Shown here: positions 1-64,000 of the stretch, one piece after another | How positions within the stretch are numbered: the first letter of the stretch is position 1 | How the letters are laid out: each line of letters starts with the position of its first letter | DNA from: a phage | Reading direction: 5' to 3' (one strand) | Length of the DNA: 64,000 bases | Assembly: GCA_024614665.1 (NCBI GenBank) | Contig: GCA_024614665.1_4861.1 | The notes under the pieces: model-generated | What the model was told of the DNA's origin: nothing | Databases searched by the model: none | What the model saw: the letters and a program-made list of their open reading frames with translations, nothing else | Program-made: the position numbers and the translations under genes

Positions 1-426
1 CTTCACTGCGCGCATATCGATACGTTTCAGATAGTACGCCCAGTAATCCCGCGCGCCGATAGTTTCACGAGTACGGAAAGCGTACTGTTTACGTTGCTCA
101 TCAGATAAGTCATTATCCAATGTACGCAGTACCAATGGAACGCGCGAGAACATCCCTGACGTAATCGGGGATTTCGCGACAGGAACAACGTCTGCCACAA
201 CATCAGACTGATCAACAATGTGTCCGCGATTGCCTACGCACATGTATCCTAAATGCGGGCGTGTAGCGCCATCGGGCACTTTCGAGGTCATGAGTTTATA
301 AAACTCGTTCATCGTGGATTTCTGTGGGTACTGCACGTCAGCGCCTGTCAATAACGCGGTCGTAAGTCGCATCGCGTTAAGAGTCACTGTTGACAGTTTA
401 CCATCGTAAACTTTGGTGTTAGCCAT
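1..426 (-). CDS. hypothetical protein, 5' portion only (gene continues beyond window start)
   Basis: ATG at 426-424 on minus strand opens a frame with no stop down to position 1 (MANTKVYDGKLSTVTLNAMRL...); absent from ORF track because incomplete. Confidence 0.45.
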   Translation of the reverse strand, partial: MANTKVYDGKLSTVTLNAMRLTTALLTGADVQYPQKSTMNEFYKLMTSKVPDGATRPHLGYMCVGNRGHIVDQSDVVADVVPVAKSPITSGMFSRVPLVLRTLDNDLSDEQRKQYAFRTRETIGARDYWAYYLKRIDMRAVK

Positions 427-946
427 TTAAAAATTCTCCTGGGCGAAACCCGTCGAGTGCCCGTTTAGTTACCAGCTGCGCCAGCTTACGGGGAGTTGGG
501 TCAACAAAAGTAATCGCAATCGTGCCTTTGAAAGATAGATGGTGCGGGATTAAGCGCGCCTCATACGATTCCATTTCTGGGGTAATCGGTTCAACCATGA
601 TATCGTAGGTGTCGAGCTGGAGACCCAGCTCATCGACAATATACGGAACTAATTCATGGCTCCATTCCACCGCACCTTTCGGGACTTCAACCGTTACGTC
701 TTTAAGTAACTTGTTTAAGTCCGCACGAGTCAGGTAAAACTCTTGGGTGCCGTGTACTCCATTTACAAAGCGCGCCGCAACTTTAGACTCCACGCCTTTA
801 GCGCGTCGCTCTGCTTGGGTCAGCGGCCACACCCCACGTGGGTTAAACTCGTAGTTATTTTCACTATACGATAACTTAAAAACGTAATTGATTCTCTCAA
901 CCAGAATCTGTTTCGGGGTTTTTGATAAATCTATACGGTATCCCAT
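419..946 (-). CDS. hypothetical protein (175 aa)
   Basis: ORF track; ATG start at 946; 3' end overlaps start of next minus-strand gene by 8 nt. Confidence 0.55.
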   Translation of the reverse strand: MGYRIDLSKTPKQILVERINYVFKLSYSENNYEFNPRGVWPLTQAERRAKGVESKVAARFVNGVHGTQEFYLTRADLNKLLKDVTVEVPKGAVEWSHELVPYIVDELGLQLDTYDIMVEPITPEMESYEARLIPHHLSFKGTIAITFVDPTPRKLAQLVTKRALDGFRPGEFLNG

Positions 947-953
947 AAGTCAC

Positions 954-3137
954 TCACTTTGGTAATTGGTCTAGCCGGAAGCCATCCATGTCACGGTCGG
1001 CCACGCGCTCGGCAAGCGTCCACTCCTCAAATGACGTCCGCACACGGACAACGTCGATAGGCGGCTGTACCATATCGACCACAACATCCTGCTCGACCTT
1101 CACACGGATACCAGGGTAGACATTCATCCGCAACTTAATACGTTGCGGGATTGCCATTTCCTTTATCACGGGAGCGACAGGGATGGGCTTATCCGTCGTC
1201 ATGAATGAACTACGGCTCACACGCTGCACGTCTGTCAGAGGGTAAATGATATTTGTTGTATCGGCAGCCTCTGTGAGAATATCATCCAGAATCGGGATGA
1301 CTGGGTCGGTGACATCGTAGGTGTCAGAACCCATACGTGCGGCAAAATGGACAGTATACGACGAGAGTTTCGTCATTAACCGCACCATCGCGCGTTGTAT
1401 TTCAGCTTGTGAGACAGACGCACGTGTTTCCAGATTAGTGGCCACGTTTAGAGCGTCGGTGGCGATGTCCTGCCAGGTTTCCGCGGAGACTAACTCGTAA
1501 TCAAAACCAAACGTTTTAAAGAACTCGTCGTAATCGCGGTAAGGTAGGTCAAGATCGCACTTATAGTCACGGTAATGGTAGGTAAACAGCATTGTGCCGG
1601 CAGCACGGTCGGCTAGCTTGTGTCGATTATACGAGTAACGGTAACGACGACGCTTCTGCACCATGATTTCGCTAATTTCATCGTACAACTCATCTGCAGA
1701 CATCAAATTACCGATAACTTCATGATGCGTGTCCGTGTAATAGTTAATCAACGCATTAAAACGGCCGGGCCATGAACTTGGCAGATGCTGTTCCATCTCA
1801 TCAAAACCAACCCAGCGTTTGATTAGCACACCAAACACATTCCACACCGGGATTTTATCCAGTGCTACGCCAGAATAACCTTTGAAGCTCGCATACAAGA
1901 ACAGTGCCAGCAGCTCTTTTGAAGTGAGCTTTAGCGTGTCCCCGTTCGTTGGGTTAAGAATTTCGTGGTAAATGTTGTACTGTCCACGTGCCACGATATG
2001 CATCCACTCGTTGAACAAGCCATGCATAAATTCCCAACGTTCGATGGCCTCTGGGTCAATCGCCGTTACCTCAACTAACTTCGTTGGCAGGTTCGGATAC
2101 TGCGTCAAGCTCAAACGCCGATCGAGGTCTTCCTGATAGTCAGGTTCGTGCACTGGGTTATTGTACGCCAGATTGATTTCTTTCTGGATGATGTCAGTTG
2201 TGCTAACAATGTCCAGGTCACGGCCCGAGTCACGTTCAGTATAGTTAAGCGACGACTGGTAGCCGATCGGGAGTGGTGTCAGGTCATCGTCGCTGCCCGT
2301 CGTCGGGTCGTGAATCTGCTGGGCGACCTTATATCCAACAGCAGGCATACCCCAACCTGTCAGCAGGGTGTCAATCATCCAAGTAAAGATTTCTTCCTTA
2401 CCAGAGTTACGTTCCCAGTAACGGATATTGCGATACAGTGTGAATTTCTGCTTGAGGGTCAGGTACGGCATGAACTCGTGCAGTTCTTGGTGCGAAGCCA
2501 AGAACTCGGTCACGTAGTAGGAGTGCGTTTCGGTCGTAAACTGTAATCGTTTGCGGATGTACATGATAAGCCCCGGCCACACCGGGTACTGCTGCATGTA
2601 AAAGGCCAGTACGAAACAGTCGTTGTGAACTTTCCAGCCATCGGCCATGAAACGTACATGTGCCGCACGAATAAAGTTCTCAATATGTGTAATTAACGAC
2701 GTCTCCTGCGGTTCAACTAAAGCAGGATCGTAATACAAAATTGAGCAGTCATCGACACGTATCGCGTATGCAACATCAATCGGATTGAAAGTGCCGCGAA
2801 TGTATACTGCGTAGTCCGGATACTCGGCGATTAAGTCATCGATATACTCCGGGTTAGAACGATATACGTTTGAGGTCTTTTTATGACGGGAGAGGTTCTG
2901 CGTCGTTAACTCTATCTGCTCTTGCGTGTCGAGTGACGTAATGTATATCGGCTTGTCGATTGCATGTCGTTTACCTGCTAAGTGTAGGTAATACCGCCAC
3001 GTCTCACGGTTCTCGGAAACGAAACCGCCGTTTTTGGTTATTGCCAGGTTCATCTGTTGGGCGATGCTCTCTGATTTGACAATCAGGGATTTCGCTAACT
3101 GGATAGCCTGGTCACGAAAAATGTTAAATCTCTGCAT
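954..3137 (-). CDS. hypothetical protein (about 727 aa)
   Basis: Long ORF; track start at 3149 is a non-ATG codon, first ATG is 3137; head-to-head with plus gene starting 3149. Confidence 0.6.
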   Translation of the reverse strand: MQRFNIFRDQAIQLAKSLIVKSESIAQQMNLAITKNGGFVSENRETWRYYLHLAGKRHAIDKPIYITSLDTQEQIELTTQNLSRHKKTSNVYRSNPEYIDDLIAEYPDYAVYIRGTFNPIDVAYAIRVDDCSILYYDPALVEPQETSLITHIENFIRAAHVRFMADGWKVHNDCFVLAFYMQQYPVWPGLIMYIRKRLQFTTETHSYYVTEFLASHQELHEFMPYLTLKQKFTLYRNIRYWERNSGKEEIFTWMIDTLLTGWGMPAVGYKVAQQIHDPTTGSDDDLTPLPIGYQSSLNYTERDSGRDLDIVSTTDIIQKEINLAYNNPVHEPDYQEDLDRRLSLTQYPNLPTKLVEVTAIDPEAIERWEFMHGLFNEWMHIVARGQYNIYHEILNPTNGDTLKLTSKELLALFLYASFKGYSGVALDKIPVWNVFGVLIKRWVGFDEMEQHLPSSWPGRFNALINYYTDTHHEVIGNLMSADELYDEISEIMVQKRRRYRYSYNRHKLADRAAGTMLFTYHYRDYKCDLDLPYRDYDEFFKTFGFDYELVSAETWQDIATDALNVATNLETRASVSQAEIQRAMVRLMTKLSSYTVHFAARMGSDTYDVTDPVIPILDDILTEAADTTNIIYPLTDVQRVSRSSFMTTDKPIPVAPVIKEMAIPQRIKLRMNVYPGIRVKVEQDVVVDMVQPPIDVVRVRTSFEEWTLAERVADRDMDGFRLDQLPK

Positions 3138-3148
3138 CGGAGACCCCA

Positions 3149-5890
3149 ATGGAAGATATTAGTAAATTAACGGGCGACCCCGCGGTAGCTGCCATACTGC
3201 GTAAGTCCACGAGCCCGTCGGCTCAGCAGCAACGCGGTAAGCGTGAAGATGGCGGTGTTACACCAACCCGTACAGAACTCACAGGTATCGCGAGTAGCCG
3301 CATTCGCACCGTTAAAAATGCCGAACGTATCTTTGATGCGCTCCCTGAGTTAGAGGTCATTGTTACCATCGCGACCTCCTCGCTCCTGTCCACAAAAGAT
3401 TTGATTAACACCACGCTGATTTACGACAACGTGGCGGATATCCCGATCGACCTGCGTCAACAGTTGTTAGAACCCGTGCGTGATTTCCATGACCACACGC
3501 GCCAGTTGCCCAACAAACTGTATCAGTGGATTTACGATGCACTGAAATCCAAAGGTGCGAGCCCAGTGTTGCTGATTTCAGATACCGGATTCGATGAACT
3601 CTTCGGCTTAAAGCCGTCTGTTGCAACCGAATCACTGCGCCGGAGCCAATCTGACTTCTTTGAACGTCAGTTGGGTATTCTAGGCAAGATTGGCGGTGAG
3701 AACAAACCGAAGGTTGGTGTAGAAAGTATTCTGGGCCGTGCACGTGGCGCTGACAAGCCCACCAAGCCACAAACCATTAAACTTAACTTTGCATCAGCCC
3801 CTAACAGTCCGTTTAAAGCAGACGGTATGTTAGCTTCCCTGGATATCGTTATCACCGACAACCCGCGTATTACCCTGTTACCAGAGGCTTATCGCCGTGT
3901 GGCACAGGAGAATGCTCGTACCGGCCTGTTCGGGCAGTTAGAGCAGTACGCATATGAACAACCTTCTACACCGACAGGTGCGTCAGCGTATAACGCTGAC
4001 CAGTTCACCGACAGCGAACAAGAGAAGGCAAAACTCGGTTTAATCAACATTGGCGACCTCAACGAAGCGTACCAGAAAACGCCTGAGCAAAAGCTTTACG
4101 GCGAAGTACCGAAGATGAGTTTCTCCGATGCTAACAAAATCGAATACACGGAACGATTACTGCCAGCAGAGTCCACACTCCCGCTCGTTATCGGCGACGA
4201 TGTTCGTAACCCCATAGGTTATCTGGCCATCGTTGACGAAATGGGTAACTTCATTAACTCGCGCTCCACACTTTACGGTGATGCGAACTTCATGAACTAC
4301 CTGAACAACGACGGTATGGTGGATTCAACAATCAACCGTGCAAATCTGGGGATGGGCAACACAACCCGAATCACACCAGACATTGCTAACCGCTTAACAG
4401 CGCGTTATGGTGAGATTGCTGAAGATCAGCTGACAAAAGCGTTGGGTGAGGCGTTGGGGGGTGCTGAGATTAGCATGACGGTAACCGAAACGTTCAGCCG
4501 TATCATGTTAGCGCGCCATCTGGCAAAACGTCATACGCAGGTTATTTATATTCCTGCGGAAAACCTTTGCTACTTCGCCACGGACTTTGATGAAGATGGC
4601 ATCGGTGTATCTATTACCGAACGTTCGTTCGTTATCTCTACTGTCCGTATGGCACTGTTGTTCGCTACCATGAACTCTGCGGTGTTAAACTCTGCGCGTC
4701 ACATGCAGTACGACATTGAGTTGGCACCAGATGACATGAACGGTCAGAAAACAATTGACCAGTTGAAAACAGACATCATGAACTCCTATAACCGTCGTCA
4801 ACCGATGTGGGGGGACATGAACGACACCTGGGCAATGACGACAAACGCAGGTATTGCGTTCAACGTTATCGGTAACGACTACTACGGTAGTACCAAAGTG
4901 TCTGTGTCGGATACCACGCCGGATTATAAATATCCGGATAAGGATTTCGACGAAGGTCTGTTACGCCGTACTTGCCATATCGCTGGTGTTGACCCTGACC
5001 TGGTAATGACCCCGGAGAACATCGAATTCGCTTCACAGATTTTCTCTAAATCGTTGCTGGTCACGCAACAAGTTGTTAAGAAGCAAGAGATTCTCTCTAA
5101 GCCACTGACGCGTTATGTAGTCAATGGGATGTTGGCCTCCCCGTCGTTACAATCAGCGATGATTAAAATCATTGCAGAGTATATCAATGCTAACGGCAAT
5201 GGGATGACTACTGACCAGGTTACGAAAAAGGTCTCTGAGTATCTGGCTGCCTTCATCAACGGTATGAAAGTAACCTTACCACCACCAGACACCTCAGCAG
5301 CAGCTTCGCAGATGGAGTTGTTCGATAAACGTACTGAGTTCTTTGAGAAGCTGGCTGATCTGGTTGTAACGGATGACATTGCTGCGCAACTTCAGCAGGA
5401 AGGCATCTCGATGGACCCGAACGATCTGAAGACGATGATCAAATCCTTCTATACGCGCAACTGGCTGCGTAAACAAGGCATTGAAACCGACTTCTTCGAT
5501 CTGGTTTACGACGATAAATCTCGTCAAGACAACATTACCATGATGACTGATGAAGCGATGGCTGCTTCGAAGACGCTGATTCAACTGGCGAAACGCTTTA
5601 CAGGTCGTCTGGAAACGTTGGCGAAAAATGCTGACCTTGACCCTAACGAATCTGCTGGCGGATTCAGTGGTGGTTTTGATGCGGGCGGTGACACCGGTGG
5701 CGGTGAAGGAGATCTCGGTGGTGGGGGTGACGATGATTTAGACCTCGATCTCGATACGGATGACGGAACCGACGGGGATAGTACAGGGGAAACGACTGAG
5801 TCGACCGAAACCACGGATACAACCACCGAGGGAACGGAAGGCACAGAAGACGAAGGGACTACCGACGACAACCCAGACAACGTCCTCTAA
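3149..5890 (+). CDS. hypothetical protein (913 aa) with acidic Gly/Asp/Thr-rich C-terminal tail
   Basis: ATG with GGAGA about 9 nt upstream; ORF ends immediately before a canonical intrinsic terminator. Confidence 0.65.
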   Translation: MEDISKLTGDPAVAAILRKSTSPSAQQQRGKREDGGVTPTRTELTGIASSRIRTVKNAERIFDALPELEVIVTIATSSLLSTKDLINTTLIYDNVADIPIDLRQQLLEPVRDFHDHTRQLPNKLYQWIYDALKSKGASPVLLISDTGFDELFGLKPSVATESLRRSQSDFFERQLGILGKIGGENKPKVGVESILGRARGADKPTKPQTIKLNFASAPNSPFKADGMLASLDIVITDNPRITLLPEAYRRVAQENARTGLFGQLEQYAYEQPSTPTGASAYNADQFTDSEQEKAKLGLINIGDLNEAYQKTPEQKLYGEVPKMSFSDANKIEYTERLLPAESTLPLVIGDDVRNPIGYLAIVDEMGNFINSRSTLYGDANFMNYLNNDGMVDSTINRANLGMGNTTRITPDIANRLTARYGEIAEDQLTKALGEALGGAEISMTVTETFSRIMLARHLAKRHTQVIYIPAENLCYFATDFDEDGIGVSITERSFVISTVRMALLFATMNSAVLNSARHMQYDIELAPDDMNGQKTIDQLKTDIMNSYNRRQPMWGDMNDTWAMTTNAGIAFNVIGNDYYGSTKVSVSDTTPDYKYPDKDFDEGLLRRTCHIAGVDPDLVMTPENIEFASQIFSKSLLVTQQVVKKQEILSKPLTRYVVNGMLASPSLQSAMIKIIAEYINANGNGMTTDQVTKKVSEYLAAFINGMKVTLPPPDTSAAASQMELFDKRTEFFEKLADLVVTDDIAAQLQQEGISMDPNDLKTMIKSFYTRNWLRKQGIETDFFDLVYDDKSRQDNITMMTDEAMAASKTLIQLAKRFTGRLETLAKNADLDPNESAGGFSGGFDAGGDTGGGEGDLGGGGDDDLDLDLDTDDGTDGDSTGETTESTETTDTTTEGTEGTEDEGTTDDNPDNVL

Positions 5891-5955
5891 ACAAAAAAAA
5901 GAAAAAGAAATAAGGTTTACCTCTCCCTTCGGGGAGAGGTACCTTTTCTTTTTTT
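5891..5955. terminator. bidirectional intrinsic terminator
   Basis: A-tract (5891-5910), stem acctctccc/gggagaggt with TTCG loop (about 5918-5941), T-tract (5943-5955); between convergent genes. Confidence 0.7.
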
Positions 5956-6256
5956 AATCTTCTGTAGCAGCTTTAGGTTTATTAACCAGTTCGTCGAGCA
6001 TGATACCAATCGCCAGAGGGTCGTTCTGGAAAGGTTCTAGCTTTTCCAATACCTTTGTATCCTTTGCTGCTTTTAACGCCTTCAGGAGGCCTTTACGGGC
6101 GTTATAGAAGATTTGCCAGCGACGCCCATGACTGATCGCGGTTTTGGCTTTGTGGAAGTCGGCTAAGAAAGCTTCAGTCGCTTTGTTTTCAGGTAACTCA
6201 AAGCGAAAACGCACACTACGCTCAAAATCCATGTTGACAACAATGAACTTTACCAT
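5954..6256 (-). CDS. hypothetical protein (100 aa)
   Basis: ORF track; ATG 6256 with GAGGT RBS. Confidence 0.5.
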   Translation of the reverse strand: MVKFIVVNMDFERSVRFRFELPENKATEAFLADFHKAKTAISHGRRWQIFYNARKGLLKALKAAKDTKVLEKLEPFQNDPLAIGIMLDELVNKPKAATED

Positions 6257-6268
6257 GCTCGAACCTCA

Positions 6269-6287
6269 TTATAGAGCTACTCTATAA
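6269..6287. repeat. perfect inverted repeat TTATAGAG-cta-CTCTATAA
   Basis: 8-bp arms, 3-bp spacer, in the 34-bp gap upstream of gene 5954..6256; half-site recurs near 19081-19132. Confidence 0.5.
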
Positions 6288-6290
6288 TAA

Positions 6291-6557
6291 TTACGCCAGT
6301 GTAATGTGGTACTTATCAATGTCAGGGAATCGCTCTTTGATCATCCCGCAGAACATATCTAGCACCGGATCAGTTTTTGCGGCCTTCTCCATCTCAGGAA
6401 AAACGCTACGCAGTGGCACGCCAGGGTTCTGCCCTGCCGTTTTCTTAAGCTCTTCTTTATACTTTGCCAACAGAGATTTAACCCCAGCTGTCTTCGGGAA
6501 GCCACACCCTGCGACCCCATCGTTTTCAAAATAGATTACTGCTTCAACACTAGACAT
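6291..6557 (-). CDS. hypothetical protein (88 aa)
   Basis: ATG at 6557 preceded by AAGGAG; track ORF extends to 6575. Confidence 0.5.
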   Translation of the reverse strand: MSSVEAVIYFENDGVAGCGFPKTAGVKSLLAKYKEELKKTAGQNPGVPLRSVFPEMEKAAKTDPVLDMFCGMIKERFPDIDKYHITLA

Positions 6558-6571
6558 TTTAATACTCCTTT

Positions 6572-6615
6572 TCATGATAAAATAAAAAATAATAATAGGA
6601 GACCCGAAGGTCTCC
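6572..6615 (-). terminator. intrinsic terminator (minus strand)
   Basis: Stem ggagacc/ggtctcc with CGAA loop (UUCG in minus RNA), then A-tract on plus strand = U-tract in transcript; follows stop of gene 6623..8299. Confidence 0.6.
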
Positions 6616-6622
6616 GTATTAC

Positions 6623-8299
6623 TTAGTACAACACTGGTGCAGTTTTCTCACCATTGCTCAGAAGCAAGTAAGTGTGCTGCGGCAGCTGCATCAATACAAT
6701 TGCATGTGGCACGTTTTCCTGTACTGCTTCGTAGATAGACACAACCGGGTCTGCGGTATTGCCCAGAGACGCTACCGTAACTACGTCGTGTTTATCAACA
6801 GAATGGTACATGCCTGGAATCACGATGGTGAACTGGCTCTGAATCAGATTAACCACCTTGCCAGAATCGCTCAGCTTGATAGTCAGTTTGCGCAGAGAGT
6901 TTGCTACCATCAGGAACAGGTCACGGAACCAGTCTTCATATTCACTTACGCCGTTGTCGCCAGCGGTTGCTGTGAACAGATCTTTTACGAAGAAATCAAT
7001 ATCGCTGATTTTCCGTTCGAAATCGATAGCTTTGAACTTCGGCACATCTTTACCACGCTTAGTGCCCAGCGACAGCGCGTTGTGTACCAGGAAAGTGATA
7101 TTCGCCAGGTACGCATTAGCAAAGCGAGAAATTTCACTGATAACCACTTCTGCTTCGCTGCTGTTCGCAATCGCATATTCGTGCAGTTCTTTCGTGTTCT
7201 TACGCAGTTCATCGATCGTGCGTTTCACCTTAGCCATGATAGTTTCAACATCTTCTACCAACGCCAAGTTGTCGAGATCGGATTTCAGTGCGTCGTGCTT
7301 AGCAACGAATTGTTTCATGCGTTCGCACATGTCAGTGTTAACACCGACCAGATACGCGCGATAGCTATCCCGTGCACGCACAATCAGGTCAGCCCCGTCG
7401 TAGAAAACAACCTCTTCATTACCGTTAAAGATATCTTGCAACGGTGTAGCCCAATCACGCGTTTCCGCGTAAACAGATTGCTTAATGCGACTGTTAGCTT
7501 CCTTCGCTGGAATCGACATTTTAAGCTCGGGGGTTTTCAGCTCGTGAAGTGCGTAGTCTTCCATCAAATCAATCTCCTGCAGAATGTTGTTAATTGGGCC
7601 ATTGGTAGTGTCCTTCTCGGTTTCTTCTGTTGCGCCGAGTGGGGAAAGCACTGGGTTATTAACTGTAGCGTTAGACACCGGCATTGGTTGTACAGGCACC
7701 TGTGCTGGTTCAGGCTGGGGCTGTTGTGCTGTGGCTGGGACTACTTGCGCCGGTTGTGGGTTCAGGATAGGATCACTAACCAGGTTAAGACCTGCACCGC
7801 CAGCAATCACGGTTAGTGCCGCATCTGTGTTACCAATCTTAACACCGCCGGATGGCGCAGAAGACATGGTCAGGCCATCAGTAACACGGACACCGCCAGA
7901 ACTGTTACCGCCCAGTAACCCGCCTGCGTTGCTACCACCACCTAAACCACCACTGCCACCCAAACCGCCGGACTGCTGAGAACGAATTTCGGCAAGAATC
8001 TTACCGACTTGTTCCCAAGCATTAACCAGTTTGGTGTGACGATCGTCGTTATACGCGTCGCCCGCGTTATGCACCTGCTGATAGGCAGCTGCTTTATACG
8101 CGTCGACCGCATATGCGATAACCTGTGCTTCACTACCCCCTTTGGATGCTGCCCATGCCGCAACATACGTCGCAATCTTTAACGCCTGATCTGGCGGAAT
8201 GCTACGACTACGCATCACGTTATTCAACTGCGACAGTACCGCGTCCTGATCGAGGTGTTTAACGATGACGTTTTTGATTTGTTCAACAGTAATGCTCAT
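6623..8299 (-). CDS. hypothetical protein (558 aa) with internal Gly-rich and Pro/Gln-rich linker
   Basis: ORF track; ATG with GGAG RBS; low-complexity stretch SGGLGGSGGLGGGSNAGG. Confidence 0.6.
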   Translation of the reverse strand: MSITVEQIKNVIVKHLDQDAVLSQLNNVMRSRSIPPDQALKIATYVAAWAASKGGSEAQVIAYAVDAYKAAAYQQVHNAGDAYNDDRHTKLVNAWEQVGKILAEIRSQQSGGLGGSGGLGGGSNAGGLLGGNSSGGVRVTDGLTMSSAPSGGVKIGNTDAALTVIAGGAGLNLVSDPILNPQPAQVVPATAQQPQPEPAQVPVQPMPVSNATVNNPVLSPLGATEETEKDTTNGPINNILQEIDLMEDYALHELKTPELKMSIPAKEANSRIKQSVYAETRDWATPLQDIFNGNEEVVFYDGADLIVRARDSYRAYLVGVNTDMCERMKQFVAKHDALKSDLDNLALVEDVETIMAKVKRTIDELRKNTKELHEYAIANSSEAEVVISEISRFANAYLANITFLVHNALSLGTKRGKDVPKFKAIDFERKISDIDFFVKDLFTATAGDNGVSEYEDWFRDLFLMVANSLRKLTIKLSDSGKVVNLIQSQFTIVIPGMYHSVDKHDVVTVASLGNTADPVVSIYEAVQENVPHAIVLMQLPQHTYLLLSNGEKTAPVLY

Positions 8300-8330
8300 T
8301 GTAAATAATACTCCTTAAGAGATGTAATAA

Positions 8331-10109
8331 TTAGCGGCCGATTTTAGCAATGTCTTCTTCGGTCGGTCTGATGTACGGGTCCAGTTTAGGATTCCGCATC
8401 ATTACCAAACTTGGGTTGGTCTTCATGTACGGGTTGAGGATGTTTGCCTTAAACGGTGCCGACTTAGGAATATAGTAGACGTTACCGCATTCCAGATGCG
8501 ACGCGGATGCGTGCTTAGTACGGTCGTTCAAGTTAACGGTCTTGCCTCCTTTCTTCGAACGCTTAGCATCGGTTTCGGTTTGACCGATGGCGTGCGTAGA
8601 CACTGCCAATACCATTGATTCTGTAGAGGCATTGAAGAAACTGATACCGCCGTTGCTCGTAATGGTGCGCATCACCAGATTGAGCACGATCTGTTTGTTC
8701 AGTGCGTCTCGAATAGACTTCGCCGCTGTCTCTGGAGTCCGATGTTCCAACTGCCCCAGCTTCCAACGTATTTTCGAGATCGTTGTGGTAAAGCCACGTT
8801 GACCCAACAGTAGGTAATCGGTTACCGTGAGACGTTTTCCGTACATAGACGGAATATCATCTTGCTTGGTAAGTCGAGTGCGTACCATCAGCTGCGTGGT
8901 ATACCAGAGGAAATCAAACATATCCAAATCATCAGGGATGGACGGATCGTTTGCCATCAGCTCACCACGGAAGGTGCTGTTGACATAGCGTTCACATTCC
9001 TGGAAGTGGCTGTCCATACTGCGACTCAGTTCGATATCCGAAGGCTTCAGTCCGCGAATACTGCGGCCCAACACTTCACGCCAAGACGCTGCAGAGTTGA
9101 GGTTTGCAATATCTTCGTCCATTGCCATTTCATTAATCTGTGTAAACAGCCCCGGTAGTGTTGGTGCACGACCGTTCTTACTGTTCTGTTTACCTGCGTA
9201 GTAGTGCGCTGCTTTGAAGAACGCAGCAGTCGCTACCAGCAACAGATGTTCGTTTTGATCCCAACGCCCTGCATCGGTGTTAGGCATATCTTCACGTTTA
9301 ACCAACAATACGTACTGGATGGTCTTCGCGAGTTGTGGCTCACCAGATTGAATCACCACATACTTCGTTAAGTCCACATCACGCACTTTAATCGCTGGCC
9401 AAATCGCCACATCAACGCCCGCATAACGCTTCACGGCTTGTTTAAAGCCATAACGCCCAAAGAGCCAATACATCAGTGGCTTCTCATCTGTGTCGTGTCC
9501 AATCTGTCCAGTGGAGACAAACAGATTCGATGTACCCGGCAAGAACAGCTGCTCAGGGCGACCATTCACCAGAATCTTCGTTGGTTTCTTACAGAACTTG
9601 ATAGACACCTTGCGAGTGAAGTCAAAGTTAATAAAGATACCGCCGTGCTCACGACATATACCAGGTTGATGGATTACAGGTGCTACGTGGTACGTTGTAC
9701 CATAGTAGTTCATTAAGCCGCCACGACGAATAAACGGCAGGCTCATTGGTCGTTGCACCGGGCGAGGATCACCTGGAACTCGGAACGAGGCCATTACCAT
9801 ATACGTGTCAGTGGATGAGATGTTAATAATTGACCGGCCACGATTATTTCGTGAATTGTTATCCGACTTCGATAACTTAAAGATAAAAGCTTCAAACGGC
9901 GACATTTGGCGACAACCTAATACCGTTAACCCTTCTGGTAATTTCGGGTTATCGATTTCATCATACGTCAACTCACGACGTAGAATGGTTGCCACACGAT
10001 CATGTATCCCATCTTTAGCTTGTGTGTACCCAACTCCTTCTGCAATTGCACGATTAAAAGGCACTATTTCGCCTGCCTCTTTAATCTTCCTAATCGCATC
10101 TTTAAACAC
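8331..10109 (-). CDS. hypothetical protein (592 aa)
   Basis: Long uninterrupted ORF on the dominant coding strand. Confidence 0.6.
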   Translation of the reverse strand: MFKDAIRKIKEAGEIVPFNRAIAEGVGYTQAKDGIHDRVATILRRELTYDEIDNPKLPEGLTVLGCRQMSPFEAFIFKLSKSDNNSRNNRGRSIINISSTDTYMVMASFRVPGDPRPVQRPMSLPFIRRGGLMNYYGTTYHVAPVIHQPGICREHGGIFINFDFTRKVSIKFCKKPTKILVNGRPEQLFLPGTSNLFVSTGQIGHDTDEKPLMYWLFGRYGFKQAVKRYAGVDVAIWPAIKVRDVDLTKYVVIQSGEPQLAKTIQYVLLVKREDMPNTDAGRWDQNEHLLLVATAAFFKAAHYYAGKQNSKNGRAPTLPGLFTQINEMAMDEDIANLNSAASWREVLGRSIRGLKPSDIELSRSMDSHFQECERYVNSTFRGELMANDPSIPDDLDMFDFLWYTTQLMVRTRLTKQDDIPSMYGKRLTVTDYLLLGQRGFTTTISKIRWKLGQLEHRTPETAAKSIRDALNKQIVLNLVMRTITSNGGISFFNASTESMVLAVSTHAIGQTETDAKRSKKGGKTVNLNDRTKHASASHLECGNVYYIPKSAPFKANILNPYMKTNPSLVMMRNPKLDPYIRPTEEDIAKIGR

Positions 10110-10120
10110 ACCGGCCTCCC

Positions 10121-11125
10121 TCAGAGAATCATCCCAACGAGTGCTACCCCTGCAGCCAAATACGCGGGAATGGATTTCAAGAACTCCGAGCTATCTTTTC
10201 GCTGATAAGCTCGGGACTCGTATTGGTCTTTACGAACATCGGAACGCAACTTAAGCTCATTCGTCTGGATTGCGTTAAGGGTGTTAATCCTCTCCTTCTC
10301 CAGCGCCAGATTATTAAGTTGCGTACGATAATCGAGGTCTTGCCGATTCTTTTTCTCATCGAGATCTTGCAACTTGGCCTGATACGTGGCTTCCAGCTTC
10401 GCACGAACATCTCGCAACTCTGGAATGTTATCGAGCCACCGATAACGCCTCGCTTCTTCTTCAGATGCAAACGCCCGGAACGGGGACATCGGGTCATCGA
10501 AAGCGTACATTATCATTTTACCCCCTTCGACACACTCCGCACCACCGATTACCATGTAAATACCCTCGTCGTAATACTTCGATCGAATCGGTTCGACTTC
10601 CAACATCGTTGTATAGAACCTCAGCCACTTTAAAGGTGCTGGGTCTTCGTACTTCTGCACAACTACCACGCCCAAGGCAAATTCTTTACGATCCCCTCCT
10701 GGCTTACCAATAACCTCAGAATCGAGTTTTACTGGTTGAGTAGAGAAAGCCATTCCTAGCTTTTTCAACACCACCAAGTCGCCTCGCATTAACGCACCGA
10801 TATCATCAACTACATACATCAGCGTTGTTTCGCCGTTCGTAGTTAATTCCTTACATATCTGCGCATACTGCTTTGGCGAATGTGCGTCGCGCAAACCAGA
10901 TAGGTTAGCACCGTTCGCAAACACCGTATAGGTCACGTAAATCACAATCCCAAATTCCGCCGCTGTGGTGGACGACGGGGCTAAAACAAAATGCCCGCCA
11001 CTGAGTTCAGTGACGTAAATGGGAAACCCGGTATTATTTTCGTACGTGATAGTCTTCGACACGGCACCACGGTGCATGGGCCGCTGGGTTAGCGTTGGCT
11101 GAACGTCTAAATCATAACGGTTCAT
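10121..11125 (-). CDS. hypothetical protein (about 334 aa)
   Basis: Track ORF 10121..11149; in-frame ATG at 11125 (MNRYDL...) sits about 40 nt downstream of the promoter-like element. Confidence 0.55.
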   Translation of the reverse strand: MNRYDLDVQPTLTQRPMHRGAVSKTITYENNTGFPIYVTELSGGHFVLAPSSTTAAEFGIVIYVTYTVFANGANLSGLRDAHSPKQYAQICKELTTNGETTLMYVVDDIGALMRGDLVVLKKLGMAFSTQPVKLDSEVIGKPGGDRKEFALGVVVVQKYEDPAPLKWLRFYTTMLEVEPIRSKYYDEGIYMVIGGAECVEGGKMIMYAFDDPMSPFRAFASEEEARRYRWLDNIPELRDVRAKLEATYQAKLQDLDEKKNRQDLDYRTQLNNLALEKERINTLNAIQTNELKLRSDVRKDQYESRAYQRKDSSEFLKSIPAYLAAGVALVGMIL

Positions 11126-11164
11126 TGAGCATCCCAGTAATAATACCAAAAGAATTATTCACGT

Positions 11165-11179
11165 AGATAATATCTATCT
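11165..11179 (-). promoter_or_regulatory. promoter-like 15-bp element, type A (plus strand AGATAATATCTATCT)
   Basis: Exact 15-mer shared by 5 sites; about 40 nt upstream of ATG 11125. Confidence 0.5.
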
Positions 11180-11230
11180 CAGATTACTTTGGGCACGGGT
11201 TCATACCCAGTGCCCGTAACGTAAAAAACT

Positions 11231-11929
11231 TTAGGGTATTAGGCGTTGGGCTATTTCGCGGAGTTGGTCGCGGGTTAAATCAGCCAACTTCTGGTCGCCG
11301 AAGCCCAACTTCAGACCCAGCTCGTACCCAGCTTGCGGATACGTGTTCGTGTTTGCTACTGAGAGGAGTGCATCGGCTATCTTTACCATCGTTAACTCGA
11401 GAGACGCATACGGGGCGGGGATCGGCTGATTCACGATTTGGTAATTATAACGCACTGCGGCGTTATCGTAGTCAAACTCCATCCTTCTGCCGAGAACGTT
11501 AAACGACTCCGCAGAATAACTACCAAATGGGTGATTGGCTTTTTCCCACAAATCTTTCCGTTCAGTAAACCCAGTCGCGAAGTTCTGACGTATGGTGTCG
11601 AATATTTGCGTTGCCTGGCTAGGGTGTATATTTTTCAGCTCATTGTAGTCGTAGTCGGCGATGGAATATAGAGTGAACACAACACCGTTTATATTTAACT
11701 GCGGATAATCCATCCGCAGACTGTCATCACCTTGTAAATGAAGTTCCCACATCCTTACCCACTGCAATATCGCGCTTACCGCATCGTGACTGAGATAAAA
11801 ATTAGTAGGTTCTTCAGGATTTTCACGGAAGGGAACAGAGCATTCCGATACAAAAAAGCCGGCTGCCATAAATCCTCTGCCGTCGAACATAGGCGCAACT
11901 AATCTTGATTTTTCTAAATTGATTACCAT
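11231..11929 (-). CDS. hypothetical protein (232 aa)
   Basis: ORF track; ATG 11929; promoter-like element 41 nt upstream. Confidence 0.55.
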   Translation of the reverse strand: MVINLEKSRLVAPMFDGRGFMAAGFFVSECSVPFRENPEEPTNFYLSHDAVSAILQWVRMWELHLQGDDSLRMDYPQLNINGVVFTLYSIADYDYNELKNIHPSQATQIFDTIRQNFATGFTERKDLWEKANHPFGSYSAESFNVLGRRMEFDYDNAAVRYNYQIVNQPIPAPYASLELTMVKIADALLSVANTNTYPQAGYELGLKLGFGDQKLADLTRDQLREIAQRLIP

Positions 11930-11969
11930 TACTGTCTCCTTAAGTTAAAACCGAACGACTCTCTCCCTA

Positions 11970-11984
11970 AGATAATATCTATCT
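11970..11984 (-). promoter_or_regulatory. promoter-like 15-bp element, type A
   Basis: Exact copy AGATAATATCTATCT immediately downstream (minus sense) of a terminator and 41 nt upstream of ATG 11929. Confidence 0.5.
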
Positions 11985-11988
11985 ATAA

Positions 11989-12033
11989 ATTTTTAGAAAA
12001 AAAGAAAAAGCTTACTCCCCGAAGGGAGTAAGC
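11989..12033 (-). terminator. intrinsic terminator (minus strand)
   Basis: Stem cttactccc/gggagtaag, then plus-strand A-tract = U-tract after hairpin in minus transcript; follows stop of gene 12065..14365. Confidence 0.6.
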
Positions 12034-12064
12034 TAATCTTAGGCAACGTAATCCTTACGGATTA

Positions 12065-14365
12065 TTAGCCGCCAGCGCCTTCACCGCCAGTACCTGGCTG
12101 GGTAGCACCGCCGCCAACATCACCAGCATTACCACCGTCAGTACCGCCGGTGCCGTTGGAAGTAGTAGTGACGTTGAACGCCAGTTTCTCTTCCACGAAC
12201 TTGGTGATACCTTTAATCCAGATCAGACCAGTGATCGGGCAGTGGCAGATGTGCGCGTTACGAGGCTGTACTGCCAGCTCTTTGCTGGTAGCGCCGTTAC
12301 GCTGGATGTTGATGTTGGTTACCATGATCGGAGACCAGAAGTGGTTACCCCAGTTCAGAACACAGTAAGAACCATCATCAGCGGTTGGAACTTTCAGAAC
12401 CCACTGCAGGCGGCGAGTCCAGCTGCCGTCAGCTTCGTTCTTCACACGCCAGCGGTCATCGTTGGTGGTGATAACTTCGTACTCGTAGCGATCGCCCAGC
12501 AGACGCTGGTCGCCCTGAACCAGCAGCAGCATTGCAGCAGTCGGTTCGTCAGTTGCGATAACAACTTTCGGCAGTGCGTTCGGGTCCGCAGTCAGCAGGC
12601 GCAGAGCCGGCATGAAGCGAGAGTCCTGGATAGCACGAGTTACCTGGTCACCGATACGCTGTACCAGACCCTGACGGGCGTTGATGAGCGCATCTTTGGT
12701 ATCCAGAGACTGGATCACTTTGTCCACTTCGTAGTCGCTTTCGCTGTACCACGGAGCAACCCAGTGACGGCCCAGGCCGCGGATAGCAGGTTTGTCCCAC
12801 GGAGTGATCATGGACGCAGCTGCGTTCTTAACCGCTTCGGTGTAAGACAGAGTCTGAGTGATAGCCAGCATTTCGTTACGGATGTTAACCGCAGAAACGA
12901 GGTCGTCCAGACGTTCGGTGTCGTCGTATTCAACGCCAACCGGAGATTTGGTCATGATCGGAGAACCGTACTGCAGTTTGTAGTTCTCTTGTTCCCAAAT
13001 CGGGTCGAGCAGAAGGCCCTGGGTTCTCCGGTTCTCGTTGGTACGAGTACCGTCGAAGCGCCAGCCCAGCAGCTCCAGTTTCAGGTTGTCGATGATGACT
13101 TTGCCGGTGCCGCTTTCGATATCAACAGCAGTACCAGTTGCATCGTACAGACCTTCGATTTCCAGAGACGGTGCAGTCACGTCAACACGACCAGAGAACT
13201 GACCGTTGGTGAACAGAGACATGCTGATGTTCATGGAATAACGAATGGTGTAATCGTTCTGTGCCAGAGCGGCCAGTGCCGGGATTTCAGCACCTTTCCA
13301 GTCCAGAGACTTGGCGTTCAGGGAGAACACAGTGCGACGGAACTGCAGGACCAGCTCACGACCATCACCTTCAGGAGGACGCTGGAAGGTAGCGAACTGC
13401 ATGTCGCGTACGTTCAGTTTGATCAGCGCACCATCTTTCGCTTCTTCGCTCGGCTTACGCACAGACAGCAGCAGGCTACCCAGCGCTGCACCCGGTGCGA
13501 TTTCGTCGGTTTCATCGTAACCTTCCTGCACGATACCCGGATGGGCAGACAGCTGGAACAGGTTCAGACGACGCTCAGAGAAGCTCAGGTAGTTGGTCGG
13601 ATACGCCGGCACACGACCCAGCTGAACGTTTTCGTTTTCGATGATGTCTTCGGATACGAAGAACTTCGCGTTCTCACCGGTTTCCATCACGTAAGGTACG
13701 ATACGGATAGCATCGTCCTGCAGGACTTTGTGGTTAGACAGCGCGTTATGCAGCGGCTGACGGTTGTCTTCAACCACGTCTTTGGTCAGCAGGGCGTTCA
13801 GGATACCACGAGTTACAGTAGTAACTTTGGTACGAACGGTGATGCCGACGTCGTTGGTGTCCACAGTGATGGTCGGGAACAGGGTTTCTGCAAACTTGGA
13901 TTGAGTTTCCAGAGCACGCACGTTCAGCGTCCAGGTCAGACCCAGGTTTTTGTCCAGGTCTTTGTTGGTGTAGTATTCGGTTGCGACCAGCGGAGTTTTA
14001 CCGTAGTCAGCAGCCAGGGATGCTGCACCAGAAATAGCGATCGGCATATAGCTGGCGTATTCCGGCTTCGCGCTCTCAGCAGCAACACGGGTCATGAAGT
14101 CATCTTCGTGACCGGCAGCAGCCAGAATCATCGCAGAAGCAACCTGAGCAGCGTGGCTCATGGTTTTGCCAGGGTTTACAGCTTCGTAGTGCTGCTGAGC
14201 AGTGTCACGCAGGTTGGTGAAGCCGGCAGCATTTTTACGTACAGATTCGCCAACGGCTACGGTTTGCCATACGTCATTAGCGGAAGAGCCTGCCTTGGCA
14301 GCAGCGACCAGAGCATTGCCCTGCTGAACCAGCTGGTCCAGACTAGCGATACGGGTATCTTTCAT
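12065..14365 (-). CDS. candidate major virion structural protein (possibly major capsid protein), 766 aa
   Basis: Strongly biased codon usage typical of a very highly expressed gene, flanked by terminator; size in the range I recall for phiKZ-type major capsid proteins; no motif-level proof. Confidence 0.35.
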   Translation of the reverse strand: MKDTRIASLDQLVQQGNALVAAAKAGSSANDVWQTVAVGESVRKNAAGFTNLRDTAQQHYEAVNPGKTMSHAAQVASAMILAAAGHEDDFMTRVAAESAKPEYASYMPIAISGAASLAADYGKTPLVATEYYTNKDLDKNLGLTWTLNVRALETQSKFAETLFPTITVDTNDVGITVRTKVTTVTRGILNALLTKDVVEDNRQPLHNALSNHKVLQDDAIRIVPYVMETGENAKFFVSEDIIENENVQLGRVPAYPTNYLSFSERRLNLFQLSAHPGIVQEGYDETDEIAPGAALGSLLLSVRKPSEEAKDGALIKLNVRDMQFATFQRPPEGDGRELVLQFRRTVFSLNAKSLDWKGAEIPALAALAQNDYTIRYSMNISMSLFTNGQFSGRVDVTAPSLEIEGLYDATGTAVDIESGTGKVIIDNLKLELLGWRFDGTRTNENRRTQGLLLDPIWEQENYKLQYGSPIMTKSPVGVEYDDTERLDDLVSAVNIRNEMLAITQTLSYTEAVKNAAASMITPWDKPAIRGLGRHWVAPWYSESDYEVDKVIQSLDTKDALINARQGLVQRIGDQVTRAIQDSRFMPALRLLTADPNALPKVVIATDEPTAAMLLLVQGDQRLLGDRYEYEVITTNDDRWRVKNEADGSWTRRLQWVLKVPTADDGSYCVLNWGNHFWSPIMVTNINIQRNGATSKELAVQPRNAHICHCPITGLIWIKGITKFVEEKLAFNVTTTSNGTGGTDGGNAGDVGGGATQPGTGGEGAGG

Positions 14366-14377
14366 TTCAAGTTTACC

Positions 14378-14902
14378 TTATTTAGATAAATGACATGCGT
14401 ACAACTGCGTCAGCACTTCGTGCGCAGCAAACTGCGTCGACGTACTGAACGTATCATCCACGACACGAGTCTTGGGACGCATATATTTAAAAAGTTCTGC
14501 GCAGAACATCTTTTTCGCAGCGTGGTCTTCACTTAAAGAAAAACCCGGTCCGGATTTAGCTTCTGCAAAAGACGCCACAACAACATCGCCACGTTGTGAG
14601 AACACCCAACGTAAACGACCGTCGAATGATTCCCCATATAAATCAGCAAGGGTTTCATTCGTACCTTTCTCAACCAGGTTTAAGACCTGGTCATAATAAA
14701 GAGTCGGAAGTGCAGGTGGTGCCATAATCGATTTATAAATCGAAATAGGGTCACTCACTGGCAGTATGATGGAACTAAAGCCCGACGAGCAGTCATATAA
14801 CCAGTTAAAGAAGCTTGCTTGGAGTTCCTCCAACTTTTTAACGCCAGCCCCTTTATCTATGTTAGATTGAACTTCCCACGGTGGACTAAAACGAATTTGC
14901 AT
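14378..14902 (-). CDS. hypothetical protein (about 174 aa)
   Basis: Track ORF 14378..14956; in-frame ATG at 14902 avoids overlap with divergent plus gene; 12-nt gap to downstream gene suggests co-transcription. Confidence 0.5.
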   Translation of the reverse strand: MQIRFSPPWEVQSNIDKGAGVKKLEELQASFFNWLYDCSSGFSSIILPVSDPISIYKSIMAPPALPTLYYDQVLNLVEKGTNETLADLYGESFDGRLRWVFSQRGDVVVASFAEAKSGPGFSLSEDHAAKKMFCAELFKYMRPKTRVVDDTFSTSTQFAAHEVLTQLYACHLSK

Positions 14903-14916
14903 TTTAAGGATGCTCC

Positions 14917-16479
14917 ATGAATAGTAAAATGATGTTGATAACCGCCTTAGCCGCACTGTATACAGAATCTATGCTGACGGACCCTAGCAAGGATCATGAT
15001 GTCATAAGAAAAGTTCTGATGCAGATCAAGCTTCCGGAATATGCGGAAGATGGCGAAGAGCGCTTTGCACTCATCGAGATCAAGGACATTATCACATCTA
15101 TCATAGACGGCGGCATGGAATACGACCACGCGAGCGTTATGAAGCGCTTGAAGCTGGCCACCACTCAAGTACGTCCTCTATACGATACGATTACCAAATT
15201 CCTCGAAGACGATTTGCCCGAGGAAGAAGACAAACGTACCGAGCATCTTAATCGACAACTGTCTCAATATTATTTCCAATTACGTCAATGTTTACAGAGC
15301 GTCGAACTCAAAACAAAAATGGGTCGCGCGTTCGGAGCATTGAATGGAACTGAGACACGTGTTGATCTGAACACCGCAGTGCTCGAACTCAAAGAGGCGC
15401 TATCTACGTTCGGTGAACGCTCTCATAATAAGATTCCATCACTGGTCGGTGAGCTGGTTACAGATAATCGGGCTCCGTTTGTTAAAGTGTTCGACTCGAT
15501 TAACAAGAAAGCAGCAGGTAATGGTTTGCAGACGGGCTGGAAAGCCATTAACCAAATGCTCGGTTGTAACAAAGGGATTACCGAAGAACTGTGGCTAATG
15601 CCGGCGTTACCTTTTAACTGTAAGTCTTTGTTCAGTCTCTTGCTGAGCTTATCGATTCCTATCTTCAACACGCCTGAGAAAGTAATGGCGGATGTGAAGG
15701 GCACACTGCAACCAATTATTCTTGACTTGAGTTTAGAAAACGAACTCGACGTTAACTTAGCTTACGGCTATCAAGCTCTGTACGGTCATTTTGAAGGACA
15801 AGTTCCACAGATGACCATTTCACAGGATGCAACCGCTGAAGAGAAGTTAGCACACACAACAGCAATGTCTGATTACCTCTGTGGTAAGATTCGCGCAAAC
15901 GGTTGGGACTACGTTTTCCAAAAGCACACCAACTCCGATTTTAAAGTGCACTACATCAACGACCTTATTCTCGACTTACGTCGTCGCGGTTATCATGTTG
16001 TTGGCATTCGCGCAGACTACTTAGGCACAATCAGCAAAGCAGGACACGGCAACGGTATTGCCGGGAGTGATATCAAAGAAATTTATCGTATTGCTCGTAA
16101 CATTCAAGTGGTGCGCAACCGTGGGTTCTTAATTGCCCCACACCAGATTTCCCCAGAAGGTAAGCGCTTAAAAGCGTTAGACCCGGTAGGTTTCTGTAAG
16201 AACTTACCTGGTCGTGGTCTTTACGATAGTTGTTCGAGCCTTGATAACGAGGCCGATGGTGAAATGTATTTTAACAAGCGTGTGGTCAACGGCCATAGCT
16301 TCTTAGAAGTTCAACGCGGTAAGCACCGCACCATTATCGATACTAAAGAATCTTATCACTACACAGTGATACCTTTCCAGGATGTTGGCATCCTGCCTTG
16401 GGATTGTGATAAAGAAGAAACCGTAACAGCGTCGTCTATCAACTTCTTCACCGGTGGAATGGGTGATGATTTGTTCTAA
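14917..16479 (+). CDS. hypothetical protein (520 aa)
   Basis: Long ORF with AAGGA RBS; minus strand over the same span has only short ORFs. Confidence 0.6.
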   Translation: MNSKMMLITALAALYTESMLTDPSKDHDVIRKVLMQIKLPEYAEDGEERFALIEIKDIITSIIDGGMEYDHASVMKRLKLATTQVRPLYDTITKFLEDDLPEEEDKRTEHLNRQLSQYYFQLRQCLQSVELKTKMGRAFGALNGTETRVDLNTAVLELKEALSTFGERSHNKIPSLVGELVTDNRAPFVKVFDSINKKAAGNGLQTGWKAINQMLGCNKGITEELWLMPALPFNCKSLFSLLLSLSIPIFNTPEKVMADVKGTLQPIILDLSLENELDVNLAYGYQALYGHFEGQVPQMTISQDATAEEKLAHTTAMSDYLCGKIRANGWDYVFQKHTNSDFKVHYINDLILDLRRRGYHVVGIRADYLGTISKAGHGNGIAGSDIKEIYRIARNIQVVRNRGFLIAPHQISPEGKRLKALDPVGFCKNLPGRGLYDSCSSLDNEADGEMYFNKRVVNGHSFLEVQRGKHRTIIDTKESYHYTVIPFQDVGILPWDCDKEETVTASSINFFTGGMGDDLF

Positions 16480-16488
16480 CGAACACTG

Positions 16489-16506
16489 GGGAGCTTAGGC
16501 TCCCCT
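16489..16506 (+). terminator. hairpin after plus gene (weak terminator candidate)
   Basis: Stem ggggagc/gctcccc 10 nt after stop of 14917..16479; U-tract weak. Confidence 0.35.
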
Positions 16507-16536
16507 ACGGGCAGTTTATGCGTCCTGCCAAGATCA

Positions 16537-16599
16537 AAAAAAAAATACGACGAACTATTTATATGCATGGAATTACCCGAGTGTTCCAGCACTCGGGTA
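16537..16599 (-). terminator. hairpin plus distal U-tract after small gene (terminator candidate)
   Basis: Stem tacccgagtg/cactcgggta (16574-16599), then plus-strand A10 run (16537-16546). Confidence 0.35.
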
Positions 16600-16613
16600 A
16601 GAGTTATTTCATG

Positions 16614-16760
16614 TTAACTTTTGTTTAGTAGTATTTCACCTCCTAAACCCTTGATACGACGAACAGTGTTCTGCTTGGGCGCAGTCAACTGTTGTACACG
16701 TTGGTTGAATTGGGTTTGCTTAACGTAATAGTTAAGTATTTGCGAACGTAGTTGTTCCAT
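16614..16760 (-). CDS. small protein, 48 aa (tandem paralogue 1: MEQLRSQILNYYVKQTQFNQRVQQLTAPKQNTVRRIKGLGGEILLNKS)
   Basis: ATG preceded by AAGGAGG; ungapped similarity to neighbouring 48-aa ORF including C-terminal IKGLGG(D/E)I motif. Confidence 0.45.
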   Translation of the reverse strand: MEQLRSQILNYYVKQTQFNQRVQQLTAPKQNTVRRIKGLGGEILLNKS

Positions 16761-16872
16761 GTAGTGCCTCCTTAGGCAGGTTGTTAATATATCGCTGCGC
16801 TGTGGTGGTACACAATGCACCGATATACTGTCACGGGAGTTAAAAGGGGTGCTCGAACACCCCTGGTTAGTG

Positions 16873-17019
16873 TTACTTCTTATTGAAGATGATGTCACCT
16901 CCTAGTCCTTTAATGGTACGGGTGGAAGTCTGCGGTTGGCGGGTAACCTCTTGCAGACGTTGTTGAAAAGCGACATGTTTCAGCTGTTGCTGACGCAGTT
17001 GTTGCATAAAGGTATTCAT
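16873..17019 (-). CDS. small protein, 48 aa (tandem paralogue 2: MNTFMQQLRQQQLKHVAFQQRLQEVTRQPQTSTRTIKGLGGDIIFNKK)
   Basis: ATG with AGAGG RBS; paralogue of 16614..16760; below ORF-track length cut-off. Confidence 0.45.
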   Translation of the reverse strand: MNTFMQQLRQQQLKHVAFQQRLQEVTRQPQTSTRTIKGLGGDIIFNKK

Positions 17020-17045
17020 GTTAACCTCTAAGTGGATGTGAATAA

Positions 17046-17085
17046 GCTCTCTCCTTCGGGAGAGAGCGCCTTTTATTTTCTTTTC
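17046..17085 (+). terminator. intrinsic terminator (plus orientation)
   Basis: Stem gctctctcc/ggagagagc with TTCG loop followed by ttttattttcttttc. Confidence 0.55.
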
Positions 17086-17126
17086 GGAAAATAAATATAA
17101 AACCCTCTTACCCGAAGGTAAGAGGG
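17086..17126 (-). terminator. intrinsic terminator (minus orientation)
   Basis: Stem ccctcttacc/ggtaagaggg with CGAA loop, U/A-rich tract in minus sense; follows stop of gene 17133..17993. Confidence 0.55.
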
Positions 17127-17132
17127 ATACTA

Positions 17133-17993
17133 CTACGGTTTATAATCAACTTCGTTGATCTTACCGCAAGCCGGACAAGCAATGTTCATTGTCTGCGAAG
17201 TGTAGCGATGTGTTCTCGGTACCGTTGCGACATGATTGCGGTTACAGCCGGAACACGTCCAACCGACCACTGGTGCCTTCGATTGTTTCGGGGCAGGAGT
17301 GTCTTCTTTTAACAATGCGACTACCGCGTGAAATTTACGAAGTTCTGCGTTAACATGCGCTTCCCAGTCGGCGTCCAAACGCGCCGTGAACCAACGTTGA
17401 ATCTTCTGGCCAAGGCCGTCTTGATTTTCTTCTTCATGGGACATCACAAACTTGAGATTTGCGCGACCCCACTGCACAACGTTCTCTACTTTAATCCCGT
17501 CTACGGTGTCGCTGATTGGCGTATAGTTAAAAGTTGGATAGGTGAGATAACAAGCTTCAGCTGTTGCAAAGACCGTATTGCCTTCAAACAGCGCCATGGC
17601 CTCATCGCCCTTAGCATCCTTCTGTGCGGCTTCCAATCGTGGGCAATGGAAACCTTCAAGTTGCTGGATTTTGGTCGTTAGCGCATTGATACCCTGCAGC
17701 ACAGCGATACGCTTTTTGCTGTCTGTAATGGTTGCCATTACCTTGCACAACGCGCGCGAGATAGCGCTATACATTGACGTTTTGCGGTTTTCATCGAGGA
17801 AACGCTCTTGCTGCTCCAGGTCGTAAGAAGACAGGCCGTAGCTCTGCCCTTCGACCAACACGACGTAAGTACGACGTTTGTCGCGGTCCAGCTGGACAAT
17901 GGCCGCATCGGTTAACGGATCGCTAGCCAATACTTCGTGGTCGGGAGGTAGGGGGAAATCTGAACTTTTGATGAAATCAGTAATGCTGTACAT
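17133..17993 (-). CDS. hypothetical protein (286 aa) with C-terminal CxxC...CxxC zinc-ribbon
   Basis: ORF track; C-terminus WTCSGCNRNH...ACPACGKINEVDYKP. Confidence 0.55.
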   Translation of the reverse strand: MYSITDFIKSSDFPLPPDHEVLASDPLTDAAIVQLDRDKRRTYVVLVEGQSYGLSSYDLEQQERFLDENRKTSMYSAISRALCKVMATITDSKKRIAVLQGINALTTKIQQLEGFHCPRLEAAQKDAKGDEAMALFEGNTVFATAEACYLTYPTFNYTPISDTVDGIKVENVVQWGRANLKFVMSHEEENQDGLGQKIQRWFTARLDADWEAHVNAELRKFHAVVALLKEDTPAPKQSKAPVVGWTCSGCNRNHVATVPRTHRYTSQTMNIACPACGKINEVDYKP

Positions 17994-17995
17994 TT

Positions 17996-18418
17996 TTAGT
18001 CCTTAAGAGAGTTAATAAAGTCATCTAAACTAATATCACGGAATGGGAAGTAAACACCTTCAAGCGGAATCGTGTAGTGTTCACTAATGGCACGTTGCCA
18101 ATCCAGAACAGTTGCAGGGTAGTTCACAACCTCAAAGTTAGGATGCGTAATTGGCGGAATTGCGTTGTAAACATAGCCGTTAATATTTTTCGATGGGAAC
18201 GCTGCACGGAACTTCGGCTCCATGTAGAACATTTCCTCTTTTACTTCCTGGCCTTCCCAGAAACGATAACCGCCCTTACCGTCAGGAATATAAATCGCCT
18301 TGTCACGGGGTATAGGGGAATCCTTGGATAGCGGAACAAATCGTCCGTACTGGTCAAGGACCATCCAGTCGGTGTCATTCTTTAAATACTTTTGGAGCTT
18401 CTCATTAATCATTTTCAT
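17996..18418 (-). CDS. hypothetical protein (about 141 aa)
   Basis: Track ORF 17996..18493; in-frame ATG 18418 preceded by TAAGGAAC and placed after an upstream terminator. Confidence 0.5.
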   Translation of the reverse strand: MKMINEKLQKYLKNDTDWMVLDQYGRFVPLSKDSPIPRDKAIYIPDGKGGYRFWEGQEVKEEMFYMEPKFRAAFPSKNINGYVYNAIPPITHPNFEVVNYPATVLDWQRAISEHYTIPLEGVYFPFRDISLDDFINSLKD

Positions 18419-18428
18419 GTTCCTTAGG

Positions 18429-18458
18429 CAAAAAATAATACCACCCGTAGGTGGTATT
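18429..18458 (-). terminator. intrinsic terminator (minus strand)
   Basis: Stem aataccacc/ggtggtatt with CGTA loop, then plus-strand A-tract. Confidence 0.5.
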
Positions 18459-18470
18459 AAATTAGCTATA

Positions 18471-18659
18471 CTACTTCTTCCCGAGTTCCCCACGGAACTT
18501 CGCCAGCTCTTCTTTCCAGTCCGGCTTCGGTAGTGCGCTTTTCGGCCCCACGATAAACGTACGTTCTGAGGTTTGCGGATTCACCTCTACCGTTTCGTTA
18601 TCTTCCACTTCGCGAAGCATGATTCCGTTTTTACCATCGTAATTAACTAAAACACCCAT
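18471..18659 (-). CDS. hypothetical small protein (62 aa)
   Basis: ORF track; start overlaps stop of upstream gene. Confidence 0.35.
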   Translation of the reverse strand: MGVLVNYDGKNGIMLREVEDNETVEVNPQTSERTFIVGPKSALPKPDWKEELAKFRGELGKK

Positions 18660-18841
18660 TAGTAAATCTCCTGCTGCATTGGAAATACATTACCTGTCGG
18701 TGAGACAAGTAAAACTTGCGCGGTAACGTGAACGATTTCTTCTTCGTCCTGACGACGAACACTGTTAGTGAGATTATCCCACTCACGTTTAACACGCGGG
18801 TGAGATAAGAACTCGGCAAACTGCGCATCAGAAAAGTCCAT
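18659..18841 (-). CDS. hypothetical small protein (about 60 aa)
   Basis: Track ORF 18659..18859; ATG at 18841 overlaps the stop of the upstream small gene (TAATG). Confidence 0.35.
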   Translation of the reverse strand: MDFSDAQFAEFLSHPRVKREWDNLTNSVRRQDEEEIVHVTAQVLLVSPTGNVFPMQQEIY

Positions 18842-18984
18842 TAGCCGCGACCTGTACACATGGCAACAGAGTTACCGTTATCGATGCACTTATTGTAATC
18901 TTGAGTTACAGTGATAGACAGTACCGCGAAAGCAACAACAGCAACGATGGCAAAGATGGCACGTTTATGGTTACGAGTTAACAT
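18841..18984 (-). CDS. small predicted membrane protein (47 aa: MLTRNHKRAIFAIVAVVAFAVLSITVTQDYNKCIDNGNSVAMCTGRG)
   Basis: ATG preceded by AAGGAG at ideal spacing; one hydrophobic helix; first gene after promoter-like element type B; below ORF-track cut-off. Confidence 0.4.
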   Translation of the reverse strand: MLTRNHKRAIFAIVAVVAFAVLSITVTQDYNKCIDNGNSVAMCTGRG

Positions 18985-19041
18985 GGCAATACTCCTTTAG
19001 ATTAATAGTCGATTGAGTTGATAGATTGTCTTCTATCACCT

Positions 19042-19056
19042 AGGTAATATATATCT
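19042..19056 (-). promoter_or_regulatory. promoter-like 15-bp element, type B (plus strand AGGTAATATATATCT; within 26-bp exact repeat 19036-19061)
   Basis: 26-mer identical to 27539-27564; 13/15 match to type A on the coding strand; 58 nt upstream of ATG 18984. Confidence 0.5.
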
Positions 19057-19080
19057 GAAATTATTTTTATTCAGAGTACA

Positions 19081-19132
19081 CCCTCTATAACGCTCTCAAA
19101 CGCGTTTTGAGAGCTTTTATCACTATAGAGGG
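19081..19132. other. nested inverted repeats (candidate structured RNA or protein-binding site)
   Basis: Outer arms ccctctata/tatagaggg enclose inner hairpin gctctcaaa-cgcgt-tttgagagc; lies in a 242-bp intergenic region. Confidence 0.35.
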
Positions 19133-19180
19133 TCGTTCTACCGTTAGAGTGGCTTTAGAAGGTTGTGAGTGCGTTTAGAG
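19124..19180. repeat. four direct repeats of TAGAG-like half-sites (T[T/A]AGA[G/A])
   Basis: tatagaggg / ttagagtgg / ttagaaggt / ttagagggc at about 19126, 19145, 19156, 19176. Confidence 0.3.
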
Positions 19181-19181
19181 G

Positions 19182-19219
19182 GCTAAAATAAAGAGACCTG
19201 GTCTCACAAGGAGACCAGG
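19182..19219 (-). terminator. intrinsic terminator (minus strand)
   Basis: Stem cctggtctc/gagaccagg preceded on plus strand by A-rich tract; follows stop of gene 19227..20024. Confidence 0.55.
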
Positions 19220-19226
19220 CACACAT

Positions 19227-20024
19227 TTACATCAAATCCAGGCTCTGTGAGACCGCAACTTCCGGTTCACTGATGCCGCTGGTCACTGACAATGTAAAGC
19301 GACGATCGTTAATCACTTCAACTGCTTCGCTCGCACGCAGTGAATACTTGTCGGCGATTGGCAGTACACTGTTATCGTTCTGCGGCGGCAGAATCTGTGC
19401 CGGGAACGGAATGTACGAGTTGAAAGTGATATACGGACCGACTTGCATCATCGGGAACACTTCGTTCACGTTATTCGACATCCCTTCATCCGAAGAGATA
19501 ACGGAGTGACGCAGACAGGCACGCAGGCCAACGGTGTACTCCGGATCGCGCGATTCGCCGATCAGTGCGAAACGGAACACATTGAAATCGTAGTCGTCTG
19601 CAGCGAAGTGCTCTGGCAGGATACGCTGTACGTATTCAGGGTAAGTGGTCACGTCACCCGGAATAACATTCACGGCGAGTTTCTGTGCCAGGAAATACGC
19701 ATTCGCGAAACCGTACTGACCCGCCAGCGCAGCTGAAATCGGTGCAGTGGTTACGCAGTGCAGGAACAAGTGATAACCCAGCCCGCCTTTATCTTCGATT
19801 GCCAGGTCCTTCTTACTCTGCACACCGTCAGCAGTATAAATAACTGCCACTGTCTTATCCAACGTCGATGCCATGACAAAATCCAACTGCACCTCACCGC
19901 TCTGCGGTAGTACCTTAACCAGGCGATCCCAGAGCTTGGTCGGTTTGGTGAAGTTAGCGGCTTCGTACGCATCAATGTCGAGAACAGTTTGGCCGGTCAT
20001 GCGAAAGGTGTGAATCGCTTTCAT
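19227..20024 (-). CDS. hypothetical protein (265 aa)
   Basis: ORF track. Confidence 0.55.
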   Translation of the reverse strand: MKAIHTFRMTGQTVLDIDAYEAANFTKPTKLWDRLVKVLPQSGEVQLDFVMASTLDKTVAVIYTADGVQSKKDLAIEDKGGLGYHLFLHCVTTAPISAALAGQYGFANAYFLAQKLAVNVIPGDVTTYPEYVQRILPEHFAADDYDFNVFRFALIGESRDPEYTVGLRACLRHSVISSDEGMSNNVNEVFPMMQVGPYITFNSYIPFPAQILPPQNDNSVLPIADKYSLRASEAVEVINDRRFTLSVTSGISEPEVAVSQSLDLM

Positions 20025-20067
20025 TGCAATATTTTCCTTAAGGTTACTTACGGGTCATACTAGATGA

Positions 20068-21381
20068 CTAAGCTGTAAATTTTTCATCTTTGAGCCAAAG
20101 ACTCAGTTGTGATTGGGTGTTATAGCGTCCTGATGCCATCGTTTGACCGTCGACAGCGGACTGGAACACTTCACCCACCAACGTGCCGTAGCGGGTATAG
20201 ACCCCATACTCGTTGGCAAAAACGTATTTTACTGGCATACCGGGATATAGGATGCCGTGCGTTGAACGGTTCCAGGTTGTTTGCACAATCGTACCCAGAC
20301 CCATCTCCAGTTTAGACCGCTGCGGTTTATCAGTATCACTAAAGTGTTTATCAGGATCGATTGGTGCGTTAACCACGCCGCCTGGATACGCAGCAGGGTC
20401 GGCCTGCGCCACAAACTTATCAGGTGTGGTCATACTGATGTCGCCAGGCGTAAATGAACTACTACGCCCATCCAACACACGTACAGACCCTACCCGGTAA
20501 CCCGTACCGTGGTTAAGCGCGGCCTGGTCACGGTATTCCAAACTACTGGTGTCGCCGCCACAAATCAGATAGATAACATTACCCGCAATATCGGTGGTGC
20601 GGTCAATGTGAGCAGCCTGTTCACGAGGCAGATTATAGATGACCAGTTTAGGCTTCGTTGTGTTATTAAACTTCAACGAGTCCCAAGGTCGATACAGATA
20701 CCATCGTTGTAGGTATTGGAAGACCCCAATACCTTTGCTGTAAACACCGTAATGGTTCTGCAGATAATCAAACACGCTTAAGAAGTCTTCGGAGTCTGGT
20801 ATAACGATGTCCCGATATGCCTGCTGTTCTTCTTCATCGTATTCAATCCCTTTCAACTGCCCCTCTGCAGCCACCCCTTCCGGCAACGTATCCGCCAGTA
20901 TCGAGCGTGCCACTGTTAACCCATCTGTTTCGTGGTAGATGCCGCCCACTTGACGATTACGCAGGAACCACATCGACTCATCCATCAGCTCCAATGTTAC
21001 CAAAGCGATAGATTTCTCATCAGACTGACTCAAGAACATCGTCGGTGTTTCCGCGTTGTGGTCGCGGTTATTTATCACGATGCCGCGGTAGTTAAAGACC
21101 CCCGCGATTTTCTGTCCACGACGCAATAACAGCTTTACCTTCAAATCCCCTTCTGCGGACGACGTGATCATTCGCATGTGGCTGTAGGGTATAGCCAAGG
21201 TGAGATGTGTCAATAAACAGATATCACGCGTAAAGTGACCGGTGTGAATGATAGACAGCATCTTCAACACCGTCACTGGGGCACCGTGTACCGTGAGGAA
21301 TATCCCGTAGTCGATAGCCGGTAACCCCCGAGCATTAGCGATGTGACCGTTCGCCATCTGTTGTAACCGACCAAACGACAT
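20068..21381 (-). CDS. hypothetical protein (437 aa)
   Basis: ORF track; AAGGA RBS region. Confidence 0.55.
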   Translation of the reverse strand: MSFGRLQQMANGHIANARGLPAIDYGIFLTVHGAPVTVLKMLSIIHTGHFTRDICLLTHLTLAIPYSHMRMITSSAEGDLKVKLLLRRGQKIAGVFNYRGIVINNRDHNAETPTMFLSQSDEKSIALVTLELMDESMWFLRNRQVGGIYHETDGLTVARSILADTLPEGVAAEGQLKGIEYDEEEQQAYRDIVIPDSEDFLSVFDYLQNHYGVYSKGIGVFQYLQRWYLYRPWDSLKFNNTTKPKLVIYNLPREQAAHIDRTTDIAGNVIYLICGGDTSSLEYRDQAALNHGTGYRVGSVRVLDGRSSSFTPGDISMTTPDKFVAQADPAAYPGGVVNAPIDPDKHFSDTDKPQRSKLEMGLGTIVQTTWNRSTHGILYPGMPVKYVFANEYGVYTRYGTLVGEVFQSAVDGQTMASGRYNTQSQLSLWLKDEKFTA

Positions 21382-21920
21382 TAGCGACCTCCTCGGGCTC
21401 TATAAGCGTACTCAATACGTTTCATAATCGTATCATTAAAACGGTGGAGTTTAGACTCCAGGCGGACCTGCCCAAATAACGACTGAACACAGTCCGCCAT
21501 CGTTGCCGTGGGTTTCTTGAAATACCCGTAGCGGTTAGCCACAGGAAACAGTTTCGAAGCCAGCACATTGAACTGACGCAACCCTTCGATAGGGACTTCC
21601 CGGTAAATCAGCGTCGGGTTCTCCAGATAGTTCAGCCAGTCCGCAAGGTGTTCCATAATCCACCCGTACACTTTAATCCCGTCATGCGGGTCGTGTACAT
21701 CTAACGCACCACCGGTCGCTAAATACTCAGCAGCTTCTGAGGGGTGCAGATAGATAGGCTTCATGTTCAGTAACAACGCTTGTCGTTTCTTCGGGTCTTC
21801 TGGCAAGAACAATCCGTGTTCCTGACTGGCGTAGGTTGTGATGGTTGCGTATTCCGGTACCCGGAAGAACACCCACGCTTTAAACAGCATAAATGCTGCA
21901 CTGCGCTTCTTCTCCGACAT
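21381..21920 (-). CDS. hypothetical protein (179 aa)
   Basis: ORF track; start/stop overlap with neighbours indicates operon. Confidence 0.5.
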   Translation of the reverse strand: MSEKKRSAAFMLFKAWVFFRVPEYATITTYASQEHGLFLPEDPKKRQALLLNMKPIYLHPSEAAEYLATGGALDVHDPHDGIKVYGWIMEHLADWLNYLENPTLIYREVPIEGLRQFNVLASKLFPVANRYGYFKKPTATMADCVQSLFGQVRLESKLHRFNDTIMKRIEYAYRARGGR

Positions 21921-21922
21921 TA

Positions 21923-23278
21923 CTACCTCGCGTATTTCAAAATCACGTAGACCATCGGGACGTAATAGAACTGACTGTCCTTCGGTAAAGCCAGCACCAA
22001 TTCTGCTAAACGCGCAGCCACTTCACTAGGTACCGGTTGTTTGTTCAGATACAGGTACAAACAATGCTCCAGAACCGAGCTGTACGAGCCGCTATAGAAC
22101 GTTTCGCTTAACAGGTAGGGTTTATACGTCAACGGCAGAAAAGCCACCATATCCTCGCCTGCGTTGCCCTGATACTCAGGGAACATAACCGGTTCAAATG
22201 CTTCGAACTCTGGCCATTCCCCATCGTACGTTGCCAACTGACGAATCTGTGATGTAAAGAAGCGCGTTGAACTGAACTGTGACCACGCGATGGTGTTGCG
22301 GGTCTGCATCGTTCTGAAAGTGCGCGGGTTAACTGCGCTGCATTCTTTCTCGACGTACGGTAGTAGTCCTGGCTGTTGATTTAACAACACCGTGAACAGC
22401 GTTTCGATATCTTGCACAGGTTTCGGCGGGTGTGGGTAAATACGGATATCTTTACCAACGGTTCGAAGGCCGATAGCCTTCACAAACATCGCCAAGAAGA
22501 CGTCGTAGTAGCCGCCTGCCTTTAACCCGTCGAGTTTCCAGTCGTGTGGATAAGCAAGAGTTTCTAAACTGGTATCGTAGAAGCGACGGACAAACGTCGT
22601 CTCAATGTCCTTAATGCGGTCTCCCAGCTCCAGGAACGTACGATACTCGTTGGGGGTCAGTAAGGTATCACCACCGGTCCACGCACGCTCACGGACGTAA
22701 TGGAGCGTTCTGACGGTACACAGACGAATCGTCTCTGCAATCTGCGGTGTAATCTCGTACAACATCGTGTAACGTATCTGGTACGTTGCAATTTTGTTGT
22801 TCGACATTCGGGTAACGGCAGTGATGTTAAACAGTCCGTGTCGATGGTCGCCTATCGGCGCAACAAAGAAGTCACCCTCGTTCGGTGTAATCGATGCTAC
22901 CAGGGTCGACGTCCCGGTCAGTTCGAAAGTCTTACGTTGTTCGTCCTGCGTACGGTCGAGCGGTGCGTTAACACGTAATGACAGATTAACAATCTTAAGC
23001 AGCTGTTGCGTAGGGCTGTCATTCTGAGTATCGAACATCGTCTTCGGATCGTTGCGACCCGACAACGCGTGATAAAAATCAACCGGCCATTCAGAACCTT
23101 CGTTGTATTGCAGGAGATACTGTTTCGGAATCCTGTCGAAGTCCGTTACCGTGGTGCGGGTTGGAATCGTTACCAAGTTGCTGGCTTCTTTTACCCCGTC
23201 CTGCGGTTTATTGATAATCGGAATCTCAGGTTCAACAGGAACGAATTTAGTATCACCCCTCTTGTTCGCCTTGAGCAT
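21923..23278 (-). CDS. hypothetical protein (451 aa)
   Basis: ORF track. Confidence 0.55.
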   Translation of the reverse strand: MLKANKRGDTKFVPVEPEIPIINKPQDGVKEASNLVTIPTRTTVTDFDRIPKQYLLQYNEGSEWPVDFYHALSGRNDPKTMFDTQNDSPTQQLLKIVNLSLRVNAPLDRTQDEQRKTFELTGTSTLVASITPNEGDFFVAPIGDHRHGLFNITAVTRMSNNKIATYQIRYTMLYEITPQIAETIRLCTVRTLHYVRERAWTGGDTLLTPNEYRTFLELGDRIKDIETTFVRRFYDTSLETLAYPHDWKLDGLKAGGYYDVFLAMFVKAIGLRTVGKDIRIYPHPPKPVQDIETLFTVLLNQQPGLLPYVEKECSAVNPRTFRTMQTRNTIAWSQFSSTRFFTSQIRQLATYDGEWPEFEAFEPVMFPEYQGNAGEDMVAFLPLTYKPYLLSETFYSGSYSSVLEHCLYLYLNKQPVPSEVAARLAELVLALPKDSQFYYVPMVYVILKYAR

Positions 23279-24755
23279 TATCGGCTCCTCTGATGGCTAT
23301 AATCGTGGTATTAAATTGCGTCAACAGGACACGGCGATAGAACTTCGTGATTTCATCAATCACACTTGGTGGTAACACAGGTTTATCCCACCACCAATCC
23401 GGGCAATCCCAATCTGGGAATAACCACTCAATAAGCACTTTTGCCGCTTTTGGATAAAGATGCAGTGGCCATAAGTCCAGATTACGCCAGTCGTGTATTG
23501 CCGACTCTGTTAAGTAGTACGCTTTCTCGACATGAACTTCACGGTTACGTAGCGAGAAAACACCGTTCTCCCAATGATAGAAACGCGGTTCAATAATTTG
23601 ACCGTTCTCGAACAATTCCATACGGATAATGCCCGTCTGACCTGTCGGGTCTATCGTGCGACAGTGCTCGATATAAGGAACCACGTCGGCATTCCAGACA
23701 TACGGTAAATCATCGATACTACAAACCTCAGGGTCGATCATGTTTTCTTCACCGAAGGCTACATCGGTGCCGAACACATGCAGAAGCTTTGCTTTTAGCG
23801 GCGAGTGTGTACGTTCGAACTGTTCTGTCGGTGACAGCAGATACGGTAGGCGTAAGAACTGGCGAGATTCATTAATCCACCAAGTGCCGTCGAGGTTCTT
23901 TTGCTGTTGGTGACGTTGCACACCCTCTTCATTACTCACAAACGGTGGGTCTATCTCAGGCCACCATTCATCAGGCAACGGTGTTTGGTTGATGATGTAC
24001 GGGTAGGTAATCACCACCTCTTCGGGTCGCTGATACGAGAAGCGTATAACGAAGCTGGTCTCGTAATGGTTTTCGTCGTTATCCCAGGTAGGAGAGATAA
24101 CATCGTAAACCGTCTCGATACGGGTTGGTGCATAACGCACCGCTAAGACATTCTGGCCACCGGCGACATTGCCTGTGGTGAAAACGTCGGGTGTGAAATG
24201 TGCCTTTAGATAGGCTTTAAAGTCATCGTATTTCGGCACACGGGTCCCTGCGGCAATATAGCATTCGTTCAATAGCTTAAGCGCAGGTTTTGGAATCAAG
24301 TAATACGCTTCGGATTCCGTCATGGTCGAATAGCGACCCATGTCGATAAGTGAATCCAGGCGGTTCGCCCAACGTAACAATTCGTCGCGTGATGGGCCGA
24401 CACGCCGGAGCGTGATGGTCACGTTATACATTACGCGGACAGGAGCAGCGCGTACTTGGTCTTCGGGGTTATGGAAGAATGGAATCTCTGCCGCTAACCC
24501 AACTTGACGGTTAATGCGTGCACGTTCATCACGTTCTTCTTCCACTTCGACGTAGACACGGTTCGGTGCTGAATAGTCCACCGGTGTCTCATCGCCGAGC
24601 GTAGAGCCTGGCTGATGGGCGGTGTTGAAGCTATCCGTGAAAACAACACTGGCACGTTCAATACCAGATTCGTTTAGCACACGTTCTACGACGCCGTCGA
24701 CCACAGCTTTGCGCATGGTCTTGTCCAACGATGGAATTTCAAAATACTGTTGCAT
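23253..24755 (-). CDS. hypothetical protein (500 aa)
   Basis: ORF track. Confidence 0.55.
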   Translation of the reverse strand: MQQYFEIPSLDKTMRKAVVDGVVERVLNESGIERASVVFTDSFNTAHQPGSTLGDETPVDYSAPNRVYVEVEEERDERARINRQVGLAAEIPFFHNPEDQVRAAPVRVMYNVTITLRRVGPSRDELLRWANRLDSLIDMGRYSTMTESEAYYLIPKPALKLLNECYIAAGTRVPKYDDFKAYLKAHFTPDVFTTGNVAGGQNVLAVRYAPTRIETVYDVISPTWDNDENHYETSFVIRFSYQRPEEVVITYPYIINQTPLPDEWWPEIDPPFVSNEEGVQRHQQQKNLDGTWWINESRQFLRLPYLLSPTEQFERTHSPLKAKLLHVFGTDVAFGEENMIDPEVCSIDDLPYVWNADVVPYIEHCRTIDPTGQTGIIRMELFENGQIIEPRFYHWENGVFSLRNREVHVEKAYYLTESAIHDWRNLDLWPLHLYPKAAKVLIEWLFPDWDCPDWWWDKPVLPPSVIDEITKFYRRVLLTQFNTTIIAIRGADNAQGEQEG

Positions 24756-24793
24756 TAGCTGTCCCTCGTTGTAGTCATATCACTGGCCTAAAA

Positions 24794-24826
24794 CGCAAAA
24801 AAAAGAAAGGGAGCCGAAACTCCCTT
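24794..24826 (-). terminator. intrinsic terminator (minus strand)
   Basis: Plus-strand A-tract then stem aagggag/ctccctt; follows stop of gene 24833..25162. Confidence 0.6.
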
Positions 24827-24832
24827 CGTGTT

Positions 24833-25162
24833 TTAGTGGGCCAGCCAAGCCAGCTGCCACTTCTTACATTTTATTCCGCTGTGTCCAACCGGATTGCGGA
24901 TAATGTCCATCGTTTGCCCGACAACGAATTCAATCATCTTGTCTGATAACCTTTTACCCATCGCGATAGAGAGGGCTGTAACTTGATCAGGGTCATCGAT
25001 GTTCGCATAGACCGGCTCATTACTGCCGAAGATAAGATAGAAGGAACCCTCGCACGCCACGATTGAGGTCAGTGGCACGATACACCCGGTATACTCTCTC
25101 GCCAGTTCAGCCGCATTTGGGGTTACTTCCATTACGTAACCTTTAACAGATTTCTTTTCCAC
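24833..25162 (-). CDS. hypothetical protein (109 aa)
   Basis: ORF track; immediately downstream of DHFR gene. Confidence 0.45.
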   Translation of the reverse strand: MEKKSVKGYVMEVTPNAAELAREYTGCIVPLTSIVACEGSFYLIFGSNEPVYANIDDPDQVTALSIAMGKRLSDKMIEFVVGQTMDIIRNPVGHSGIKCKKWQLAWLAH

Positions 25163-25163
25163 T

Positions 25164-25715
25164 TTAAACTCCAGCGATACGATTTAAAATTTGATACGTC
25201 CAACGGTGCGTGTGTTTCTGGCCGTCGGGTAAATGAGTCATGGTGTAGTCGACTTGAAAAACATCTCTGTCGATTTCTGGGAAGAATGCATCTGCACCTT
25301 CAACAGCAATGTCAATACGCGATAGATAAATACGATCCGCACGAGCGAGGGTTTGTTGATAAACTGATGCGCCGCCAATAATCATCACCTCTTGCTCTTT
25401 TCCGGTATCTTTCTCGATACGTTCCAGAGCTTTGATGGCTAAATCAATACTCGTGTGAAACGTCACCAAACGCATGTCGGTGTGTTCTTCCCGGCCATTG
25501 ATGTACCCTTCTGGGTTACGAGTAACAATTAAGTTACCGCGGTTAGGCAAAGGACGACAACCTAACGATTCCCAGGTCTTACTACCCATGATAACGTTCT
25601 TCCCTGTGGTAATTGCCTTAAAGTTAGCCAGGTCGGCAGGCAGACGCCACGGCAGTTCATTGTTTTTACCGATGGCGTTGTTGCGGTCCATCGCGACGAT
25701 AATAGAGAGTTTCAC
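25164..25715 (-). CDS. folA: dihydrofolate reductase
   Basis: Translation matches DHFR hallmarks: N-terminal ...AMDRNNAIGKNNELPWRLPADLANFK..., VIMGSKTWESLGCRPLPNRGNLIVTRN, IIGGASVYQQ; length 183 aa. Confidence 0.9.
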   Translation of the reverse strand: MKLSIIVAMDRNNAIGKNNELPWRLPADLANFKAITTGKNVIMGSKTWESLGCRPLPNRGNLIVTRNPEGYINGREEHTDMRLVTFHTSIDLAIKALERIEKDTGKEQEVMIIGGASVYQQTLARADRIYLSRIDIAVEGADAFFPEIDRDVFQVDYTMTHLPDGQKHTHRWTYQILNRIAGV

Positions 25716-26086
25716 GGTTTGCTCCTACGGGCTTTAGATAATTCTTTCATTGCGTGGCGTAAATGGCGACTAAATTCAAGACGGCTATACGAGAATGTCA
25801 CCGGATAGTCCAGAATCACCGACAGTGATACCGTTCTGGCATCCACTTCGACCAACAGACTGTTCGTACAGCAACCTGCAAACATCCCACTACCAACCAA
25901 CGGCCTCTTAAGCCTAATAGTTAGCGTACCAAGCCATTCCCTGTCGCCGAGCAGCAACAAGGCCTCTGCCAGGTCTTCTTCAACTACCGCTAGACAGTAT
26001 TCGACATCTCGTACACGGAGGCGAATCTGCGGTTCTACGTTTGCGATTTCTGGCGTCATCTCAAATTTAAATTTATCGGTCATCAA
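25712..26086 (-). CDS. hypothetical protein (124 aa)
   Basis: ORF track; 4-nt overlap with DHFR start. Confidence 0.45.
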   Translation of the reverse strand: MMTDKFKFEMTPEIANVEPQIRLRVRDVEYCLAVVEEDLAEALLLLGDREWLGTLTIRLKRPLVGSGMFAGCCTNSLLVEVDARTVSLSVILDYPVTFSYSRLEFSRHLRHAMKELSKARRSKP

Positions 26087-26092
26087 ACAATC

Positions 26093-26124
26093 CCAAAAAA
26101 GAAGGTGGCATGTTAGGCCACCTT
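26093..26124 (-). terminator. intrinsic terminator (minus strand)
   Basis: Plus-strand A-tract then stem aaggtggc/gccacctt; follows stop of gene 26131..26676. Confidence 0.6.
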
Positions 26125-26130
26125 ATTAAA

Positions 26131-26676
26131 TCATTGAACCATACGCTGCGCGTCGTAAGACGGTGCGAGGTTCACAACACGACCATGTAGAGTTTGCTCT
26201 GCTTCGTCTAACAGGTCATCGCGTACGAGCGTCTGGCGAATGTAAAGCGTTGCACGTATCCCCTCAGCGCTGTAAGGCGCGGTGACCATTTTGGTCTGGT
26301 AACCATCAATCGTCACCGGAACACGCTCACCGTTACGACGAACAAAATGCTCCAACTTACCGTAATCGTGACTACAGACTTTAGACATGTCGGACAATCC
26401 CGCATCGATTAAGTATTTCCAAAGACCGATGATGCTCTCCGAGCAATGTTTGTTAAGTTCACCTTCGACGACAAACTCGTACCCACCGTACGTTAGAATG
26501 TGCGTGCCTGCTGCACGACGATCACATTCTAAAATGAATACGCCCAGACCAATCATAACTGGACGCGGGATTGTCATGACACTGGTACTAAATTGCAGCG
26601 TAGTAACCTCATCCCAAAGGGGCGATGATTTATCGTTACTTACGCTAATAATATCTTTAAGATTGACACGTTTCAT
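26131..26676 (-). CDS. hypothetical protein (181 aa)
   Basis: ORF track; AAGGAG RBS; degenerate promoter-like sequence (plus gtaatatttac, about 26728-26738) 52 nt upstream. Confidence 0.5.
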   Translation of the reverse strand: MKRVNLKDIISVSNDKSSPLWDEVTTLQFSTSVMTIPRPVMIGLGVFILECDRRAAGTHILTYGGYEFVVEGELNKHCSESIIGLWKYLIDAGLSDMSKVCSHDYGKLEHFVRRNGERVPVTIDGYQTKMVTAPYSAEGIRATLYIRQTLVRDDLLDEAEQTLHGRVVNLAPSYDAQRMVQ

Positions 26677-26734
26677 TATAAATACTCCTTAAGATTAATG
26701 GTCGATTACATACGGTTTCAGGCTAACGTAATAT

Positions 26735-27496
26735 TTACGCTGCTGGTTCTTCAGCGGTTTTCACTTCAACTGGTTTCATCAGCGAGTTCGCACAGTCGAA
26801 GATAGCATCCAGGAAACCACGGAACGGCTTCATGGCTTCACGCTGGGCGTTCTGACGTTCTTCTTCAATTGCTTCTTCTTGCGCCTGAATTTCTTCAGCA
26901 GTCAGCTCCGGGTGTTCCGTCATGCTTTCTGCCAGGGTCATCACTTTCGGCTGCGCATTCCGAATCGGAATACGGCGGATGACCTTGGTGATATTCCCGA
27001 GCTTCATGCCACCCAGCGCGGTTTCGAACAGCGTACCGAAATCTTGCAGTGGGTCTTCGCTGATTTCCAGTACCGCCGGAGTCGCAACCAGACCAAAGGC
27101 AATGACCAATTCAACAGCAGTGTCAGTGACGTGCACAGCGAACGGGGTGTCTTCCATCTGCAGGTAATTGTTACCATTATAGGTCACCGGAATGAATTTG
27201 ATTTCTTCCCCTTTCTTCAGGCGCAGTGTGTCGACTGCGGCTTTGTACTGAACTTCGTACAGTTCCGGTTTAACACCGTCAACGTTATCCAGTGTAAAGA
27301 GCAGGTCGCCAACCGCCATACGGCGCGGCAGTTTGCGTTTGTTGATTTCGCGCAGCCAGACTTGTAAGCCGGTGAATTGAATTGGGGACAGTATAATTTT
27401 AAAGCCGTTGGTTGCTTGCAGGATAGCACCGTCGTCTTCGCTACGTTCGATAGAGCCATTAGCCAGAGTAAGCAGATTGATAGTTTTCATTTTCAT
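26735..27496 (-). CDS. hypothetical protein (253 aa)
   Basis: ORF track; AAGGA RBS; promoter-like element type B about 49 nt upstream. Confidence 0.55.
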   Translation of the reverse strand: MKMKTINLLTLANGSIERSEDDGAILQATNGFKIILSPIQFTGLQVWLREINKRKLPRRMAVGDLLFTLDNVDGVKPELYEVQYKAAVDTLRLKKGEEIKFIPVTYNGNNYLQMEDTPFAVHVTDTAVELVIAFGLVATPAVLEISEDPLQDFGTLFETALGGMKLGNITKVIRRIPIRNAQPKVMTLAESMTEHPELTAEEIQAQEEAIEEERQNAQREAMKPFRGFLDAIFDCANSLMKPVEVKTAEEPAA

Positions 27497-27544
27497 ATTC
27501 CTTAAGTGATAGTCGGTTAAAAGATTACCAATGCAATCTCACCT

Positions 27545-27559
27545 AGGTAATATATATCT
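27545..27559 (-). promoter_or_regulatory. promoter-like 15-bp element, type B (within 26-bp exact repeat 27539-27564)
   Basis: Identical 26-mer to 19036-19061; sits between an upstream terminator and ATG 27496. Confidence 0.5.
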
Positions 27560-27579
27560 GAAATCTTTTCTAATCTGAG

Positions 27580-27621
27580 ACAAAAAAAGAAAGGGTAAAT
27601 CCCCCACCGAAGTGGGGGATT
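27580..27621 (-). terminator. intrinsic terminator (minus strand)
   Basis: Plus-strand A-tract then stem aatcccccac/gtgggggatt with CGAA loop; follows stop of gene 27633..28892. Confidence 0.65.
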
Positions 27622-27632
27622 CGCCAGTCTAA

Positions 27633-28892
27633 TTACTTAGACTTTTCGTACGCACCGATACCGGCGCTGATGTAGCCGTTAACGCCGGCGATCAGGTTTT
27701 TCTGGCCAGTTGCAACGCAACGTTCGGTCCAGGAGATGTACTGGTTCGCAACGGTGATTGCACGACGTGCAACACGGACGTTGGAAGTCAGTTCAGCGTT
27801 GTCGTCGATCTTCACGCCGTCGATACGTTTCAGCAGCGCCTCAATAGCCCGCTCGTACGATTCTTGAGCCTGGTTATTTTTGTGGTACGCTTTCACGTTC
27901 TCTTCGACTGCTTTACCCAGCTGGTTGAAGAACGCAACCAGAGAAGACAGCGTCTGAGCAGACGGAGTAGAAACAGATTTTTCTACGCTGCCTTCAGCAT
28001 CGATAACGGTGAAGGAAGCTTCCAGGTCATCCCCGTTCACTTTCACGTCAGCTTTACCGATCTGGTTACCCAGCAGTTGAACTTCGCCCGCTTTGCCTGC
28101 AGTGGCTTTGTTAACCGCTGCTGCGAAGCCGCTGTTCAGTTTCCCGCCTTCAACTGCGCTGACCATGCTGGTTGCAGCTTTGACCACTGCATCCTGCTCG
28201 CCGTAGATGCTGCCGATAGTAGACAGAACACCTTTCAGGACGTTGATGTCGTTACCGACGAACTTACCACCGGTGGTCAGGTTCTTAATGAACCCACCGC
28301 TAACGGTGTCTTTCTTCTGCTTGCCCAGGCCACGCAGAGCCGCGTCATATTTCTTAGCGCGCGCCTGAATGGATTTACCCTGGTTGCTGAACTTGAGCCA
28401 GCGATCTTTGATTTTACGGCCTTGTTCTTTCAGCCAGTCGAAGATACGCTGCAGGAACGCTTTGATGTCGTCCCACAGTGATTCACGAGCAACCTGACGG
28501 CGTTTACGTGCGCCGTAAGATTCCTGCGCAACGCTTACGCGGTGATCGAATGCCCAACGTTTACGGATAGATTCCTGCGCAACGTCCAGCTGCTCAGCAG
28601 CTTCGTCAGGCATATCTTCTTCCACTTCCATTGGCTCTTCGCCATCTTCGCCTTCGCCGTCAGCAGCGGCTTCAGCAGCATCAACTGCATCCAGCTGTGC
28701 ATCAGTTTCGTCACCGTCTTCTGCCAGCACGTCTGCTTCTGCGTCCAGCTGGTCGATCGGTTTGGTGTCATGCTCGATGTCGGCCAGGGTACCTTCCACG
28801 GACTCAGCCGGCAGCTCGATGCCATCTGGAACGACAGTGCCTGCGCCTTCGACAGATTCACGAGCGAGTTTACTTTTTACAAAGTTAGCCAT
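27633..28892 (-). CDS. hypothetical protein with acidic N-terminal region, tandem paralogue A (419 aa)
   Basis: Shares N-terminus MANFVKSKLARESVE, internal VAQESIRKRWA and LGKQKK..SGGFI, and C-terminus NGYI(S/G)AGIGAYEKSK with neighbouring gene. Confidence 0.6.
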   Translation of the reverse strand: MANFVKSKLARESVEGAGTVVPDGIELPAESVEGTLADIEHDTKPIDQLDAEADVLAEDGDETDAQLDAVDAAEAAADGEGEDGEEPMEVEEDMPDEAAEQLDVAQESIRKRWAFDHRVSVAQESYGARKRRQVARESLWDDIKAFLQRIFDWLKEQGRKIKDRWLKFSNQGKSIQARAKKYDAALRGLGKQKKDTVSGGFIKNLTTGGKFVGNDINVLKGVLSTIGSIYGEQDAVVKAATSMVSAVEGGKLNSGFAAAVNKATAGKAGEVQLLGNQIGKADVKVNGDDLEASFTVIDAEGSVEKSVSTPSAQTLSSLVAFFNQLGKAVEENVKAYHKNNQAQESYERAIEALLKRIDGVKIDDNAELTSNVRVARRAITVANQYISWTERCVATGQKNLIAGVNGYISAGIGAYEKSK

Positions 28893-28969
28893 CTTTTTCT
28901 ATCCTCTAGGCGGTACGCCGTGTACCGCCATTAATGATTTGTCAACTGACGTTCAGTACGTAAAGCGGA

Positions 28970-30247
28970 TTAAGCTTTAGACTTTTCGTACGCGCCAATA
29001 CCAGCGCCGATGTAGCCGTTCAGGCCGCTGATAACAGTGTTACCAACGTGAGCCACAGCACGGTTCAGAGTCTGGTAGTTACGCACAGCCTGGTCAGCTG
29101 CAGTGCGTGCATTACGCAGCGCTTCCCACTCGCCTTCGTCGTTGGATTTTTTCAGAGCGGCAGCAGCTTTGGCAGCAGCCTCTTCCAGTTTCTCAACGTC
29201 AGCATCGTAGCTGCGGAAGTCTTGCAGGACTTTCTCGAAGCCTTTACCGATAACGTCCAGGGCAGACGCAGCAGATGCCAGTGCAGAAATAGCCGGAGTA
29301 GCGATTTCTTTCGTTTCAGAAACGTCACCCGTCGACAGGAAGGCCACTGCGGTGAATTCCTGACCGCCTGCCAGAGTTTTGGTGCCGGTCTGTACATAGG
29401 CGTTGCCTGGCAGTGCCAGAACTTTCTGACCGCCTTCGCCGTCTTCGAATTGCGGCAGTGCGCGCAGTTTCTTCGCAGCGGTACCAAACAGGGCAACGTC
29501 AACAGCGCCTTTAGCAGCGGTTGCGGTACCGTCTGAAGTTTTGGTGATCGCTACAGCAGAGTCAGCCGCCTGAGAGGACAGCTTGTTGATAGCATCTTTC
29601 GCTTTACCGCCGGTCAGCTCTTTCGCGATAGCGATAGAGTTGGCCACATCGAATTCACCTTCGATAGACAGTTTGCTAATAAAGCCACCAGAAATGTTTT
29701 CTTTCTTCTGTTTGCCGAGCTTACGCAGCATCTCCTGGTAAGCTTTCGCACGTTTCTGCGCGGACTTACCAACGTTGATGTACTTCAGTTTCAGCTCTTT
29801 CGCTTTCGCGATAACTGCTTTACACAGTTCAACGAAGCGTTCGAACAGATCTTTCAGGGTTTCTTTCCAGCCTTCCTGAGCTGCTTTGGTCATGCCACGG
29901 CCACGGCGATAAGATTCGCGTGCCAGTTTGGTACGATCGATAGCCCAACGTTTACGGATAGATTCCTGCGCCACTTCGGTGTGAGCGATGGCTTCTTCAG
30001 GCATCTCTTCACCGTTTTCGATTTTTTCGTCAGCAGCGTCGATAGCAGCTTCGGTACGCTCGGTATCAGCAGCCAGAGTTTCCTGGTCACCATCGAGCTG
30101 TTCCAGCTGACCGTCGATAGACGCAACTTCTGCCAGCTGAACGTCGATGTTCTCTTCTGCCGGTTCAACGTTGCTCAGACCGTCGATTACGTCGCCGGTA
30201 GCTTCAACGGACTCGCGGGCGAGTTTACTTTTTACAAAGTTTGCCAT
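28970..30247 (-). CDS. hypothetical protein with acidic N-terminal region, tandem paralogue B (425 aa)
   Basis: Paralogue of 27633..28892; first about 14 codons and last about 20 codons nearly identical at nucleotide level. Confidence 0.6.
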   Translation of the reverse strand: MANFVKSKLARESVEATGDVIDGLSNVEPAEENIDVQLAEVASIDGQLEQLDGDQETLAADTERTEAAIDAADEKIENGEEMPEEAIAHTEVAQESIRKRWAIDRTKLARESYRRGRGMTKAAQEGWKETLKDLFERFVELCKAVIAKAKELKLKYINVGKSAQKRAKAYQEMLRKLGKQKKENISGGFISKLSIEGEFDVANSIAIAKELTGGKAKDAINKLSSQAADSAVAITKTSDGTATAAKGAVDVALFGTAAKKLRALPQFEDGEGGQKVLALPGNAYVQTGTKTLAGGQEFTAVAFLSTGDVSETKEIATPAISALASAASALDVIGKGFEKVLQDFRSYDADVEKLEEAAAKAAAALKKSNDEGEWEALRNARTAADQAVRNYQTLNRAVAHVGNTVISGLNGYIGAGIGAYEKSKA

Positions 30248-30303
30248 TTGTTTCGGTTCCTTTGGTTATAACCCAATTACACGCCCCTAGATAAGGGGCC
30301 CCC

Positions 30304-30861
30304 TTAGGGACGTGCGATTTTTAAAAACACTGCTAACGACGAGATCATATCGGATAACCCGTTCGGACGTGTCAACCAACGTGCCAGCAGTTCGTGGTCT
30401 GCATAAGATAATAGACGCCGGTCAGGCGTGTACGTCTGATGCGCAGTTCCCATTTGGCGAACTTGCCCACTACGGCCGTAAGCCGCAGCAAGAAGTCGTG
30501 AGCCCAGGGAACCGGTTCGCTCTACTTGCTTGGTAGAGTGGATATCGTTCATGTACGATACCAGAAGAACGGACCACTGTCCTGTTGACACTGTACGGCG
30601 TTTACCGTCAAGTATGAACGATGCAGTTTCGTTATAGAACGTATTAAACGTAAAACCGACCTGCGGATATTCGTCATATAATACTTGTTGGACAGAGTCA
30701 GCGCCCATCATGCGGAAATACGGCAGCACGACGGCTGCAGCTTCCAGGGTTTCATGTATCAGTTCGTCGTCATGAACCAGCACGGGGTTTTGGGTCAGTT
30801 TCGCCATGTAGTTTTTAATCAACTTCTCGGCGAGGTTAAAATTCTGGTCATTGTCAAACAT
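30304..30861 (-). CDS. hypothetical protein (185 aa)
   Basis: ORF track. Confidence 0.5.
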   Translation of the reverse strand: MFDNDQNFNLAEKLIKNYMAKLTQNPVLVHDDELIHETLEAAAVVLPYFRMMGADSVQQVLYDEYPQVGFTFNTFYNETASFILDGKRRTVSTGQWSVLLVSYMNDIHSTKQVERTGSLGSRLLAAAYGRSGQVRQMGTAHQTYTPDRRLLSYADHELLARWLTRPNGLSDMISSLAVFLKIARP

Positions 30862-30884
30862 GAGACTCTCCTGATAATACGGCC

Positions 30885-31817
30885 TTAAACCAGACCGTAT
30901 TTTTTCTCCAGACGTTCACGTTTGTACTTGAGTTCCATCAAGCGCTTTTCGTGCGCTTCGATGAGTTTCTCAATGTGCACGTCCCCTTCACCGGCAGCCA
31001 GTTGTTTCTTGTACAACAGAATACGCAGTTCAGTCGCTTTCGCGGCTTCCACGCACTCGTCATAACGATCCATTTGCCATTCTGCAATATTCAGACGCAC
31101 GCGGTAGACGATCGACAGCGGGAACGGGACGGAGGACATGCCCAGCGGGTCAGTGGTGTTCGAACCGAACTGCTGAACCAATTGGCTATATGTCTCTTCG
31201 TCAAACACCGCTTCGGGTATCTCAGCGTAGTCTGCTTTCAGTTTGGTAATGGGGGTTGCCAGGACGCGCACCGCAATACAGAAAGACGTCTTACGAGTTT
31301 GCAGATACTGAAGGTCTTTCGGACCGATTCCCTTCACTGCAATGTTCGAGTCTTGTACAGCGGCAATCTCTTCGGCCGTGATGTAGTTAATCAGGGTGCT
31401 AGCGTAACCGACGAAGAATTCGATCATATCCAGCAACTGCAACACGGTTTGTTTGTTGAACGTTAGAGATGATGTCACCAACGTCTTCCCGATGTCACGG
31501 TCGATACACTGCTCCAGGAAAGGTCGCAGCGCCTGTACGTTCTGCATAGACGCGATGACGTACTCCAGCATACTTGCGTTACGTAACCCTTTAACTTCCA
31601 AACCGGAGCTATGCAGGTACTTAACGATTTCAGTAGAAAGGTCTGCAACAGGCTTCGCTTTAAATGGCTTACCCTGGATACTTCCTACCAGTTCCTGGAG
31701 GTTCTGGAACTGTGGCTCTAACGCAGCAATCGAGTCGCAGTTAGATGACAGTTGATTTTTTAAGTTGGTGGCTTCGAAGCTCGGCAGCAACATCGCCAAC
31801 ATATTCGGAATCGGCAT
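30885..31817 (-). CDS. hypothetical protein (about 310 aa)
   Basis: Track ORF 30885..31862; in-frame ATG 31817 preceded by AAGGGG avoids 35-nt overlap with upstream gene. Confidence 0.5.
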   Translation of the reverse strand: MPIPNMLAMLLPSFEATNLKNQLSSNCDSIAALEPQFQNLQELVGSIQGKPFKAKPVADLSTEIVKYLHSSGLEVKGLRNASMLEYVIASMQNVQALRPFLEQCIDRDIGKTLVTSSLTFNKQTVLQLLDMIEFFVGYASTLINYITAEEIAAVQDSNIAVKGIGPKDLQYLQTRKTSFCIAVRVLATPITKLKADYAEIPEAVFDEETYSQLVQQFGSNTTDPLGMSSVPFPLSIVYRVRLNIAEWQMDRYDECVEAAKATELRILLYKKQLAAGEGDVHIEKLIEAHEKRLMELKYKRERLEKKYGLV

Positions 31818-31827
31818 TCTTTTCCCC

Positions 31828-32946
31828 TTACAGTACCGGATTCGCGCCAGCGCGATAGGCATCGATGATTTTGTTTACATCGCCGCTACCGGACTTCGCC
31901 TTGCTAAAGTCTGATTTGTCGAGTTCCTGAGACCCGGTCTGACCACGCGTATAAATGGTTACACGGTTCCAGGTCTGGTCGACAACCACGTAGTAAACAG
32001 TCAGGGTGTCTTTGAACACACGCTGGCGGATATTGTAATCATCGAAGTCACCGCCCAGCTGAGCAGTCAGATCGTCGATAGTTTCTTGAGAAACCACCAT
32101 AACCGAAGACGCGTTGTTGATGGATGGGCTCAGTGTCAGCAGGCCAGACAGCCAGTTGGCGTTTTTCTTTTCCATCATCTTGCGGTAATAACCGGACTTA
32201 TCACGGAAGCGGTTCTTACGGTATTCTTCGATGAGGTCATTACACAGCGCGATATCTTTCGCATAGCTGAGAGAGCCTACCTTCGCACGCAGTACGCGTT
32301 CCCAGAATGTTTTGGTCTGATCGCTGAACGCAATCAGTGTCTTCATTTCATCGGTCGGCAGAGACTTCACATCAAGACGCAGACGCATCGGCAGCTCGAC
32401 TTTATTACCGTCACGTTCGAAGGTAACAGAGAACACTTTACCGTTGGACAGACCTTCTTGATCATGCAGGAGCTTCAGCGTGTTGTTCGGCAGCACAGAA
32501 CCTGCGGACGATTCAGTCGCTACTTTGTTATCGGATTTCTGGCGACGGGATTCACCGACCGCAAGCCCGATTTTATCGTATGACGGCAGCGCGTGACGGG
32601 AGGACTCGCCGATAGCGAAAGACGCTAAGCGAGAACCCGAACGTGCAGCCGCGTCGAGGGCATTACGACGGGTGCTAACCTGGTCAAGCGTACCAAGGAT
32701 ATCAACCTCAGGAACACCTACCAGAATTGAGATGGCGGTAAGTTGGTTGCCCGCGAGCAGGATTTGGATTTTCTCCAGAATACCTGGCAGGTAATCTAAG
32801 CCCAACAGACTTTGTTCAACCAGCGTGGTGTGCTCGTTGTACAGCACAGAGTTGAATTCTTCCGTCGATTCCGCCCGCTGGCGAAGCAGCATGGGAAACT
32901 TAGAAAGAAAGGAGACGAGCGATGTCTCAAATGTTTTTTCTGCCAT
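31828..32946 (-). CDS. hypothetical protein (372 aa)
   Basis: ORF track; ATG 32946; head-to-head with plus gene. Confidence 0.55.
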   Translation of the reverse strand: MAEKTFETSLVSFLSKFPMLLRQRAESTEEFNSVLYNEHTTLVEQSLLGLDYLPGILEKIQILLAGNQLTAISILVGVPEVDILGTLDQVSTRRNALDAAARSGSRLASFAIGESSRHALPSYDKIGLAVGESRRQKSDNKVATESSAGSVLPNNTLKLLHDQEGLSNGKVFSVTFERDGNKVELPMRLRLDVKSLPTDEMKTLIAFSDQTKTFWERVLRAKVGSLSYAKDIALCNDLIEEYRKNRFRDKSGYYRKMMEKKNANWLSGLLTLSPSINNASSVMVVSQETIDDLTAQLGGDFDDYNIRQRVFKDTLTVYYVVVDQTWNRVTIYTRGQTGSQELDKSDFSKAKSGSGDVNKIIDAYRAGANPVL

Positions 32947-32968
32947 TTTTAACTAAACTCCGGAGTTA

Positions 32969-34231
32969 ATGATGAGTAACGAGACCGATAAGAACGATCC
33001 GGGGTATGACCCGAATACCGACTACGACAATTCGTATCAAAACCCGAATAATATCGATGCAGTACCATCGGTCGCCGACTACTTTGACCGTCGACTGTCC
33101 GATGCGAAACCCACCACGGCGTACAACGTTAATGATGAGTTATCGGGTTGGAATGACCGTATCCGTCTTACGTTAGGTTTGGGTCTGGCTGCGCAGCGTG
33201 TGACCAACCCCTACATGGGGTTCAACCATATGATGGCGTCGAACCCGACGCCTGTTAACCGTGAGTACGGTGGCCTAACCTTCATTACCCGCCCTGACTT
33301 CAACTTGTGCTTTGACAACATTGCCAACTCGCGCAAGATGTCGAACATGGCTTCTCAGCCGAAATCGTCACTCGACTATTCCATTCTGGCAGCGTTAGAC
33401 CCAGATTTTGAATTGGGGTTCTCTGATTCACCGATGGAAGATGGGCGAAGAAAGAACCGTTTGGGCACGCCATTCATGAAGGACATTATGTTTGACAATC
33501 TTCAGGCATTCATACCATTGCTGAGTACGCAGATGCTGAGCCTCTCGGGGATGCCTGACCAGTCTGTCGATAACTGGATGTCTGAAGAAGGTTTAATGCG
33601 CGAACAGTGGGGTATGGTTGACTCCACACATGAAATCAATAACCAGTACAGCATGTCAATGTCGCTGAACAACCCATACGGCAACCCCATCATGCGAATG
33701 ATGGGCGTGTGGCTGGAATATATGTCCGGCATTAAGATGGGTAAGTTCAAACCGAAGATGCGTAATTCCATCCAGCGTCGCATTGACTACCAGTCGAGGA
33801 TGTACGGGTTTAAATACGATGCGCTCGGAAACATCACTCGTTTCTGGACAGCGTGTGTTTGTTGGCCAATGAACGATAACGCCGGTCAAATGGCGAATGT
33901 CGATAACACCAAGCCTCAATTAAATGACGACACCACAATTAACCTCAACTGGCAATGCATCGGGGCGCGCTTCGATGACCCATTGTACATGGAGATGTTC
34001 AACTTGACGGTGTCTATGTTTAACCCGGATATGATGCCGCAACCAGGGAGCGTTGCAGCGGGCAACTTTATCCCGATTGCTGAAGACCAGCTTGTGCCGA
34101 TTGCACCACAGCTACTACCGCTGTTCAACTACTACGGCTATCCGCACATCGACTCCCTGCGTCGTAAACTGACCTGGTATGTTTATCAGGCAGATTACCA
34201 ATTCATCCTTAAACGAGCGGGCTTACTGTAA
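32969..34231 (+). CDS. hypothetical protein (about 420 aa)
   Basis: ORF track; tandem ATGs 32969/32972 with GGAG RBS; stop overlaps next start (TAATG). Confidence 0.55.
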   Translation: MMSNETDKNDPGYDPNTDYDNSYQNPNNIDAVPSVADYFDRRLSDAKPTTAYNVNDELSGWNDRIRLTLGLGLAAQRVTNPYMGFNHMMASNPTPVNREYGGLTFITRPDFNLCFDNIANSRKMSNMASQPKSSLDYSILAALDPDFELGFSDSPMEDGRRKNRLGTPFMKDIMFDNLQAFIPLLSTQMLSLSGMPDQSVDNWMSEEGLMREQWGMVDSTHEINNQYSMSMSLNNPYGNPIMRMMGVWLEYMSGIKMGKFKPKMRNSIQRRIDYQSRMYGFKYDALGNITRFWTACVCWPMNDNAGQMANVDNTKPQLNDDTTINLNWQCIGARFDDPLYMEMFNLTVSMFNPDMMPQPGSVAAGNFIPIAEDQLVPIAPQLLPLFNYYGYPHIDSLRRKLTWYVYQADYQFILKRAGLL

Positions 34232-37191
34232 TGACTACGAAAACGTACGACGCATTATCGAAAGACTTGCTACTGATGGCACATAACCCATCAGCAATGC
34301 AGTCGTTAATGCTGAACCAGCTCCAAGACGTGCAGGACGCCGACGGGCAAATCCTGCTACGTGACCCGACCGACCCGGTGGTCTACATGACCGAAGTCGG
34401 AATTACGATGGGCCACACGATTATCCAGGGCGATCGGGACACCATTCCGAAAATGTTCCCCTCTATGGCACAAACTCACGATGATCTGTTCCGCCACATG
34501 TCTGACGTGGATTATGTCGATGTTTTTGCCCAGCCATCACAAGCGACCTTACTGCTGCTTCTAGATGTCGACTCTCTATTAGCGAAGGCGATGCCATTAA
34601 ACGTGGCAGGTATTCGTAAAGTCGTGATTCCACGGGATACCGTCTTTACTGTTTCAGGTTACAACTTTGCCATTCAGTATCCCATCGAAATTCGAGTGCT
34701 GCCGTATGGTACCGTTGATAATCCAGCTTTCCAAGTCTTGTGGATTACCGAAACCCAGTCACCGATATCGCCCGTAACCACTAACGCGTTGGACTGGGAA
34801 CTGACAAGTGTTCCCAGCACACCGTCGCAGATACTGGCTATCCGTATTCCGGTGATGCAGTACAGTGTAAAGGACGAGAACGATACGTTGTTGGGGCAGA
34901 ACACGTTTGTGATGACGCGCACGTTCACCAACAAGTTCTTCTACGCACGGGTGTGGAATAAACCGTCCAATTCAAACACCTGGACAGAAATCCATCACAC
35001 GCACAGTCGTGACGTTTACGATCCAAACACACCTACGGCGCTGATTCAAGTCGTTAACCAGTCCATTCGCTGTACGATACCGTCTATCTACATGGCGAAG
35101 AACCTGGTAAGTGGTGAAATCCGCATGGACGTATATACGACCATCGGGCCACTCGACCTCGACGTTTCTGCATTTCCGGCGGACGAGTACACCTTCTCAT
35201 TGCGCGACTTGAACGGTGAATACGATGCGGGATACATCAACCCGTTGAAATCATTCTCCATCAAAATGTTGGTTGCGGAAGAAGGCAGTTACGCCACTGG
35301 GGGGCGTACACAACTTTCGTTTGATGAGTTGCGTGACCGTGTGGTAAACAATGCAGTGGGGATTCGCAAACTGCCAGTAACAGAGAAACAGTTAGAAGCC
35401 ACAGTATCGGATTACGGCCTGACCTTGTCCAAGCCGAACGATTACGTAACTGGGCGTACTTACTTCCTGACTGCGCCGATGCCGGAGTCCACGTTATCTA
35501 AAGTGAGTTCCCCTATCGGGACCATCACCGCCCCGCTGTACTTTAGCTGGGATGAACTGGTGAAACTGCCGACGGTCCGTATTAACGGCAACCGTTTGAC
35601 GATTGAGCCGGATACGCTGTATCGCTTTACGGATACCAGTCTGCAAATCGATGCGGAGATGACCATCCTTGCGAAGACCATGCGTAAAGAAGATTTGGTT
35701 AACGCGGGTAACACTAACCGTTACCTGTTCACACCGTTCCATTACGTGGTGGACATTAACAACAAATCTTGCGATGTTCGTATTTACCAACTCGATAAAC
35801 CGCAGTTGAACTCAAAACGTTTCGTTAGCACCAACGTGACAACGGAGCTGAGTGTTGTCACTGCAGATTATCAGATTGAGAAAACGAGCGAAGGTTATAT
35901 CCTGCGCACTGTGACTAAGTCAGAACCGCCATACCAGGCGTTAAGTGATGACCAAGTCTTTGCGCAGATTTCCTTCTCGCCACGCAACGCAGACGGTAAG
36001 TTGGCGTACATCAACGGCACCTTAGTGGGTCGTCAAGGTTCGGAGCGTGTATGGGAATTCTTGTTGAAAACCAATCTCGATGTTGACCGTAACGATGAGC
36101 TGATTATCAACAACACCCGAATCACCACCGAAGTGGATGTGGACACACCTGCACCGTTGTTAACCGAGTATAACGTGTTCTACGGCTGTACGGGTTACTA
36201 CCCCGGTAATTACGAACGCGCTGAAATGGATACAATGATTGTACCGCCTGCGCGCGATGGTATTGGGATTACTCATGAGATTTTCAAAATCGAGCTGGGT
36301 AAAGCCATGTCCTATTACTGGCGAAAAGCACGTGCAGTAACGGACAGCATCAACTACGAATACTACCAGAAGGACGTTCTGGCGTATTGGGAAAAGGATG
36401 TTATTAAAACCAAAGAAGATGGTGTAACGCCTGAGTATACGTACGACCCTAATGCTGTTCCACCGTTGCAAATCACGTACCTGCATCGCAAAGGCGATCC
36501 GAAAATAGACCCGGTCACCGGTGAACAAGAAATCGCACACCACGTTGGGGAGCAAATCTTCGACGGGAACGGTCAGCCTATTATTGCGAAACCGCGCAGT
36601 ATTAAGTTCCGTAGTGAAATGGCTGTCTTTGATGCCCGTTATAAGTTCGCAACCTCGAAGGCGGTTAAAACGTACCTTGATAGCGTAATTGACAACATCA
36701 TCAACTATGTTACGGTGGTACTGCCTAATCTGAAACCGCTGCTGTTGGAGCAAACTGAAGGCTTCTTTGTTCCTATCACCACGATGGGTTATATCGACGT
36801 ACGTACCGAAGACGGGGTTGTGTCACCACTGCCTGCTGAAAACCAGTTCACTGTCAAATATTACCTCACGGCAGCGAACCGCGCAAACAGCGAGCTTCTG
36901 GCACAAATCCGGAAACGGACTTCGCAAGTCATTAACGATTATCTGTCAACACATCTGACCGTTTCAGCAACCGAGATTGGTAATGCGCTACGCACCACGC
37001 TTAACGATGCCATTATCGGTGTTGAACTCGACGACATGGGGCCAGATAAAGACCTGCGACTGTTCACTGTCATTACCGAAGCGGCACGTGCCACGATTGG
37101 TAAGAAGCTCGATATCGAAGCCAATGGCGACATCGGTTTGAAAGATGACATCGTACTGTCGTACAACCGTCACGATACCGAAAAAGAATAA
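34231..37191 (+). CDS. hypothetical protein (986 aa)
   Basis: Long ORF translationally coupled to upstream gene; ends at a canonical terminator. Confidence 0.6.
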   Translation: MTTKTYDALSKDLLLMAHNPSAMQSLMLNQLQDVQDADGQILLRDPTDPVVYMTEVGITMGHTIIQGDRDTIPKMFPSMAQTHDDLFRHMSDVDYVDVFAQPSQATLLLLLDVDSLLAKAMPLNVAGIRKVVIPRDTVFTVSGYNFAIQYPIEIRVLPYGTVDNPAFQVLWITETQSPISPVTTNALDWELTSVPSTPSQILAIRIPVMQYSVKDENDTLLGQNTFVMTRTFTNKFFYARVWNKPSNSNTWTEIHHTHSRDVYDPNTPTALIQVVNQSIRCTIPSIYMAKNLVSGEIRMDVYTTIGPLDLDVSAFPADEYTFSLRDLNGEYDAGYINPLKSFSIKMLVAEEGSYATGGRTQLSFDELRDRVVNNAVGIRKLPVTEKQLEATVSDYGLTLSKPNDYVTGRTYFLTAPMPESTLSKVSSPIGTITAPLYFSWDELVKLPTVRINGNRLTIEPDTLYRFTDTSLQIDAEMTILAKTMRKEDLVNAGNTNRYLFTPFHYVVDINNKSCDVRIYQLDKPQLNSKRFVSTNVTTELSVVTADYQIEKTSEGYILRTVTKSEPPYQALSDDQVFAQISFSPRNADGKLAYINGTLVGRQGSERVWEFLLKTNLDVDRNDELIINNTRITTEVDVDTPAPLLTEYNVFYGCTGYYPGNYERAEMDTMIVPPARDGIGITHEIFKIELGKAMSYYWRKARAVTDSINYEYYQKDVLAYWEKDVIKTKEDGVTPEYTYDPNAVPPLQITYLHRKGDPKIDPVTGEQEIAHHVGEQIFDGNGQPIIAKPRSIKFRSEMAVFDARYKFATSKAVKTYLDSVIDNIINYVTVVLPNLKPLLLEQTEGFFVPITTMGYIDVRTEDGVVSPLPAENQFTVKYYLTAANRANSELLAQIRKRTSQVINDYLSTHLTVSATEIGNALRTTLNDAIIGVELDDMGPDKDLRLFTVITEAARATIGKKLDIEANGDIGLKDDIVLSYNRHDTEKE

Positions 37192-37237
37192 AAAGCACTA
37201 CCCTCTCCCGAAGGAGAGGGTAGCCTTTTATTTTATT
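37181..37237. terminator. bidirectional intrinsic terminator
   Basis: A-tract, stem ctaccctctcc/ggagagggtag with CGAA loop, T-tract ccttttattttatt; between convergent genes. Confidence 0.7.
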
Positions 37238-38966
37238 CGCCGTCAAGCATATTTTTGCGATTATTGCCTTTCACCAACGGGTTACGTTTGGCCAGGTTCA
37301 GTATCGTCTGCAGTGTAGCGGCAGCACCGCAACAACGCCGCACCAAAGACAGGTTACGTCGCAAGCCGACGAAGAGGTCTTCATCCCCGTCTGGGGAGAA
37401 TAACACCATCGAGAGTTCACGACCGTCGGTACGCAGGCCAGAAGGCTGATTAAGCTCATTCATGATGACTTCGCTAATCAGGTTAACGTATTCAACGTTA
37501 TCCTTGGTTGCTTTCTGGAACTGCTCCAACACTTTAATCGTGTTGTTAACCGCCTTATCCAGTGCACTGTAACGATTCAGGTTAGTCGCAGCGGTGTCGT
37601 TGGTAAAGCCTTGTTTACCTAACGTTACCACTACAGCCAGCAACTCACGTTCGTCACCAACCGATAACGTGCCTGCCTGACGCATTTGCTCTAAGCACTC
37701 GCGTCCCAAGAACGCAGATGCTTGTGCGTTGACCAATACCTTACCAGGCACGAAGTCCACACCATCGTCATGACCCACCAAACCACGAACTTTGTTTTCT
37801 GGGATAACGACCAAAGGTGCAGTAGCGTATTCGAATCCTTTGCGGGAAACGTCGCTGATGATGAAGTTCATCGTGGTGTTCAGCTGCGCTAACGCCTGAC
37901 CGAAAATAAGCGCGGTGTCGTGTGCTGCTTTGTTAACTTGCTTACCGTTGTGCGTGGTGGTTGAACCTTGCTGATTCTTAAAACCTTCGGCGACGCTTGG
38001 GTCAATCATCGCTTTAAAGGCACTCTGGAGCGAGCCAAAGTAACCGATAAGTTCGCTGGCAACATTCGACATCTGATGGAAGTTCAACAGGTTCGGAATA
38101 CGCACACCGGCTTCGCGAGCAGACTTCGGTAACGCCTGCCAGGCTTTCTTACCCACTTCAATCGGGTAGATACCGTACGTCACGTTGTGTTGTAACAGGG
38201 TGTCTAACAGATCGTGAATAACCTGCTGGCTTGACTGACGTTTCTTAGTGTAGCCTTTGAACAACTCAGTGAACGGCGAACGACCCAGCGCGCTGCTCAA
38301 GTCGTTCAGATACTCTTCCGCGTTCATGTTCGTAAACACTTCGTCGGCCATCGCGATAGCCAAGTTCAGGTTTTCCAGATCACGACCTTTCAGACCCTTA
38401 GAGGCTTCGATGTATGCATCTTTCACTGCGCTGATTTTCAACTGACCGATGATAGTGTTTTCGGTCTGGGAGAAACTCTCTGCTTTTTCGCCGACTTTCT
38501 CAGCGTAACCTTCGCCGTCGAATTCGCCATTACCAGCAAACCCGTTACCGTTGCTGATAATCCAACCGATGATTTTGATAATCGCGGTCATGATCAACAC
38601 AACCAATCCCACTTTACCTGCATTTGCCCAGGATTCGAGCGCAACAATAGTCTCTTTCTGGTGCGTGCGGGTATAGTTCGAAGTCAGGATTTTGCGAACG
38701 GCTTCGGGAATTGTACCTGGGCGAGAAGATTCAACAGCGACAGCGACATCTTTCGACAGACCTGCGCGACGCACTTCGTCAAGAATCGCGTCAATTTGCA
38801 GAATCAGTCGAGAGCCGTAGATTAAGTCAGCTTCGTTGCGTTGCATGTACAGATTGAGCTGGTTGACAGAATCAATACGCTCGGTCATACGTGAACGCAG
38901 GACTTCACCGATCTCCCCCAAACGCCATTTGGGGTGGGTGGCGTTACCTGTCATTTCCATGCTCAT
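37233..38966 (-). CDS. hypothetical protein (577 aa) with one predicted transmembrane segment
   Basis: ORF track; hydrophobic stretch VGLVVLIMTAIIKIIGWII. Confidence 0.55.
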   Translation of the reverse strand: MSMEMTGNATHPKWRLGEIGEVLRSRMTERIDSVNQLNLYMQRNEADLIYGSRLILQIDAILDEVRRAGLSKDVAVAVESSRPGTIPEAVRKILTSNYTRTHQKETIVALESWANAGKVGLVVLIMTAIIKIIGWIISNGNGFAGNGEFDGEGYAEKVGEKAESFSQTENTIIGQLKISAVKDAYIEASKGLKGRDLENLNLAIAMADEVFTNMNAEEYLNDLSSALGRSPFTELFKGYTKKRQSSQQVIHDLLDTLLQHNVTYGIYPIEVGKKAWQALPKSAREAGVRIPNLLNFHQMSNVASELIGYFGSLQSAFKAMIDPSVAEGFKNQQGSTTTHNGKQVNKAAHDTALIFGQALAQLNTTMNFIISDVSRKGFEYATAPLVVIPENKVRGLVGHDDGVDFVPGKVLVNAQASAFLGRECLEQMRQAGTLSVGDERELLAVVVTLGKQGFTNDTAATNLNRYSALDKAVNNTIKVLEQFQKATKDNVEYVNLISEVIMNELNQPSGLRTDGRELSMVLFSPDGDEDLFVGLRRNLSLVRRCCGAAATLQTILNLAKRNPLVKGNNRKNMLDGE

Positions 38967-39406
38967 GAAATTTGCCCTTTCAGTTCTGCCATGTAGAAAC
39001 CAACCACTTCCATAAAGCGGCTAATCCACAAACCGACGGTTTCCCAGATATCTTCACCGAGCGCCTGGTTGAAGATTTCACGAACAGAGAAACTTTCCAG
39101 GGCTTTAGCGCCGCCATACACGTTGCAGTAACGATTGCAGTACAGACCCACGGTCATGTCCTCAATCACGCCTAAATCAACACAGTACAGCTCGTTAACG
39201 TCGGAGACGATATTACGCATTACCGGACGTAAAAACGTCCCAGCGGCCTCTGCAGCGCCATATTGGCCATTATCAGCCAGTACCGCGTTATACGCCAGTG
39301 AGAAAGCAACCAGACCAGTCAAAGCACGCTGGGCGTGTACGCCTTTCCCTTCGTTGGTACGTTTGAAATCCAGTACCAGGTTATTTAAAGAAACTTTGTG
39401 CGTCAT
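38963..39406 (-). CDS. hypothetical protein (147 aa)
   Basis: ORF track; 4-nt overlap with downstream gene. Confidence 0.45.
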   Translation of the reverse strand: MTHKVSLNNLVLDFKRTNEGKGVHAQRALTGLVAFSLAYNAVLADNGQYGAAEAAGTFLRPVMRNIVSDVNELYCVDLGVIEDMTVGLYCNRYCNVYGGAKALESFSVREIFNQALGEDIWETVGLWISRFMEVVGFYMAELKGQIS

Positions 39407-39421
39407 GTTAAGTACCCTTAC

Positions 39422-40774
39422 TTAGGAAGAAGTCGCCTGACTAAGCTTCGCAGAAGCCACACGCAGGTCATTAGAAAGATAGCGCTCCATCGTACGCTGA
39501 TAATCCACCCCAGCACGCTCACGGCGACCGCCAGGGGTCAGCGTTTTCATGATGAAGCTAAAGACGTTGTCTTTGTCTTTCACGGTTTTCAGTAGTTCGT
39601 CGATAGACGCAATGCCCTGCAGAATACGTTTACGATGTTCGTTCGCTTCTTTCGTGGTGCTGCCTTTTAAGGTGTTCAGCTCCTCCACTAAGTTACGGCG
39701 CATCGTCTCAAAACGTTCCTGCGGCGGATCGTAGATGGTGTTGCGTGGGTCGTTCACAATCAGGCCGAACGCGACTGAGATAGTCGTGAAGAACAGACCA
39801 ACTGGATTAGTCGAAGCCACAATCAGCAGCGAAACGTTAAGCATCTCCAGCATCAGATGTACACCGTAGTTCATGTACGACGCGTTCCGGCAGAGATAGA
39901 ATTGGGACGTTTCGATTTTGTACAAGGCTGACGCCAGGTACGGGGCTGCACCAAAGCGAGCTGCGAAGTCATCTGCAGCACGTTCCCAGGTACGGTTAGC
40001 GAACCCTTCCGAACCGGTAACAAACGGACGCTCAAGCAGAATGTCTGTCACCAGATGCATGTAGATGTTCTCTTTAGACATCTCTTTGCAGATAGTTTCC
40101 GGCTGATTCACTTTGGTGTTCAGCATACGTTCAACGTCTTTTACGACTTTTAAACGCACTGTCGGGTCTTCTGTTTGCATCATGCGGTTCGCTGCAGCAT
40201 CCGCAATCAGGTTCGTTACCACCGTACGCATCAAGGTACGGAAATAGTAATAGACGTGACCGACTTCATGTAGAATAATCGCCGCGACTTCTAAATCCGT
40301 TAACTCGATACCTGTCAGTAGTTTCGGGGTCAGCCAAAGTGGGGACGGCACCTTGCTGAGTTCGCCTGAAAGCTTCGCATTTTTATCGTCGAACTCGCCG
40401 TTCAGCTCGTTCTCTTTTAAGAACTTACTGTAGACATCCAGGTCGGTGTTACCCTGCACCATCTTGCGTTGCAGGTCGGCGATGATTGGGTTGTTCGCGT
40501 CGAGCTTCGGTGGCTCCACACCCGCAAACACAACGTCCGCCACACCTAAGTCGGACCCGTTACGAGGCAGGACTGTAATACCGTTGTTGTCAAAGACCCA
40601 GGCAGCAATACCAGAACTCTGATAACCCGCTGGCGAGAAGTCGCCCGCATCACGGAACTTACGTACCACTTCCGCCAAAGAGGCGAGTTTCTTTTTATCT
40701 TGGAATCCGATGGACTCCGAGGCCACGGCTTTCGCGTCGGCCAACGAGGTTATGTGCTTTTGCCAGTGTCCCAT
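39422..40774 (-). CDS. putative zinc metallopeptidase (HExxH, M48-like)
   Basis: HEVGH motif (AIILHEVGHVYYYF) followed downstream by TWERAADDFAARFG resembling the M48-family E-x-x-A-D third-ligand motif; hydrophobic segment after it. Confidence 0.45.
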   Translation of the reverse strand: MGHWQKHITSLADAKAVASESIGFQDKKKLASLAEVVRKFRDAGDFSPAGYQSSGIAAWVFDNNGITVLPRNGSDLGVADVVFAGVEPPKLDANNPIIADLQRKMVQGNTDLDVYSKFLKENELNGEFDDKNAKLSGELSKVPSPLWLTPKLLTGIELTDLEVAAIILHEVGHVYYYFRTLMRTVVTNLIADAAANRMMQTEDPTVRLKVVKDVERMLNTKVNQPETICKEMSKENIYMHLVTDILLERPFVTGSEGFANRTWERAADDFAARFGAAPYLASALYKIETSQFYLCRNASYMNYGVHLMLEMLNVSLLIVASTNPVGLFFTTISVAFGLIVNDPRNTIYDPPQERFETMRRNLVEELNTLKGSTTKEANEHRKRILQGIASIDELLKTVKDKDNVFSFIMKTLTPGGRRERAGVDYQRTMERYLSNDLRVASAKLSQATSS

Positions 40775-40844
40775 TTAGACGTTCCTTTTAGAAAATACGT
40801 TACCCACAAATCAGTATAGCAGACACCATATTTGAGAGTAGACC

Positions 40845-42629
40845 ATGGAAATCAATACCTATTACGCACCCGAGGATGTCATCGCTAAAGAGTGCAAGCA
40901 CGTCGCTTATGCGACGGACGAAGAAAAAGAAAATGACTTTGTCCTCATCAAAGAGGTCATCCATACTAAGGATGGCAGGCTTATCCCGCGCTTGGTAATG
41001 CGTGAGAATTTAAAGCGTCCGGTGTACGTTACCCGTGAAGAATATCGTAACCACCAGGAGAAAAAGGAGTTCGAAGAAAAAGGAAAATGTCAAGAACTCT
41101 GGACTACTGATGCGCAGATGGCGAAGACGTTGCAGATGGGTTTAGGTGCACGTTTCCCTGACCCGAAAAAGAACCTGAGGCGTGTTTGTACTAGCCCGTA
41201 CGTTTATTGGGCCGACTTACCGATTACCAGCTGGATTAAACAGAAATACTTAAAGCGTTGGCCAAACAACATCAGTCCTAACCGTCTTTGTGTATACGAC
41301 GTAGAGACCAACGAAATGGACGGCACGAAGGAACCGTGGATCGTGTCATTTATCTTAGACGACGAAATCCATTTCTTTGGTGCTAAGAACTACATGGACC
41401 GCATCGGTAAAAACGCGGAAGAAGTCATTCTCAAAAAAGCGCAGGAACTCTTAAGCAAAATCGAATTCGATGAGAAAGACAAAAAGACTGGCGAAAAGGT
41501 GACAAAGACCAAAGACATTATCAGTGGTTATAAAATCTTCACCTATACCTGCGCTACAGCAGGGCAGTGCATCGTCAGGATGTTCGAAGAAATTCATCCG
41601 CGTCTTCCTGATTTGCTGGTCGCATGGAACCACCAGTTCGATATTTCACGCATGTTAGAAACCTTGCAGAAAGAAGGCATCGATCCACTGGGCGTCTTTA
41701 ACCATCCGGATGTGCCGGAGAAATACCGTCGTCTGTGGTTTAAAGAAGACCAGGCGAACAAAAAGACAGAATCCAAGTCACTCACCAAAGCACCGTCACA
41801 ACAGTGGCACGTACTCTACTGTACTGCGTCTTTCTACTGTGTGGATGCCATGGTGTTATTCCGTTCGTTGCGTGTCCACGAAGGCCAACGTCCTTCGTAC
41901 AAGTTATCTGCCATACTGTACACCGAACTCGGTTTACACAAACTCGACATTCCTGGCCTGCCGTATGAAGATAACCTGCAATGGCACATAAAAGCACAAC
42001 GGGACTACCCTGCCGAATACGCCGTATACAACATGATGGATAACTTGTTAATTGTGTTGTTGGATAAGAAGACGAACGACTTGTCTTCAGCAATATCCAT
42101 TCTGGCAGGTTTCTCGATGTACGATATCTTCCCGTCGCTACCAAAACGTATCTGTGTGGCCTTTACCTATTATCTGTATGACAAAGGATACGTCATCGGC
42201 TCCGTAGGATCTGCAATGCGTAACGATTACGATGAAGAGGTTATCGGTACAGACGGTTGGATTGTTACCCTGACAGCATGTATGAATGCTGAGAACGGTC
42301 TGAATAACATTCTGGAGGAGATTGACGAATATTACTCTGCGTTCCGTGGTCAAACTGCGGATGCGGACTTAACCCAGGCCTACCCTTCGGCCACAAACAT
42401 GATGAACCAGTCTCGTGAGACCACACTCATTGAACTGCTGTCCATCAATGGGGTTAGTGAAGAGATTCGACGTCGCACGGGCGTCAACTTAACTGCTGGG
42501 CGAGTTAATGCCATGGAAATAGCGACAGACTTCTTCTGCTTACCGGACAAAGACACTGTCCTGTCTACGTTCTTACGTAAGCAAGGGGAAGTAGTGACAG
42601 AGCCTATGGAGTACATCTGCGGGTTCTAA
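40845..42629 (+). CDS. DEDD-type 3'-5' exonuclease domain protein (possible DNA polymerase fragment), 594 aa
   Basis: Exo I-like CVYDVETNEMDG, Exo II-like AWNHQFDISRML, Exo III-like YNMMD in correct order; no clear polymerase motifs seen. Confidence 0.4.
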   Translation: MEINTYYAPEDVIAKECKHVAYATDEEKENDFVLIKEVIHTKDGRLIPRLVMRENLKRPVYVTREEYRNHQEKKEFEEKGKCQELWTTDAQMAKTLQMGLGARFPDPKKNLRRVCTSPYVYWADLPITSWIKQKYLKRWPNNISPNRLCVYDVETNEMDGTKEPWIVSFILDDEIHFFGAKNYMDRIGKNAEEVILKKAQELLSKIEFDEKDKKTGEKVTKTKDIISGYKIFTYTCATAGQCIVRMFEEIHPRLPDLLVAWNHQFDISRMLETLQKEGIDPLGVFNHPDVPEKYRRLWFKEDQANKKTESKSLTKAPSQQWHVLYCTASFYCVDAMVLFRSLRVHEGQRPSYKLSAILYTELGLHKLDIPGLPYEDNLQWHIKAQRDYPAEYAVYNMMDNLLIVLLDKKTNDLSSAISILAGFSMYDIFPSLPKRICVAFTYYLYDKGYVIGSVGSAMRNDYDEEVIGTDGWIVTLTACMNAENGLNNILEEIDEYYSAFRGQTADADLTQAYPSATNMMNQSRETTLIELLSINGVSEEIRRRTGVNLTAGRVNAMEIATDFFCLPDKDTVLSTFLRKQGEVVTEPMEYICGF

Positions 42630-42680
42630 AACAAAAAAAGAAAGGCCTCTCTACCCTAGGGTAGAGAGGTACTTTTATTT
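42629..42680. terminator. bidirectional intrinsic terminator
   Basis: A-tract, stem cctctctaccc/ggtagagagg, T-tract tacttttattt; between convergent genes. Confidence 0.65.
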
Positions 42681-43179
42681 AGCCGCCAAAGGCGTGCATA
42701 ACCAGCGAACGGAGGTCCGGGTCGTTCAAGCGACGGGCCAGACGGTCAACATCGTTGGTATCACGGAAACGACCTTTATCGGCGCAGCGTGCGTAACGAA
42801 TCAGCATGTTAATAAAGATAACGAAGACTTCACGCTCGTCACGATTCGGGAAGTTCTCACTGATACGGTTATTAGCAGCCGGTGCGTAGAAAATACCGTT
42901 ACGGTGCTTATTAGCCGCTTCTACAAAGGCGTAGAAACCATCCAGGAAGGCCTGACCGCGCAGTTTAAACAGCTCACGGAAAGAGTGATGCAGCTTATTA
43001 TACGCATCTTTCTCAGCCTGGGTACCAGATGCTTTACGTGGGCCGGCGTTGTTACCTGCTTCATCGAGCATCGTGGTGATCAGTTTAACACGATATTGGT
43101 CGTCGTTGCTGTAAGAAGCGCTATCACGGACCACGCCTTCTGTACGCGGGTCAAGGGTAGTAGTGTCTTTCTTAGTCAT
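42679..43179 (-). CDS. hypothetical protein (about 166 aa)
   Basis: Track ORF 42679..43254; in-frame ATG 43179 preceded by AAGGA. Confidence 0.45.
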   Translation of the reverse strand: MTKKDTTTLDPRTEGVVRDSASYSNDDQYRVKLITTMLDEAGNNAGPRKASGTQAEKDAYNKLHHSFRELFKLRGQAFLDGFYAFVEAANKHRNGIFYAPAANNRISENFPNRDEREVFVIFINMLIRYARCADKGRFRDTNDVDRLARRLNDPDLRSLVMHAFGG

Positions 43180-43192
43180 GAGGAAACAATCC

Positions 43193-44491
43193 TTAGGTGA
43201 TGTGGAATTTAGGGATGTACTCTTTAACCACGGTTTCACGACCGTGCATCGCACCCATTGCAGTGGTCATAACGTTCGAGAAGCCGGATGAGATATCCGC
43301 AGCGATTGCCCGTGGCTCTTCTGCTTTGTGTGCAGAGGCGCACGCCGCACAACAGTCTACGTGACCTTGCTGACATAAGATGGGTCGGCGGAGTCGAACA
43401 ACTTTACCGAATTGCGTTTTCAAATACTCTTCGGTGAGTTGGGTAACTTTACCGTTAATCATCGCGTTCATGCCAACATAACGCTTGTAGTTATACTGGT
43501 TAATTACAAGTGCATGAGTCAGTTTTGTCCCGCAATCTCCAGGCACGATTTTGTGGTTCTGGAAGATCATCTGGATGATACGTACCTGCTCACCACCCTT
43601 AGCGGTTTCTGCACCACGCATGAAGGAACCTTCACGAGTGTCATTGAACTTCTCTACCAGGTACTTCATCCCGGTCTGATCAACTTCCATCAGACTCGTT
43701 GGGATTAAGGTAAAATCTGCACCTTCTTTAAAAGCGGTCTGAATACCATACATCAGCATCAGCTTACGGCGACGCATACGCGCTTTAGGCGAGCTGTAGA
43801 ACTCAACGGACTGGTCGCCACTCAACCACTCTTTATCAAGTTCGTCGAGAGCTTTTTCAATCATAACGATAACCGCAGGGTTATCCAGTTCGTCTTTGTG
43901 CTTCAACAGCAACGCATCACGTACCTTATACGCGTCAGGATGCGTTGTAAGGCTTCTAATTGTTCCTGTTGGGGCAATCCCACGACACAACGGAGCAAGC
44001 TCGTGTAGACCCCCTACAAAGCGTCCTATCATGTATGGCCGAATCGCGTCTTCGTTGTCTGGATCGGTGTCATCGTATTCCACACATCGTTCGTACATCT
44101 CCTTACGGTAGGCTAGCGGGTCACGGGACTCTGCCAGATACGGGAGACGGGTACCGAATGCGTAATAGATAGCAATCCAGTTAAAGACATAGCGACCCAC
44201 GGTAGTCGGAATGGGACCAGCTAGACCTGGGTACATCTCAGGACGCAATTCAAACTGCTCTTCCGGCACGAACAGCTCTTCATCTTTTTTGCACCCTTCA
44301 ATCGGCACCCATTTAATTTCTTCGTTTTCCCAGTAGTGGGGCAAGCCGTCAATGTAGTTCAGGTCGTATTGCTCAGGTGGCTCACCTTTTTCATTAAAGA
44401 TTGCCACGTTGAAAACCGCAATACGCCACACCAGTCTACGCCAAGCTTCTGCTTTACACGCAGCGACCAGATAATCAATCTTGTTCATCAT
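43193..44491 (-). CDS. hypothetical protein (432 aa) with C-terminal cysteine cluster
   Basis: ORF track; tandem ATGs with GGAGGTAG RBS; C-terminal CQQGHVDCCAACASAH. Confidence 0.55.
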   Translation of the reverse strand: MMNKIDYLVAACKAEAWRRLVWRIAVFNVAIFNEKGEPPEQYDLNYIDGLPHYWENEEIKWVPIEGCKKDEELFVPEEQFELRPEMYPGLAGPIPTTVGRYVFNWIAIYYAFGTRLPYLAESRDPLAYRKEMYERCVEYDDTDPDNEDAIRPYMIGRFVGGLHELAPLCRGIAPTGTIRSLTTHPDAYKVRDALLLKHKDELDNPAVIVMIEKALDELDKEWLSGDQSVEFYSSPKARMRRRKLMLMYGIQTAFKEGADFTLIPTSLMEVDQTGMKYLVEKFNDTREGSFMRGAETAKGGEQVRIIQMIFQNHKIVPGDCGTKLTHALVINQYNYKRYVGMNAMINGKVTQLTEEYLKTQFGKVVRLRRPILCQQGHVDCCAACASAHKAEEPRAIAADISSGFSNVMTTAMGAMHGRETVVKEYIPKFHIT

Positions 44492-45359
44492 CTACCTCCG
44501 CGTCCCCACTAGCGTATATGACTTTCAACGCTTCCAATCCTTTCCGCAAGATTTCTCCAGGCGGGACGTTGTCGACGTTCAACAGGGCAAGGTTCTTTTC
44601 TAAGTCACCGTAAGCCCCATCAAACTCCGCATGAGGAATAATCGATAAGCCCACCGCATACATCGTCAGCAAATCAATTTCGCTAACATCTTCTACGCGA
44701 AACTCTAACGACTGCTGCACCACCGTTAAGTCTGGCTCAGCAGGCAGATTCATAAAGACAAACGCTGACGGGTTCTCAGGGAACAACCGCAAGTAAGCGA
44801 CGATACGCTCTTGGCGCTCATCGTCGCTGTTTCGTTTCTGGCTTTCCAACGACTCTGCTGCTAAGAAGTTTTCCATCACGGTAAGCACGCGTGGGCTGAC
44901 AACAGTAATCAGGTCTTCGAAGTGCAGGTTTTCGTCACCGTAAACATAACGACACATGTTCTCCAGGATATACTCTGGTGTCTCACCAGAGGAGACAATC
45001 CCGTAAAGGGCATCACTGTCTTCGAACTCCTCGAAGGCTTCCAACACACCGTGAAGGATACGTACGGTTTCTTTCGGTTTCTGGAAGACGATTTGTGGAT
45101 TAAGTCCGATACCGAGGCGGTTGCCTAATCCAACCGCTACCTTCACGATAATGGATTCCAGACGGACAGTTTCGTCCGCGTGGTCAGACAACGGGTTGCT
45201 ATAAACATCGGATAACGCCACATCGTAACCGTAATCCATACCGAGCGTCACTAAATCTAGCATCGGTGCTGCACGACCTTCGTGACGGTTGACTGTCAAT
45301 ACAGCCGCATAGTCGGTATAAATATCAATCATGGCTCTGTTCCATAGTGAAAAGGGCAT
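44475..45359 (-). CDS. hypothetical protein (294 aa)
   Basis: ORF track. Confidence 0.5.
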   Translation of the reverse strand: MPFSLWNRAMIDIYTDYAAVLTVNRHEGRAAPMLDLVTLGMDYGYDVALSDVYSNPLSDHADETVRLESIIVKVAVGLGNRLGIGLNPQIVFQKPKETVRILHGVLEAFEEFEDSDALYGIVSSGETPEYILENMCRYVYGDENLHFEDLITVVSPRVLTVMENFLAAESLESQKRNSDDERQERIVAYLRLFPENPSAFVFMNLPAEPDLTVVQQSLEFRVEDVSEIDLLTMYAVGLSIIPHAEFDGAYGDLEKNLALLNVDNVPPGEILRKGLEALKVIYASGDAEVDDEQD

Positions 45360-45373
45360 TCATACCAAGGCGA

Positions 45374-45405
45374 ATAAAAAAAAAGAAAACGGGGCCGAAG
45401 CCCCG
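45374..45405 (-). terminator. intrinsic terminator (minus strand)
   Basis: Plus-strand A9 tract then stem cggggc/gccccg with CGAA loop; follows stop of gene 45414..45785. Confidence 0.6.
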
Positions 45406-45413
45406 AATTTCTA

Positions 45414-45785
45414 TTAATGTCCCGTCAGATCTTTCTCCAGCTCTTTTAGCGCACGTTCACCTGCCACCTGTTCGCCGGCTTTGGCGATAATCGCTTTGCG
45501 ACGACGGATATTGTCGAGCATCAGCAGTATCTGCCAGCGGGGGCGGTCGAGGAACTCGTCTATCGACATCCGGTAGTTTTCACCGACCTCTTCACGTAAG
45601 TAAGTGGCGTACCAGATATCGTAAAGACTACCGTATACCGGGTTTTCAAAATCCGACAATCCTACCTGATGGTCGCCGGTATTAAGAGCCAGTGTACGGT
45701 CATACGCTTCCAGAAGCTCGTTATGGGCTTCCTGATACGTAATAGGACGTGTGCTACGCTGCTTGAAGAGAGAGGTGGTATCCAT
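45414..45785 (-). CDS. hypothetical protein (123 aa)
   Basis: ORF track. Confidence 0.45.
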   Translation of the reverse strand: MDTTSLFKQRSTRPITYQEAHNELLEAYDRTLALNTGDHQVGLSDFENPVYGSLYDIWYATYLREEVGENYRMSIDEFLDRPRWQILLMLDNIRRRKAIIAKAGEQVAGERALKELEKDLTGH

Positions 45786-45829
45786 CTTGAGCGTTGTAAT
45801 GATTTGCTCGGACGGAACGTCTTCCTGGT

Positions 45830-47800
45830 CTAGCCAATATCGGCGTATTGATCCAGCAAGAATTTCTGAATCTCGGACACCACTCGAGAGAGCACGAAAA
45901 AAACCCTGTCCGGACTGATGGTAACAATACCACGATACAGACCGTCTTTCTCGCCGTGTGTTTTACCACACGCCGGGCAGCGTTTACCCATGTAACCGAA
46001 TACCGCTAAACGTGTACGTTCGTTGTATTCAGCAATCGCGTTTTCAAACTGACCAACGTAGATACGGTCGGAAGACAGCTCTTCCAACATCTCAACGATT
46101 TTCGCTGTGTCGGTTTCAGTTTGTGGGATAACCTGCATTTCACCGTTTACTTCACGTTGCTCATTAACGGTGATAGATTTCACCATGTGAGCGTAACGCG
46201 TTAAGCGACGGGCTTCTGCAGTTAAACGCATATGGGATTCACGTTCACGCTCGGTAGCAAATTCAGACAGCGCTGCCGTAGTTGACGCGTTAACGTCTTC
46301 AATCCACTTCTCGGTGGAGTCAAAGAAGCTACCCAGGGTAGAACGGCCAAATTCAACACGCACGTCGTGGTATTCAAATACCGAAGATGGGTCAACCTGA
46401 TGCGCCGCGATATATTCGCGCTGTTCTGCAATAGAAATCACTGGACGCTCAGTACCGCGTTGACGTGCCCACAATTGTTTCTGCAGGTCGCTAAACAGAC
46501 CGGAACCGAAACGGATACAGCGTGCGATATTCAGCTTCACATCTTCCTGCTGAGTACAACCGTCCTCACCACACATCAGCGTCCAAGGAATACCAGACGG
46601 CCACTTCGCCTGCAACGGACCCAGAATAACCAACCAGTAGTCAGCCAGATCAATGGTATCCAACAGCACCGTACGCAGATCGTTTCCCGCACAATCGATG
46701 GTTGCTTCGGTAACAAACTGAAGTGCGAATTCAACCATGTGGCGCATGTACACGCCAGACGACGACGACAGCATCAATCCGTAGGTCTGCATACCGATGG
46801 TCGCAGTTTCCAGCGTTAGACGCATGTCGAAGTCACAAAGGTCGCGTTCATGCGGTGCGCGGAAGCCCACGTAGATACCTGTGGCCGGCAACCAAACCAT
46901 GTTCGGAATACCCGATTTACGTACACGACGCAAAGCAGCCAGCGCGCCAGTGTGCATATTGTCACGCGGTGCAATAGCACCAGATGCCTTGCCGTCCGGC
47001 AACATCACGCGCTGTTCCCAAGCGGTATCACCACGGTCCAGTGCACCCGCGAATGCCGGTACGCCGTCCTGTAGACGTGGCGGGGTCATGTTCAAAGCAC
47101 GATAGATGTCGTCGTAAACCTGTTGCTGTTCAGGGCTTTCGAATAGCAGCCGGCCGTCTTTCGGTGAACGTTTAATATTACCGAGGAACTTTTGCAGGGA
47201 GTCTGCAATGATGTTAGGGTCTTGTTTCAGACCAATCAACATCTTCGACTGTGTCAGAATACGATCGGCTTCATCTTCACCCATTTCGGCGGTTTCAGCT
47301 AAATGGGTATTACCGAAGTCAATCTCACGCATCTGTTGTTGTTCCGGAACCTTCGGTGCTGCATCTTCCATTTCTTTTACAGCCGGCTGTGCCGGTGCAA
47401 CCGCTTCTGGAGCTTTTGGCTGCGGAGCAGGTTCTACCGCAGGCGCTTTCTCTACCACCGGTTCCGGGGCACGATGCAAGTGCTCCTGCACCTGTTCAGA
47501 GAAAGTCTGAGCTGCCGGTGATACAGGAGCAGCAGGTTCAGGCAACGCCTCTTCTACAAACGTCGGACGCTCAAGCTTAGGCTCCGGACGATGGTAGTGT
47601 TGGTGATAAACTTCTTCTGCACGGGCAAAAGAAAAATCGGGATTGGCTTGTTTAATAGCCATGATGATTGCATCCGAGGTCGCGTCATCAGGCACGGTCG
47701 GAAGAATCATCTCTTGTTGGGTAGCAGCCGCCACAGGGGCTGGCTGGTCGGGATTAGGGCGACGGGCATTACCCGGACGCTGATCTTGGATCTCAGACAT
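45830..47800 (-). CDS. hypothetical protein (656 aa) with Pro/Ala-rich N-terminal linker
   Basis: ORF track; low-complexity PEPAAPVSPAA...APAVEPAPQPKAPEAVAPAQPA; C-terminal CPACGKT. Confidence 0.55.
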   Translation of the reverse strand: MSEIQDQRPGNARRPNPDQPAPVAAATQQEMILPTVPDDATSDAIIMAIKQANPDFSFARAEEVYHQHYHRPEPKLERPTFVEEALPEPAAPVSPAAQTFSEQVQEHLHRAPEPVVEKAPAVEPAPQPKAPEAVAPAQPAVKEMEDAAPKVPEQQQMREIDFGNTHLAETAEMGEDEADRILTQSKMLIGLKQDPNIIADSLQKFLGNIKRSPKDGRLLFESPEQQQVYDDIYRALNMTPPRLQDGVPAFAGALDRGDTAWEQRVMLPDGKASGAIAPRDNMHTGALAALRRVRKSGIPNMVWLPATGIYVGFRAPHERDLCDFDMRLTLETATIGMQTYGLMLSSSSGVYMRHMVEFALQFVTEATIDCAGNDLRTVLLDTIDLADYWLVILGPLQAKWPSGIPWTLMCGEDGCTQQEDVKLNIARCIRFGSGLFSDLQKQLWARQRGTERPVISIAEQREYIAAHQVDPSSVFEYHDVRVEFGRSTLGSFFDSTEKWIEDVNASTTAALSEFATERERESHMRLTAEARRLTRYAHMVKSITVNEQREVNGEMQVIPQTETDTAKIVEMLEELSSDRIYVGQFENAIAEYNERTRLAVFGYMGKRCPACGKTHGEKDGLYRGIVTISPDRVFFVLSRVVSEIQKFLLDQYADIG

Positions 47801-48455
47801 TGGCCGCTTCCTCGGTTTCTACTACAACGTCGTTGTGATCGACGATGGCGTTTTTAGGGAGTTCTTTCGAATTATTAGCCAGAGCTTCAGCCAACAGAAC
47901 CTCGGCTTGTTCCACGGTATGACCGTTATTCAGCGCCTGCTTCACGAACTTCACTTTCGCGTTATACGTGGAGAAGATTTCGATACTGGTGCCCTGAATA
48001 TCCATCGCAAGCATGTTTGTCTGCTGGTCAATCAGGGACAGTTCGGTGTGGTCGACGTGGAACTGGTCTTTGATTTCTTTCCACGTTTTGCTGTTATCGT
48101 TCAGCATGTCAAACACCGGCACAGCCTTAGCATCTGCCTCAACAATCAGTTTACCGAACAGCTCTTTGCCTTGCTGACACATGCCAAGGAAAGCCGCCTG
48201 TGCTTCATCCAGCGCTTTCAACGTAAAGGCTTTCAGCTCTTCGTGCGTAATGGCTTCAGTTACTTCACGCTCCCGATCAATTTTGCCTGACAGGAATTCG
48301 GTACTTTCGATAAACACAGCTTGTTTTTTCAACACAGACTGCATCATAGCCTTGACGAAATCGCGGGCGTCTTTACGTGGGTTATAAGCGGGTTTCTTTT
48401 TGCGACGACTCATCGTAATAATCCTTTTGAAATTAGGGGTTGGGTGTATACACAA
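47793..48455 (-). CDS. hypothetical protein (220 aa), basic N-terminus
   Basis: ORF track. Confidence 0.5.
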   Translation of the reverse strand: MCIHPTPNFKRIITMSRRKKKPAYNPRKDARDFVKAMMQSVLKKQAVFIESTEFLSGKIDREREVTEAITHEELKAFTLKALDEAQAAFLGMCQQGKELFGKLIVEADAKAVPVFDMLNDNSKTWKEIKDQFHVDHTELSLIDQQTNMLAMDIQGTSIEIFSTYNAKVKFVKQALNNGHTVEQAEVLLAEALANNSKELPKNAIVDHNDVVVETEEAANV

Positions 48456-48473
48456 TATACACCCAAAACGTGA

Positions 48474-48857
48474 TTAACTTGCATCGTGTGGAACAGTCAC
48501 CCAATCGTGCCATTTTTCAGAGTAAAGACGATAAGCCATCTTTGGATTCTGATCGACACTACCGGCCGGGTTCTCATTCCACAACACGTACGTATATAAC
48601 TCGTACGACGAAGTGTTACGGATACTTGACGTGCGGGTGACGTAGTACGTCAACCCGCGTTGGTTAAGGAACAGGCCGCTGTAATGTTCAGTGACCATGT
48701 AGTAGTGAAACGCCTGGTTGATAGTGGCGTCGGTACAGAGTTTCTTAGCGACGTCTTCTACGCCGGGATACGCCTTTAGAATGTTTTCGAGAAAACTTGC
48801 TAAAGTCATTCCGATGTAGGGTGGCAGCGGCTCTGCTGGACGCGGCGGAGTGAGCAT
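48474..48857 (-). CDS. hypothetical protein (127 aa)
   Basis: ATG 48857 preceded by AAGGAAATCA; overlaps 3' end of helicase ORF out of frame. Confidence 0.45.
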   Translation of the reverse strand: MLTPPRPAEPLPPYIGMTLASFLENILKAYPGVEDVAKKLCTDATINQAFHYYMVTEHYSGLFLNQRGLTYYVTRTSSIRNTSSYELYTYVLWNENPAGSVDQNPKMAYRLYSEKWHDWVTVPHDAS

Positions 48858-50451
48858 GTGATTTCCTTACAACGTAGGGGGATGTCGCGATACGGAACGA
48901 CAATACGACATCCTTGAGTGATTTCTGGCGGGCATTCAGGTAATTGCAATGCTTCGGTACGTTATACGCATGGAATAACCACACCGTTGGGTCTATTTCA
49001 CCCCATTCGTTGTGGAGAATCTTACGTGGACGACCGGCCATCTGTTCGTTCAGTTGCTGGTCTTCTACCGGGGTTGAAATGTACATGTGTACCAACCCAG
49101 GTTTATCGACCGCAGTCCCCGCTTTCCCCGGTGTGGAGATAGAGAAGTCTGCTTGGATAAAGTCGTCATACGAATCGCCTGCATTATATTTCGCCACCAT
49201 CAACGGATGGAATACAGGGTCACGCGATAACTTATCTTTCACATACTCGGTAAAGAACTCACACATCGCTACCGTAGCAAAGAGTATCAAACATTTTTGG
49301 CCAGGTTGATACCGTTTAAGGAACGATTTCTCAACCACATCCCAGATCATGTTTGCGTATTCTAAATGCATGTTCTCTTTAATCAGCTTCCCTTCGAAGA
49401 GTTTGTGGTTATACGGCGTCATCTTCGATGCCCACCACGCAAACTTCTTATCATCCAGTCGATAGTACAACGCCTTCACGTCAACTACCGGAACGATAGG
49501 GATACTGATACGGCACTCCATTGGGAAACGCTCCATGTACCGTTCGGCGATAAACGCTTTACTGGAGCCAGGAGTTAACGTTGCCGACATTTCAATGCTT
49601 GGCGGCGGGTTAAGCATTACACCTGCCATGTAGACCAGGTGGAAATGCTCATGTACCTCATCCATTCCCAACAACCCGATACCCAGCACGTCGTAAAACG
49701 TATCCAGGTCCACAGGGTTAGTTGCAGCTGTGTTGATATACTCCTTCAAGAAACGTTGTAGCGTCACCGTAGGGAGGATTATCAGCTTAATCCCACGTCT
49801 ATCCAACTCACCCGATTTACCCATCTCCAGGGCCTCGTAGATGGCCTGTACGCCGGTACAAACCAGCACGCCATCGCGAGATTCCCTTAAGCCAGTCGGG
49901 TCATCAGTGGTATCGAATATCCACTTCGGAACATAGGTCGGTCGAATGATAAGACCTGTCCTAACGCCCTTCTTAACAACCACTTTCATGAAGCTCTTAG
50001 ATTTCCCGGCTCCGGTCTGGATGGCAAATATCGTCTGTTGTCGACCTGGGGTCATCGCCGCTTCGCTAACTTCGTTCTGATAATAGAAACGTGAGTTAGG
50101 ATCGGTGACCTCGAGGTCGAATCCGTAATTATCAAACGTGCACTTATAAGGTGTTCCTCGTACAGGATGGTGCTCTGTTAGCTTGTACTGAAAAGCGTAT
50201 TCAATTGCTGCTCGTTGGAGGATATGTTTAATCTTCTCAGCGAACACTTTATGGAAAATGAACGTCCTTAAAGACGGAATGTGAGCGTAGTACGCGTCAC
50301 CGCGTTCCGTAGTTATTCGTCCATGTTGCTTGCCCATCTTTGGGGCGTGCATATTCTCTTCGGCCCACGCGAGTATGGCCCTTTCAGCCTGGCGGATAGG
50401 GACTTCAACCCGTACCCCCATACTCGTGTAAGTCATTTGAATTTCTACCAT
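48745..50451 (-). CDS. SF2 helicase (DExH-box)
   Basis: Walker A QTGAGKS, motif II LLGMDEVHE, motif III SAT, motif VI QMAGRPRK; track ORF extends to 50508 by reading through the upstream terminator, ATG at 50451. Confidence 0.6.
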   Translation of the reverse strand: MVEIQMTYTSMGVRVEVPIRQAERAILAWAEENMHAPKMGKQHGRITTERGDAYYAHIPSLRTFIFHKVFAEKIKHILQRAAIEYAFQYKLTEHHPVRGTPYKCTFDNYGFDLEVTDPNSRFYYQNEVSEAAMTPGRQQTIFAIQTGAGKSKSFMKVVVKKGVRTGLIIRPTYVPKWIFDTTDDPTGLRESRDGVLVCTGVQAIYEALEMGKSGELDRRGIKLIILPTVTLQRFLKEYINTAATNPVDLDTFYDVLGIGLLGMDEVHEHFHLVYMAGVMLNPPPSIEMSATLTPGSSKAFIAERYMERFPMECRISIPIVPVVDVKALYYRLDDKKFAWWASKMTPYNHKLFEGKLIKENMHLEYANMIWDVVEKSFLKRYQPGQKCLILFATVAMCEFFTEYVKDKLSRDPVFHPLMVAKYNAGDSYDDFIQADFSISTPGKAGTAVDKPGLVHMYISTPVEDQQLNEQMAGRPRKILHNEWGEIDPTVWLFHAYNVPKHCNYLNARQKSLKDVVLSFRIATSPYVVRKSHAHSAASSRAAATLHRNDFSKFSRKHSKGVSRRRRRR

Positions 50452-50467
50452 GCTGCCCCTCTTCGCA

Positions 50468-50494
50468 CAAAAAAAGAGGGGCGCAAGGCCCCTC
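50468..50494 (-). terminator. intrinsic terminator / attenuator (minus strand)
   Basis: Plus-strand A-tract then stem gaggggc/gcccctc; follows stop of beta'-like gene and overlaps RBS region of helicase gene. Confidence 0.5.
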
Positions 50495-50497
50495 GGT

Positions 50498-52603
50498 TTA
50501 CAACTCAATTACCACAGCGGCTCCTAGGTCATCGTACAACGATGCCGGGATTTTGTACTCGGTATAAAAACCAACGCGATCGATATTCCCCTGCTGTCCT
50601 TCAAACAACAACATCGGAATTGCCGAGCGCAAACTAATGAGCGTGTTGTGATCGACAAACCGTTTCCCGGTGGCATTAGTAGAATCCTCACTGTCAAATC
50701 CTACTGCCGGGAACGGGTTGGTTGGTGACTCTACACGAGATATCGCCAACATAATCGCAATATGCGTCATCGGTATACCACTCAGCTTACGCTGGATATA
50801 CTTAAACGTGTCCATCAATGCATAAGTACACTGTTTCTCTGTAGCACCACCCATTTCAACCAACGTTACCGGTTTCACACGACCTTGTTTCTTGTTCAGC
50901 TTCACAGTCGAGGCTGTGTTGATGATTTCCACAATGTCTTCGTTCTTATCGGCAGCAATCGAACGGAGCTTGGTTTCTAAGCCGGCTACGAACTCTGCCA
51001 TCGATTCAGAACGGTTGGTGTAGACCAGGACCGGGTGTTTCGGGTTCCATCCTTTTAAGGGGATTTCTACCGTCTTCTTCTCGATACGAATGTTCGCTCG
51101 TTGTTTCAAGAAGTAGTGCAGGAACGGTTTAGAGAAGTTCCCACAAACACCCATTCGCACATCGATAGAATCCGCAGCGATTATCTGCCCATCTTCTAAA
51201 CGACGTTGGAAAGTTAAGTCGGTGATTTCTGGTAATGCCGTTTCATCAATTGCATCGAGATCTTCATGATACGCAATCTGGCTCAGCTCCGAATAAACTT
51301 TGTCGGTAACAACCAACTCGTATTCTGACCAATTCCCACGCTGTGGTTTTGGCAGCAAGCACAACCCTTTCAGAGAGTTATGTTTGTATTCGGTCATATA
51401 CTCACGCATACGTGGGGTGAGTACCAGGTTGAGCAGATAACGCAAGAAGTCAAGGTGCTTGGTAGAGAGAATTCCCTGTGTACCCTTTTCCGAGATGGAC
51501 GTGGATGCCAGGTGACCTGGTGACGTACCTTCAGAGAGGTTATAAATCAAATCCCCCATACAGGTCGCACAGATGGACTGATTCGCCATCTCTTTACAGG
51601 TCATGGCACTACGGAAGACCAGCGGTTTACCAACCAGGTCAGCGTATCCACCTTTCTCAAATCGCAACCACGGACCGTTATCGCCCTCTAAACGATAACG
51701 CATTCCCACCATCGCTTTATAGGCACGCTCATCCAGCTGCGTATCCTTAAACGTGTAGCGGTGTGCGTGTGTTGTACCGCAGTCGTCGTACGTGAAATAC
51801 ATCAGTACGTTTGCTGCCAGCTGCAGTTTACGTGAGGCGTATTCTGCTTCGGCAATCTTGTCAGTGTTGTACAAGTGGGAACGTGAAGTTGCACCGGATT
51901 CTTTCAAACGCGAAATAACCGAATGCATCCCGGTAAAGAAGCCTTCCCACACCTGATTGGTGTATACGCGCGAGTCAATTTCTGACGTTTTACCACGCAC
52001 GAAGGCTTGCAGTACCTGGTTCATCTTCACGGTACCGTCCAGTACCGACATTACGACTGGGTTATACCGCAGCGCAGGGTCTTTGAAGATTTTCTCGATA
52101 AGCTTATACGCTTCTTCAACCATATCCTGACCATCTTCATCGTAGCCAGTAGGATACTGCACTTCCCACTGACGGATGAGTTCGAAGTTCGGGTGGTCGT
52201 AGATCTCCATCATCGTATCAAAGTCGATTGTCGTACAATAGGACAGCAAGTTCTTCACTGTCATGTTGAACGCATCGGCGTAGACATGTTGACTCAGGAT
52301 ATAACGCGTTTCAGCAAGGTCGACACCTGCTTTACGGGCCAGTACCGCTGCTTCCGACATAAAGTCCAGATGCAGGTCATCTGTTGCTACCTGACCTGGA
52401 CGATACGCCATGGTCGATGGAGTGGGCACCTGCGGATACAGACGCGACACACCCCAATACGGCCAGCTGAGTTTGATGTGGCGACTAGACATTTCCAACG
52501 ACTTACCATCGTCGAAAGTCACGTAATAACGCCCGCGTAGTTTCCACACCTGATCAGAGTTAAGCATACGCAAATCACGTACGTGTACAGAACGACCCGC
52601 CAT
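50498..52603 (-). CDS. RNA polymerase beta'-like subunit fragment (C-terminal portion)
   Basis: Segment CATCMGDLIYNLSEGTSPGHLASTSISEKGTQGILSTKH resembles the bacterial beta' region CAHCYGRDL...AAQSIGEPGTQLTMRTFH; immediately follows the beta-like gene. Confidence 0.5.
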   Translation of the reverse strand: MAGRSVHVRDLRMLNSDQVWKLRGRYYVTFDDGKSLEMSSRHIKLSWPYWGVSRLYPQVPTPSTMAYRPGQVATDDLHLDFMSEAAVLARKAGVDLAETRYILSQHVYADAFNMTVKNLLSYCTTIDFDTMMEIYDHPNFELIRQWEVQYPTGYDEDGQDMVEEAYKLIEKIFKDPALRYNPVVMSVLDGTVKMNQVLQAFVRGKTSEIDSRVYTNQVWEGFFTGMHSVISRLKESGATSRSHLYNTDKIAEAEYASRKLQLAANVLMYFTYDDCGTTHAHRYTFKDTQLDERAYKAMVGMRYRLEGDNGPWLRFEKGGYADLVGKPLVFRSAMTCKEMANQSICATCMGDLIYNLSEGTSPGHLASTSISEKGTQGILSTKHLDFLRYLLNLVLTPRMREYMTEYKHNSLKGLCLLPKPQRGNWSEYELVVTDKVYSELSQIAYHEDLDAIDETALPEITDLTFQRRLEDGQIIAADSIDVRMGVCGNFSKPFLHYFLKQRANIRIEKKTVEIPLKGWNPKHPVLVYTNRSESMAEFVAGLETKLRSIAADKNEDIVEIINTASTVKLNKKQGRVKPVTLVEMGGATEKQCTYALMDTFKYIQRKLSGIPMTHIAIMLAISRVESPTNPFPAVGFDSEDSTNATGKRFVDHNTLISLRSAIPMLLFEGQQGNIDRVGFYTEYKIPASLYDDLGAAVVIEL

Positions 52604-54840
52604 TATTTATCCTCCCGAATTGGACGCACTAATTCAAAACCTTCACAGCGATGGATGTTGCGTATCATCCTGTCAATCTGCGAATCACCCATTGGTAGTT
52701 TCTTACGATCGACCAGCACCCCTGGATTGGTTGGTGTTGGCGAGTTATACAGCCCCGTTACGATCGCACGGTGTACCGCAGGGTTATTAGCGCGGTCATG
52801 AGTTTCGGGGAAGTTGCCCGGACCAAAGCCGTCGGTAAGACGCTGCTCGGAAGGACCACCCCACTTCAACCCTTTCAGGTTAATCGGATATGAACCACGT
52901 CCTTGGTTGGATGCATCAATACAACCCAAATAGTTCGTGTACATCGACGAGATACTGGAGAACTCACGACCGGTTTTATCCAGGCGCAGAGTCTCTACCA
53001 TGCCGACGTAGAACTGGTTCTTCGTCCACTCTTTCTCACCCTGATAGTTAGTAATCAGTAGCTTAGACTTGCGTGGTGCATACTCGCCTAGAGCACGGCA
53101 GATTTCTACCTGGGTAGCATTCAATTCGTGGGGAAGCCAGATACGAATCGTGAAGTCGTAAATCTCTTTAAAGAGTTCCAGACGTGACCCAGTATCCGGG
53201 TGACTGGCATTGAGATAGAATGTCCAGCGTGGGTTATAGCGATCGATATAGTCCATCAGGATTTCCCAGGCTTCATCAACCTGGTTGGCGGCAAGTAAAG
53301 GTTTCAACCGCATCTTCAACTGCTCGGATGCAGCAGACCAATACATGTGGAACAGCGCAGCATAAGTCGAACGACGAATTACGGCGTTCATGGAACGAAT
53401 GACATGCACACGTTCTCCGAACTCGTTAATCGGCATTTCTTCATCAGGCCGCACTGCACCCACGATACCTTTTGTACCTGAACGGTCGGTGATTTTCGAT
53501 GAGACGGTAACTGGGATTGGATAACGTACCACGATGCGTATCGTGTAACTACCGATTGGGTCCCAGAGACCACGCTGAACCGGCTGCGCCAGTTTGTTTA
53601 ACACGTTCTTATCAGCAGAACGGTTATACTCGCCTTTGCGCATGGCTTCATCGTATTCACGACCAATCTCTTCACGGAAGTCGTTATAGACTTCATACGT
53701 CTCAGAACAGAACGCCTTGTCAAGAATCTCAAACGCTTTCGGTGACCAGACAATGTTCTTGTCTTTGGACATCGCAAAATAGAACCGTACGATATCATTG
53801 TAAAAACGTTTCAAAGCGTTCGCGTAGTGATCTAACTCGCGTTTGTTCTCTTCGGTACATGCGATATTGTTAACACCACGATCGCATTTGGTTTCGTCCC
53901 GCCATACCTGAATATCAACGACACGTGAACCGGTACGTTCCATCTTTTCAAAGTCGCCAGCCAGTCGCGCTTTGTAATGCTCAGGGTCAGCATCAACATA
54001 CTCACAACGGTCGAAGTGCGGAGAGACATGTTGTGTTTCACCTACGTGCGAGTCAATGGCTGCCCATAGCTTATCGAAACGGCGCGCGGCAATAACCAAC
54101 CCATCATCACGAATTGCCTGTCCTTTATTGGGCAGGTACTGTGGTCGACGAACGCCATCAATACCCGTTGTCCCATACGTGTCAAGCAGGTACTCGTCGT
54201 CACGCAAGGTAAAGTCAATTGCACGTAAACCATAAGCGTGCATCGCTTTCGCTGCAGTTTCGGAGATGGTGTACGAGTCCTCGATAATGTCCGGGTGCGA
54301 CATTGTCACAGTGTGCAGATTGACCCCATCGACAAACTCACCGTCTTTCTGTGCCGGCAGTACGGTAAGCATTTCATCTTTTTCCAGGTGCTGCGTCTGC
54401 CCGCGCAGCAACGCCTGAAGTTTCCCAGTAGCCTCTTTCTTAGACGAGAAAATGTTATCGTGGTTGGTGTAATACTTAATATCGATTACATCAATCATCA
54501 CTTTGCGCTGGTTGGTTAAATCTGCGCGCGTGAAGAAGATAACATGCTGGAGCGGTTCGTGATCCCCTTCACGACCATAGCGTGCAAAAACAGCTGCACG
54601 AGTAACACCTTCTTTGGTTGTGTAACTGCACACAGTACCACTATCTTCCACGATATCGTTAAAACAATAATCGTGGTAGTTCACATCAGCGCCGGTAAAA
54701 TGGATAGTCGGGTCTGGATTGTCCAGTGGTACCGCCGACTTCATATGTCCACCCACCATTGAGGCACGTGCCCCAGATACGCCAGTGATATTCACCTCAC
54801 GGTCAGCAACGCTTGACATGAGTTCGACTGGTGTTTTCAT
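52603..54840 (-). CDS. RNA polymerase beta-like subunit fragment (C-terminal portion)
   Basis: ITDRSGTKGIVGAVRPDEEMPINEFGERVHVIRSMNAV matches the beta catalytic-region signature GRHGNKGV...EDMP...NPLGVPSRMN; upstream HPDIIEDSYTISE resembles NFEDSILVSE; downstream YVGMVETLRLDK resembles VGYMYMLKLNHLVDDK. Confidence 0.7.
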   Translation of the reverse strand: MKTPVELMSSVADREVNITGVSGARASMVGGHMKSAVPLDNPDPTIHFTGADVNYHDYCFNDIVEDSGTVCSYTTKEGVTRAAVFARYGREGDHEPLQHVIFFTRADLTNQRKVMIDVIDIKYYTNHDNIFSSKKEATGKLQALLRGQTQHLEKDEMLTVLPAQKDGEFVDGVNLHTVTMSHPDIIEDSYTISETAAKAMHAYGLRAIDFTLRDDEYLLDTYGTTGIDGVRRPQYLPNKGQAIRDDGLVIAARRFDKLWAAIDSHVGETQHVSPHFDRCEYVDADPEHYKARLAGDFEKMERTGSRVVDIQVWRDETKCDRGVNNIACTEENKRELDHYANALKRFYNDIVRFYFAMSKDKNIVWSPKAFEILDKAFCSETYEVYNDFREEIGREYDEAMRKGEYNRSADKNVLNKLAQPVQRGLWDPIGSYTIRIVVRYPIPVTVSSKITDRSGTKGIVGAVRPDEEMPINEFGERVHVIRSMNAVIRRSTYAALFHMYWSAASEQLKMRLKPLLAANQVDEAWEILMDYIDRYNPRWTFYLNASHPDTGSRLELFKEIYDFTIRIWLPHELNATQVEICRALGEYAPRKSKLLITNYQGEKEWTKNQFYVGMVETLRLDKTGREFSSISSMYTNYLGCIDASNQGRGSYPINLKGLKWGGPSEQRLTDGFGPGNFPETHDRANNPAVHRAIVTGLYNSPTPTNPGVLVDRKKLPMGDSQIDRMIRNIHRCEGFELVRPIREDK

Positions 54841-54870
54841 TCGTAAATGCTCCTTTTGGTTACCTCGGTA

Positions 54871-54885
54871 AGATAATATCTATCT
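54871..54885 (-). promoter_or_regulatory. promoter-like 15-bp element, type A
   Basis: Exact AGATAATATCTATCT 31 nt upstream of the beta-like gene ATG (54840); also 22 nt upstream of divergent plus gene 54907. Confidence 0.5.
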
Positions 54886-54906
54886 GTTTTATTTTAAGGA
54901 GAGACG

Positions 54907-55230
54907 ATGCTAGATAAATTTGCTACCTTATCCGAAATAATACCTTCGCCTGATTCGACCAAGTATAAGGTGTTGCATGACTATACAGACTTCCTTCGCA
55001 AACACCCAGATACTACAGAAGAAGTTGTTGACCCAAAATATGCCTACCCAGAGGTACACAGTTTCTACGCGTACTGTCGTCTCAAACAGTACGATAATAG
55101 TATTATTTATCCGATGATGTTAATGAACGGAATTTCTACTCCGTTTGATTTCACGCCAGAGATAAGAACCTTATTGGTTCCTAGTGTCGGTGTGGTAAGT
55201 AACATCTTATCGACTATCGTAGAATCTTGA
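54907..55230 (+). CDS. hypothetical protein (107 aa)
   Basis: ORF track; AAGGAGAG RBS. Confidence 0.45.
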   Translation: MLDKFATLSEIIPSPDSTKYKVLHDYTDFLRKHPDTTEEVVDPKYAYPEVHSFYAYCRLKQYDNSIIYPMMLMNGISTPFDFTPEIRTLLVPSVGVVSNILSTIVES

Positions 55231-55260
55231 AAAAAAGAAGGGACGCCCAGTCCCTTCTTT
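55229..55260. terminator. bidirectional intrinsic terminator
   Basis: A-tract, stem gaagggac/gtcccttc, short T-tract; between convergent genes. Confidence 0.55.
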
Positions 55261-55267
55261 CTAACGC

Positions 55268-56635
55268 TTAACGTAAATTAGCTGATGAGAATGGTAGGTT
55301 GCCTAAACTGCTGCCACTTCCGCCACCTAAACCACCCAGACCACCTAACACGTCACTGCTCCCTCCTAAGAGGTTGGTGCTACCGCCGCCCAACTGCGTG
55401 CTACCCCCCAAGAGATTATTACTACTTCCCAGCAAACCAGAACCCAGGCCACTTTCTTTCGTCACCGCATTACCACGCAGCGCTTCACCGAGAGACAGTT
55501 CTTTAATTGTCCCTTTCGGTAAATGGCCGTTGTTCTCACGCAGCGCTTCCTGAATCTTCGGTGCTAACGCATTGAAGCTATTAGCCGAAGACGCCTGTTG
55601 CGCTTTCTTCGCACGGAAATAGTTTACCGGATCGTTGAGATCAAGATTTTCCTGCGGAGCTTGTTGAGAAGCTAAAGCAACGACCGGCTTTGTACCGGCA
55701 GGTGTACGCCCGATACGGAAATCCGTTGCGGTGGTGTCTGTTGCCTGATCGTTACGTGGGCCGGTATTATACGGCAGAGTTTGGATAACGTTATCATAAA
55801 CGCTCATGTTATCCAGTTGGCCAATCCATTCTTCTTCTAACGGACGCAGTGGAGTGTGGTCACGCAGACCACGAACCACTTGATTGTAGTTGGTCACGTA
55901 TTGTGCCCAACCGCGTGCCAAAGAACCGAAGTACGGACGCGGATCGTTAGAACCCGTAACCGAAGGATACCAACCAAACACTGCAGTTAGCAGGTTAAAG
56001 ATAATGACCTTATCCTGCTTACGCTGGAGCTTGGCACCGAAGAATGTTGCCGTACCATCCAGTGACTCTTCTTCAAACATGTGTTTGTAGTTCGCCACGC
56101 GGATATACTTGATACCTTCAATGGTCATATCGCTGGAGATGAAGATACTGGTGATCTTTGTCTTTTTATCTTCTTCCAGCAAACCGTAAACGTAGTTCTT
56201 CACCGCTTGCCAGCTCTGAACCAGTTTCTTATCCATCGTCGGATCTTTCAGGTCAGCACAAACCACATCGCTTAAAAACTTCTTGTACGCTGCCAGACGG
56301 ATATTTTTTCCTTCGGCTGCTGTTTCCAAAATCGCATCGATTAGCTCGAAGCTTTTCAGGAAGAGGTTCGCGTTGATGGCTTTCTTCAGGAAGCGAATCG
56401 TTCCAGATTCGCCAGCCAGTACCGATTCACACAGTGGGTGGAACGCATGACATTCACTACCTTCATCGTCTTCCAACCCACGCTTAATCATCGCTGCAGT
56501 TGGAAGCACCAAGCGGCGCTTCACTTTGTTGTAGGTGAACATTGCCGGATGACCATCATCGATAGTCAACATGTCACCTTCGAATCCGTATCCGAGAGAG
56601 GTCAGAAACGAACGGTAGAATTCAATCAATTTCAT
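55268..56635 (-). CDS. hypothetical protein (455 aa) with Gly/Leu/Ser-rich C-terminal tail
   Basis: ORF track; C-terminal about 60 aa of LGG/GGS repeats. Confidence 0.55.
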   Translation of the reverse strand: MKLIEFYRSFLTSLGYGFEGDMLTIDDGHPAMFTYNKVKRRLVLPTAAMIKRGLEDDEGSECHAFHPLCESVLAGESGTIRFLKKAINANLFLKSFELIDAILETAAEGKNIRLAAYKKFLSDVVCADLKDPTMDKKLVQSWQAVKNYVYGLLEEDKKTKITSIFISSDMTIEGIKYIRVANYKHMFEEESLDGTATFFGAKLQRKQDKVIIFNLLTAVFGWYPSVTGSNDPRPYFGSLARGWAQYVTNYNQVVRGLRDHTPLRPLEEEWIGQLDNMSVYDNVIQTLPYNTGPRNDQATDTTATDFRIGRTPAGTKPVVALASQQAPQENLDLNDPVNYFRAKKAQQASSANSFNALAPKIQEALRENNGHLPKGTIKELSLGEALRGNAVTKESGLGSGLLGSSNNLLGGSTQLGGGSTNLLGGSSDVLGGLGGLGGGSGSSLGNLPFSSANLR

Positions 56636-56647
56636 GGTTAATAATCC

Positions 56648-64000: not shown

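What the first reader, a model, noticed from the sequence alone, without database searches (positions are those of the whole stretch)
18471..18984. Promoter-proximal operon of three tiny proteins led by a 47-aa single-pass membrane protein
Directly downstream of the type B promoter-like element are three translationally coupled small genes (47, about 60 and 62 aa) with overlapping stop/start codons, ending at a terminator. The first has an ideal AAGGAG RBS and one hydrophobic helix. Small early membrane proteins in phages commonly act in superinfection exclusion, host takeover or lysis timing; these are unannotatable by eye.
Basis: partly seen in the sequence, partly recalled or inferred. Interest (0 to 1): 0.4.

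Follow-up and report, generated by a model that had tools for sequence, protein, structure and literature searches.

The report
Early jumbo-phage operon, tiny membrane protein
Three real but uncharacterised small genes of an SPN3US-type giant Salmonella phage lie between a predicted early phage promoter and a terminator, and the first, a 47-residue membrane-anchored peptide with a small disulfide loop facing the periplasm, is the only gene always kept in this otherwise shuffled cassette; its function is still unknown.

Summary
The window is an SPN3US-like jumbo phage (Seoulvirus). The finding covers SPN3US gp66 (47 aa), gp67 (60 aa) and gp68 (62 aa) on the minus strand, all annotated only as hypothetical. 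The genes overlap by TAATG and are under purifying selection. They follow a 25-nt element (TTTCAGATATATATTACCTAGGTGA) that shares its TATATTAC core with phiKZ early-promoter-like sites and belongs to a motif family found 7 times in the window (0 expected). In SPN3US this family precedes the non-virion RNA polymerase operons, so the unit is probably transcribed early by the virion RNA polymerase; this timing is inferred. A hairpin terminator ends the unit.

In 12 relatives the promoter and terminator are conserved but the genes between them vary. Only gp66 is always present, and one relative has promoter-gp66-terminator alone. gp66 is a predicted N-in/C-out single-pass inner-membrane protein with an invariant C-terminal CxxNGNSxxxCTGRG tail. 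No homologue of known function was found by Pfam, NCBIfam, PHROGs, PDB or a profile search of 1.84 billion proteins.

An early action on the host envelope, such as superinfection exclusion or takeover, is the most plausible function but is untested. This is a solid, ordinary ORFan early cassette of modest interest.

The parts
19196..19220 (-). Intrinsic terminator of the upstream 265-aa gene (SPN3US gp65), followed by CTCTTTATTTT. It marks the end of the preceding structural-gene module.
   Evidence: an equivalent hairpin is present in all relatives
19078..19190 (.). Array of 10-13-nt units related to GCGTT(N2-3)AGAGG. About 5 are reversed and 2 forward, forming a compound palindrome of about 60 nt just upstream of the promoter. 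Possible regulator-binding array; role unknown.
   Evidence: Three forward tandem units sit at the same place in 7 diverged relatives.
19036..19060 (-). Type B promoter-like element TTTCAGATATATATTACCTAGGTGA (core AGATATATATTACC at 19043-19056). Predicted early promoter read by the virion RNA polymerase.
19019..19038 (-). 5' leader hairpin (TGATAGA-agacaa-TCTATCA) immediately after the promoter.
   Evidence: An equivalent hairpin with different, complementary arms occurs in 17 of 19 cassettes, mean z = -2.5.
19003..19014 (-). Leader motif AATCGACTATTA, part of a recurring translation-initiation module (AATCGACYATTA-N3-6-AAGGAG).
18992..18997 (-). Shine-Dalgarno AAGGAG, 7 nt before the gp66 ATG.
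18841..18984 (-). gp66 (47 aa). Predicted N-in/C-out single-pass inner-membrane protein: basic N-terminus, TM at residues 10-26, then a 21-residue tail DYNKCIDNGNSVAMCTGRG with two invariant Cys.
18659..18841 (-). gp67 (60 aa, pI 4.7, soluble). TAATG overlap with gp66. Conserved FAEFLxNPRxKREWDNL motif. Accessory gene, absent from many relatives.
18471..18659 (-). gp68 (62 aa, soluble). TAATG overlap with gp67. Conserved C-terminal PDWKxELAxFRxxLxKK helix. Accessory gene, absent from many relatives.
18429..18459 (-). Intrinsic-terminator-like hairpin TAATACCACC-TACG-GGTGGTATTA plus TTTTTTG. The RBS of the next gene (gp69) follows immediately.
   Evidence: A hairpin plus T-run is conserved at the end of the small-gene block in all 13 relatives checked.

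Best explanation
This is a compact early transcription unit of an SPN3US-type, nucleus-forming jumbo phage.

Shown:
- Three genuine protein-coding genes lie between a phage-specific promoter element and a hairpin terminator.
- gp67 and gp68 each start on the stop codon of the preceding gene (TAATG).
- Across the clade the promoter, the 5' leader hairpin, the RBS module and the terminator are conserved, while the gene content is shuffled.
- The 47-aa gp66 is the one invariant cargo.

Inferred from sequence:
- The injected virion RNA polymerase transcribes the unit soon after infection.
- gp66 inserts into the inner membrane with its basic N-terminus in the cytoplasm.
- Its 21-residue C-terminal tail lies in the periplasm, where the two invariant cysteines (C33, C43) close an 11-residue loop (CxxNGNSxxxC) followed by TGRG-COOH.

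Speculative, but my best commitment:
- This constrained periplasmic loop binds a host envelope component and alters envelope function early in infection. The most likely effect is to protect the infected cell from secondary infection (superinfection-exclusion-like). Otherwise it takes over an envelope process such as division, wall synthesis or motility.
- gp67 (acidic) and gp68 are dispensable cytoplasmic early ORFans that ride in the same cassette, not obligate partners of gp66.
For: Identity of the locus:
- 99% identical to Proteus phage 7 and 98.7% to SPN3US. The genes are SPN3US_0066-0068, annotated 'hypothetical'.

The genes are real:
- Full-length PHROG matches.
- Orthologues in 63, 46 and 41 phage records for gp66, gp67 and gp68.
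- pN far below pS.

Promoter class:
- AGATANATATTAYC occurs 7 times in the window against 0 expected.
- SPN3US has 16 copies, all on the coding strand. Nearly all are intergenic; one lies inside gp30.
- Copies precede the operons of the non-virion RNAP subunits: gp22-gp23 (homologous to phiKZ gp55), gp34-gp35 and gp76-gp78. Subunit assignments are from PMC5105663.
- The core TATATTAC occurs 7 times in the first 50 kb of phiKZ. All copies are on the coding strand and intergenic, including one upstream of the nuclear-shell gene gp54.
- A review states that such AT-rich motifs centred near -10 mark early, vRNAP-dependent promoters in every RNAP-encoding jumbo phage (PMC7598289).
- No sigma-70-like site lies on the coding strand.

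Conserved unit with variable cargo:
- The same promoter is present in 12 of the 14 relatives examined (9 of 11 GenBank phages plus all 3 metagenomic contigs), with the array of gene orders listed.
- A terminator hairpin ends the block in all 13 relatives checked.
- Metagenomic relative L022 has promoter-gp66-terminator only.

gp66 topology and motif:
- The TM segment is hydrophobic in 12 of 12 orthologues.
- The N-terminal 7-9 residues carry 2-3 Lys/Arg, against a net charge near 0 for the 21-residue tail.
- C, NGNS (with one or two conservative substitutions in the wider set) and CTGRG are conserved across all 12 orthologues and the 5 extra clusters from the exhaustive search.
- The TM sequence itself varies, so the selected part is the tail.
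Against: - No transcript, protein or phenotype data exist for these genes in the papers I could read. The SPN3US infection proteome paper was not available.
- Early timing rests on motif class only. The identity of TATATTAC as the mapped phiKZ early consensus is partly from my memory of Ceyssens et al. 2014, which I could not open.
- Topology and the disulfide are predictions.
- No homology to any superinfection-exclusion, holin, toxin or other characterised family, so the functional step is a guess by analogy.
- The terminator abuts the RBS of gp69, and the essential gene gp70 follows. The unit may therefore not really end there; termination may be partial.
Confidence: 0.5

Rival explanations
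1. gp66 is a lysis-timing factor, such as a single-TM holin, an antiholin or a holin partner in the manner of a miniature T4 RI. It would act through its periplasmic tail.
For: - Its architecture (N-terminal TM plus a small periplasmic domain) resembles T4 RI (from memory).
- Some relatives carry an 81-aa multi-TM protein (phrog_16811, function unknown) immediately upstream in the same cassette.
Against: - It lies about 110 kb from the annotated endolysin gp198. That gene has its own signal-like N-terminus and a 2-TM 86-aa neighbour, gp200, which is a better holin candidate.
- It sits behind an early-type promoter.
- The tail is uncharged and only 21 residues long.
- No holin or antiholin family match.
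Confidence: 0.1
2. gp66 is a membrane-depolarising or pore-forming peptide (Hok-like or viroporin-like). It would shut down host energy-dependent processes early in infection and oligomerise through its Ala/Gly-rich TM face or through intermolecular disulfides.
For: - Its size and layout match Hok/Gef-type peptides: an N-terminal TM and a periplasmic Cys-containing tail (from memory).
- A conserved A-I-x-small-I start to the TM and a small-residue stripe run along the helix.
Against: - No PF01848 or other toxin match.
- Selection is strongest on the periplasmic motif rather than the TM. This argues for specific binding, not generic pore formation.
Confidence: 0.12
3. The hydrophobic segment is a cleavable Sec signal peptide, and the active product is a free, disulfide-cyclised periplasmic peptide of about 20-25 residues.
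For: - The n-region/h-region layout is present.
- The window sequence has AFA followed by V (residues 18-20), which resembles an AXA cleavage site.
- Four relatives have (L/V)AC, which fits the loose lipobox pattern.
Against: - The hydrophobic core is 17-19 residues long, typical of a membrane anchor and long for a signal peptide.
- Neither the AXA-like site nor the Cys is conserved across orthologues.
Confidence: 0.08
4. The unit is not early. The motif would belong to a middle or late (non-virion RNAP) promoter class, or the genes would be expressed mainly by read-through from the upstream late structural module.
For: - No experimental transcription start or timing data exist for any Seoulvirus.
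- The unit lies directly after a virion-protein module (gp61-gp64).
Against: - A strong terminator separates it from gp65.
- The motif precedes the non-virion RNAP genes themselves, which cannot depend on that enzyme.
- The core is shared with the phiKZ sites.
Confidence: 0.1

Closest known systems
phiKZ-family early (virion RNA polymerase) promoters
   Same: - An AT-rich core containing TATATTAC.
- Intergenic, co-oriented with the genes, 45-75 nt before the start codons.
- Precedes small ORFan operons and the non-virion RNAP genes.
   Different: - The SPN3US-clade version is longer and more rigid (TTTCAGATATATATTACCTAGGTGAGAG).
- It comes in two subtypes, A (AGATAGATATTATCT) and B.
- It is followed by a conserved leader hairpin and an AATCGACYATTA-AAGGAG module.
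- No transcription start has been mapped in this clade.
T4 Imm / Sp and other small phage superinfection-exclusion membrane proteins (from memory)
   Same: Small inner-membrane proteins made early by a virulent phage, acting at the envelope.
   Different: - No sequence similarity.
- gp66 is much smaller (47 aa against 83-97 aa).
- Its conserved part is a 15-residue disulfide-loop tail.
- Exclusion activity has not been tested.
SPO1 gp56, a small single-pass membrane protein of an early host-takeover operon that blocks cell division (from memory)
   Same: A bitopic small membrane protein encoded among tiny ORFans in an early, phage-promoter-driven cassette.
   Different: - No homology.
- Gram-positive host.
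- Its target (the FtsL/DivIC complex) is unrelated to anything shown here.
Hok/Gef type I toxins (Pfam PF01848)
   Same: About 50 aa, with an N-terminal TM and a periplasmic C-terminal part carrying functionally important Cys.
   Different: - No Pfam match.
- No antisense-RNA control is evident.
- Conservation is concentrated in the periplasmic motif.
T4-type PeSL mobile regulatory cassettes: early promoter plus stem-loop flanking shuffled ORFans (from memory, Arbiol et al. 2010)
   Same: - A repeated early promoter plus hairpin module at several genome sites.
- Gene content between conserved regulatory ends differs between close relatives.
   Different: - A different phage family and a different RNA polymerase.
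- Here the hairpin lies downstream of the promoter, in the leader.
- A role in recombination has not been shown.

Membership tests
phiKZ-type early (vRNAP) promoter | Conserved AT-rich core of about 10 nt, shared within the genome far above chance | tested here: met
   AGATANATATTAYC occurs 7 times in the window against 0 in shuffles. SPN3US has 16 copies. The TATATTAC core is shared with 7 phiKZ sites.
phiKZ-type early (vRNAP) promoter | Intergenic, co-oriented with downstream genes, and upstream of genes that must be made before the non-virion RNAP exists | tested here: met
   All 16 copies are on the coding strand. Copies precede gp22-23, gp34-35 and gp76-78, the non-virion RNAP subunit operons.
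phiKZ-type early (vRNAP) promoter | Mapped transcription start about 10 nt downstream, and transcripts appearing first after infection independently of host RNAP | not testable with these tools
   No transcriptome of an SPN3US-like phage was found.
Rho-independent terminator | GC-containing stem-loop followed by a T-run, at the end of a gene block | tested here: met
   10-bp stem plus T6, z = -4.4. A positionally conserved hairpin plus T-run is present in 13 relatives. Termination efficiency with the phage RNAPs is unknown.
Bitopic (single-pass) inner-membrane protein, N-in/C-out | One hydrophobic segment of at least 17 residues with favourable insertion energy; more Lys/Arg on the cytoplasmic side | tested here: met
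   Residues 10-26, summed Hessa free energy -2.7 kcal/mol, negative in 12 of 12 orthologues. The N-terminus carries 2-3 Lys/Arg in 7-9 residues; the tail has a net charge near 0. This is prediction only; no topology experiment exists.
Bacterial lipoprotein (Cor/Llp-type exclusion proteins, o-spanins) | Lipobox [LVI][ASTVI][GAS]C at the end of the signal sequence | tested here: not met
   The window protein has no Cys in or after the hydrophobic segment until C33. An (L/V)AC motif is present in only 4 of 12 orthologues.
Hok/Gef toxins (PF01848) | Match to the family profile | tested here: not met
   Pfam scan at E <= 1 gave only a sub-threshold OapA_N hit. NCBIfam gave nothing.
Holin / antiholin | Encoded next to the endolysin or spanin genes; match to a holin family | tested here: not met
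   The endolysin gp198 and the 2-TM gp200 lie about 110 kb away. No holin family hit.
Superinfection-exclusion proteins (T4 Imm/Sp, Sie) | Sequence membership of a known Sie family | tested here: not met
   No Pfam, PHROG-annotated, NCBIfam or PDB relative.
Superinfection-exclusion proteins (T4 Imm/Sp, Sie) | Expression blocks DNA entry or plating of secondary phage | not testable with these tools
   Needs efficiency-of-plating and DNA-injection assays.
PeSL-like mobile regulatory cassette | A repeated promoter plus stem-loop module that bounds gene sets differing between related genomes | tested here: met
   Six type B modules with leader hairpins in SPN3US. Variable cargo in 12 relatives. 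A 232-aa gene lies between two type A copies in the window and is missing from SPN3US. Recombination at the modules is inferred, not shown.

The most novel reading that the evidence does not exclude
gp66 defines a new, clade-restricted class of phage envelope effector. It would be a 47-residue membrane-tethered, disulfide-closed periplasmic loop (CxxNGNSxxxCTGRG-COOH). It is the single indispensable cargo of a hyper-variable early cassette in SPN3US/Erwinia nucleus-forming jumbo phages. It would bind a specific periplasmic or inner-membrane host target within minutes of infection, for example to exclude competing phages or to condition the envelope for the phage's unusual early vesicle stage.
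Probability: 0.25. Interest if true: 0.55.

Novelty: new member of a known kind. Interest (0 to 1): 0.3.

Why it matters
Jumbo phages of the phiKZ/SPN3US group are models for the phage nucleus and candidates for therapy, yet nearly all of their early small genes are functionally blank.

This analysis does not reveal a function. It does narrow the problem. Of a shuffled early cassette, one 47-aa membrane peptide is the conserved element, and its selected part is a 15-residue periplasmic loop. That loop is a small, synthesisable, easily testable object.

The analysis also gives a usable definition of the clade's early promoter/leader module in two subtypes, with the leader hairpin and RBS motif. 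It identifies a repeat array upstream of this promoter that could be a regulatory site.

If gp66 proves to be an exclusion or envelope-takeover factor, it would be a new minimal example of that kind. If not, this remains an ordinary ORFan operon.

Tried and rejected
- **Family searches.** Pfam, NCBIfam and PHROGs returned only function-unknown PHROGs for all three proteins and their neighbours.
- **Solved structures.** Profile searches of the PDB gave only chance-level hits with E near 1.
- **Word-indexed search of 5.8 billion proteins.** It found only close relatives from the same phage clade: 4, 11 and 5 hits.
- **Exhaustive HMM search of 1.84 billion representatives with the gp66 profile.** It found 6 true clusters, all 45-50 aa. 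Two ankyrin-repeat proteins also matched, through INKCRDNGASPL repeats. I rejected these as compositional matches.
- **Structure prediction.** AlphaFold2 models of gp67 and gp68 had pLDDT 73 and 69 but pTM only 0.28 and 0.32. Foldseek against BFVD returned only the orthologue of gp68 and nothing for gp67. I did not use the models for inference.
- **IMG/VR scan for further loci.** It returned only SPN3US and Caitlin.
- **Rfam.** No RNA family in 18300-19400.
- **First motif guess.** TATAGAGGGT, which resembles a T7-like promoter, occurs only twice and at chance level. It turned out to be part of the upstream repeat array.
- **Literature.** There is no mention of gp66-gp68 in the SPN3US papers I could read. 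The infection-proteome paper and the phiKZ transcription paper were not held. A full-text search for TATATTAC was uninformative.
- **Lipoprotein and cleaved-signal readings.** I considered both and judged them unlikely, because the motifs are not conserved.

Full report
**Identity of the window and the locus.** The 1-kb region around the finding is 99.1% identical to Proteus phage 7 and 98.7% identical to Salmonella phage SPN3US. Thirty-nine phage records match, almost all of them Seoulvirus jumbo phages. The window runs antiparallel to the SPN3US record. The three ORFs are SPN3US_0066, 0067 and 0068 (gp66, gp67, gp68), all annotated 'hypothetical protein'. They lie between gp65, which follows the gp61-gp64 virion-protein module, and gp69/gp70. 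gp70 is an essential non-virion protein according to PMC5105663. I found no mention of gp66-gp68 in the SPN3US papers I could read. The infection-proteome paper was not held.

**Check of the observation.** All features lie on the minus strand, and I verified their coordinates directly.
- gp66 runs 18984..18841 (47 aa), with AAGGAG 7 nt before its ATG.
- gp67 runs 18841..18659 (60 aa). Its ATG shares one base with the gp66 stop (TAATG).
- gp68 runs 18659..18471 (62 aa), again with a TAATG overlap and GGAG 8 nt upstream.
- A 10-bp hairpin plus T6 follows at 18459..18429 (-17.4 kcal/mol, z = -4.4).
- The ATG start of gp67, rather than the upstream GTG listed by the ORF tool, is supported by orthologues. 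All of them begin M(D/T)FSD within 0-2 nt of the gp66 stop.

**The genes are real.**
- Each protein matches its own PHROG over its full length (E from 1e-28 to 1e-38). All three PHROGs are of unknown function.
- tblastn finds gp66 in 63 phage records, including 27 Erwinia jumbo phages of other genera. It finds gp67 in 46 records and gp68 in 41.
- Codon-level comparison with up to 11 diverged orthologues shows non-synonymous differences far below synonymous ones. Window versus SPAsTU gives dN/dS of 0.06, 0.05 and 0.12. Mean pN/pS is 0.44, 0.30 and 0.44, with synonymous sites near saturation.

**The promoter-like element.**
- The sequence TTTCAGATATATATTACCTAGGTGA (19060..19036) has an identical copy at 27542-27557. 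It is related to AGATAGATATTATCT sites elsewhere in the window.
- The joint core AGATANATATTAYC occurs 7 times in the window, all on the minus strand, against none in 100 shuffles.
- In the complete SPN3US genome, allowing one mismatch, there are 16 copies. All are on the coding strand. Nearly all are intergenic, one lies inside gp30, and most sit 45-75 nt before a start codon.
- Subtype B precedes gp55, gp66, gp101, gp135, gp180 and gp249.
- Subtype A, or a close variant, precedes gp5, gp22, gp30, gp34, gp76, gp125, gp209 and gp221.
- Three of these operons encode non-virion RNA polymerase subunits. gp23 is the homologue of phiKZ gp55. gp35 and gp77 are assigned in PMC5105663. The non-virion enzyme cannot transcribe its own genes first.
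- In phiKZ-like phages the injected virion RNAP transcribes early genes from AT-rich motifs centred near -10 (review PMC7598289).
- The first 50 kb of phiKZ contains TATATTAC seven times. All copies are intergenic and on the coding strand, including one upstream of the nuclear-shell gene gp54.
- No sigma-70-like site lies on the coding strand upstream of gp66.

I conclude that the element is very probably an early, virion-RNAP promoter. This is an inference from motif class. No transcription start or timing data exist for this clade. The equation of TATATTAC with the mapped phiKZ early consensus is partly from memory, because that paper was not held.

**Leader.** All six SPN3US type B cassettes, and most orthologous cassettes in relatives, share the same layout. 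After TAGGTGA comes a hairpin whose arms differ in sequence but stay complementary. Then comes AATCGACYATTA, then AAGGAG, then the ATG. Seventeen of 19 cassettes have the hairpin, with mean z = -2.5. The AATCGACYATTA-AAGGAG module precedes about 11 SPN3US genes. It is retained in front of gp66 even in phages where gp66 is not the first gene.

**Comparative architecture.** This is the main new result. I fetched 11 diverged phage loci and 3 metagenomic contigs.
- In 12 of these 14 the same promoter lies between the gp65 homologue and the small-gene block.
- In all 13 checked, the block ends with a hairpin plus T-run (mostly GCCACC-UUCG-GGUGGC) that abuts the RBS of the next gene.
- Between promoter and terminator the content varies from one to seven genes:

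| Phage or contig | Genes between promoter and terminator |
|---|---|
| SPN3US | gp66-gp67-gp68 |
| SPAsTU | 144aa-gp66-gp67-gp68-94aa |
| Caitlin | 183aa-63aa-gp66-94aa |
| Huxley | 59aa-gp66 |
| phiEaH2 | 81aa(TM)-199aa-81aa(TM)-gp66-gp67-gp68-187aa |
| L021 | 123aa-100aa-gp66 |
| L023 | 162aa-gp66-gp68-like-gp69-like |
| L022 | gp66 alone |

Only gp66 is always present. The 'operon of three' is therefore one state of a plastic cassette whose constant cargo is gp66. gp67 and gp68 are accessory genes.

**gp66.**
- Layout: a basic N-terminus (MLTRNHKR), one hydrophobic segment (residues 10-26, summed Hessa free energy -2.7 kcal/mol) and the tail TQDYNKCIDNGNSVAMCTGRG.
- Hydrophobicity of the segment is conserved in 12 of 12 orthologues, while its sequence drifts.
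- The N-terminus always carries 2-3 Lys/Arg in 7-9 residues, and the tail has a net charge near zero. The positive-inside rule therefore predicts N-in/C-out.
- The tail motif DY-x-x-C-x-x-NGNS-x-x-x-CTGRG-stop is essentially invariant. The two Cys and CTGRG never change, across the 12 orthologues and five further clusters from the exhaustive search.
- Two Cys nine residues apart in a periplasmic tail suggest a DsbA-formed loop. This is an inference.
- A lipobox or a signal-peptidase site is not conserved.
- The exhaustive profile search of 1.84 billion representative proteins found only six true clusters, all 45-50 aa. The family is therefore confined to this phage clade and is never fused to another domain.

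**gp67 and gp68.**
- gp67 is acidic (pI 4.7) with a conserved FAEFLxNPRxKREWDNL segment.
- gp68 has a conserved C-terminal PDWKxELAxFRxxLxKK helix.
- Neither has a hydrophobic segment.
- AlphaFold2 models were of low global confidence (pTM 0.28 and 0.32).
- Foldseek against viral models gave only the gp68 orthologue.
- PDB profile searches gave nothing.

I treat both as cytoplasmic early ORFans of unknown role.

**Mechanism.** The shown, inferred and speculative steps are set out under the best explanation. In brief, the conserved regulatory frame, the three selected genes and gp66 as the invariant gene are shown. Early transcription by the virion RNAP, coupled translation, and N-in/C-out insertion with a disulfide loop in the periplasm are inferred. 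The proposal that the loop binds an envelope component soon after infection is speculative. I rank superinfection exclusion first and other envelope takeover second, because the conserved part faces the periplasm and the gene is driven by an early-type promoter.

I rank a role in lysis timing lower. The annotated endolysin (gp198, with a signal-like N-terminus) and a 2-TM 86-aa protein (gp200) lie about 110 kb away. A Hok-like depolarising peptide, a cleaved secreted peptide and non-early expression remain possible.

**Comparison and novelty.** The closest known things are:
- phiKZ-type early promoters, for the regulatory element;
- small early phage membrane proteins such as T4 Imm/Sp or SPO1 gp56, as functional analogues cited from memory with no homology;
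- Hok/Gef, which shares the layout but gives no profile match;
- T4 PeSL cassettes, for the shuffling regulatory module (from memory).

The genes are already annotated as hypothetical, and the kind of object is familiar: an early ORFan cassette with a small membrane protein. I rate it a new member of a known kind, with modest interest (0.3). The most novel reading not excluded by the evidence is a new periplasm-acting disulfide-loop effector that is the obligate cargo of this cassette. I give that a probability of about 0.25.

Noticed in passing
window 19078-19190 (both strands); SPN3US 65280-65390 and 137545-137580; L005-L013 upstream of their type B promoters: An array of 10-13-nt units related to GCGTT(N2-3)AGAGG lies between the gp65 terminator and the promoter. 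In the window about 5 units are reversed and 2 are forward, giving a compound palindrome of about 60 nt. In seven relatives there are three forward tandem units (for example GCGCTTAGAGA-GCGTCTGAGG-GCGTTATAGAGGGT) at the same place. In SPAsTU, SNUABM_29 and pSal-04 the array directly precedes a different first gene. The only other tandem copy in SPN3US is in the gp158/gp159 intergenic region. It could be an operator or regulator-binding array, or another promoter class.
   Followed up: partly
window 19003-19014 and about 10 further sites in SPN3US (for example before gp5, gp30, gp56, gp101, gp135, gp182, gp184, gp249, gp251): A recurring translation-initiation module, AATCGAC(T/C)ATTA-N3-6-AAGGAG-N7-ATG. 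It is also kept before internal genes of the cassette in relatives. Its function is unknown; it could be a translational enhancer, a processing site or a recombination hotspot.
   Followed up: partly
window 11166-11179, 11971-11984, 54872-54885, 58615-58628, 60031-60044 (minus strand): Five copies of the subtype A promoter-like element AGATAGATATTATC. In SPN3US this subtype precedes the non-virion RNA polymerase operons gp34-35 and gp76-78.
   Followed up: partly
window 11231-11929 (minus strand): A 232-aa gene sits between two subtype A promoter copies. In SPN3US the two copies are only about 200 nt apart and only the first codons of this gene remain. A whole gene has therefore been gained or lost between repeated promoter cassettes.
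   Followed up: partly
window 18407-18435 (minus strand): The terminator T-run is followed within 8 nt by the RBS and ATG of gp69, and the essential gene gp70 follows. These genes must therefore be reached by terminator read-through or from a promoter inside gp66-gp68. The same abutting layout is conserved in all relatives.
   Followed up: partly
L003 526-930, L012 807-1199, L011 282-677, L004 708-1103: Several relatives carry a stand-alone gene of about 130 aa for the N-terminal NAD+-binding domain Ia of NAD-dependent DNA ligase (PF22745, E = 7e-27), just upstream of the gp66 cassette. SPN3US and the window lack it.
   Followed up: no
L004 1189-1434, L008 1175-1420, L009 233-478 and 1205-1450: An 81-aa multi-TM protein (phrog_16811, function unknown) lies immediately upstream of gp66 in some Erwinia phages and is duplicated in phiEaH2. 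It is a second small membrane protein in the same cassette.
   Followed up: no
window 16873-17019 (minus strand) and the neighbouring gene (SPN3US gp71, gp72): Two tandem 48-aa genes, each behind an intergenic gap of about 112 nt, with a conserved ...KGLGG(D/E)I(I/V)F(N/T)K(K/R) C-terminus. Homologues are present in Huxley and in L022 and L023.
   Followed up: no
SPFM phage records LR535901-LR535917 (hits H23-H30, P0014, P0015, P0017, P0019, P0020): Many SPFM genome records match this locus only in 14-16 short pieces and give truncated or fused versions of gp66-gp68. This looks like frameshift-rich assemblies, not biological variation.
   Followed up: no

What the first reader, a model, noticed from the sequence alone, without database searches (positions are those of the whole stretch)
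18985..19226. Unusually long (242 bp) structured intergenic region: promoter-like element, nested inverted repeats and TAGAG direct repeats
In a genome where most gaps are under 60 bp, this region contains, in order, a terminator (19182-19219), four TAGAG-like direct repeats spaced 11-20 bp (19124-19180), a nested inverted repeat (19081-19132) and a type B promoter-like element (19042-19056) before the first gene of a three-gene small-protein operon. Iteron-like direct repeats next to a promoter suggest a regulatory hub or a small structured RNA; an origin-like element is also possible.
Basis: partly seen in the sequence, partly recalled or inferred. Interest (0 to 1): 0.5.

Follow-up and report, generated by a model that had tools for sequence, protein, structure and literature searches.

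The report
Terminator, repeat array, early promoter junction
This long gap in a giant Salmonella phage genome is an operon junction, with a terminator, a conserved early promoter and a short leader hairpin; between them sits an array of a 10-base repeat that also occurs, nearly unchanged, in unrelated phages and in IncX plasmids, and whose function is unknown.

Summary
The window is an SPN3US-like jumbo phage, and genes here read on the minus strand. The 242-bp gap (18985-19226) is real and is the second-longest gap in the window.

What the gap holds:
- **Terminator (19185-19220).** An intrinsic terminator with compensatory changes across eight relatives.
- **Promoter (19036-19061).** An invariant block, TTTCAGATATATATTACCTAGGTGA. 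It belongs to a promoter family with 7 copies in the window against 0.02 expected.
- **Leader.** A stem-loop that changes sequence but not position, then a conserved leader and ribosome-binding site, three small genes and a closing terminator.
- **Repeats.** The "TAGAG repeats" and the "nested inverted repeat" are one thing: about seven copies, three of them degenerate, of a roughly 10-nt unit, GCGTTWNAGAG, in both orientations.

The hairpin is not conserved, but the tandem repeat is conserved in four related genera. Near-identical triple arrays also occur in T5-like and FelixO1-like phages, other large enterobacterial phages and more than 1,200 mostly IncX-type plasmids. In bacterial chromosomes the pattern occurs only at chance level.

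No small RNA is supported. My best reading is a helically phased, curved protein-binding platform next to the promoter; that part is inferred. An origin-type role is not excluded.

The parts
19227..20024 (-). Upstream gene, the last of a virion-gene cluster. It is the homolog of SPN3US ACQ60_gp201 (original gp65), 265 aa.
   Evidence: The ORF is listed. It is 100% identical to the SPN3US protein. It matches PHROG 8163, function unknown.
19185..19220 (-). Intrinsic terminator: stem-loop GCCTGGTCTC-CTTGT-GAGACCAGGT (19220..19196) followed by CTCTTTATTTT.
   Evidence: Found by the terminator scan. Across 8 phages, 98.8% of cells pair and 4 of 10 pairs show compensatory changes; 0 of 500 shuffles reach this.
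19171..19182 (+). Repeat unit R1, GCGTTTAGAGGG, in reverse orientation relative to the genes. It directly abuts the terminator T-run.
   Evidence: (family D2/D3). The same terminator-plus-unit arrangement occurs at SPN3US position 137.57 kb.
19151..19162 (+). Repeat unit R2, GGCTTTAGAAGG, a degenerate copy.
   Evidence: (D2).
19141..19152 (+). Repeat unit R3, CCGTTAGAGTGG, a degenerate copy.
   Evidence: It scores 9.2 bits with a position weight matrix built only from arrays outside the SPN3US group.
19121..19132 (+). Repeat unit R4, CACTATAGAGGG, a degenerate copy. It forms the outer right arm of the inverted repeat.
   Evidence: I2. SPN3US has T instead of A at 19125, which breaks the outer stem.
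19102..19114 (+). Repeat unit R5, GCGTTTTGAGAGC. It forms the inner arm of the inverted repeat.
   Evidence: (D3, I1).
19092..19103 (-). Repeat unit F1, GCGTTTGAGAGC, in gene-sense orientation.
   Evidence: It scores 14.6 bits with the independent matrix. It is conserved in orthologous gaps.
19081..19093 (-). Repeat unit F2, GCGTTATAGAGGG, in gene-sense orientation. It is the last unit of the array.
   Evidence: It scores 14.8 bits. It is identical in ChrisDB, and Caitlin has GCGTTTTAGAGGG at the same place.
19080..19133 (.). Nested inverted repeat. It is a by-product of oppositely oriented repeat units (R4/F2 and R5/F1), not a conserved structure.
   Evidence: Arms; fold; pair counts across relatives.
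19036..19061 (-). Early-type promoter block ATTTCAGATATATATTACCTAGGTGA ("type B"). It lies in the most AT-rich stretch of the region.
   Evidence: There are 6 strict copies in SPN3US and a second copy in the window at 27539-27564. It is invariant in Erskinevirus, Machinavirus and Derbicusvirus orthologs. The wider family has 7 copies against 0.02 expected. GC is 22.5% at 19040-19079.
19020..19037 (-). 5' leader stem-loop GATAGA-AGACAA-TCTATC, immediately after the promoter block.
   Evidence: A hairpin is predicted at about the same place (offset 0-4 nt) in all 14 promoter copies; it is marginal in two (Huxley -1.2 kcal/mol, ChrisDB z -0.74), and the stem sequences differ.
18988..19014 (-). 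Conserved leader block AATCGACTATTAATCTAAAGGAGTATT, including the Shine-Dalgarno sequence AAGGAG (18993-18998).
   Evidence: It is repeated behind other promoter copies: SPN3US 94280-94306 and 57148-57172, and window 26681-26707.
18471..18984 (-). Three small genes of 47, 60 and 62 aa (SPN3US gp66-gp68): 18841-18984, 18659-18841 and 18471-18659.
   Evidence: They have no Pfam family, and their PHROGs (8574, 14868, 16804) have unknown function. The trio is kept downstream of the gap in the Seoulvirus, Erskinevirus and Wellingtonvirus relatives; the Machinavirus phages keep a 138-144-nt homolog but differ in the following genes.
18436..18459 (-). Intrinsic terminator that closes the three-gene operon: TAATACCACC-TACG-GGTGGTATTA followed by TTTTTTGCC.

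Best explanation
The gap is the junction between a virion-gene operon and a small early operon of an SPN3US-like, phiKZ-related jumbo phage.

**Shown or well supported.** Reading in gene sense:
- The upstream transcript ends at a conserved intrinsic terminator.
- The three small genes are driven by a member of the phage's AT-rich early promoter family. By analogy with phiKZ, this family is recognised by the virion RNA polymerase.
- The transcript starts with a conserved 5' stem-loop and a conserved leader with a ribosome-binding site.

**Inferred.**
- Between terminator and promoter lies an array of about seven GCGTTWNAGAG units, three of them degenerate. Five point towards the terminator and two towards the promoter.
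- If transcription starts 7-10 nt past TATATTAC, the promoter-facing units end about 45 bp upstream of the start.
- I read this array as a double-stranded DNA element. Units repeated at the helical period (10 bp) form an intrinsically curved platform, and all sites lie on one face.
- An as yet unidentified sequence-specific protein, phage-encoded or host-encoded, would bind cooperatively and bend or wrap the DNA.
- At this locus that would tune or shut off the adjacent early promoter, or insulate the two operons from each other.
- The same module is reused in other non-coding hubs of phages and plasmids.

The palindrome is only a consequence of two units facing each other.
For: **Identity.** The window is 99% identical to SPN3US, SEGD1 and Proteus phage 7.

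**Terminator.** The scan finds it, and it shows compensatory changes across relatives.

**Promoter.**
- The block is invariant across five genera, and there are 6 strict copies in SPN3US.
- The wider family has 7 copies in the window against 0.02 expected, all in gene sense.
- A sister "type A" copy lies 45 nt upstream of an RNA polymerase beta-subunit gene.
- This fits published descriptions of jumbo-phage early promoters: an AT-rich, highly conserved element of about 10 nt near -10 (PMC7598289), with a T-rich part upstream (PMC8244752).

**Leader.** A hairpin follows all 14 promoter copies (marginal in two), with different sequences.

**Array.**
- The units are statistically clustered.
- F1 and F2 score 14.6 and 14.8 bits with a matrix built from unrelated phages.
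- A tandem triple with a 10-bp period is kept after the gp65 homolog in Seoulvirus, Erskinevirus, Machinavirus and Wellingtonvirus, while the flanking spacer diverges.
- In the phage collection, 268 records match at E<0.1. In IMG/VR there are 46 exact pattern matches, nearly all with a third unit in register, and 37 of 43 are intergenic.
- In plasmids, 1,225 records match.
- In 596 Gbp of bacterial genomes there are 67 matches against about 69 expected.
- A wedge-model calculation places 19090-19115 and 19170 in the top 1% of the window for predicted curvature.
Against: - No binding protein has been identified. The small downstream proteins have no recognisable DNA-binding domain.
- Only this one of the six type-B promoters in SPN3US has the array, so it is not a general promoter component.
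- At SPN3US 137.57 kb the array is followed by a terminator, not a promoter.
- In SNUABM_29 and SPAsTU a gene sits between the array and the promoter.
- Derbicusvirus relatives lack the array at this junction.
- The curvature prediction uses parameters recalled from memory, and any 10-bp tandem repeat scores high in such a model.
- The early timing and the transcription start site are inferred by analogy; no SPN3US transcriptome was found.
- Three of the seven units are degenerate.
Confidence: 0.55

Rival explanations
1. The array is part of a replication origin or priming element. The repeats act as iterons for an initiator. The 22%-GC promoter region next to them serves as the unwinding element, and transcription from the promoter activates or primes the origin, as at T4 or T7 origins and lambda ori. 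SPN3US would then have two or three such sites.
For: - The layout is repeats, then an AT-rich tract, then a promoter, and the DnaB-like helicase gene lies 2.7 kb away.
- Related arrays lie beside origin features: DnaA-box clusters in T5-like phages (bioRxiv 10.1101/866236), and 0.9-1.4 kb from the rep gene, iterons, DnaA boxes and a pBR322-like primosome site in IncX plasmids.
- They also lie inside the large non-coding regions of FelixO1-like phages and of SPN3US itself, which also carries an extreme AT-rich palindrome.
- The pattern is restricted to mobile elements.
Against: - There is no DnaA box in the finding region, and no initiator gene was identified.
- GC skew shows no inflection.
- In SNUABM_29 and SPAsTU the array is separated from the AT-rich promoter by a gene.
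- T5 origins are reported near the genome centre, not in the terminal repeat.
- In other phages the array sits 12-26 nt before a start codon.
Confidence: 0.15
2. The array is a recombination linker or boundary sequence of mobile gene cassettes. As a short conserved non-coding module it would promote the exchange or insertion of accessory genes, comparable to the promoter-stem-loop cassettes of T4-type phages. Its wide distribution would then reflect horizontal spread rather than a shared binding factor.
For: - The genes immediately downstream of the array differ between genera, while the array, the promoter and the gp66-68 trio persist.
- One lineage has a gene inserted exactly between the array and the promoter.
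- SPFM2 carries a 27-nt duplication of the promoter core.
- Downstream genes are unrelated across array-bearing elements.
- T5 repeat regions flank poorly conserved ORFs.
Against: - Recombination alone does not explain the strict 10-bp phasing, the conserved unit sequence or the variable copy number and orientation.
- Nor does it explain the preservation of near-identical 25-mers across unrelated families, compared with divergent flanks.
Confidence: 0.12
3. The region encodes a small structured RNA or a structured UTR element built on the 54-nt nested hairpin, or on the repeated motif as an RNA-protein binding site.
For: - The gap folds better than shuffles on both strands (z = -3.7 and -3.5).
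- The hairpin is perfect in this phage.
- At SPN3US 137.57 kb the array would lie in a 3' UTR.
- In some phages it lies within 12-26 nt of a start codon.
Against: - There is no Rfam match.
- Much of the folding signal comes from the terminator and the leader hairpin.
- The nested hairpin is not maintained in relatives, and it is weakened in SPN3US and SPFM2.
- The region lies after a terminator and before the promoter, so no identified transcript covers it.
- The units occur in both orientations.
Confidence: 0.05
4. The array is a promoter, or promoter-proximal element, for a second polymerase form such as the non-virion RNA polymerase. That would give the operon tandem middle or late and early promoters.
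For: - In SNUABM_29 and SPAsTU the array lies directly before the Shine-Dalgarno sequence and ATG of a gene that has no other recognisable promoter after the terminator.
- In several metagenomic phages the array is 12-26 nt from a start codon.
Against: - Only three loci in the 240-kb SPN3US genome carry the motif, far too few for a promoter class.
- The same array occurs in phages and plasmids that use host RNA polymerase.
- One copy points into a terminator.
Confidence: 0.05

Closest known systems
Early (virion RNA polymerase) promoters of phiKZ-related jumbo phages
   Same: - A highly conserved AT-rich element of about 10 nt around -10, with a T/A-rich stretch upstream.
- Several near-identical copies in front of operons of small proteins of unknown function.
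- Independence from host sigma-70 consensus (PMC7598289, PMC8244752, PMC11512511).
   Different: - The SPN3US-group consensus (AGATAKATATTAYYT, then TAGGTGA) was derived here from sequence only; no start site or timing has been measured.
- Every type-B copy is followed by a 5' stem-loop and a conserved leader.
Operator and architectural arrays of tandem ~10-bp direct repeats, such as P2 Cox boxes, Xis binding sites, plasmid R1 parC repeats, MetJ metboxes and omega-protein heptads (from my own knowledge)
   Same: - Short units repeated at about one helical turn.
- Variable copy number and mixed orientations.
- A position next to promoters.
- Predicted bending.
   Different: - No cognate protein is known.
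- The unit sequence GCGTTWNAGAG matches none of these.
- The same array is shared by unrelated phages and plasmids.
Iterons of plasmid and phage replication origins, such as the lambda O sites and the R6K and IncX iterons
   Same: - Clustered direct and inverted repeats beside an AT-rich tract and a promoter.
- In IncX plasmids and T5-like phages the array lies in origin-type or DnaA-box-rich non-coding DNA.
   Different: - The units are 10 nt rather than 17-22 nt.
- They are distinct from the actual IncX iterons on the same plasmids.
- There is no initiator gene and no DnaA box at this locus.
Untranslated repeat regions of the T5 first-step-transfer DNA (Davison, bioRxiv 10.1101/866236)
   Same: - T5-like phages carry the same triple array twice per terminal repeat.
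- It lies in non-coding regions described as more conserved than the surrounding ORFs.
   Different: - The sections of that paper I read describe DnaA boxes, palindromes and larger repeats, and they do not name this decamer array.
- SPN3US-like phages are not known to use two-step injection.
Promoter-early-stem-loop cassettes of T4-type phages (from my own knowledge)
   Same: A conserved early promoter plus a stem-loop, repeated at the boundaries of variable small-gene cassettes.
   Different: - The promoter type and polymerase are different.
- The stem-loop here lies in the 5' leader.
- No T4-type sequence similarity was tested.

Membership tests
Intrinsic (Rho-independent) terminator | A G+C-rich stem-loop directly followed by a T-run, downstream of a stop codon | tested here: met
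   A 10-pair stem with 6 GC pairs, followed by CTCTTTATTTT, starts 7 nt after the stop codon.
Intrinsic (Rho-independent) terminator | The structure is conserved through compensatory changes | tested here: met
   98.8% of cells pair and 4 pairs change on both sides; 0 of 500 shuffles reach the covariation score.
Jumbo-phage early (virion RNA polymerase) promoter | A highly conserved AT-rich element of about 10 nt present in multiple copies upstream of operons | tested here: met
   There are 7 copies in the window against 0.02 expected, 13 in SPN3US, and the block is invariant across genera.
Jumbo-phage early (virion RNA polymerase) promoter | A transcription start about 7-10 nt downstream, active early and independent of host RNA polymerase | not testable with these tools
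   No SPN3US transcriptome was found in the paper library.
Replication-origin iterons | Three or more repeats beside an AT-rich unwinding region | tested here: met
   Seven units at 19081-19182, and GC of 22.5% at 19040-19079.
Replication-origin iterons | A cognate initiator gene or DnaA boxes at the locus | tested here: not met
   There is no TTWTNCACA in the gap. The flanking proteins have no Rep-like or other recognisable domain.
Replication-origin iterons | Replication initiates there | not testable with these tools
   GC skew follows gene orientation only.
Structured small RNA or cis-regulatory RNA | A match to a described RNA family | tested here: not met
   Zero matches at the gathering threshold; only chance-level hits (E of 0.9 or more) with the permissive search.
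Structured small RNA or cis-regulatory RNA | A secondary structure supported by covariation in relatives | tested here: not met
   69.9% of cells pair, against 66.4% in shuffles. Many pairs are broken in other genera.
Tandem decamer array GCGTTWNAGA (element defined here) | Two or more adjacent units with a 10-bp period, ending in AGAGG(G)TAT-like sequence | tested here: met
   F1 and F2 (19081-19103) match the pattern used for the collection scans; SPN3US is recovered as L100. Matrix scores are 14.6 and 14.8 bits.
Tandem decamer array GCGTTWNAGA (element defined here) | Located in non-coding DNA of a mobile element | tested here: met
   The locus is intergenic here. 37 of 43 metagenomic instances are intergenic. 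Matches in cellular chromosomes are at chance level.
Intrinsically curved DNA | Helically phased bending elements that give anomalous curvature | tested here: inconclusive
   The wedge model puts the array in the top 1% of the window. However, the parameters were recalled from memory, and any 10-bp repeat scores high. A gel assay is needed.

The most novel reading that the evidence does not exclude
The GCGTTWNAGA decamer array is a previously unrecognised cis-acting DNA module. It is shared by virulent enterobacterial phages of at least four unrelated lineages (SPN3US-like jumbo phages, T5-like, FelixO1-like and ~140-150-kb myoviruses) and by IncX-type plasmids, and it is absent from host chromosomes. 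One common factor, most plausibly a host protein exploited only by mobile elements, would read it. It would act in DNA establishment or replication, for example origin or priming activity or architecture at the first DNA to enter the cell. In SPN3US-like phages it would mark the still unknown replication start sites.
Probability: 0.25. Interest if true: 0.8.

Novelty: new variant of a known kind. Interest (0 to 1): 0.6.

Why it matters
**For SPN3US-type phages.**
- The analysis gives a concrete, testable map of one early transcription unit: promoter, leader hairpin, ribosome-binding site, three genes and two terminators.
- It also gives a sequence definition of the early promoter family, which has not been mapped experimentally in this group.

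**More broadly.**
- The repeat array is a compact 30-40-bp element.
- It is conserved almost base for base between jumbo phages, T5-like phages (inside the enigmatic first-step-transfer repeat regions), FelixO1-like phages and IncX plasmids.
- It is no more frequent than chance in 596 Gbp of cellular genomes.

A shared, mobile-element-specific cis element implies a shared reader or a shared physical role.

Tried and rejected
- **Known RNA.** Rfam at the gathering threshold on the whole window, permissive scans of the gap and of an IncX region and a tRNA scan all gave nothing.
- **Conserved hairpin.** Rejected by pair counts across relatives.
- **Small hairpin TCTGAA-N10-TTCAGA upstream of the promoter.** It is not conserved in relatives and is simply the A/T-rich upstream promoter part.
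- **Sigma-70 promoter in the gap.** None was found.
- **GC skew as an origin marker.** Uninformative.
- **DnaA boxes.** None in the gap.
- **The motif as a general promoter.** It occurs at only three loci in SPN3US.
- **A host chromosomal regulatory site.** The pattern is at chance level in species-representative genomes.
- **Literature search for the motif string.** It returned only guide-RNA scaffold noise, and no paper contained GCGTTACAGAGCG.
- **The IncX array as part of the oriT long inverted repeats.** I first assumed this from published plasmid descriptions. A self-comparison of a complete plasmid rejected it: the inverted repeats are at 24961-25052 and 33197-33288, and the array is at about 27.8 kb.
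- **A shared downstream gene, as in an autoregulated module.** Downstream proteins are unrelated between lineages.
- **DNA-binding domains in gp66-68 and their neighbours.** None was found.
- **Known binding-site consensus sequences.** By eye I compared the unit with Fis, IHF, OmpR, PhoP, CpxR, ArcA, Tus-Ter, KorA/KorB, lambda boxA and lambda O sites. None fitted consistently. This comparison rests on memory and is not a computed test.
- **T5 nick sites.** I could not retrieve a consensus sequence.
Full report
**Identity and orientation.** The window is an SPN3US-like jumbo phage (Seoulvirus). The 1.7 kb around the finding is 99.2-99.5% identical to SPN3US, SEGD1 and Proteus phage 7. The window is the reverse complement of the SPN3US record, so the local genes read on the window's minus strand. 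The gap lies between the SPN3US gp65 homolog (19227-20024) and the 47-aa gp66 homolog (18841-18984).

**Checking the observation.**
- The gap is 242 bp. In the SPN3US annotation covering the window, about three quarters of junctions are 60 bp or less, and only the 332-bp gap after the major head protein gene is longer.
- The terminator is real: a 10-pair stem at 19220..19196 followed by CTCTTTATTTT.
- The TAGAG cluster is the densest in the window. Four TAGA[GA] fall within 60 nt (1% of dinucleotide shuffles reach this), and three copies of T[TA]TAGA[GA]GG fall within 110 nt (0 of 200 shuffles).
- The nested inverted repeat has arms 19080-19089/19124-19133 and 19089-19100/19106-19117.
- The promoter-like element at 19042-19056 is AGATATATATTACCT.

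**The promoter.**
- A 26-nt block, ATTTCAGATATATATTACCTAGGTGA, recurs six times in SPN3US and a second time in the window at 27539-27564.
- The wider family AGATAKATATTAYYT has seven copies in the window, all in gene sense, against 0.02 expected. The "type A" variant is AGATAGATATTATCT.
- In SPN3US one type A copy lies 45 nt upstream of an RNA polymerase beta-subunit gene.
- The block is invariant in the orthologous gap of Erskinevirus, Machinavirus and Derbicusvirus phages, whose flanking protein is only 40-58% identical. Wellington carries a hybrid form.
- This matches published descriptions of early promoters of RNA-polymerase-encoding jumbo phages: a highly conserved AT-rich element of about 10 nt near -10, with a T-rich part upstream, read by the virion polymerase (PMC7598289; PMC8244752; PMC11512511).
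- Timing and start site are inferred. I found no SPN3US transcriptome.

**Leader and operon.**
- A hairpin is predicted at about the same place behind all 14 promoter copies examined (8 orthologs and 6 SPN3US copies). It is marginal in two, and the stems have different sequences.
- A conserved leader with the ribosome-binding site, AATCGACTATTAATCTAAAGGAG, follows and is also repeated elsewhere.
- The three small genes (47, 60 and 62 aa) have no Pfam family, and their PHROGs have unknown function.
- A terminator at 18436-18459 closes the unit.

**The upstream terminator.** Across eight relatives, 98.8% of cells pair. Four of the ten pairs change on both sides.

**The repeats and the palindrome are one motif.**
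- Read in gene sense, the sequence between terminator and promoter is CCCTCTAAACGC ... CCTTCTAAAGCC ... CCACTCTAACGG ... CCCTCTATAGTG ... GCTCTCAAAACGC | GCGTTTGAGA | GCGTTATAGAGGG.
- This is five units in one orientation followed by two in the other.
- The unit is about 10 nt, GCGTTWNAGAG(GG).
- The two perfect stems arise because oppositely oriented units face each other.

**The tandem arrangement is conserved; the hairpin is not.**
- In the orthologous gaps of other genera the left inner arm is a direct copy instead of an inverted one:
  - ChrisDB: GCGCTTAGAGA|GCGTCTGAGG|GCGTTATAGAGGG
  - Caitlin: CCCGTAGAGA|GCGTTATAGA|GCGTTTTAGAGGG
  - Asesino: CGCTTAGAAC|GCGTTACAGC|GCGTTTGAGA|GCGTTTTTAGGGGG
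- Only 69.9% of cells of the window's structure pair across relatives, against 66% in shuffles.
- SPN3US and SPFM2 themselves carry mismatches in the stems.
- No Rfam family matches.
- A structured RNA is therefore not supported.

**Distribution inside SPN3US.**
- The motif clusters at only three loci: this gap, the gap between two convergent genes at 137.55 kb, and the 1.7-kb non-coding region at the record ends.
- The 137.55-kb copy reads AACGCTTTTAGAGA|GCGTTACAGA|GCGTTTTAGAGGG and is followed by a bidirectional terminator.
- Only one of the six type-B promoters has the array, so it is neither a general promoter part nor a promoter class.
- Derbicusvirus relatives lack it at this junction.
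- In SNUABM_29 and SPAsTU a 131-134-aa gene lies between the array and the promoter (hit H71).

**The element reaches far beyond this phage group.**
- *Phage collection.* A 42-nt consensus finds 268 phage records at E<0.1. They are mostly T5-like Demerecviridae, FelixO1-like phages and their relatives, ~140-150-kb myoviruses of Cronobacter, Klebsiella and Pantoea, and other jumbo phages. Almost all matches lie in unannotated DNA.
- *Examples*:
  - SuperGirl has AAAAACGCTTAGAGAGCGTTACAGAGCGTTTTAGACC in a ~900-bp non-coding region with three DnaA boxes.
  - EscoHU1 has the array at the end of the left terminal repeat, just before a palindrome and DnaA-like boxes.
  - Radambza has (AGAGCGTTTT)x3 inside a 1.7-kb non-coding region.
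- *T5-like phages.* They carry two copies per terminal repeat. These lie in the untranslated repeat regions that Davison describes as more conserved than the neighbouring ORFs.
- *Plasmids.* The same array is in 1,225 plasmid records, mostly from Escherichia and Salmonella. In the three plasmids I inspected (one typed IncX1 by PLSDB; the other two carry IncX-type backbone genes) it lies 0.9-1.4 kb upstream of the rep gene. That is beyond the iterons, DnaA boxes and a pBR322-like primosome site, and just before a toxin-antitoxin module.
- *Chromosomes.* The degenerate pattern GCGWTWNAGMGCGTTWNAGAG carries 34 bits. It occurs 67 times in 596 Gbp of species-representative bacterial and archaeal genomes. 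The hits are scattered over all phyla, and about 69 are expected by chance.
- *IMG/VR.* The pattern occurs 46 times, nearly all with a further unit in register. By a crude ORF criterion, 37 of 43 are intergenic.
- *Downstream genes.* They are unrelated between lineages.

The array is thus specific to mobile elements, chiefly those of Enterobacterales.

**Mechanism.** The strict 10-bp period, the variable copy number and the mixed orientation are the hallmarks of DNA-level recognition on one helix face.
- A wedge-model calculation places the array among the top 1% most curved segments of the window, comparable to phased A-tracts.
- Two caveats apply: the parameters were recalled from memory, and any helically phased repeat scores high in such a model.
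- I therefore favour a curved, cooperative protein-binding platform. At this locus it would modulate or insulate the adjacent early promoter.
- An origin or priming role is the main rival, because of the company the array keeps in plasmids and T5-like phages. However, this locus has no DnaA box, no identified initiator and no informative skew.
- A role as a recombination linker fits the gene turnover seen right after the array, but it does not explain the phasing.

**What is shown and what is inferred.**
- Shown:
  - the coordinates, statistics and conservation of the terminator, promoter family, leader hairpin and repeat array;
  - the non-conservation of the palindrome;
  - the cross-replicon distribution and the chance-level frequency in chromosomes.
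- Inferred:
  - early timing and recognition by the virion polymerase;
  - protein binding and bending by the array, and any regulatory or replication role.

**Verdict.** The junction itself is ordinary for this phage family. The embedded repeat array belongs to a widespread element, restricted to mobile elements, for which I found no description. That is the part worth following up.

Noticed in passing
window 11165-11179, 11970-11984, 54871-54885, 58614-58628, 60030-60044 (all minus strand): There are five exact copies of a sister promoter motif, AGATAGATATTATCT ("type A"). Two lie in the long gap after the major head protein gene. In SPN3US one copy lies 45 nt upstream of an RNA polymerase beta-subunit gene.
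   Followed up: partly
window 27539-27564 and 26681-26707: There is a second type-B promoter copy, and the conserved leader block recurs about 840 nt further along the same strand. Neither has the repeat array upstream; the promoter directly follows a terminator T-run.
   Followed up: partly
SPN3US NC_027402 239882-240413 plus 1-1186 (outside the window; loci L008 and L004): This 1.7-kb non-coding region spans the record ends. It contains an extreme AT-rich palindromic block (positions 101-215) flanked by GCGCGTG-rich repeats, and several GCGTT-array-like units (240045-240075 and 240165-240275). It is a possible origin or packaging region.
   Followed up: no
SPN3US 137542-137580 (locus L006, about 2542-2580): A perfect triple array lies between two convergent genes and is immediately followed by a bidirectional terminator. 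The unit next to the T/A-run mirrors the arrangement at window 19171-19195.
   Followed up: partly
L019 (Salmonella phage SPFM2), orthologous gap: A 27-nt tandem duplication (GATATATATTACCTAGGTGATAGAAGA) gives two promoter cores in a row.
   Followed up: no
L009 3449-3844 and L010 3449-3853 (pEa_SNUABM_29, SPAsTU): A 131-134-aa gene, annotated as "putative DNA ligase" in SPAsTU, is inserted exactly between the repeat array and the type-B promoter. The last repeat unit overlaps its Shine-Dalgarno sequence, and there is no recognisable promoter of its own.
   Followed up: partly
L022 80-1780 (Escherichia phage radambza, FelixO1-like): A 1.7-kb non-coding region is packed with dozens of CTTAACA / CTAACAAG-type short repeats in addition to the (AGAGCGTTTT)x3 array. 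Only two short stretches are annotated as repeat_region.
   Followed up: no
L138 27215-27270; also L023 about 520-600 and L024 about 2800-2880 (IncX plasmids): A stretch close to the pBR322 sequence I recall as the primosome-assembly region (TTCCGCTTCCTCGCTCACT.ACTCGCT...GGCTGCGGCGAGCGG) lies between the iterons and DnaA boxes and the repeat arrays. In L023 the array-containing ~190-bp unit is tandemly repeated four times.
   Followed up: no
window 19140-19199: There is a strong local strand asymmetry: GC skew is +0.55 on the plus strand, so the gene-sense strand is C-rich and G-poor right after the terminator. This follows from the repeat orientation and superficially resembles a Rho-utilisation tract.
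   Followed up: no

Follow-up and report, generated by a model that had tools for sequence, protein, structure and literature searches.

Conserved ends and diverged interiors in a tandem pair of probable internal head proteins of an SPN3US-type jumbo phage

Two adjacent genes in a 64,000-nucleotide stretch of phage DNA (GenBank assembly GCA_024614665.1, contig GCA_024614665.1_4861.1; referred to here as the window) encode proteins that start with the same residues, carry the same internal block and finish nearly alike, with a diverged interior. The locus raises two questions, namely what kind of proteins these are and what keeps their ends alike while the rest changes. A first-pass annotation had proposed inner-head or injected proteins whose acidic propeptide is removed by a maturation protease, and had left gene conversion and strong selection side by side as explanations for the ends.

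The gene pair and its family

Both open reading frames were found exactly where the first-pass annotation had placed them (Table 1), and BLASTP aligns their products over the full length with 34% identity (E 1e-50). The window is 99.0-99.5% identical in DNA to the Salmonella jumbo phage SPN3US as well as to SEGD1 and Proteus phage 7; the gene A protein differs from SPN3US gp53 by one residue (T289S) and the gene B protein from gp54 by two (V218A and A268T). Membership of Pfam PF12699 (phiKZ-like internal head proteins), defined as a score above the curated gathering cut-off over most of the profile, was found for gene A (E 4.5e-75, 253.7 bits) and gene B (E 1.1e-56, 193.2 bits; cut-off 27), with profile positions 2-387 of 387 covered. 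Both proteins also match PHROG 2497, 'internal head protein', which is likewise the RefSeq label of both genes, and the Pfam and PHROG matches are limited to PF12699 and the internal-head-protein PHROGs 2497, 6807 and 12254. Homology searches, which had been named as a check for an unrelated non-virion family, instead led to the PF12699 internal head proteins.

The gene upstream of gene A encodes a PF25618 (PhiKZ_gp91) vertex-binding protein (34.8 bits, cut-off 27), and the local gene order equals that of phiKZ, with gp89-91 followed by gp92-97. The tandem cluster, which lies here downstream of the gp89-gp91 head-gene homologs, is retained in 21 phage lineages. As a whole, these sequence comparisons make it highly probable that the pair encodes paralogous major internal head ('ejection') proteins of an SPN3US-type jumbo phage. 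The original proposal of inner-head or injected proteins is borne out by the family membership and by the one or two residues that separate the pair from experimentally characterised proteins.

Function is transferred here from SPN3US proteins that are 99.5-99.8% identical to those of this sequence. In the Thomas laboratory papers (2017-2023), gp53 and gp54 form 'paralog family A' of high-abundance ejection proteins. They are expressed late and in large amounts, are present in the prohead at >600 copies each and form an inner T=1 shell in protease-deficient capsids; the mature 30-31 kDa helical C-terminal bodies, classed as ejection proteins, remain inside the DNA-filled head (PMC5694885, PMC10052503, PMC7552025, PMC7411985). 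Already published for SPN3US are the identity of the pair, its abundance and paralogy, the identical leader and the cleavage sites; the identical N-terminal 15 residues were recorded in 2017.

Table 1. Features of the two-gene unit, with positions in the window (a slash marks the cut position)
Feature	Position	Strand	Basis
Gene A, gp53 ortholog, 425 aa	28970..30247	minus	ORF; 424/425 residues match SPN3US gp53 (YP_009153347)
Gene B, gp54 ortholog, 419 aa	27633..28892	minus	ORF; 417/419 residues match SPN3US gp54 (YP_009153348)
Spacer upstream of gene A, 56 nt, nearly invariant in clade	30248..30303	minus	24-nt core unique in window
Gene A leader, codons 1-15 (MANFVKSKLARESVE), with ARE-12/S protease site	30203..30247	minus	ARE-12 cut of gp53 in PMC10052503 Table 2
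Gene A block VAQESIRKRWA, codons 92-102, AQE-95/S cut	29942..29974	minus	Detected by MS; aligns with GME-119/S of phiKZ gp93
Gene A ARE-111/S, conserved family-wide	29915..29923	minus	No variation at E111 or S112 in 58 sequences; ALE-137 is the aligned phiKZ gp93 site
Gene A AQE-125/G, maturation cleavage site, mature N-terminus GWKETLK...	29873..29881	minus	PMC10052503 Fig. 3, Table 2
Gene A C-terminal motif GLNGYIGAGIGAYEKSKA	28973..29026	minus	tblastn; family-wide conservation
Intergenic 8-bp hairpin (GGCGGTAC-ACGGC-GTACCGCC), no U-tract	28909..28929	minus	Just upstream of gene B ribosome-binding site
Gene B ribosome-binding site AGAGGA	28902-28907		
Gene B leader, codons 1-15 (MANFVKSKLARESVE), same protein, 6 synonymous differences from A	28848..28892	minus	
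Gene B block VAQESIRKRWA, codons 104-114, AQE-107/S motif	28551..28583	minus	Sequence motif
Gene B AQE-124/S, detected internal propeptide cut	28521..28529	minus	PMC10052503 Table 2
Gene B ARE-137/S, maturation cleavage site, mature N-terminus SLWDDIK...	28482..28490	minus	PMC10052503
Gene B C-terminal motif GVNGYISAGIGAYEKSK	27636..27686	minus	tblastn
Intrinsic terminator closing the two-gene unit: 11-bp stem, UUCG loop, U-run	27583..27622	minus	

The RNA elements of the unit are kept among relatives as well. The stem of the intergenic hairpin is maintained by compensatory changes in related phages, and the terminator (-23.3 kcal/mol, z -3.9) is present in all relatives with a varied stem sequence. 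The spacer upstream of gene A is probably the promoter and 5' UTR of the two-gene unit. A sigma-70 promoter scan gave nothing above shuffled expectation, which is to be expected since the phage uses its own RNA polymerases.

Conserved blocks and propeptide cleavage

Both proteins begin with MANFVKSKLARESVE, end in NGYIGAGIGAYEKSKA (gene A) and NGYISAGIGAYEKSK (gene B), and contain VAQESIRKRWA, whose AQE ends at residue 95 in gene A and 107 in gene B. In a codon alignment, the whole genes agree at 589/1197 nucleotides (49%; median 45-nt window 0.47), compared with 39/45 (87%) in the first 15 codons, 49/60 (82%) in the last 20 codons and about 90% around AQESIRKRW. Uninterrupted identity extends furthest in the AQE block (29 nt), followed by codons 3-10 (23 nt) and the C-terminal end (17 nt). 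The initial description of like termini around a diverged middle therefore holds as a pattern, although 'almost identical' slightly overstates the terminal DNA.

The terminal and AQE blocks are kept in every family member examined. Positions invariant in 58 sequences include N3, F4, A10, E12, S13, E95, S96, R100, W101, E111, S112, G408 and A419 and fall on the leader, on each AxE/S site and on the C-terminal motif, so that the conservation of these blocks goes far beyond chance. In the C-terminal motif, G408, G411, A415-I417, A419 and Y420 are conserved family-wide, and tblastn found no further copy of it within the window beyond genes A and B. A third candidate leader-bearing protein (MENF..LAAESLE, 44475-44876, minus strand) was dropped, since its start corresponds to a Met inside a longer coding sequence annotated in SPN3US.

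The acidic character noted for the N-terminal hundred residues is confirmed by counts over residues 1-100, with 27 D+E versus 8 K+R in gene A and 34 versus 4 in gene B. In SPN3US, the prohead protease gp245 cuts at AxE motifs and thereby takes off the long N-terminal propeptides of gp53 and gp54, stripping the acidic region of roughly 125-137 residues in several pieces (PMC5694885, PMC10052503); the SPN3US reports mention only residual propeptide peptides. Published mass spectrometry places the cuts after ARE-12, AQE-95 and AQE-125 in gp53 and after AQE-124 and ARE-137 in gp54, whereas the gp54 AQE-107 cut is absent from the sites detected and gp53 ARE-111 is likewise among the unreported ones (PMC10052503).

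Measured against these data, the suspected protease site at AQE/SIRKRW is a real gp245 cut in gp53, but the equivalent gp54 site is unreported. Removal of the acidic propeptide, also proposed at the outset, is published; AQE-95, however, is a cut inside the propeptide, and the mature N-termini lie at G126 (gp53) and S138 (gp54). The consensus S/A/G-x-E invoked for the site is that of phiKZ, and the specificity of SPN3US is narrower, AxE.

What keeps the ends alike

Within each genome, across the 21 phage lineages compared, the paralogs change in concert at leader residues 1-9 and at their last few residues. Identity between A and B within a genome exceeds that of A versus B across genomes only in columns 1-15 (+0.19) and in the last 13 columns (+0.08). 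Concerted and orthologous quartets number 337 and 12 at columns 1-9 and 72 and 19 in the last six columns, as against 531 and 10082 in the interior. The leader differs by genome yet is common to the paralogs of each: MANFVKSKLARE here, MNFMQ.RAARE in CR5-like phages and ...L(D/A)SLE in phiKZ.

From these alignments we infer that the conserved ends are functional peptide signals under purifying selection. Such selection would account for most of the terminal identity, with a possible contribution of short-tract gene conversion at codons 1-9. The alternatives left open by the first-pass annotation are thereby weighted unequally: selection explains most, and a conversion-like signal is modest and found at codons 1-9 only. 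Selection is preferred because identical residues share their codon no more often at the termini than in the interior, and because codons 10-15 hold paralog-specific synonymous states across the whole clade.

Recurrent short-tract conversion between the tandem paralogs, acting in place of peptide selection to keep the 5' and 3' ends alike, is the strongest competing explanation and still an unlikely one. It would fit the states of residues 1-9 and of the C-terminal tail, common to the paralogs within a genome and different between genomes, and the codon-2 indel (MANF versus MNF) common to both copies. The same-codon fraction at columns 1-9 is 0.74 within and 0.64 across genomes, and synonymous-only quartets there comprise 56 concerted, 15 orthologous and 16 crossed, compared with 547, 531 and 431 in the interior; the synonymous sites lend conversion weak support. 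Both SPN3US-lineage copies also carry four identical single-base changes relative to STsAS and SNU29, but in each case the ancestral codon was identical and allowed a single one-step route, so that selection acting in parallel would yield the same codons.

Other observations weigh against conversion more directly. In the window, identical residues use the same codon at 8/14 leader and 12/16 C-terminal positions versus 59/108 elsewhere, which is no excess, and recent conversion was rejected on this count as the main cause of the terminal DNA identity here. Codons 10-15 are paralog-specific in their synonymous states across the clade (for example GAG in A, GAA in B), with 40 concerted versus 78 orthologous quartets. 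L020 has 13 identical leader residues yet 7 synonymous differences, Caitlin encodes V9 by GTG in A and GTC in B, and in Wellington an Ile is ATC in one copy and ATT in the other. Paralog-specific 5' UTRs limit any tract to about 35 nt at most. The AQESIRKRW block lacks a within-genome excess (same-codon 0.55 within versus 0.53 across genomes); its 29-nt exact run was accordingly discarded as a conversion tract and put down to codon preference and peptide conservation. A literature search of incomplete coverage returned no paper that had raised gene conversion or concerted evolution for these proteins before.

It is improbable that the 5' nucleotide similarity stems mainly from selection on the mRNA of two genes with very high expression, that is, for A/T-rich, weakly structured first codons that favour initiation, and not from a protein signal. 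Codons 2-9 are indeed unusually A/T-rich (AAC TTT GTA AAA AGT AAA) within G+C-rich, codon-biased genes, and the cross-genome same-codon fraction is raised at columns 1-9 (0.64 versus 0.56 in the interior). Selection of this kind would nevertheless leave unexplained the invariance of N3, F4, A10, E12 and S13, whose codons vary, the mapped protease cut at E12, the genome-specific co-variation of amino acids and the conservation of the C-terminus.

Fold, proposed roles and known systems

The AF2 model (pLDDT 82.8, pTM 0.81) predicts long helices and a beta region. Its confidence is low at residues 14-28 and 109-112, which adjoin cut sites. All 101 BFVD matches (E<=0.001, best TM 0.8) are virion or internal head proteins of jumbo phages, and the predicted helix-rich fold is shared with other jumbo-phage internal head proteins. 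A PDB sequence search returned nothing at E<=1, and a Foldseek PDB search gave no significant match, to ClyA or the tripartite alpha-pore-forming toxins included. Below significance, the Foldseek list consists mostly of such toxins (MakA/B, SmhA/B, HblL1, NheA, AhlB), whose long helical bundle and beta tongue resemble the model, and PF12699 proteins do enter the cell by ejection. It is nonetheless very improbable that the mature helical domain works as a ClyA/Hbl-type alpha-pore-forming module, inserting into the host envelope or the early-infection vesicle after ejection. An unrelated non-virion family with AxE motifs by coincidence has a negligible chance of being correct, contradicted as it is by the near-identity to SPN3US, the RefSeq label, PF12699, PHROG 2497 and the published virion proteomics of SPN3US (PMC5694885, PMC10052503).

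The leader of 12-15 residues ending in ARE/S may act as a capsid-targeting and first-cleavage signal, by analogy with T4 internal proteins. Because it is genome-specific and common to all paralogs of a genome, a single partner would read every copy, with the protease, gp243 and the core or scaffold as candidates. Homology with phiKZ gp93 and gp162 makes it probable that the inner capsid surface is bound, during assembly, by the acidic stretch lying between the leader site and the AxE sites further along (gp53 13-95), part of which may stay on the capsid as cement. The G/A-rich C-terminal motif would be a family-wide structural element, genome-specific only in its last few residues.

A bolder and tentative version, which we consider possible but somewhat short of an even chance, would make the end residues (about the first nine and the last few) genome-specific 'address tags' and the acidic segment released between the leader cut and AQE-95 a retained capsid cement, as in phiKZ gp93, and not a discarded propeptide. 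The tags, common to all paralogs of one phage and changing together, would be read by one shared receptor (prohead core/scaffold, gp243 or protease), with occasional micro gene conversion. Contrary to the cement part, AF2 packs gp53 13-95 as helices on the body, with no extended fibre. If true, the combination would amount to a concrete, testable code for how thousands of ejection proteins are directed into the heads of jumbo phages.

In the heads of jumbo phages, PF12699 proteins count among the most abundant components; they are injected into the host, and the role of their mature domain after ejection is described as an unsolved problem (bioRxiv 10.64898/2026.04.21.720040). The present pair is in effect the SPN3US model case, and its published traits bring no new biology. 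What is added here is the concerted evolution of leader and C-terminal tail across many phages and the correspondence of all AxE sites to sites in phiKZ gp93, a protein whose N-terminal fragment serves as capsid cement; both bear on how such proteins are directed to the prohead.

The closest known system is SPN3US itself, whose gp53 and gp54 are essentially the same genes, alike in tandem order, leader, AxE sites and flanking genes and different only by strain-level substitutions. In phiKZ, gp93, gp94, gp95, gp97, gp162 and gp163 have the same Pfam family and predicted fold and the same place downstream of the gp89-gp91 homologs. They likewise have a short leader ending at a protease site, an acidic region cut at several x-E sites, high copy number and ejection (PMC11297242; bioRxiv 10.64898/2026.04.21.720040). 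tblastn found no phiKZ match, the similarity being detectable by profile methods only: hhalign aligns the family to gp93 (probability 91%, E 9e-7) with all four AxE sites in register with gp93 sites 13, 119, 137 and 156. The phiKZ paralogs share a leader of their own (...SLE with S/A/G-x-E sites, versus ...ARE with AxE here) and number about 8, at roughly 100-200 copies each, compared with two at >600 each in the SPN3US type. Capsid-bound N-terminal fragments have been visualised for phiKZ only, as fibres of gp93 14-84 and gp162 19-134 (PMC11297242).

With T4 IPI, IPII, IPIII and Alt and their capsid targeting sequence (CTS), the likeness is one of working principle only, and Pfam and PHROG searches gave no homology to them. 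T4 internal proteins, otherwise diverged, carry a short common leader with a prohead-protease motif at its end; maturation removes this leader, and the proteins leave the head together with the DNA (PMC7411985); the analogy with gp53 and gp54 was drawn earlier (PMC5694885). Here too, a short shared leader, identical over 15 residues, ends at a prohead-protease site (ARE-12/S), but unlike in T4 it precedes a further acidic propeptide of roughly 110-125 residues.

The gp53/gp54 pair and its transcription unit

The two adjacent genes proposed in the first-pass annotation were both found in place on the minus strand as full-length paralogs (34% identity at the protein level, E 1e-50). Gene A is the ortholog of gp53 of Salmonella jumbo phage SPN3US, from which it differs by one residue, and gene B that of gp54, from which it differs by two. 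The surrounding 4 kb are 99.0-99.5% identical to SPN3US, SEGD1 and Proteus phage 7. Both genes carry the RefSeq label 'internal head protein', match PHROG 2497 of the same name, and match the whole PF12699 profile (phiKZ-like internal head proteins; gene A 253.7 bits, gene B 193.2, cut-off 27). Family match and near-identity to gp53/gp54 bear out the proposal of internal or injected head proteins that lose an acidic propeptide; residues 1-100 are strongly acidic, as claimed (D+E 27 vs K+R 8 in A, 34 vs 4 in B). That reading is essentially right, yet it covers known ground: the family, abundance and paralogy of SPN3US gp53 and gp54, their identical leader and their cleavage sites have already been published. 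The proteins were described as 'paralog family A', similar to pfam12699, with an estimated >600 copies each per capsid; their first 15 residues are identical despite 34% identity overall and were likened to T4 capsid-targeting sequences, and gp243 mutant particles lack both (Ali et al. 2017, PMC5694885). In protease-deficient 'mottled' capsids, uncleaved gp53/gp54 assemble into an inner T=1 shell (Heymann et al. 2020, PMC7552025).

Features in and around the gp53/gp54 transcription unit
Feature	Position	Strand	Description
Terminator after gene B	27583-27622	minus	intrinsic; 11-bp stem, UUCG tetraloop, U-run; strong, z -3.9
Gene B	27633..28892	minus	ORF, 419 aa
Hairpin in 77-nt A-B spacer	28909-28929	minus	8-bp stem, GGCGGTAC-ACGGC-GTACCGCC, without U-tract
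Gene A	28970..30247	minus	ORF, 425 aa
Spacer upstream of gene A	30248-30303	minus	56 nt, GGGGGCCCCTTATCTAGGGGCGTGTAATTGGGTTATAACC...
phiKZ-gp91 vertex-binding protein gene	30304..30861	minus	PF25618, 34.8 bits, cut-off 27
420-aa protein	32969-34231	plus	PF23971 'putative phage tail tube protein', 610.9 bits, very strong

The PF25618 gene, annotated as hypothetical in SPN3US, lies directly upstream of the pair, so that gene order matches that of phiKZ, where gp89-gp91 precede the internal-head-protein operon gp92-gp97. The spacer between it and gene A is almost invariant clade-wide, while the adjacent proteins are just ~56% identical; the window contains a single copy of its 24-nt core, and shuffled sequences are predicted to fold as well as the spacer does (z -0.5). 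The spacer probably serves as late promoter and 5' UTR for a very highly expressed unit. The hairpin between the genes lies 2 nt upstream of the gene B ribosome-binding site. In 12 related phages its stem differs in sequence and keeps its pairing, three of the five scored pairs having changed in both partner bases. The hairpin may act in RNA processing or stability, or as an attenuator that sets the ratio of gp53 to gp54. The terminator occupies the same place in all relatives, again with differing stem sequences, conserved pairing and a conserved TTCG loop.

Among the 2-kb bins of the window, 12001-14000 and 28001-30000 have the highest G+C (0.544 and 0.534 vs ~0.48-0.50). The latter bin, which holds the pair, also has the strongest AT skew (-0.159); both values there are consistent with the strong codon bias of highly expressed genes. 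The SPN3US annotation calls the 420-aa plus-strand protein 'putative virion structural protein 3'. In eight homolog clusters (P0001, P0007, P0027, P0031, P0049, P0066, P0067, P0072), many database copies bear Salmonella, E. coli or Enterobacter labels, one of them 'preprotein translocase subunit YajC, partial', a sign that bacterial assemblies include jumbo-phage DNA and that at least one entry is misannotated.

Copy number, invariant positions and concerted ends

Both paralogs were gathered from 14 annotated relatives (Seoulvirus, Erskinevirus, Machinavirus, Wellingtonvirus, Derbicusvirus) and six metagenomic or MAG lineages, and the tandem pair is present in all of them. Every SPN3US, Erwinia and Cronobacter relative has two PF12699 copies, and the distant Vibrio phage pVa-21 locus has one (L007:4004-5236). 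A Shewanella-associated MAG contig and one metagenomic contig (L019:971-5204 and L022:2501-6263) have three in tandem, the third carrying its own genome's leader (MANFV..., MSNFY...). Invariant positions family-wide are N3, F4, A10, E12 and S13 of the leader, E95 S96 and E111 S112 of the AxE/S sites (the slash marks the known or potential cut after E; E125 is nearly invariant), and residues of the C-terminal G/A-rich motif, which reflects purifying selection on peptide signals. In SPFM5/6/20/7/10/12 (LR535903, LR535905, LR535917, LR535904, LR535908, LR535911) the gp53 ortholog appears as fragmentary, multi-piece tblastn matches, and the annotated proteins (P0052-P0058, ~399 aa) have no Pfam match though their HMMER scores are high; this suggests frameshifted or error-rich sequence at the gp53 locus of these records.

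Within the window, both proteins begin with MANFVKSKLARESVE, share VAQESIRKRWA and end in NGYI(G/S)AGIGAYEKSK. Aligned codon by codon, the two genes share 49% of their nucleotides (589/1197; median 45-nt window 0.47), and the identity rises to 87% in the first 15 codons, 82% in the last 20 and ~90% around the AQE block, the longest exact runs being 29, 23 and 17 nt. The pattern of alike termini is therefore real, and 'almost identical' slightly overstates it.

Across relatives, leader residues 1-9 and the last few residues take lineage-specific states common to the paralogs of each genome. Both copies begin with MANFVKSKL in the window, MANFAQRKI in STsAS and in SNU29, MANFAQRKV in Caitlin and MNFKQRQAARESV at the related-phage locus L020; MNFMQ(K/Q)RA is found in the CR5, SNU38 and Phobos copies, MSNFWKQKVARES in two L022 copies and ..ARESME in both copies of another such locus, L023. 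The tails ...EKSK, ...KK, ...KA and ...KG are likewise each common to one genome's paralogs. A and B are more alike within than across genomes at the ends: identity differs by +0.19 over columns 1-15 and +0.08 over the final 13 columns, and by -0.02 to +0.05 elsewhere. Quartets from 17 representative genomes were concerted (paralogs alike within a genome) rather than orthologous by 337 to 12 in columns 1-9, 69 to 4 in columns 10-15 and 72 to 19 in the last six columns, against 531 to 10082 in the interior. Quartets share taxa, which inflates their Fisher p-values, and two columns both score the MANF/MNF indel; despite this, the effect size is very large. A literature search of incomplete coverage found no earlier mention of the concerted leader and tail.

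Selection and possible conversion at the ends

Two explanations for the alike ends, gene conversion or strong selection on terminal signals, had been offered, and both were put to the test. In the window, identical residues use the same codon at 8/14 positions in the leader, 8/10 in the AQE block, 12/16 at the C-terminus and 59/108 elsewhere. There is no clear excess at the ends, and the DNA likeness thus stems largely from peptide conservation and codon bias. The likeness is thus read as owing mainly to selection on shared peptide signals, and the genome-specific concert would be best explained by one partner that reads all paralogs of a genome.

Micro gene conversion may add to leader likeness at the very start of the genes. 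Among quartets with all four residues identical, synonymous states in columns 1-9 lean concerted (56 concerted, 15 orthologous, 16 crossed), unlike columns 10-15 (40, 78, 45) and the interior (547, 531, 431). Same-codon fractions within vs across genomes (0.74 vs 0.64, 0.43 vs 0.40 and 0.58 vs 0.56, respectively) likewise yield a modest conversion-like signal limited to about the first nine codons. However, the ARESVE part holds paralog-specific synonymous states clade-wide (e.g., GAG in A, GAA in B), and since the 5' UTRs are also paralog-specific, any conversion tract would be at most ~35 nt. Moreover, several lineages encode identical leader residues differently: the L020 leaders differ by seven synonymous changes over 13 residues, V9 of Caitlin reads GTG in A but GTC in B, and the Ile of Wellington reads ATC vs ATT. 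The AQESIRKRW block shows no within-genome same-codon excess either (0.55 vs 0.53). Four parallel changes in both copies of the SPN3US lineage (GCA CAA CGT AAA ATC to GTA AAA AGT AAA CTC) favour neither explanation, because each is the sole one-step route from the shared ancestral codon.

Protease sites and comparison with phiKZ

In vitro, gp53 is a substrate of the recombinant protease gp245 (Reilly et al. 2020, PMC7411985). The mapped gp245 sites are ARE-12, AQE-95 and AQE-125 in gp53, with mature N-terminus GWKETLK, and AQE-124 and ARE-137 in gp54, with mature N-terminus SLWDDIK; AQE-107 of gp54 is absent from the mapped sites (Scheuch et al. 2023, PMC10052503). The glutamate of AQE/SIRKRW, which the first-pass annotation proposed as a possible end of the propeptide, is E95 of the gene A product and E107 of the gene B product. 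Cleavage there is thus demonstrated for gp53, but it splits the 125-residue propeptide internally and does not create the mature N-terminus. A 58-sequence alignment yielded a confident AlphaFold2 model of the gene A product (pLDDT 82.8, pTM 0.81), with long helices at 34-77, 84-100, 119-175, 201-238, 320-367 and 372-418 and a beta region at 277-316; its low-confidence stretches, 14-28 and 109-112, adjoin cut sites.

The phiKZ paralogs have their own common leader, ending in a phiKZ-type site (gp93 ...DKLSLE13/S, gp94 ...LDSLE11/G, gp95 ...LDSLE13/D, gp97 ...VASLE13/N); the leader thus tracks each phage's protease specificity. The gp53/gp54 family profile aligns with phiKZ gp93 (probability 91%, E 9e-7) with all four sites in register: ARE12/S with SLE13/S, AQE95/SIR with GME119/SID, ARE111/SY with ALE137/NY, and AQE125/GWKETLK with SLE156/DLKEKLK. 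This site-by-site alignment and the concerted extreme ends are modest additions to known biology. For SPN3US, an unusually large number of residual peptides of the gp53 propeptide was noted (PMC10052503). In the 2024 phiKZ capsid structure, gp93 14-84 and gp162 19-134 are ordered, fibre-like proteins that line the inside of the capsid and act as cement for its hexamers; protease sites delimit both fragments, and cleavage releases the helical C-terminal domains (PMC11297242). By homology with phiKZ, the acidic segment after the gp53/gp54 leader probably attaches to the inside of the capsid as it assembles, and part of the segment may stay there.

Follow-up and report, generated by a model that had tools for sequence, protein, structure and literature searches.

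A predicted M48-like zinc metallopeptidase packaged in the head of an SPN3US-type jumbo phage

The gp45 gene and its operon

According to the ORF listing, positions 39422 to 40774 of the window, by which we mean the whole 64,000-nucleotide stretch of phage DNA that was analyzed, hold on the minus strand a single ORF which begins with ATG and encodes 450 amino acids, stop codon included in the span. A preliminary description, made from the sequence of the window, gave this same span, which coincides exactly with the listed ORF. Positions 37000 to 43000 are 99.3% identical in nucleotide sequence, over their full length in megablast, to Salmonella phage SPN3US, a 240-kb phiKZ-related jumbo phage of the genus Seoulvirus, and the encoded protein is SPN3US gp45, being 100% identical by tblastn to its counterpart in JN641803. 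In the SPN3US annotation the protein is YP_009153339.1, "putative virion structural protein 1," gp45 being its name in the original numbering. In two related GenBank records it goes by the name "beta-barrel assembly-enhancing protease" (BepA, an M48 enzyme), and in one record by "peptidase"; the BepA label is an automated name and not an orthology call.

gp45 matches phrog_2767, a family of unknown function, with an E value of 1e-167 over amino acids 1 to 447 of its 450, and it carries both the full-length profile match and the x-x-E propeptide site which identify members of PHROG 2767. Its amino acids 132 to 446 are matched by PHIKZ084 (tblastn, 2e-10). We list the ORF as encoding a head-packaged, M48-like (gluzincin) metallopeptidase homolog, the ortholog of phiKZ gp84, with which it shares only about 23% identity.

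The gene is the first of an operon with the order gp45, gp46, gp47, in which a 15-nucleotide gap separates the first two genes and a 4-nucleotide overlap joins the last two. The second gene, gp46 (38963 to 39406, minus strand), encodes a 147-amino-acid protein of phrog_8529. The third, gp47 (37233 to 38966, minus strand), encodes a 577-amino-acid protein of phrog_8131, which genetics and mass spectrometry have identified as an ejection protein of the head that is essential, bears a long propeptide, and is predicted to contain a transmembrane (TM) helix (PMC5694885). The operon is closed by a strong bidirectional hairpin terminator at 37197 to 37224, with a stem of 11 to 12 bp including 7 GC pairs and with T-runs on both strands.

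Predicted zinc-binding motifs and their conservation

Two motifs of gp45 are typical of zinc peptidases of the M48 type. The first, HEVGH (amino acids 169 to 173; 40256 to 40270, minus strand), was located by a motif script and by alignment and comprises two predicted zinc-ligand histidines and the predicted catalytic glutamate; in the AlphaFold2 (AF2) model it lies on a long helix of amino acids 160 to 199. The second, RTWERAAD (amino acids 261 to 268; 39971 to 39994, minus strand), likewise found by motif script and alignment, has the form R-x-x-E-x-x-A-D of the M48 helix in which E264 is the predicted third zinc ligand. The preliminary description had pointed to HEVGH and to a second motif about 90 residues later, quoted as TWERAADDFAARFG, which corresponds to amino acids 262 to 275; the observation holds, since E264 is located 91 residues past H173.

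By itself, HExxH occurs in the window no more often than expected by chance: the six-frame translation, 127,996 residues in all, contains it three times, and of the two occurrences besides that in gp45 one falls inside the DEVH box of a helicase. It is the conservation of the residues and of their spacing in 142 relatives that raises the gp45 motif above the chance level. In an alignment of 142 representatives with a mean identity of about 25%, the only invariant positions are E20, H169, E170, G172, H173, E264, D268, and R354. The first motif always has the form HE[LIVC]GH in these sequences, and the distance from its second histidine to the glutamate of the second motif is 87 to 97 residues, with a median of 91. 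The family itself is large. A word-indexed search returned 35 relatives, and an exhaustive profile search returned 2421 cluster representatives at an E value of 1e-3 or below, among which 962 reach 1e-30 or below.

Relationship to the M48 peptidases

Peptidase_M48 is the sole Pfam family that comes near significance for gp45, with an E value of 0.0034 and 17.7 bits over amino acids 157 to 288, a range that covers both motifs. Since this score lies below the Pfam gathering cutoff for M48 of 20.3 bits, gp45 is to be considered a divergent relative and not a member of PF01435 by Pfam's own rule. Among 100 relatives, 43 match the Pfam M48 model at an E value below 0.01, the best of them at 2e-5. 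A single-sequence phmmer search of gp45 against the PDB yielded just noise, namely, exportin-1 with an E value of 0.28, for which reason a family profile was needed. The profile built from the 142 relatives matches human ZMPSTE24 among the PDB sequences at an E value of 2.7e-5 with both motifs aligned: HExxH of gp45 is paired with HELGH of ZMPSTE24 (H335 to H339), and the profile segment RswEqlADqFA, which contains the R-x-x-E-x-x-A-D motif, is paired with RRFEFQADAFA of the E415 helix (SRRFEFQAD). The chain of the ZMPSTE24 E336A mutant scores lower against the gp45-family profile, which serves as an internal control.

The structural comparison points in the same direction. The AF2 model of gp45 has a pLDDT of 91.6 and a pTM of 0.90, and in a Foldseek search of this model against the PDB, 13 of the 14 top matches are ZMPSTE24 or Ste24, with nonsignificant E values (0.086 or higher) and a TM-score of about 0.17. 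The fold of the catalytic domain can be superposed on solved M48 structures, and the match to the M48 fold implies, in the model, that the predicted ligands of gp45 converge on one metal site. As for other M48 models and enzymes, the alignment by hhalign of the gp45 family with the single sequence of Escherichia coli BepA is confined to the HExxH segment, with a probability of 35%, and a search of NCBIfam returned weak HtpX fragments only.

gp45 thus has HExxH on an active-site helix, as M48 enzymes do, and also the downstream helix carrying the third-ligand glutamate, for which we looked for a Glu in a (S/N)R-x-x-E-x-x-A-D helix about 75 to 95 residues after HExxH. Four independent checks, including the Pfam M48 match, the profile match to ZMPSTE24, and the invariant catalytic residues, support the M48-type reading already offered in the preliminary description. 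In our judgment from these sequence comparisons, the catalytic core of gp45 is homologous to that of M48 and gp45 is a predicted zinc peptidase, for which "divergent M48-like gluzincin" is a defensible label.

The same evidence bears on the proposal that the motifs are a chance resemblance and that gp45 is an ordinary structural head protein of no zincin ancestry. Such a proposal could draw on the chance frequency of HExxH alone in the window and on the exportin noise that was all the single-sequence PDB search gave. We deem it extremely improbable, given the invariance of the motif residues and spacing, the match of the family profile to ZMPSTE24 at 2.7e-5, and the 43 of 100 relatives that match Pfam M48; conservation, the ZMPSTE24 profile, and the Pfam matches across relatives effectively refute it.

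Regions outside the catalytic core

Outside the core, the N-terminal segment, a hydrophobic hairpin, and a C-terminal helical bundle are not common to any solved M48 enzyme. The hairpin (amino acids 303 to 341; 39752 to 39868, minus strand) consists of model helices 303 to 320 and 324 to 340, was recognized from the Kyte-Doolittle profile and the AF2 model, in which it directly follows the third-ligand helix, and is a candidate membrane anchor or insertion element. Across the family, the median for the best 18-residue Kyte-Doolittle window is 2.18, and a value above 1.6 is reached by 97% of members, so that the hydrophobicity of the gp45-family hairpin is, as computed from sequence, of transmembrane grade. 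In SPN3US gp45 itself the best 19-residue mean is 1.64; this hairpin is borderline hydrophobic, and it could be a buried core element. Just past the hairpin, alignment reveals the conserved motif YDPPQERF (amino acids 348 to 355; 39710 to 39733, minus strand), whose family form is YDxPxxR; here R354 is invariant, and Y348 and D349 reach a conservation of 90% or more.

These regions set gp45 apart from the characterized M48 enzymes. ZMPSTE24/Ste24p (MEROPS M48A, CAAX prenyl protease 1) forms a seven-TM barrel around a chamber, whereas in gp45 there is no more than a single hydrophobic hairpin, which comes after the third-ligand helix. In addition, compared with ZMPSTE24, the N-terminal region of gp45 is unrelated, a C-terminal helical bundle is added, the global TM-score is only about 0.17, and gp45 ends up inside a virus capsid, with its propeptide removed. 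gp45 also differs from BepA in having no TPR domain, from HtpX in having no N-terminal TM pair, and from the bacterial M48 peptidases of the BepA, HtpX, and LoiP types in having no signal peptide. We considered and rejected the assignment of gp45 as a true BepA ortholog on account of the missing TPR domain, the missing signal peptide, and the score below the Pfam cutoff.

Propeptide and packaging in the head

gp45 begins with a 20-residue propeptide, MGHWQKHITSLADAKAVASE (40715 to 40774, minus strand), defined by translation, alignment, and published mass spectrometry, which resembles a capsid-targeting sequence. Mass spectrometry showed that the prohead protease gp245 cuts it off at ASE-20 (PMC10052503, Table 2; PMC5694885), and it is the only SPN3US propeptide that is short like the capsid-targeting sequence of T4 (PMC5694885; PMC10052503). 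Work by the Thomas and Weintraub laboratories, likewise based on mass spectrometry, placed gp45, with a mass of 50.3 kDa, or 48.2 kDa when mature, among the head proteins (PMC5694885; PMC10052503). It was detected in every replicate of both wild-type virions and tailless heads (PMC10052503, Table 2; PMC5694885, Table 1), and the entry for its function reads "Head, unknown function" (PMC5694885; PMC10052503, Table 2). Whether the protein is packaged in virions, a check proposed in the preliminary description, had therefore already been answered in print: the protein resides in the head and is processed at ASE-20 (PMC5694885; PMC10052503). In the phiKZ head, too, the counterparts of the conserved cleaved head proteins of SPN3US are cleaved (PMC10052503). 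Within the family, E20 of the cleavage site is invariant in the 142 relatives and the junction has the consensus xxE|(A/S)I..Q; hence, packaging followed by trimming is a family-wide property.

The abundance of gp45 in the head is intermediate, with an SC/M of 2.99 compared with 8.84 for the tail sheath of about 264 copies (PMC5694885; PMC10052503), and these spectral counts suggest roughly 100 copies in each virion. Such a number is high for an enzyme and would suit a protein with a stoichiometric or structural role.

The preliminary description also held that a peptidase of this class is not a standard phage head protease, and this is borne out, the maturation enzyme being gp245 (PMC10052503). 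The prohead proteases SPN3US gp245, phiKZ gp175, and T4 gp21 are head proteases, as gp45 is predicted to be, but of an unrelated class. gp245 is a prohead serine peptidase similar to T4 gp21 (PMC7824862), has its gene at another place in the genome, and cuts behind A/S-x-E; gp45 is among its substrates and not a paralog of it (PMC10052503), and we found no homology of gp45 to the prohead serine protease family. The identification of gp45 as the prohead protease itself is accordingly rejected, as this protease is gp245.

A related possibility is that gp45 acts as a second capsid-maturation protease, cutting head or inner-body proteins in the prohead, and a maturation role was indeed proposed for this zincin family by Iyer et al. 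2021 (PMC7824862). The presence of gp45 in the head with an intact zincin site would agree with such a role, as would the extensive proteolysis of phiKZ-like heads (PMC7824862), and the cut of the short propeptide by gp245 could conceivably be a zymogen activation. Nevertheless, we consider this role improbable, and we disfavor it because the 14 of 14 cleavage sites that were mapped, in nine SPN3US head proteins, all carry the A/S-x-E signature of gp245 (PMC10052503). Moreover, the conserved membrane-type hairpin would have no obvious use inside the capsid.

Packaging would also put gp45 in place before phage gene expression, as expected for an injected effector of anti-defense or host takeover that cleaves a host protein in the cytoplasm, for instance an immune sensor or a regulator, in the manner of the zincin domains of phage and plasmid polyvalent proteins and of ArdC. 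Delivery of zincin peptidase domains together with DNA is a recurrent theme (PMC5512222; PMC7824862). This role fits poorly with the conservation of the family across very different hosts: with its 2421 cluster representatives, the family belongs to a conserved virion gene set in phages of Pseudomonas, Vibrio, Ralstonia, Erwinia, and Salmonella, and it is found in phages of further hosts as well. Furthermore, the hydrophobic hairpin suggests a membrane and not a cytosolic site of action, and PHROG 2767 is unannotated. We therefore regard an effector of this kind as very unlikely.

Linkage of gp45 with gp46 and gp47

The gene order of the operon is matched in phiKZ, where genes 84, 85, and 86 correspond in order to SPN3US 45, 46, and 47; yet no homology is detectable between phiKZ gp86 and SPN3US gp47 (PMC5694885), and while SPN3US requires gp47, phiKZ tolerates deletion of orf85-86. 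The module is encountered again on a distant metagenomic contig, L006, where a gp46 homolog (BLASTP, 2e-8) directly follows a gp45-like ORF and the N terminus of the next ORF weakly resembles the propeptide region of gp47 (E = 0.013). From these similarities, the gp45-gp46-gp47 module appears to reach far beyond the SPN3US clade.

In addition, eight representatives carry the gp45 module inside fusion proteins of 800 to 1450 amino acids. In one of these fusions, P0067, the N-terminal extension of 770 residues matches the gp47 family (phrog_8131 at 1.5e-6) and aligns with amino acids 65 to 178 of gp47 (BLASTP, 2e-5), and the junction keeps a cleavage-type site, AME|AI. The evidence from fusions consists of weak similarity, and the contig was inspected for one fusion, P0067, whose ORF is uninterrupted. 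A search of the long fusion partners of the gp45 module against Pfam gave no match. Taken at the strength of this weak similarity, the fusions would tie the predicted peptidase functionally to partners resembling ejection proteins.

Linkage of this kind, together with the fusions to gp47-like segments, would also be expected if gp45 were mainly a nonproteolytic scaffold or chaperone, in which a BepA-like M48 body holds or inserts hydrophobic ejection proteins such as gp47, or if it formed part of a trans-envelope ejection conduit, with proteolysis secondary or lost. Because its copy number is high (SC/M of 2.99 against 8.84 for the tail sheath of about 264 copies), this remains a serious rival, which we nonetheless hold to be unlikely. 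What speaks against it is the invariance of the catalytic glutamate and of all three zinc ligands in 142 sequences of about 25% identity, as a pseudo-enzyme will usually have lost the catalytic base, if nothing more.

Proposed role of gp45

On balance we favor, with moderate confidence, the view that gp45 is a divergent M48-like zinc metallopeptidase of the head which, after ejection, acts at the membrane of the host. In this scheme, gp45 would be stored in the capsid after its trimming by gp245 and would leave it with the DNA and the other ejection proteins; the hairpin would then anchor the protein in the host inner membrane or in the membrane of the early-infection vesicle, where gp45 may cleave a membrane-proximal substrate. 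Candidate substrates would be a phage protein that is ejected along with it, for example gp47, or a protein of the host envelope, and gp45 would not be a second capsid-maturation protease. The targets suggested in the preliminary description, among phage, envelope, or defense proteins, are speculative. Some phage head proteins remain in the capsid, which runs against the ejection step of this scheme; phiKZ gp89 and gp162 are head proteins that stay there.

Literature searches on the function of phiKZ gp84/PHIKZ084 returned nothing relevant, and in the literature searched we found biochemical data for neither gp45 nor phiKZ gp84 nor any of their relatives, and no data that bear on the injection of gp45 or gp84. 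Transposon insertion data are available for phiKZ, in which orf84 has 0 insertions after filtering (PMC12676376; the table is presumed, from the legends and the sequence of the files, to be Table S2). This agrees with, and is consistent with, essentiality. Zero insertions are likewise reported for orf85 to orf87, and orf85-86 can be deleted despite this (PMC12676376), so that the result for orf84 may be a polar artifact.

A bolder version of the proposed role, which we put forward tentatively and consider rather unlikely as a whole, is that the gp45 family is a membrane-inserting metalloprotease, preloaded at about 100 copies in the capsids of Chimalliviridae, which acts on ejection together with partners of the gp46/gp47 type. 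Its targets for cleavage would be host proteins of the inner membrane or the periplasm; alternatively, it would activate phage proteins ejected along with it. This action would be needed for opening of the envelope and for building of the lipid early-infection (EPI) vesicle. If this were true, gp45 would be the first enzyme assigned to the step of envelope opening and EPI vesicle formation.

Significance

The gene, the packaging, and the peptidase-like nature of gp45 have already been published. In particular, AMR59696.1 was described as a "conserved, uncharacterized zincin-like metallopeptidase" of the group 1 (phiKZ-like) jumbo phages (Iyer et al. 2021, PMC7824862); this protein is SEGD1_gp047, the product of the gene found at the position of gp45 in a genome that is 99% identical. 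While Iyer et al. 2021 devoted one sentence to the family, here it is tied to M48 specifically, and its hairpin, its cleavage site, and its linkage with gp47 are documented. The new elements are the family-wide hydrophobic hairpin, the conserved gp45-gp46-gp47 module, and the fusions to ejection-protein-like segments. They are modest additions which sharpen a testable hypothesis on gp45, and what is left for this protein is experiment and not discovery from sequence.

Nucleus-forming jumbo phages inject dozens of proteins with their DNA, and a lipid vesicle appears within minutes. To our knowledge, almost none of these injected proteins has an assigned activity besides the virion RNA polymerase. 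gp45 and phiKZ gp84 are among the few conserved head proteins with a recognizable catalytic site and, for this reason, offer a tractable entry to the biochemistry of early infection.

Organization of the gp45-gp46-gp47 operon

According to the ORF listing, the genes encoding gp45, the head-packaged homolog of M48 zinc peptidases, gp46, and the head ejection protein gp47 form an operon on the minus strand (37233-40774), in which gp45 and gp46 are separated by a gap of 15 nt while gp46 and gp47 overlap by 4 nt. The operon is closed by a strong bidirectional hairpin terminator (37197-37224, both strands) with a stem of 11 to 12 bp including 7 GC pairs, which also serves the convergent gene on the plus strand. 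The mechanically called gp47 ORF (37233-38966, minus strand) encodes 577 amino acids and begins MSMEMTGNATHPK; its start lies four codons upstream of that of the RefSeq coding sequence (573 amino acids) and is the same as the start revised by mass spectrometry.

The gene order is kept in the distant metagenomic contig L006 (ENA contig k141_94023, 2846-7775), where the gp45 module forms the C-terminal third of one unbroken ORF of 1206 amino acids, directly followed by a gp46 homolog (BLASTP, 2e-8) and by a third ORF whose N terminus resembles the gp47 propeptide (E = 0.013).

In the GenBank records LR535901 to LR535908, belonging to Salmonella phages SPFM1, 5, 6, 7, 10, and others, the gp45 gene is fragmented or frameshifted; tblastn matches of gp45 are split into 3 to 6 pieces, and the values of protein identity and coverage are odd. 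The phages carrying these broken versions are near-identical, and we consider sequencing or assembly errors in the records the most likely explanation.

Besides the one in gp45, the sole in-ORF HExxH motif of the window is HEHFH (49639-49653, minus strand), located in the DEVH box of an ORF of 587 amino acids that coordinate mapping from the SPN3US megablast match assigns to a gene annotated as "DNA helicase." This motif is a chance match and does not mark a peptidase.

As regards base composition, local G+C peaks occur at 12001-14000 (0.544) and 28001-30000 (0.534), compared with about 0.48 to 0.50 elsewhere. In the latter interval, which corresponds to gp53/gp54, genes for abundant internal head proteins, the AT skew is strong as well (-0.159).

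Propeptides and fused gp45-module proteins

Table 2 and the Results of the mass spectrometry study of SPN3US head proteins (PMC10052503) report short propeptides of 20 residues in gp45 and 24 in gp225, whereas its Discussion assigns 20 residues to gp225 and 24 to gp45; the two lengths are therefore swapped in the Discussion.

Eight gp45 relatives (P0055, P0067, P0085, P0097, P0123, P0124, P0135, and P0159) carry long N- or C-terminal extensions on the gp45 module, reaching total sizes of 800 to 1450 amino acids. A Pfam search of the extensions returned no match, and one extension, that of P0067, weakly matched the gp47 family. At all three junctions read (P0055, P0067, and P0124), a motif resembling the protease site, xxE|(A/G)I..Q, is kept, which suggests that the fused proteins are polyproteins cut by the prohead protease.

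The AVE-79 cleavage site of gp47 is surrounded by a G(L/M)(S/C)K..A.A.ES..PG-type stretch (38700-38780, minus strand; gp47 residues 65-90). It is common to gp47 and the propeptide regions of two unrelated relatives, being located at residues 405-430 of P0067 and at 6936-7034 of L006, and may represent a common capsid-targeting or cleavage element.
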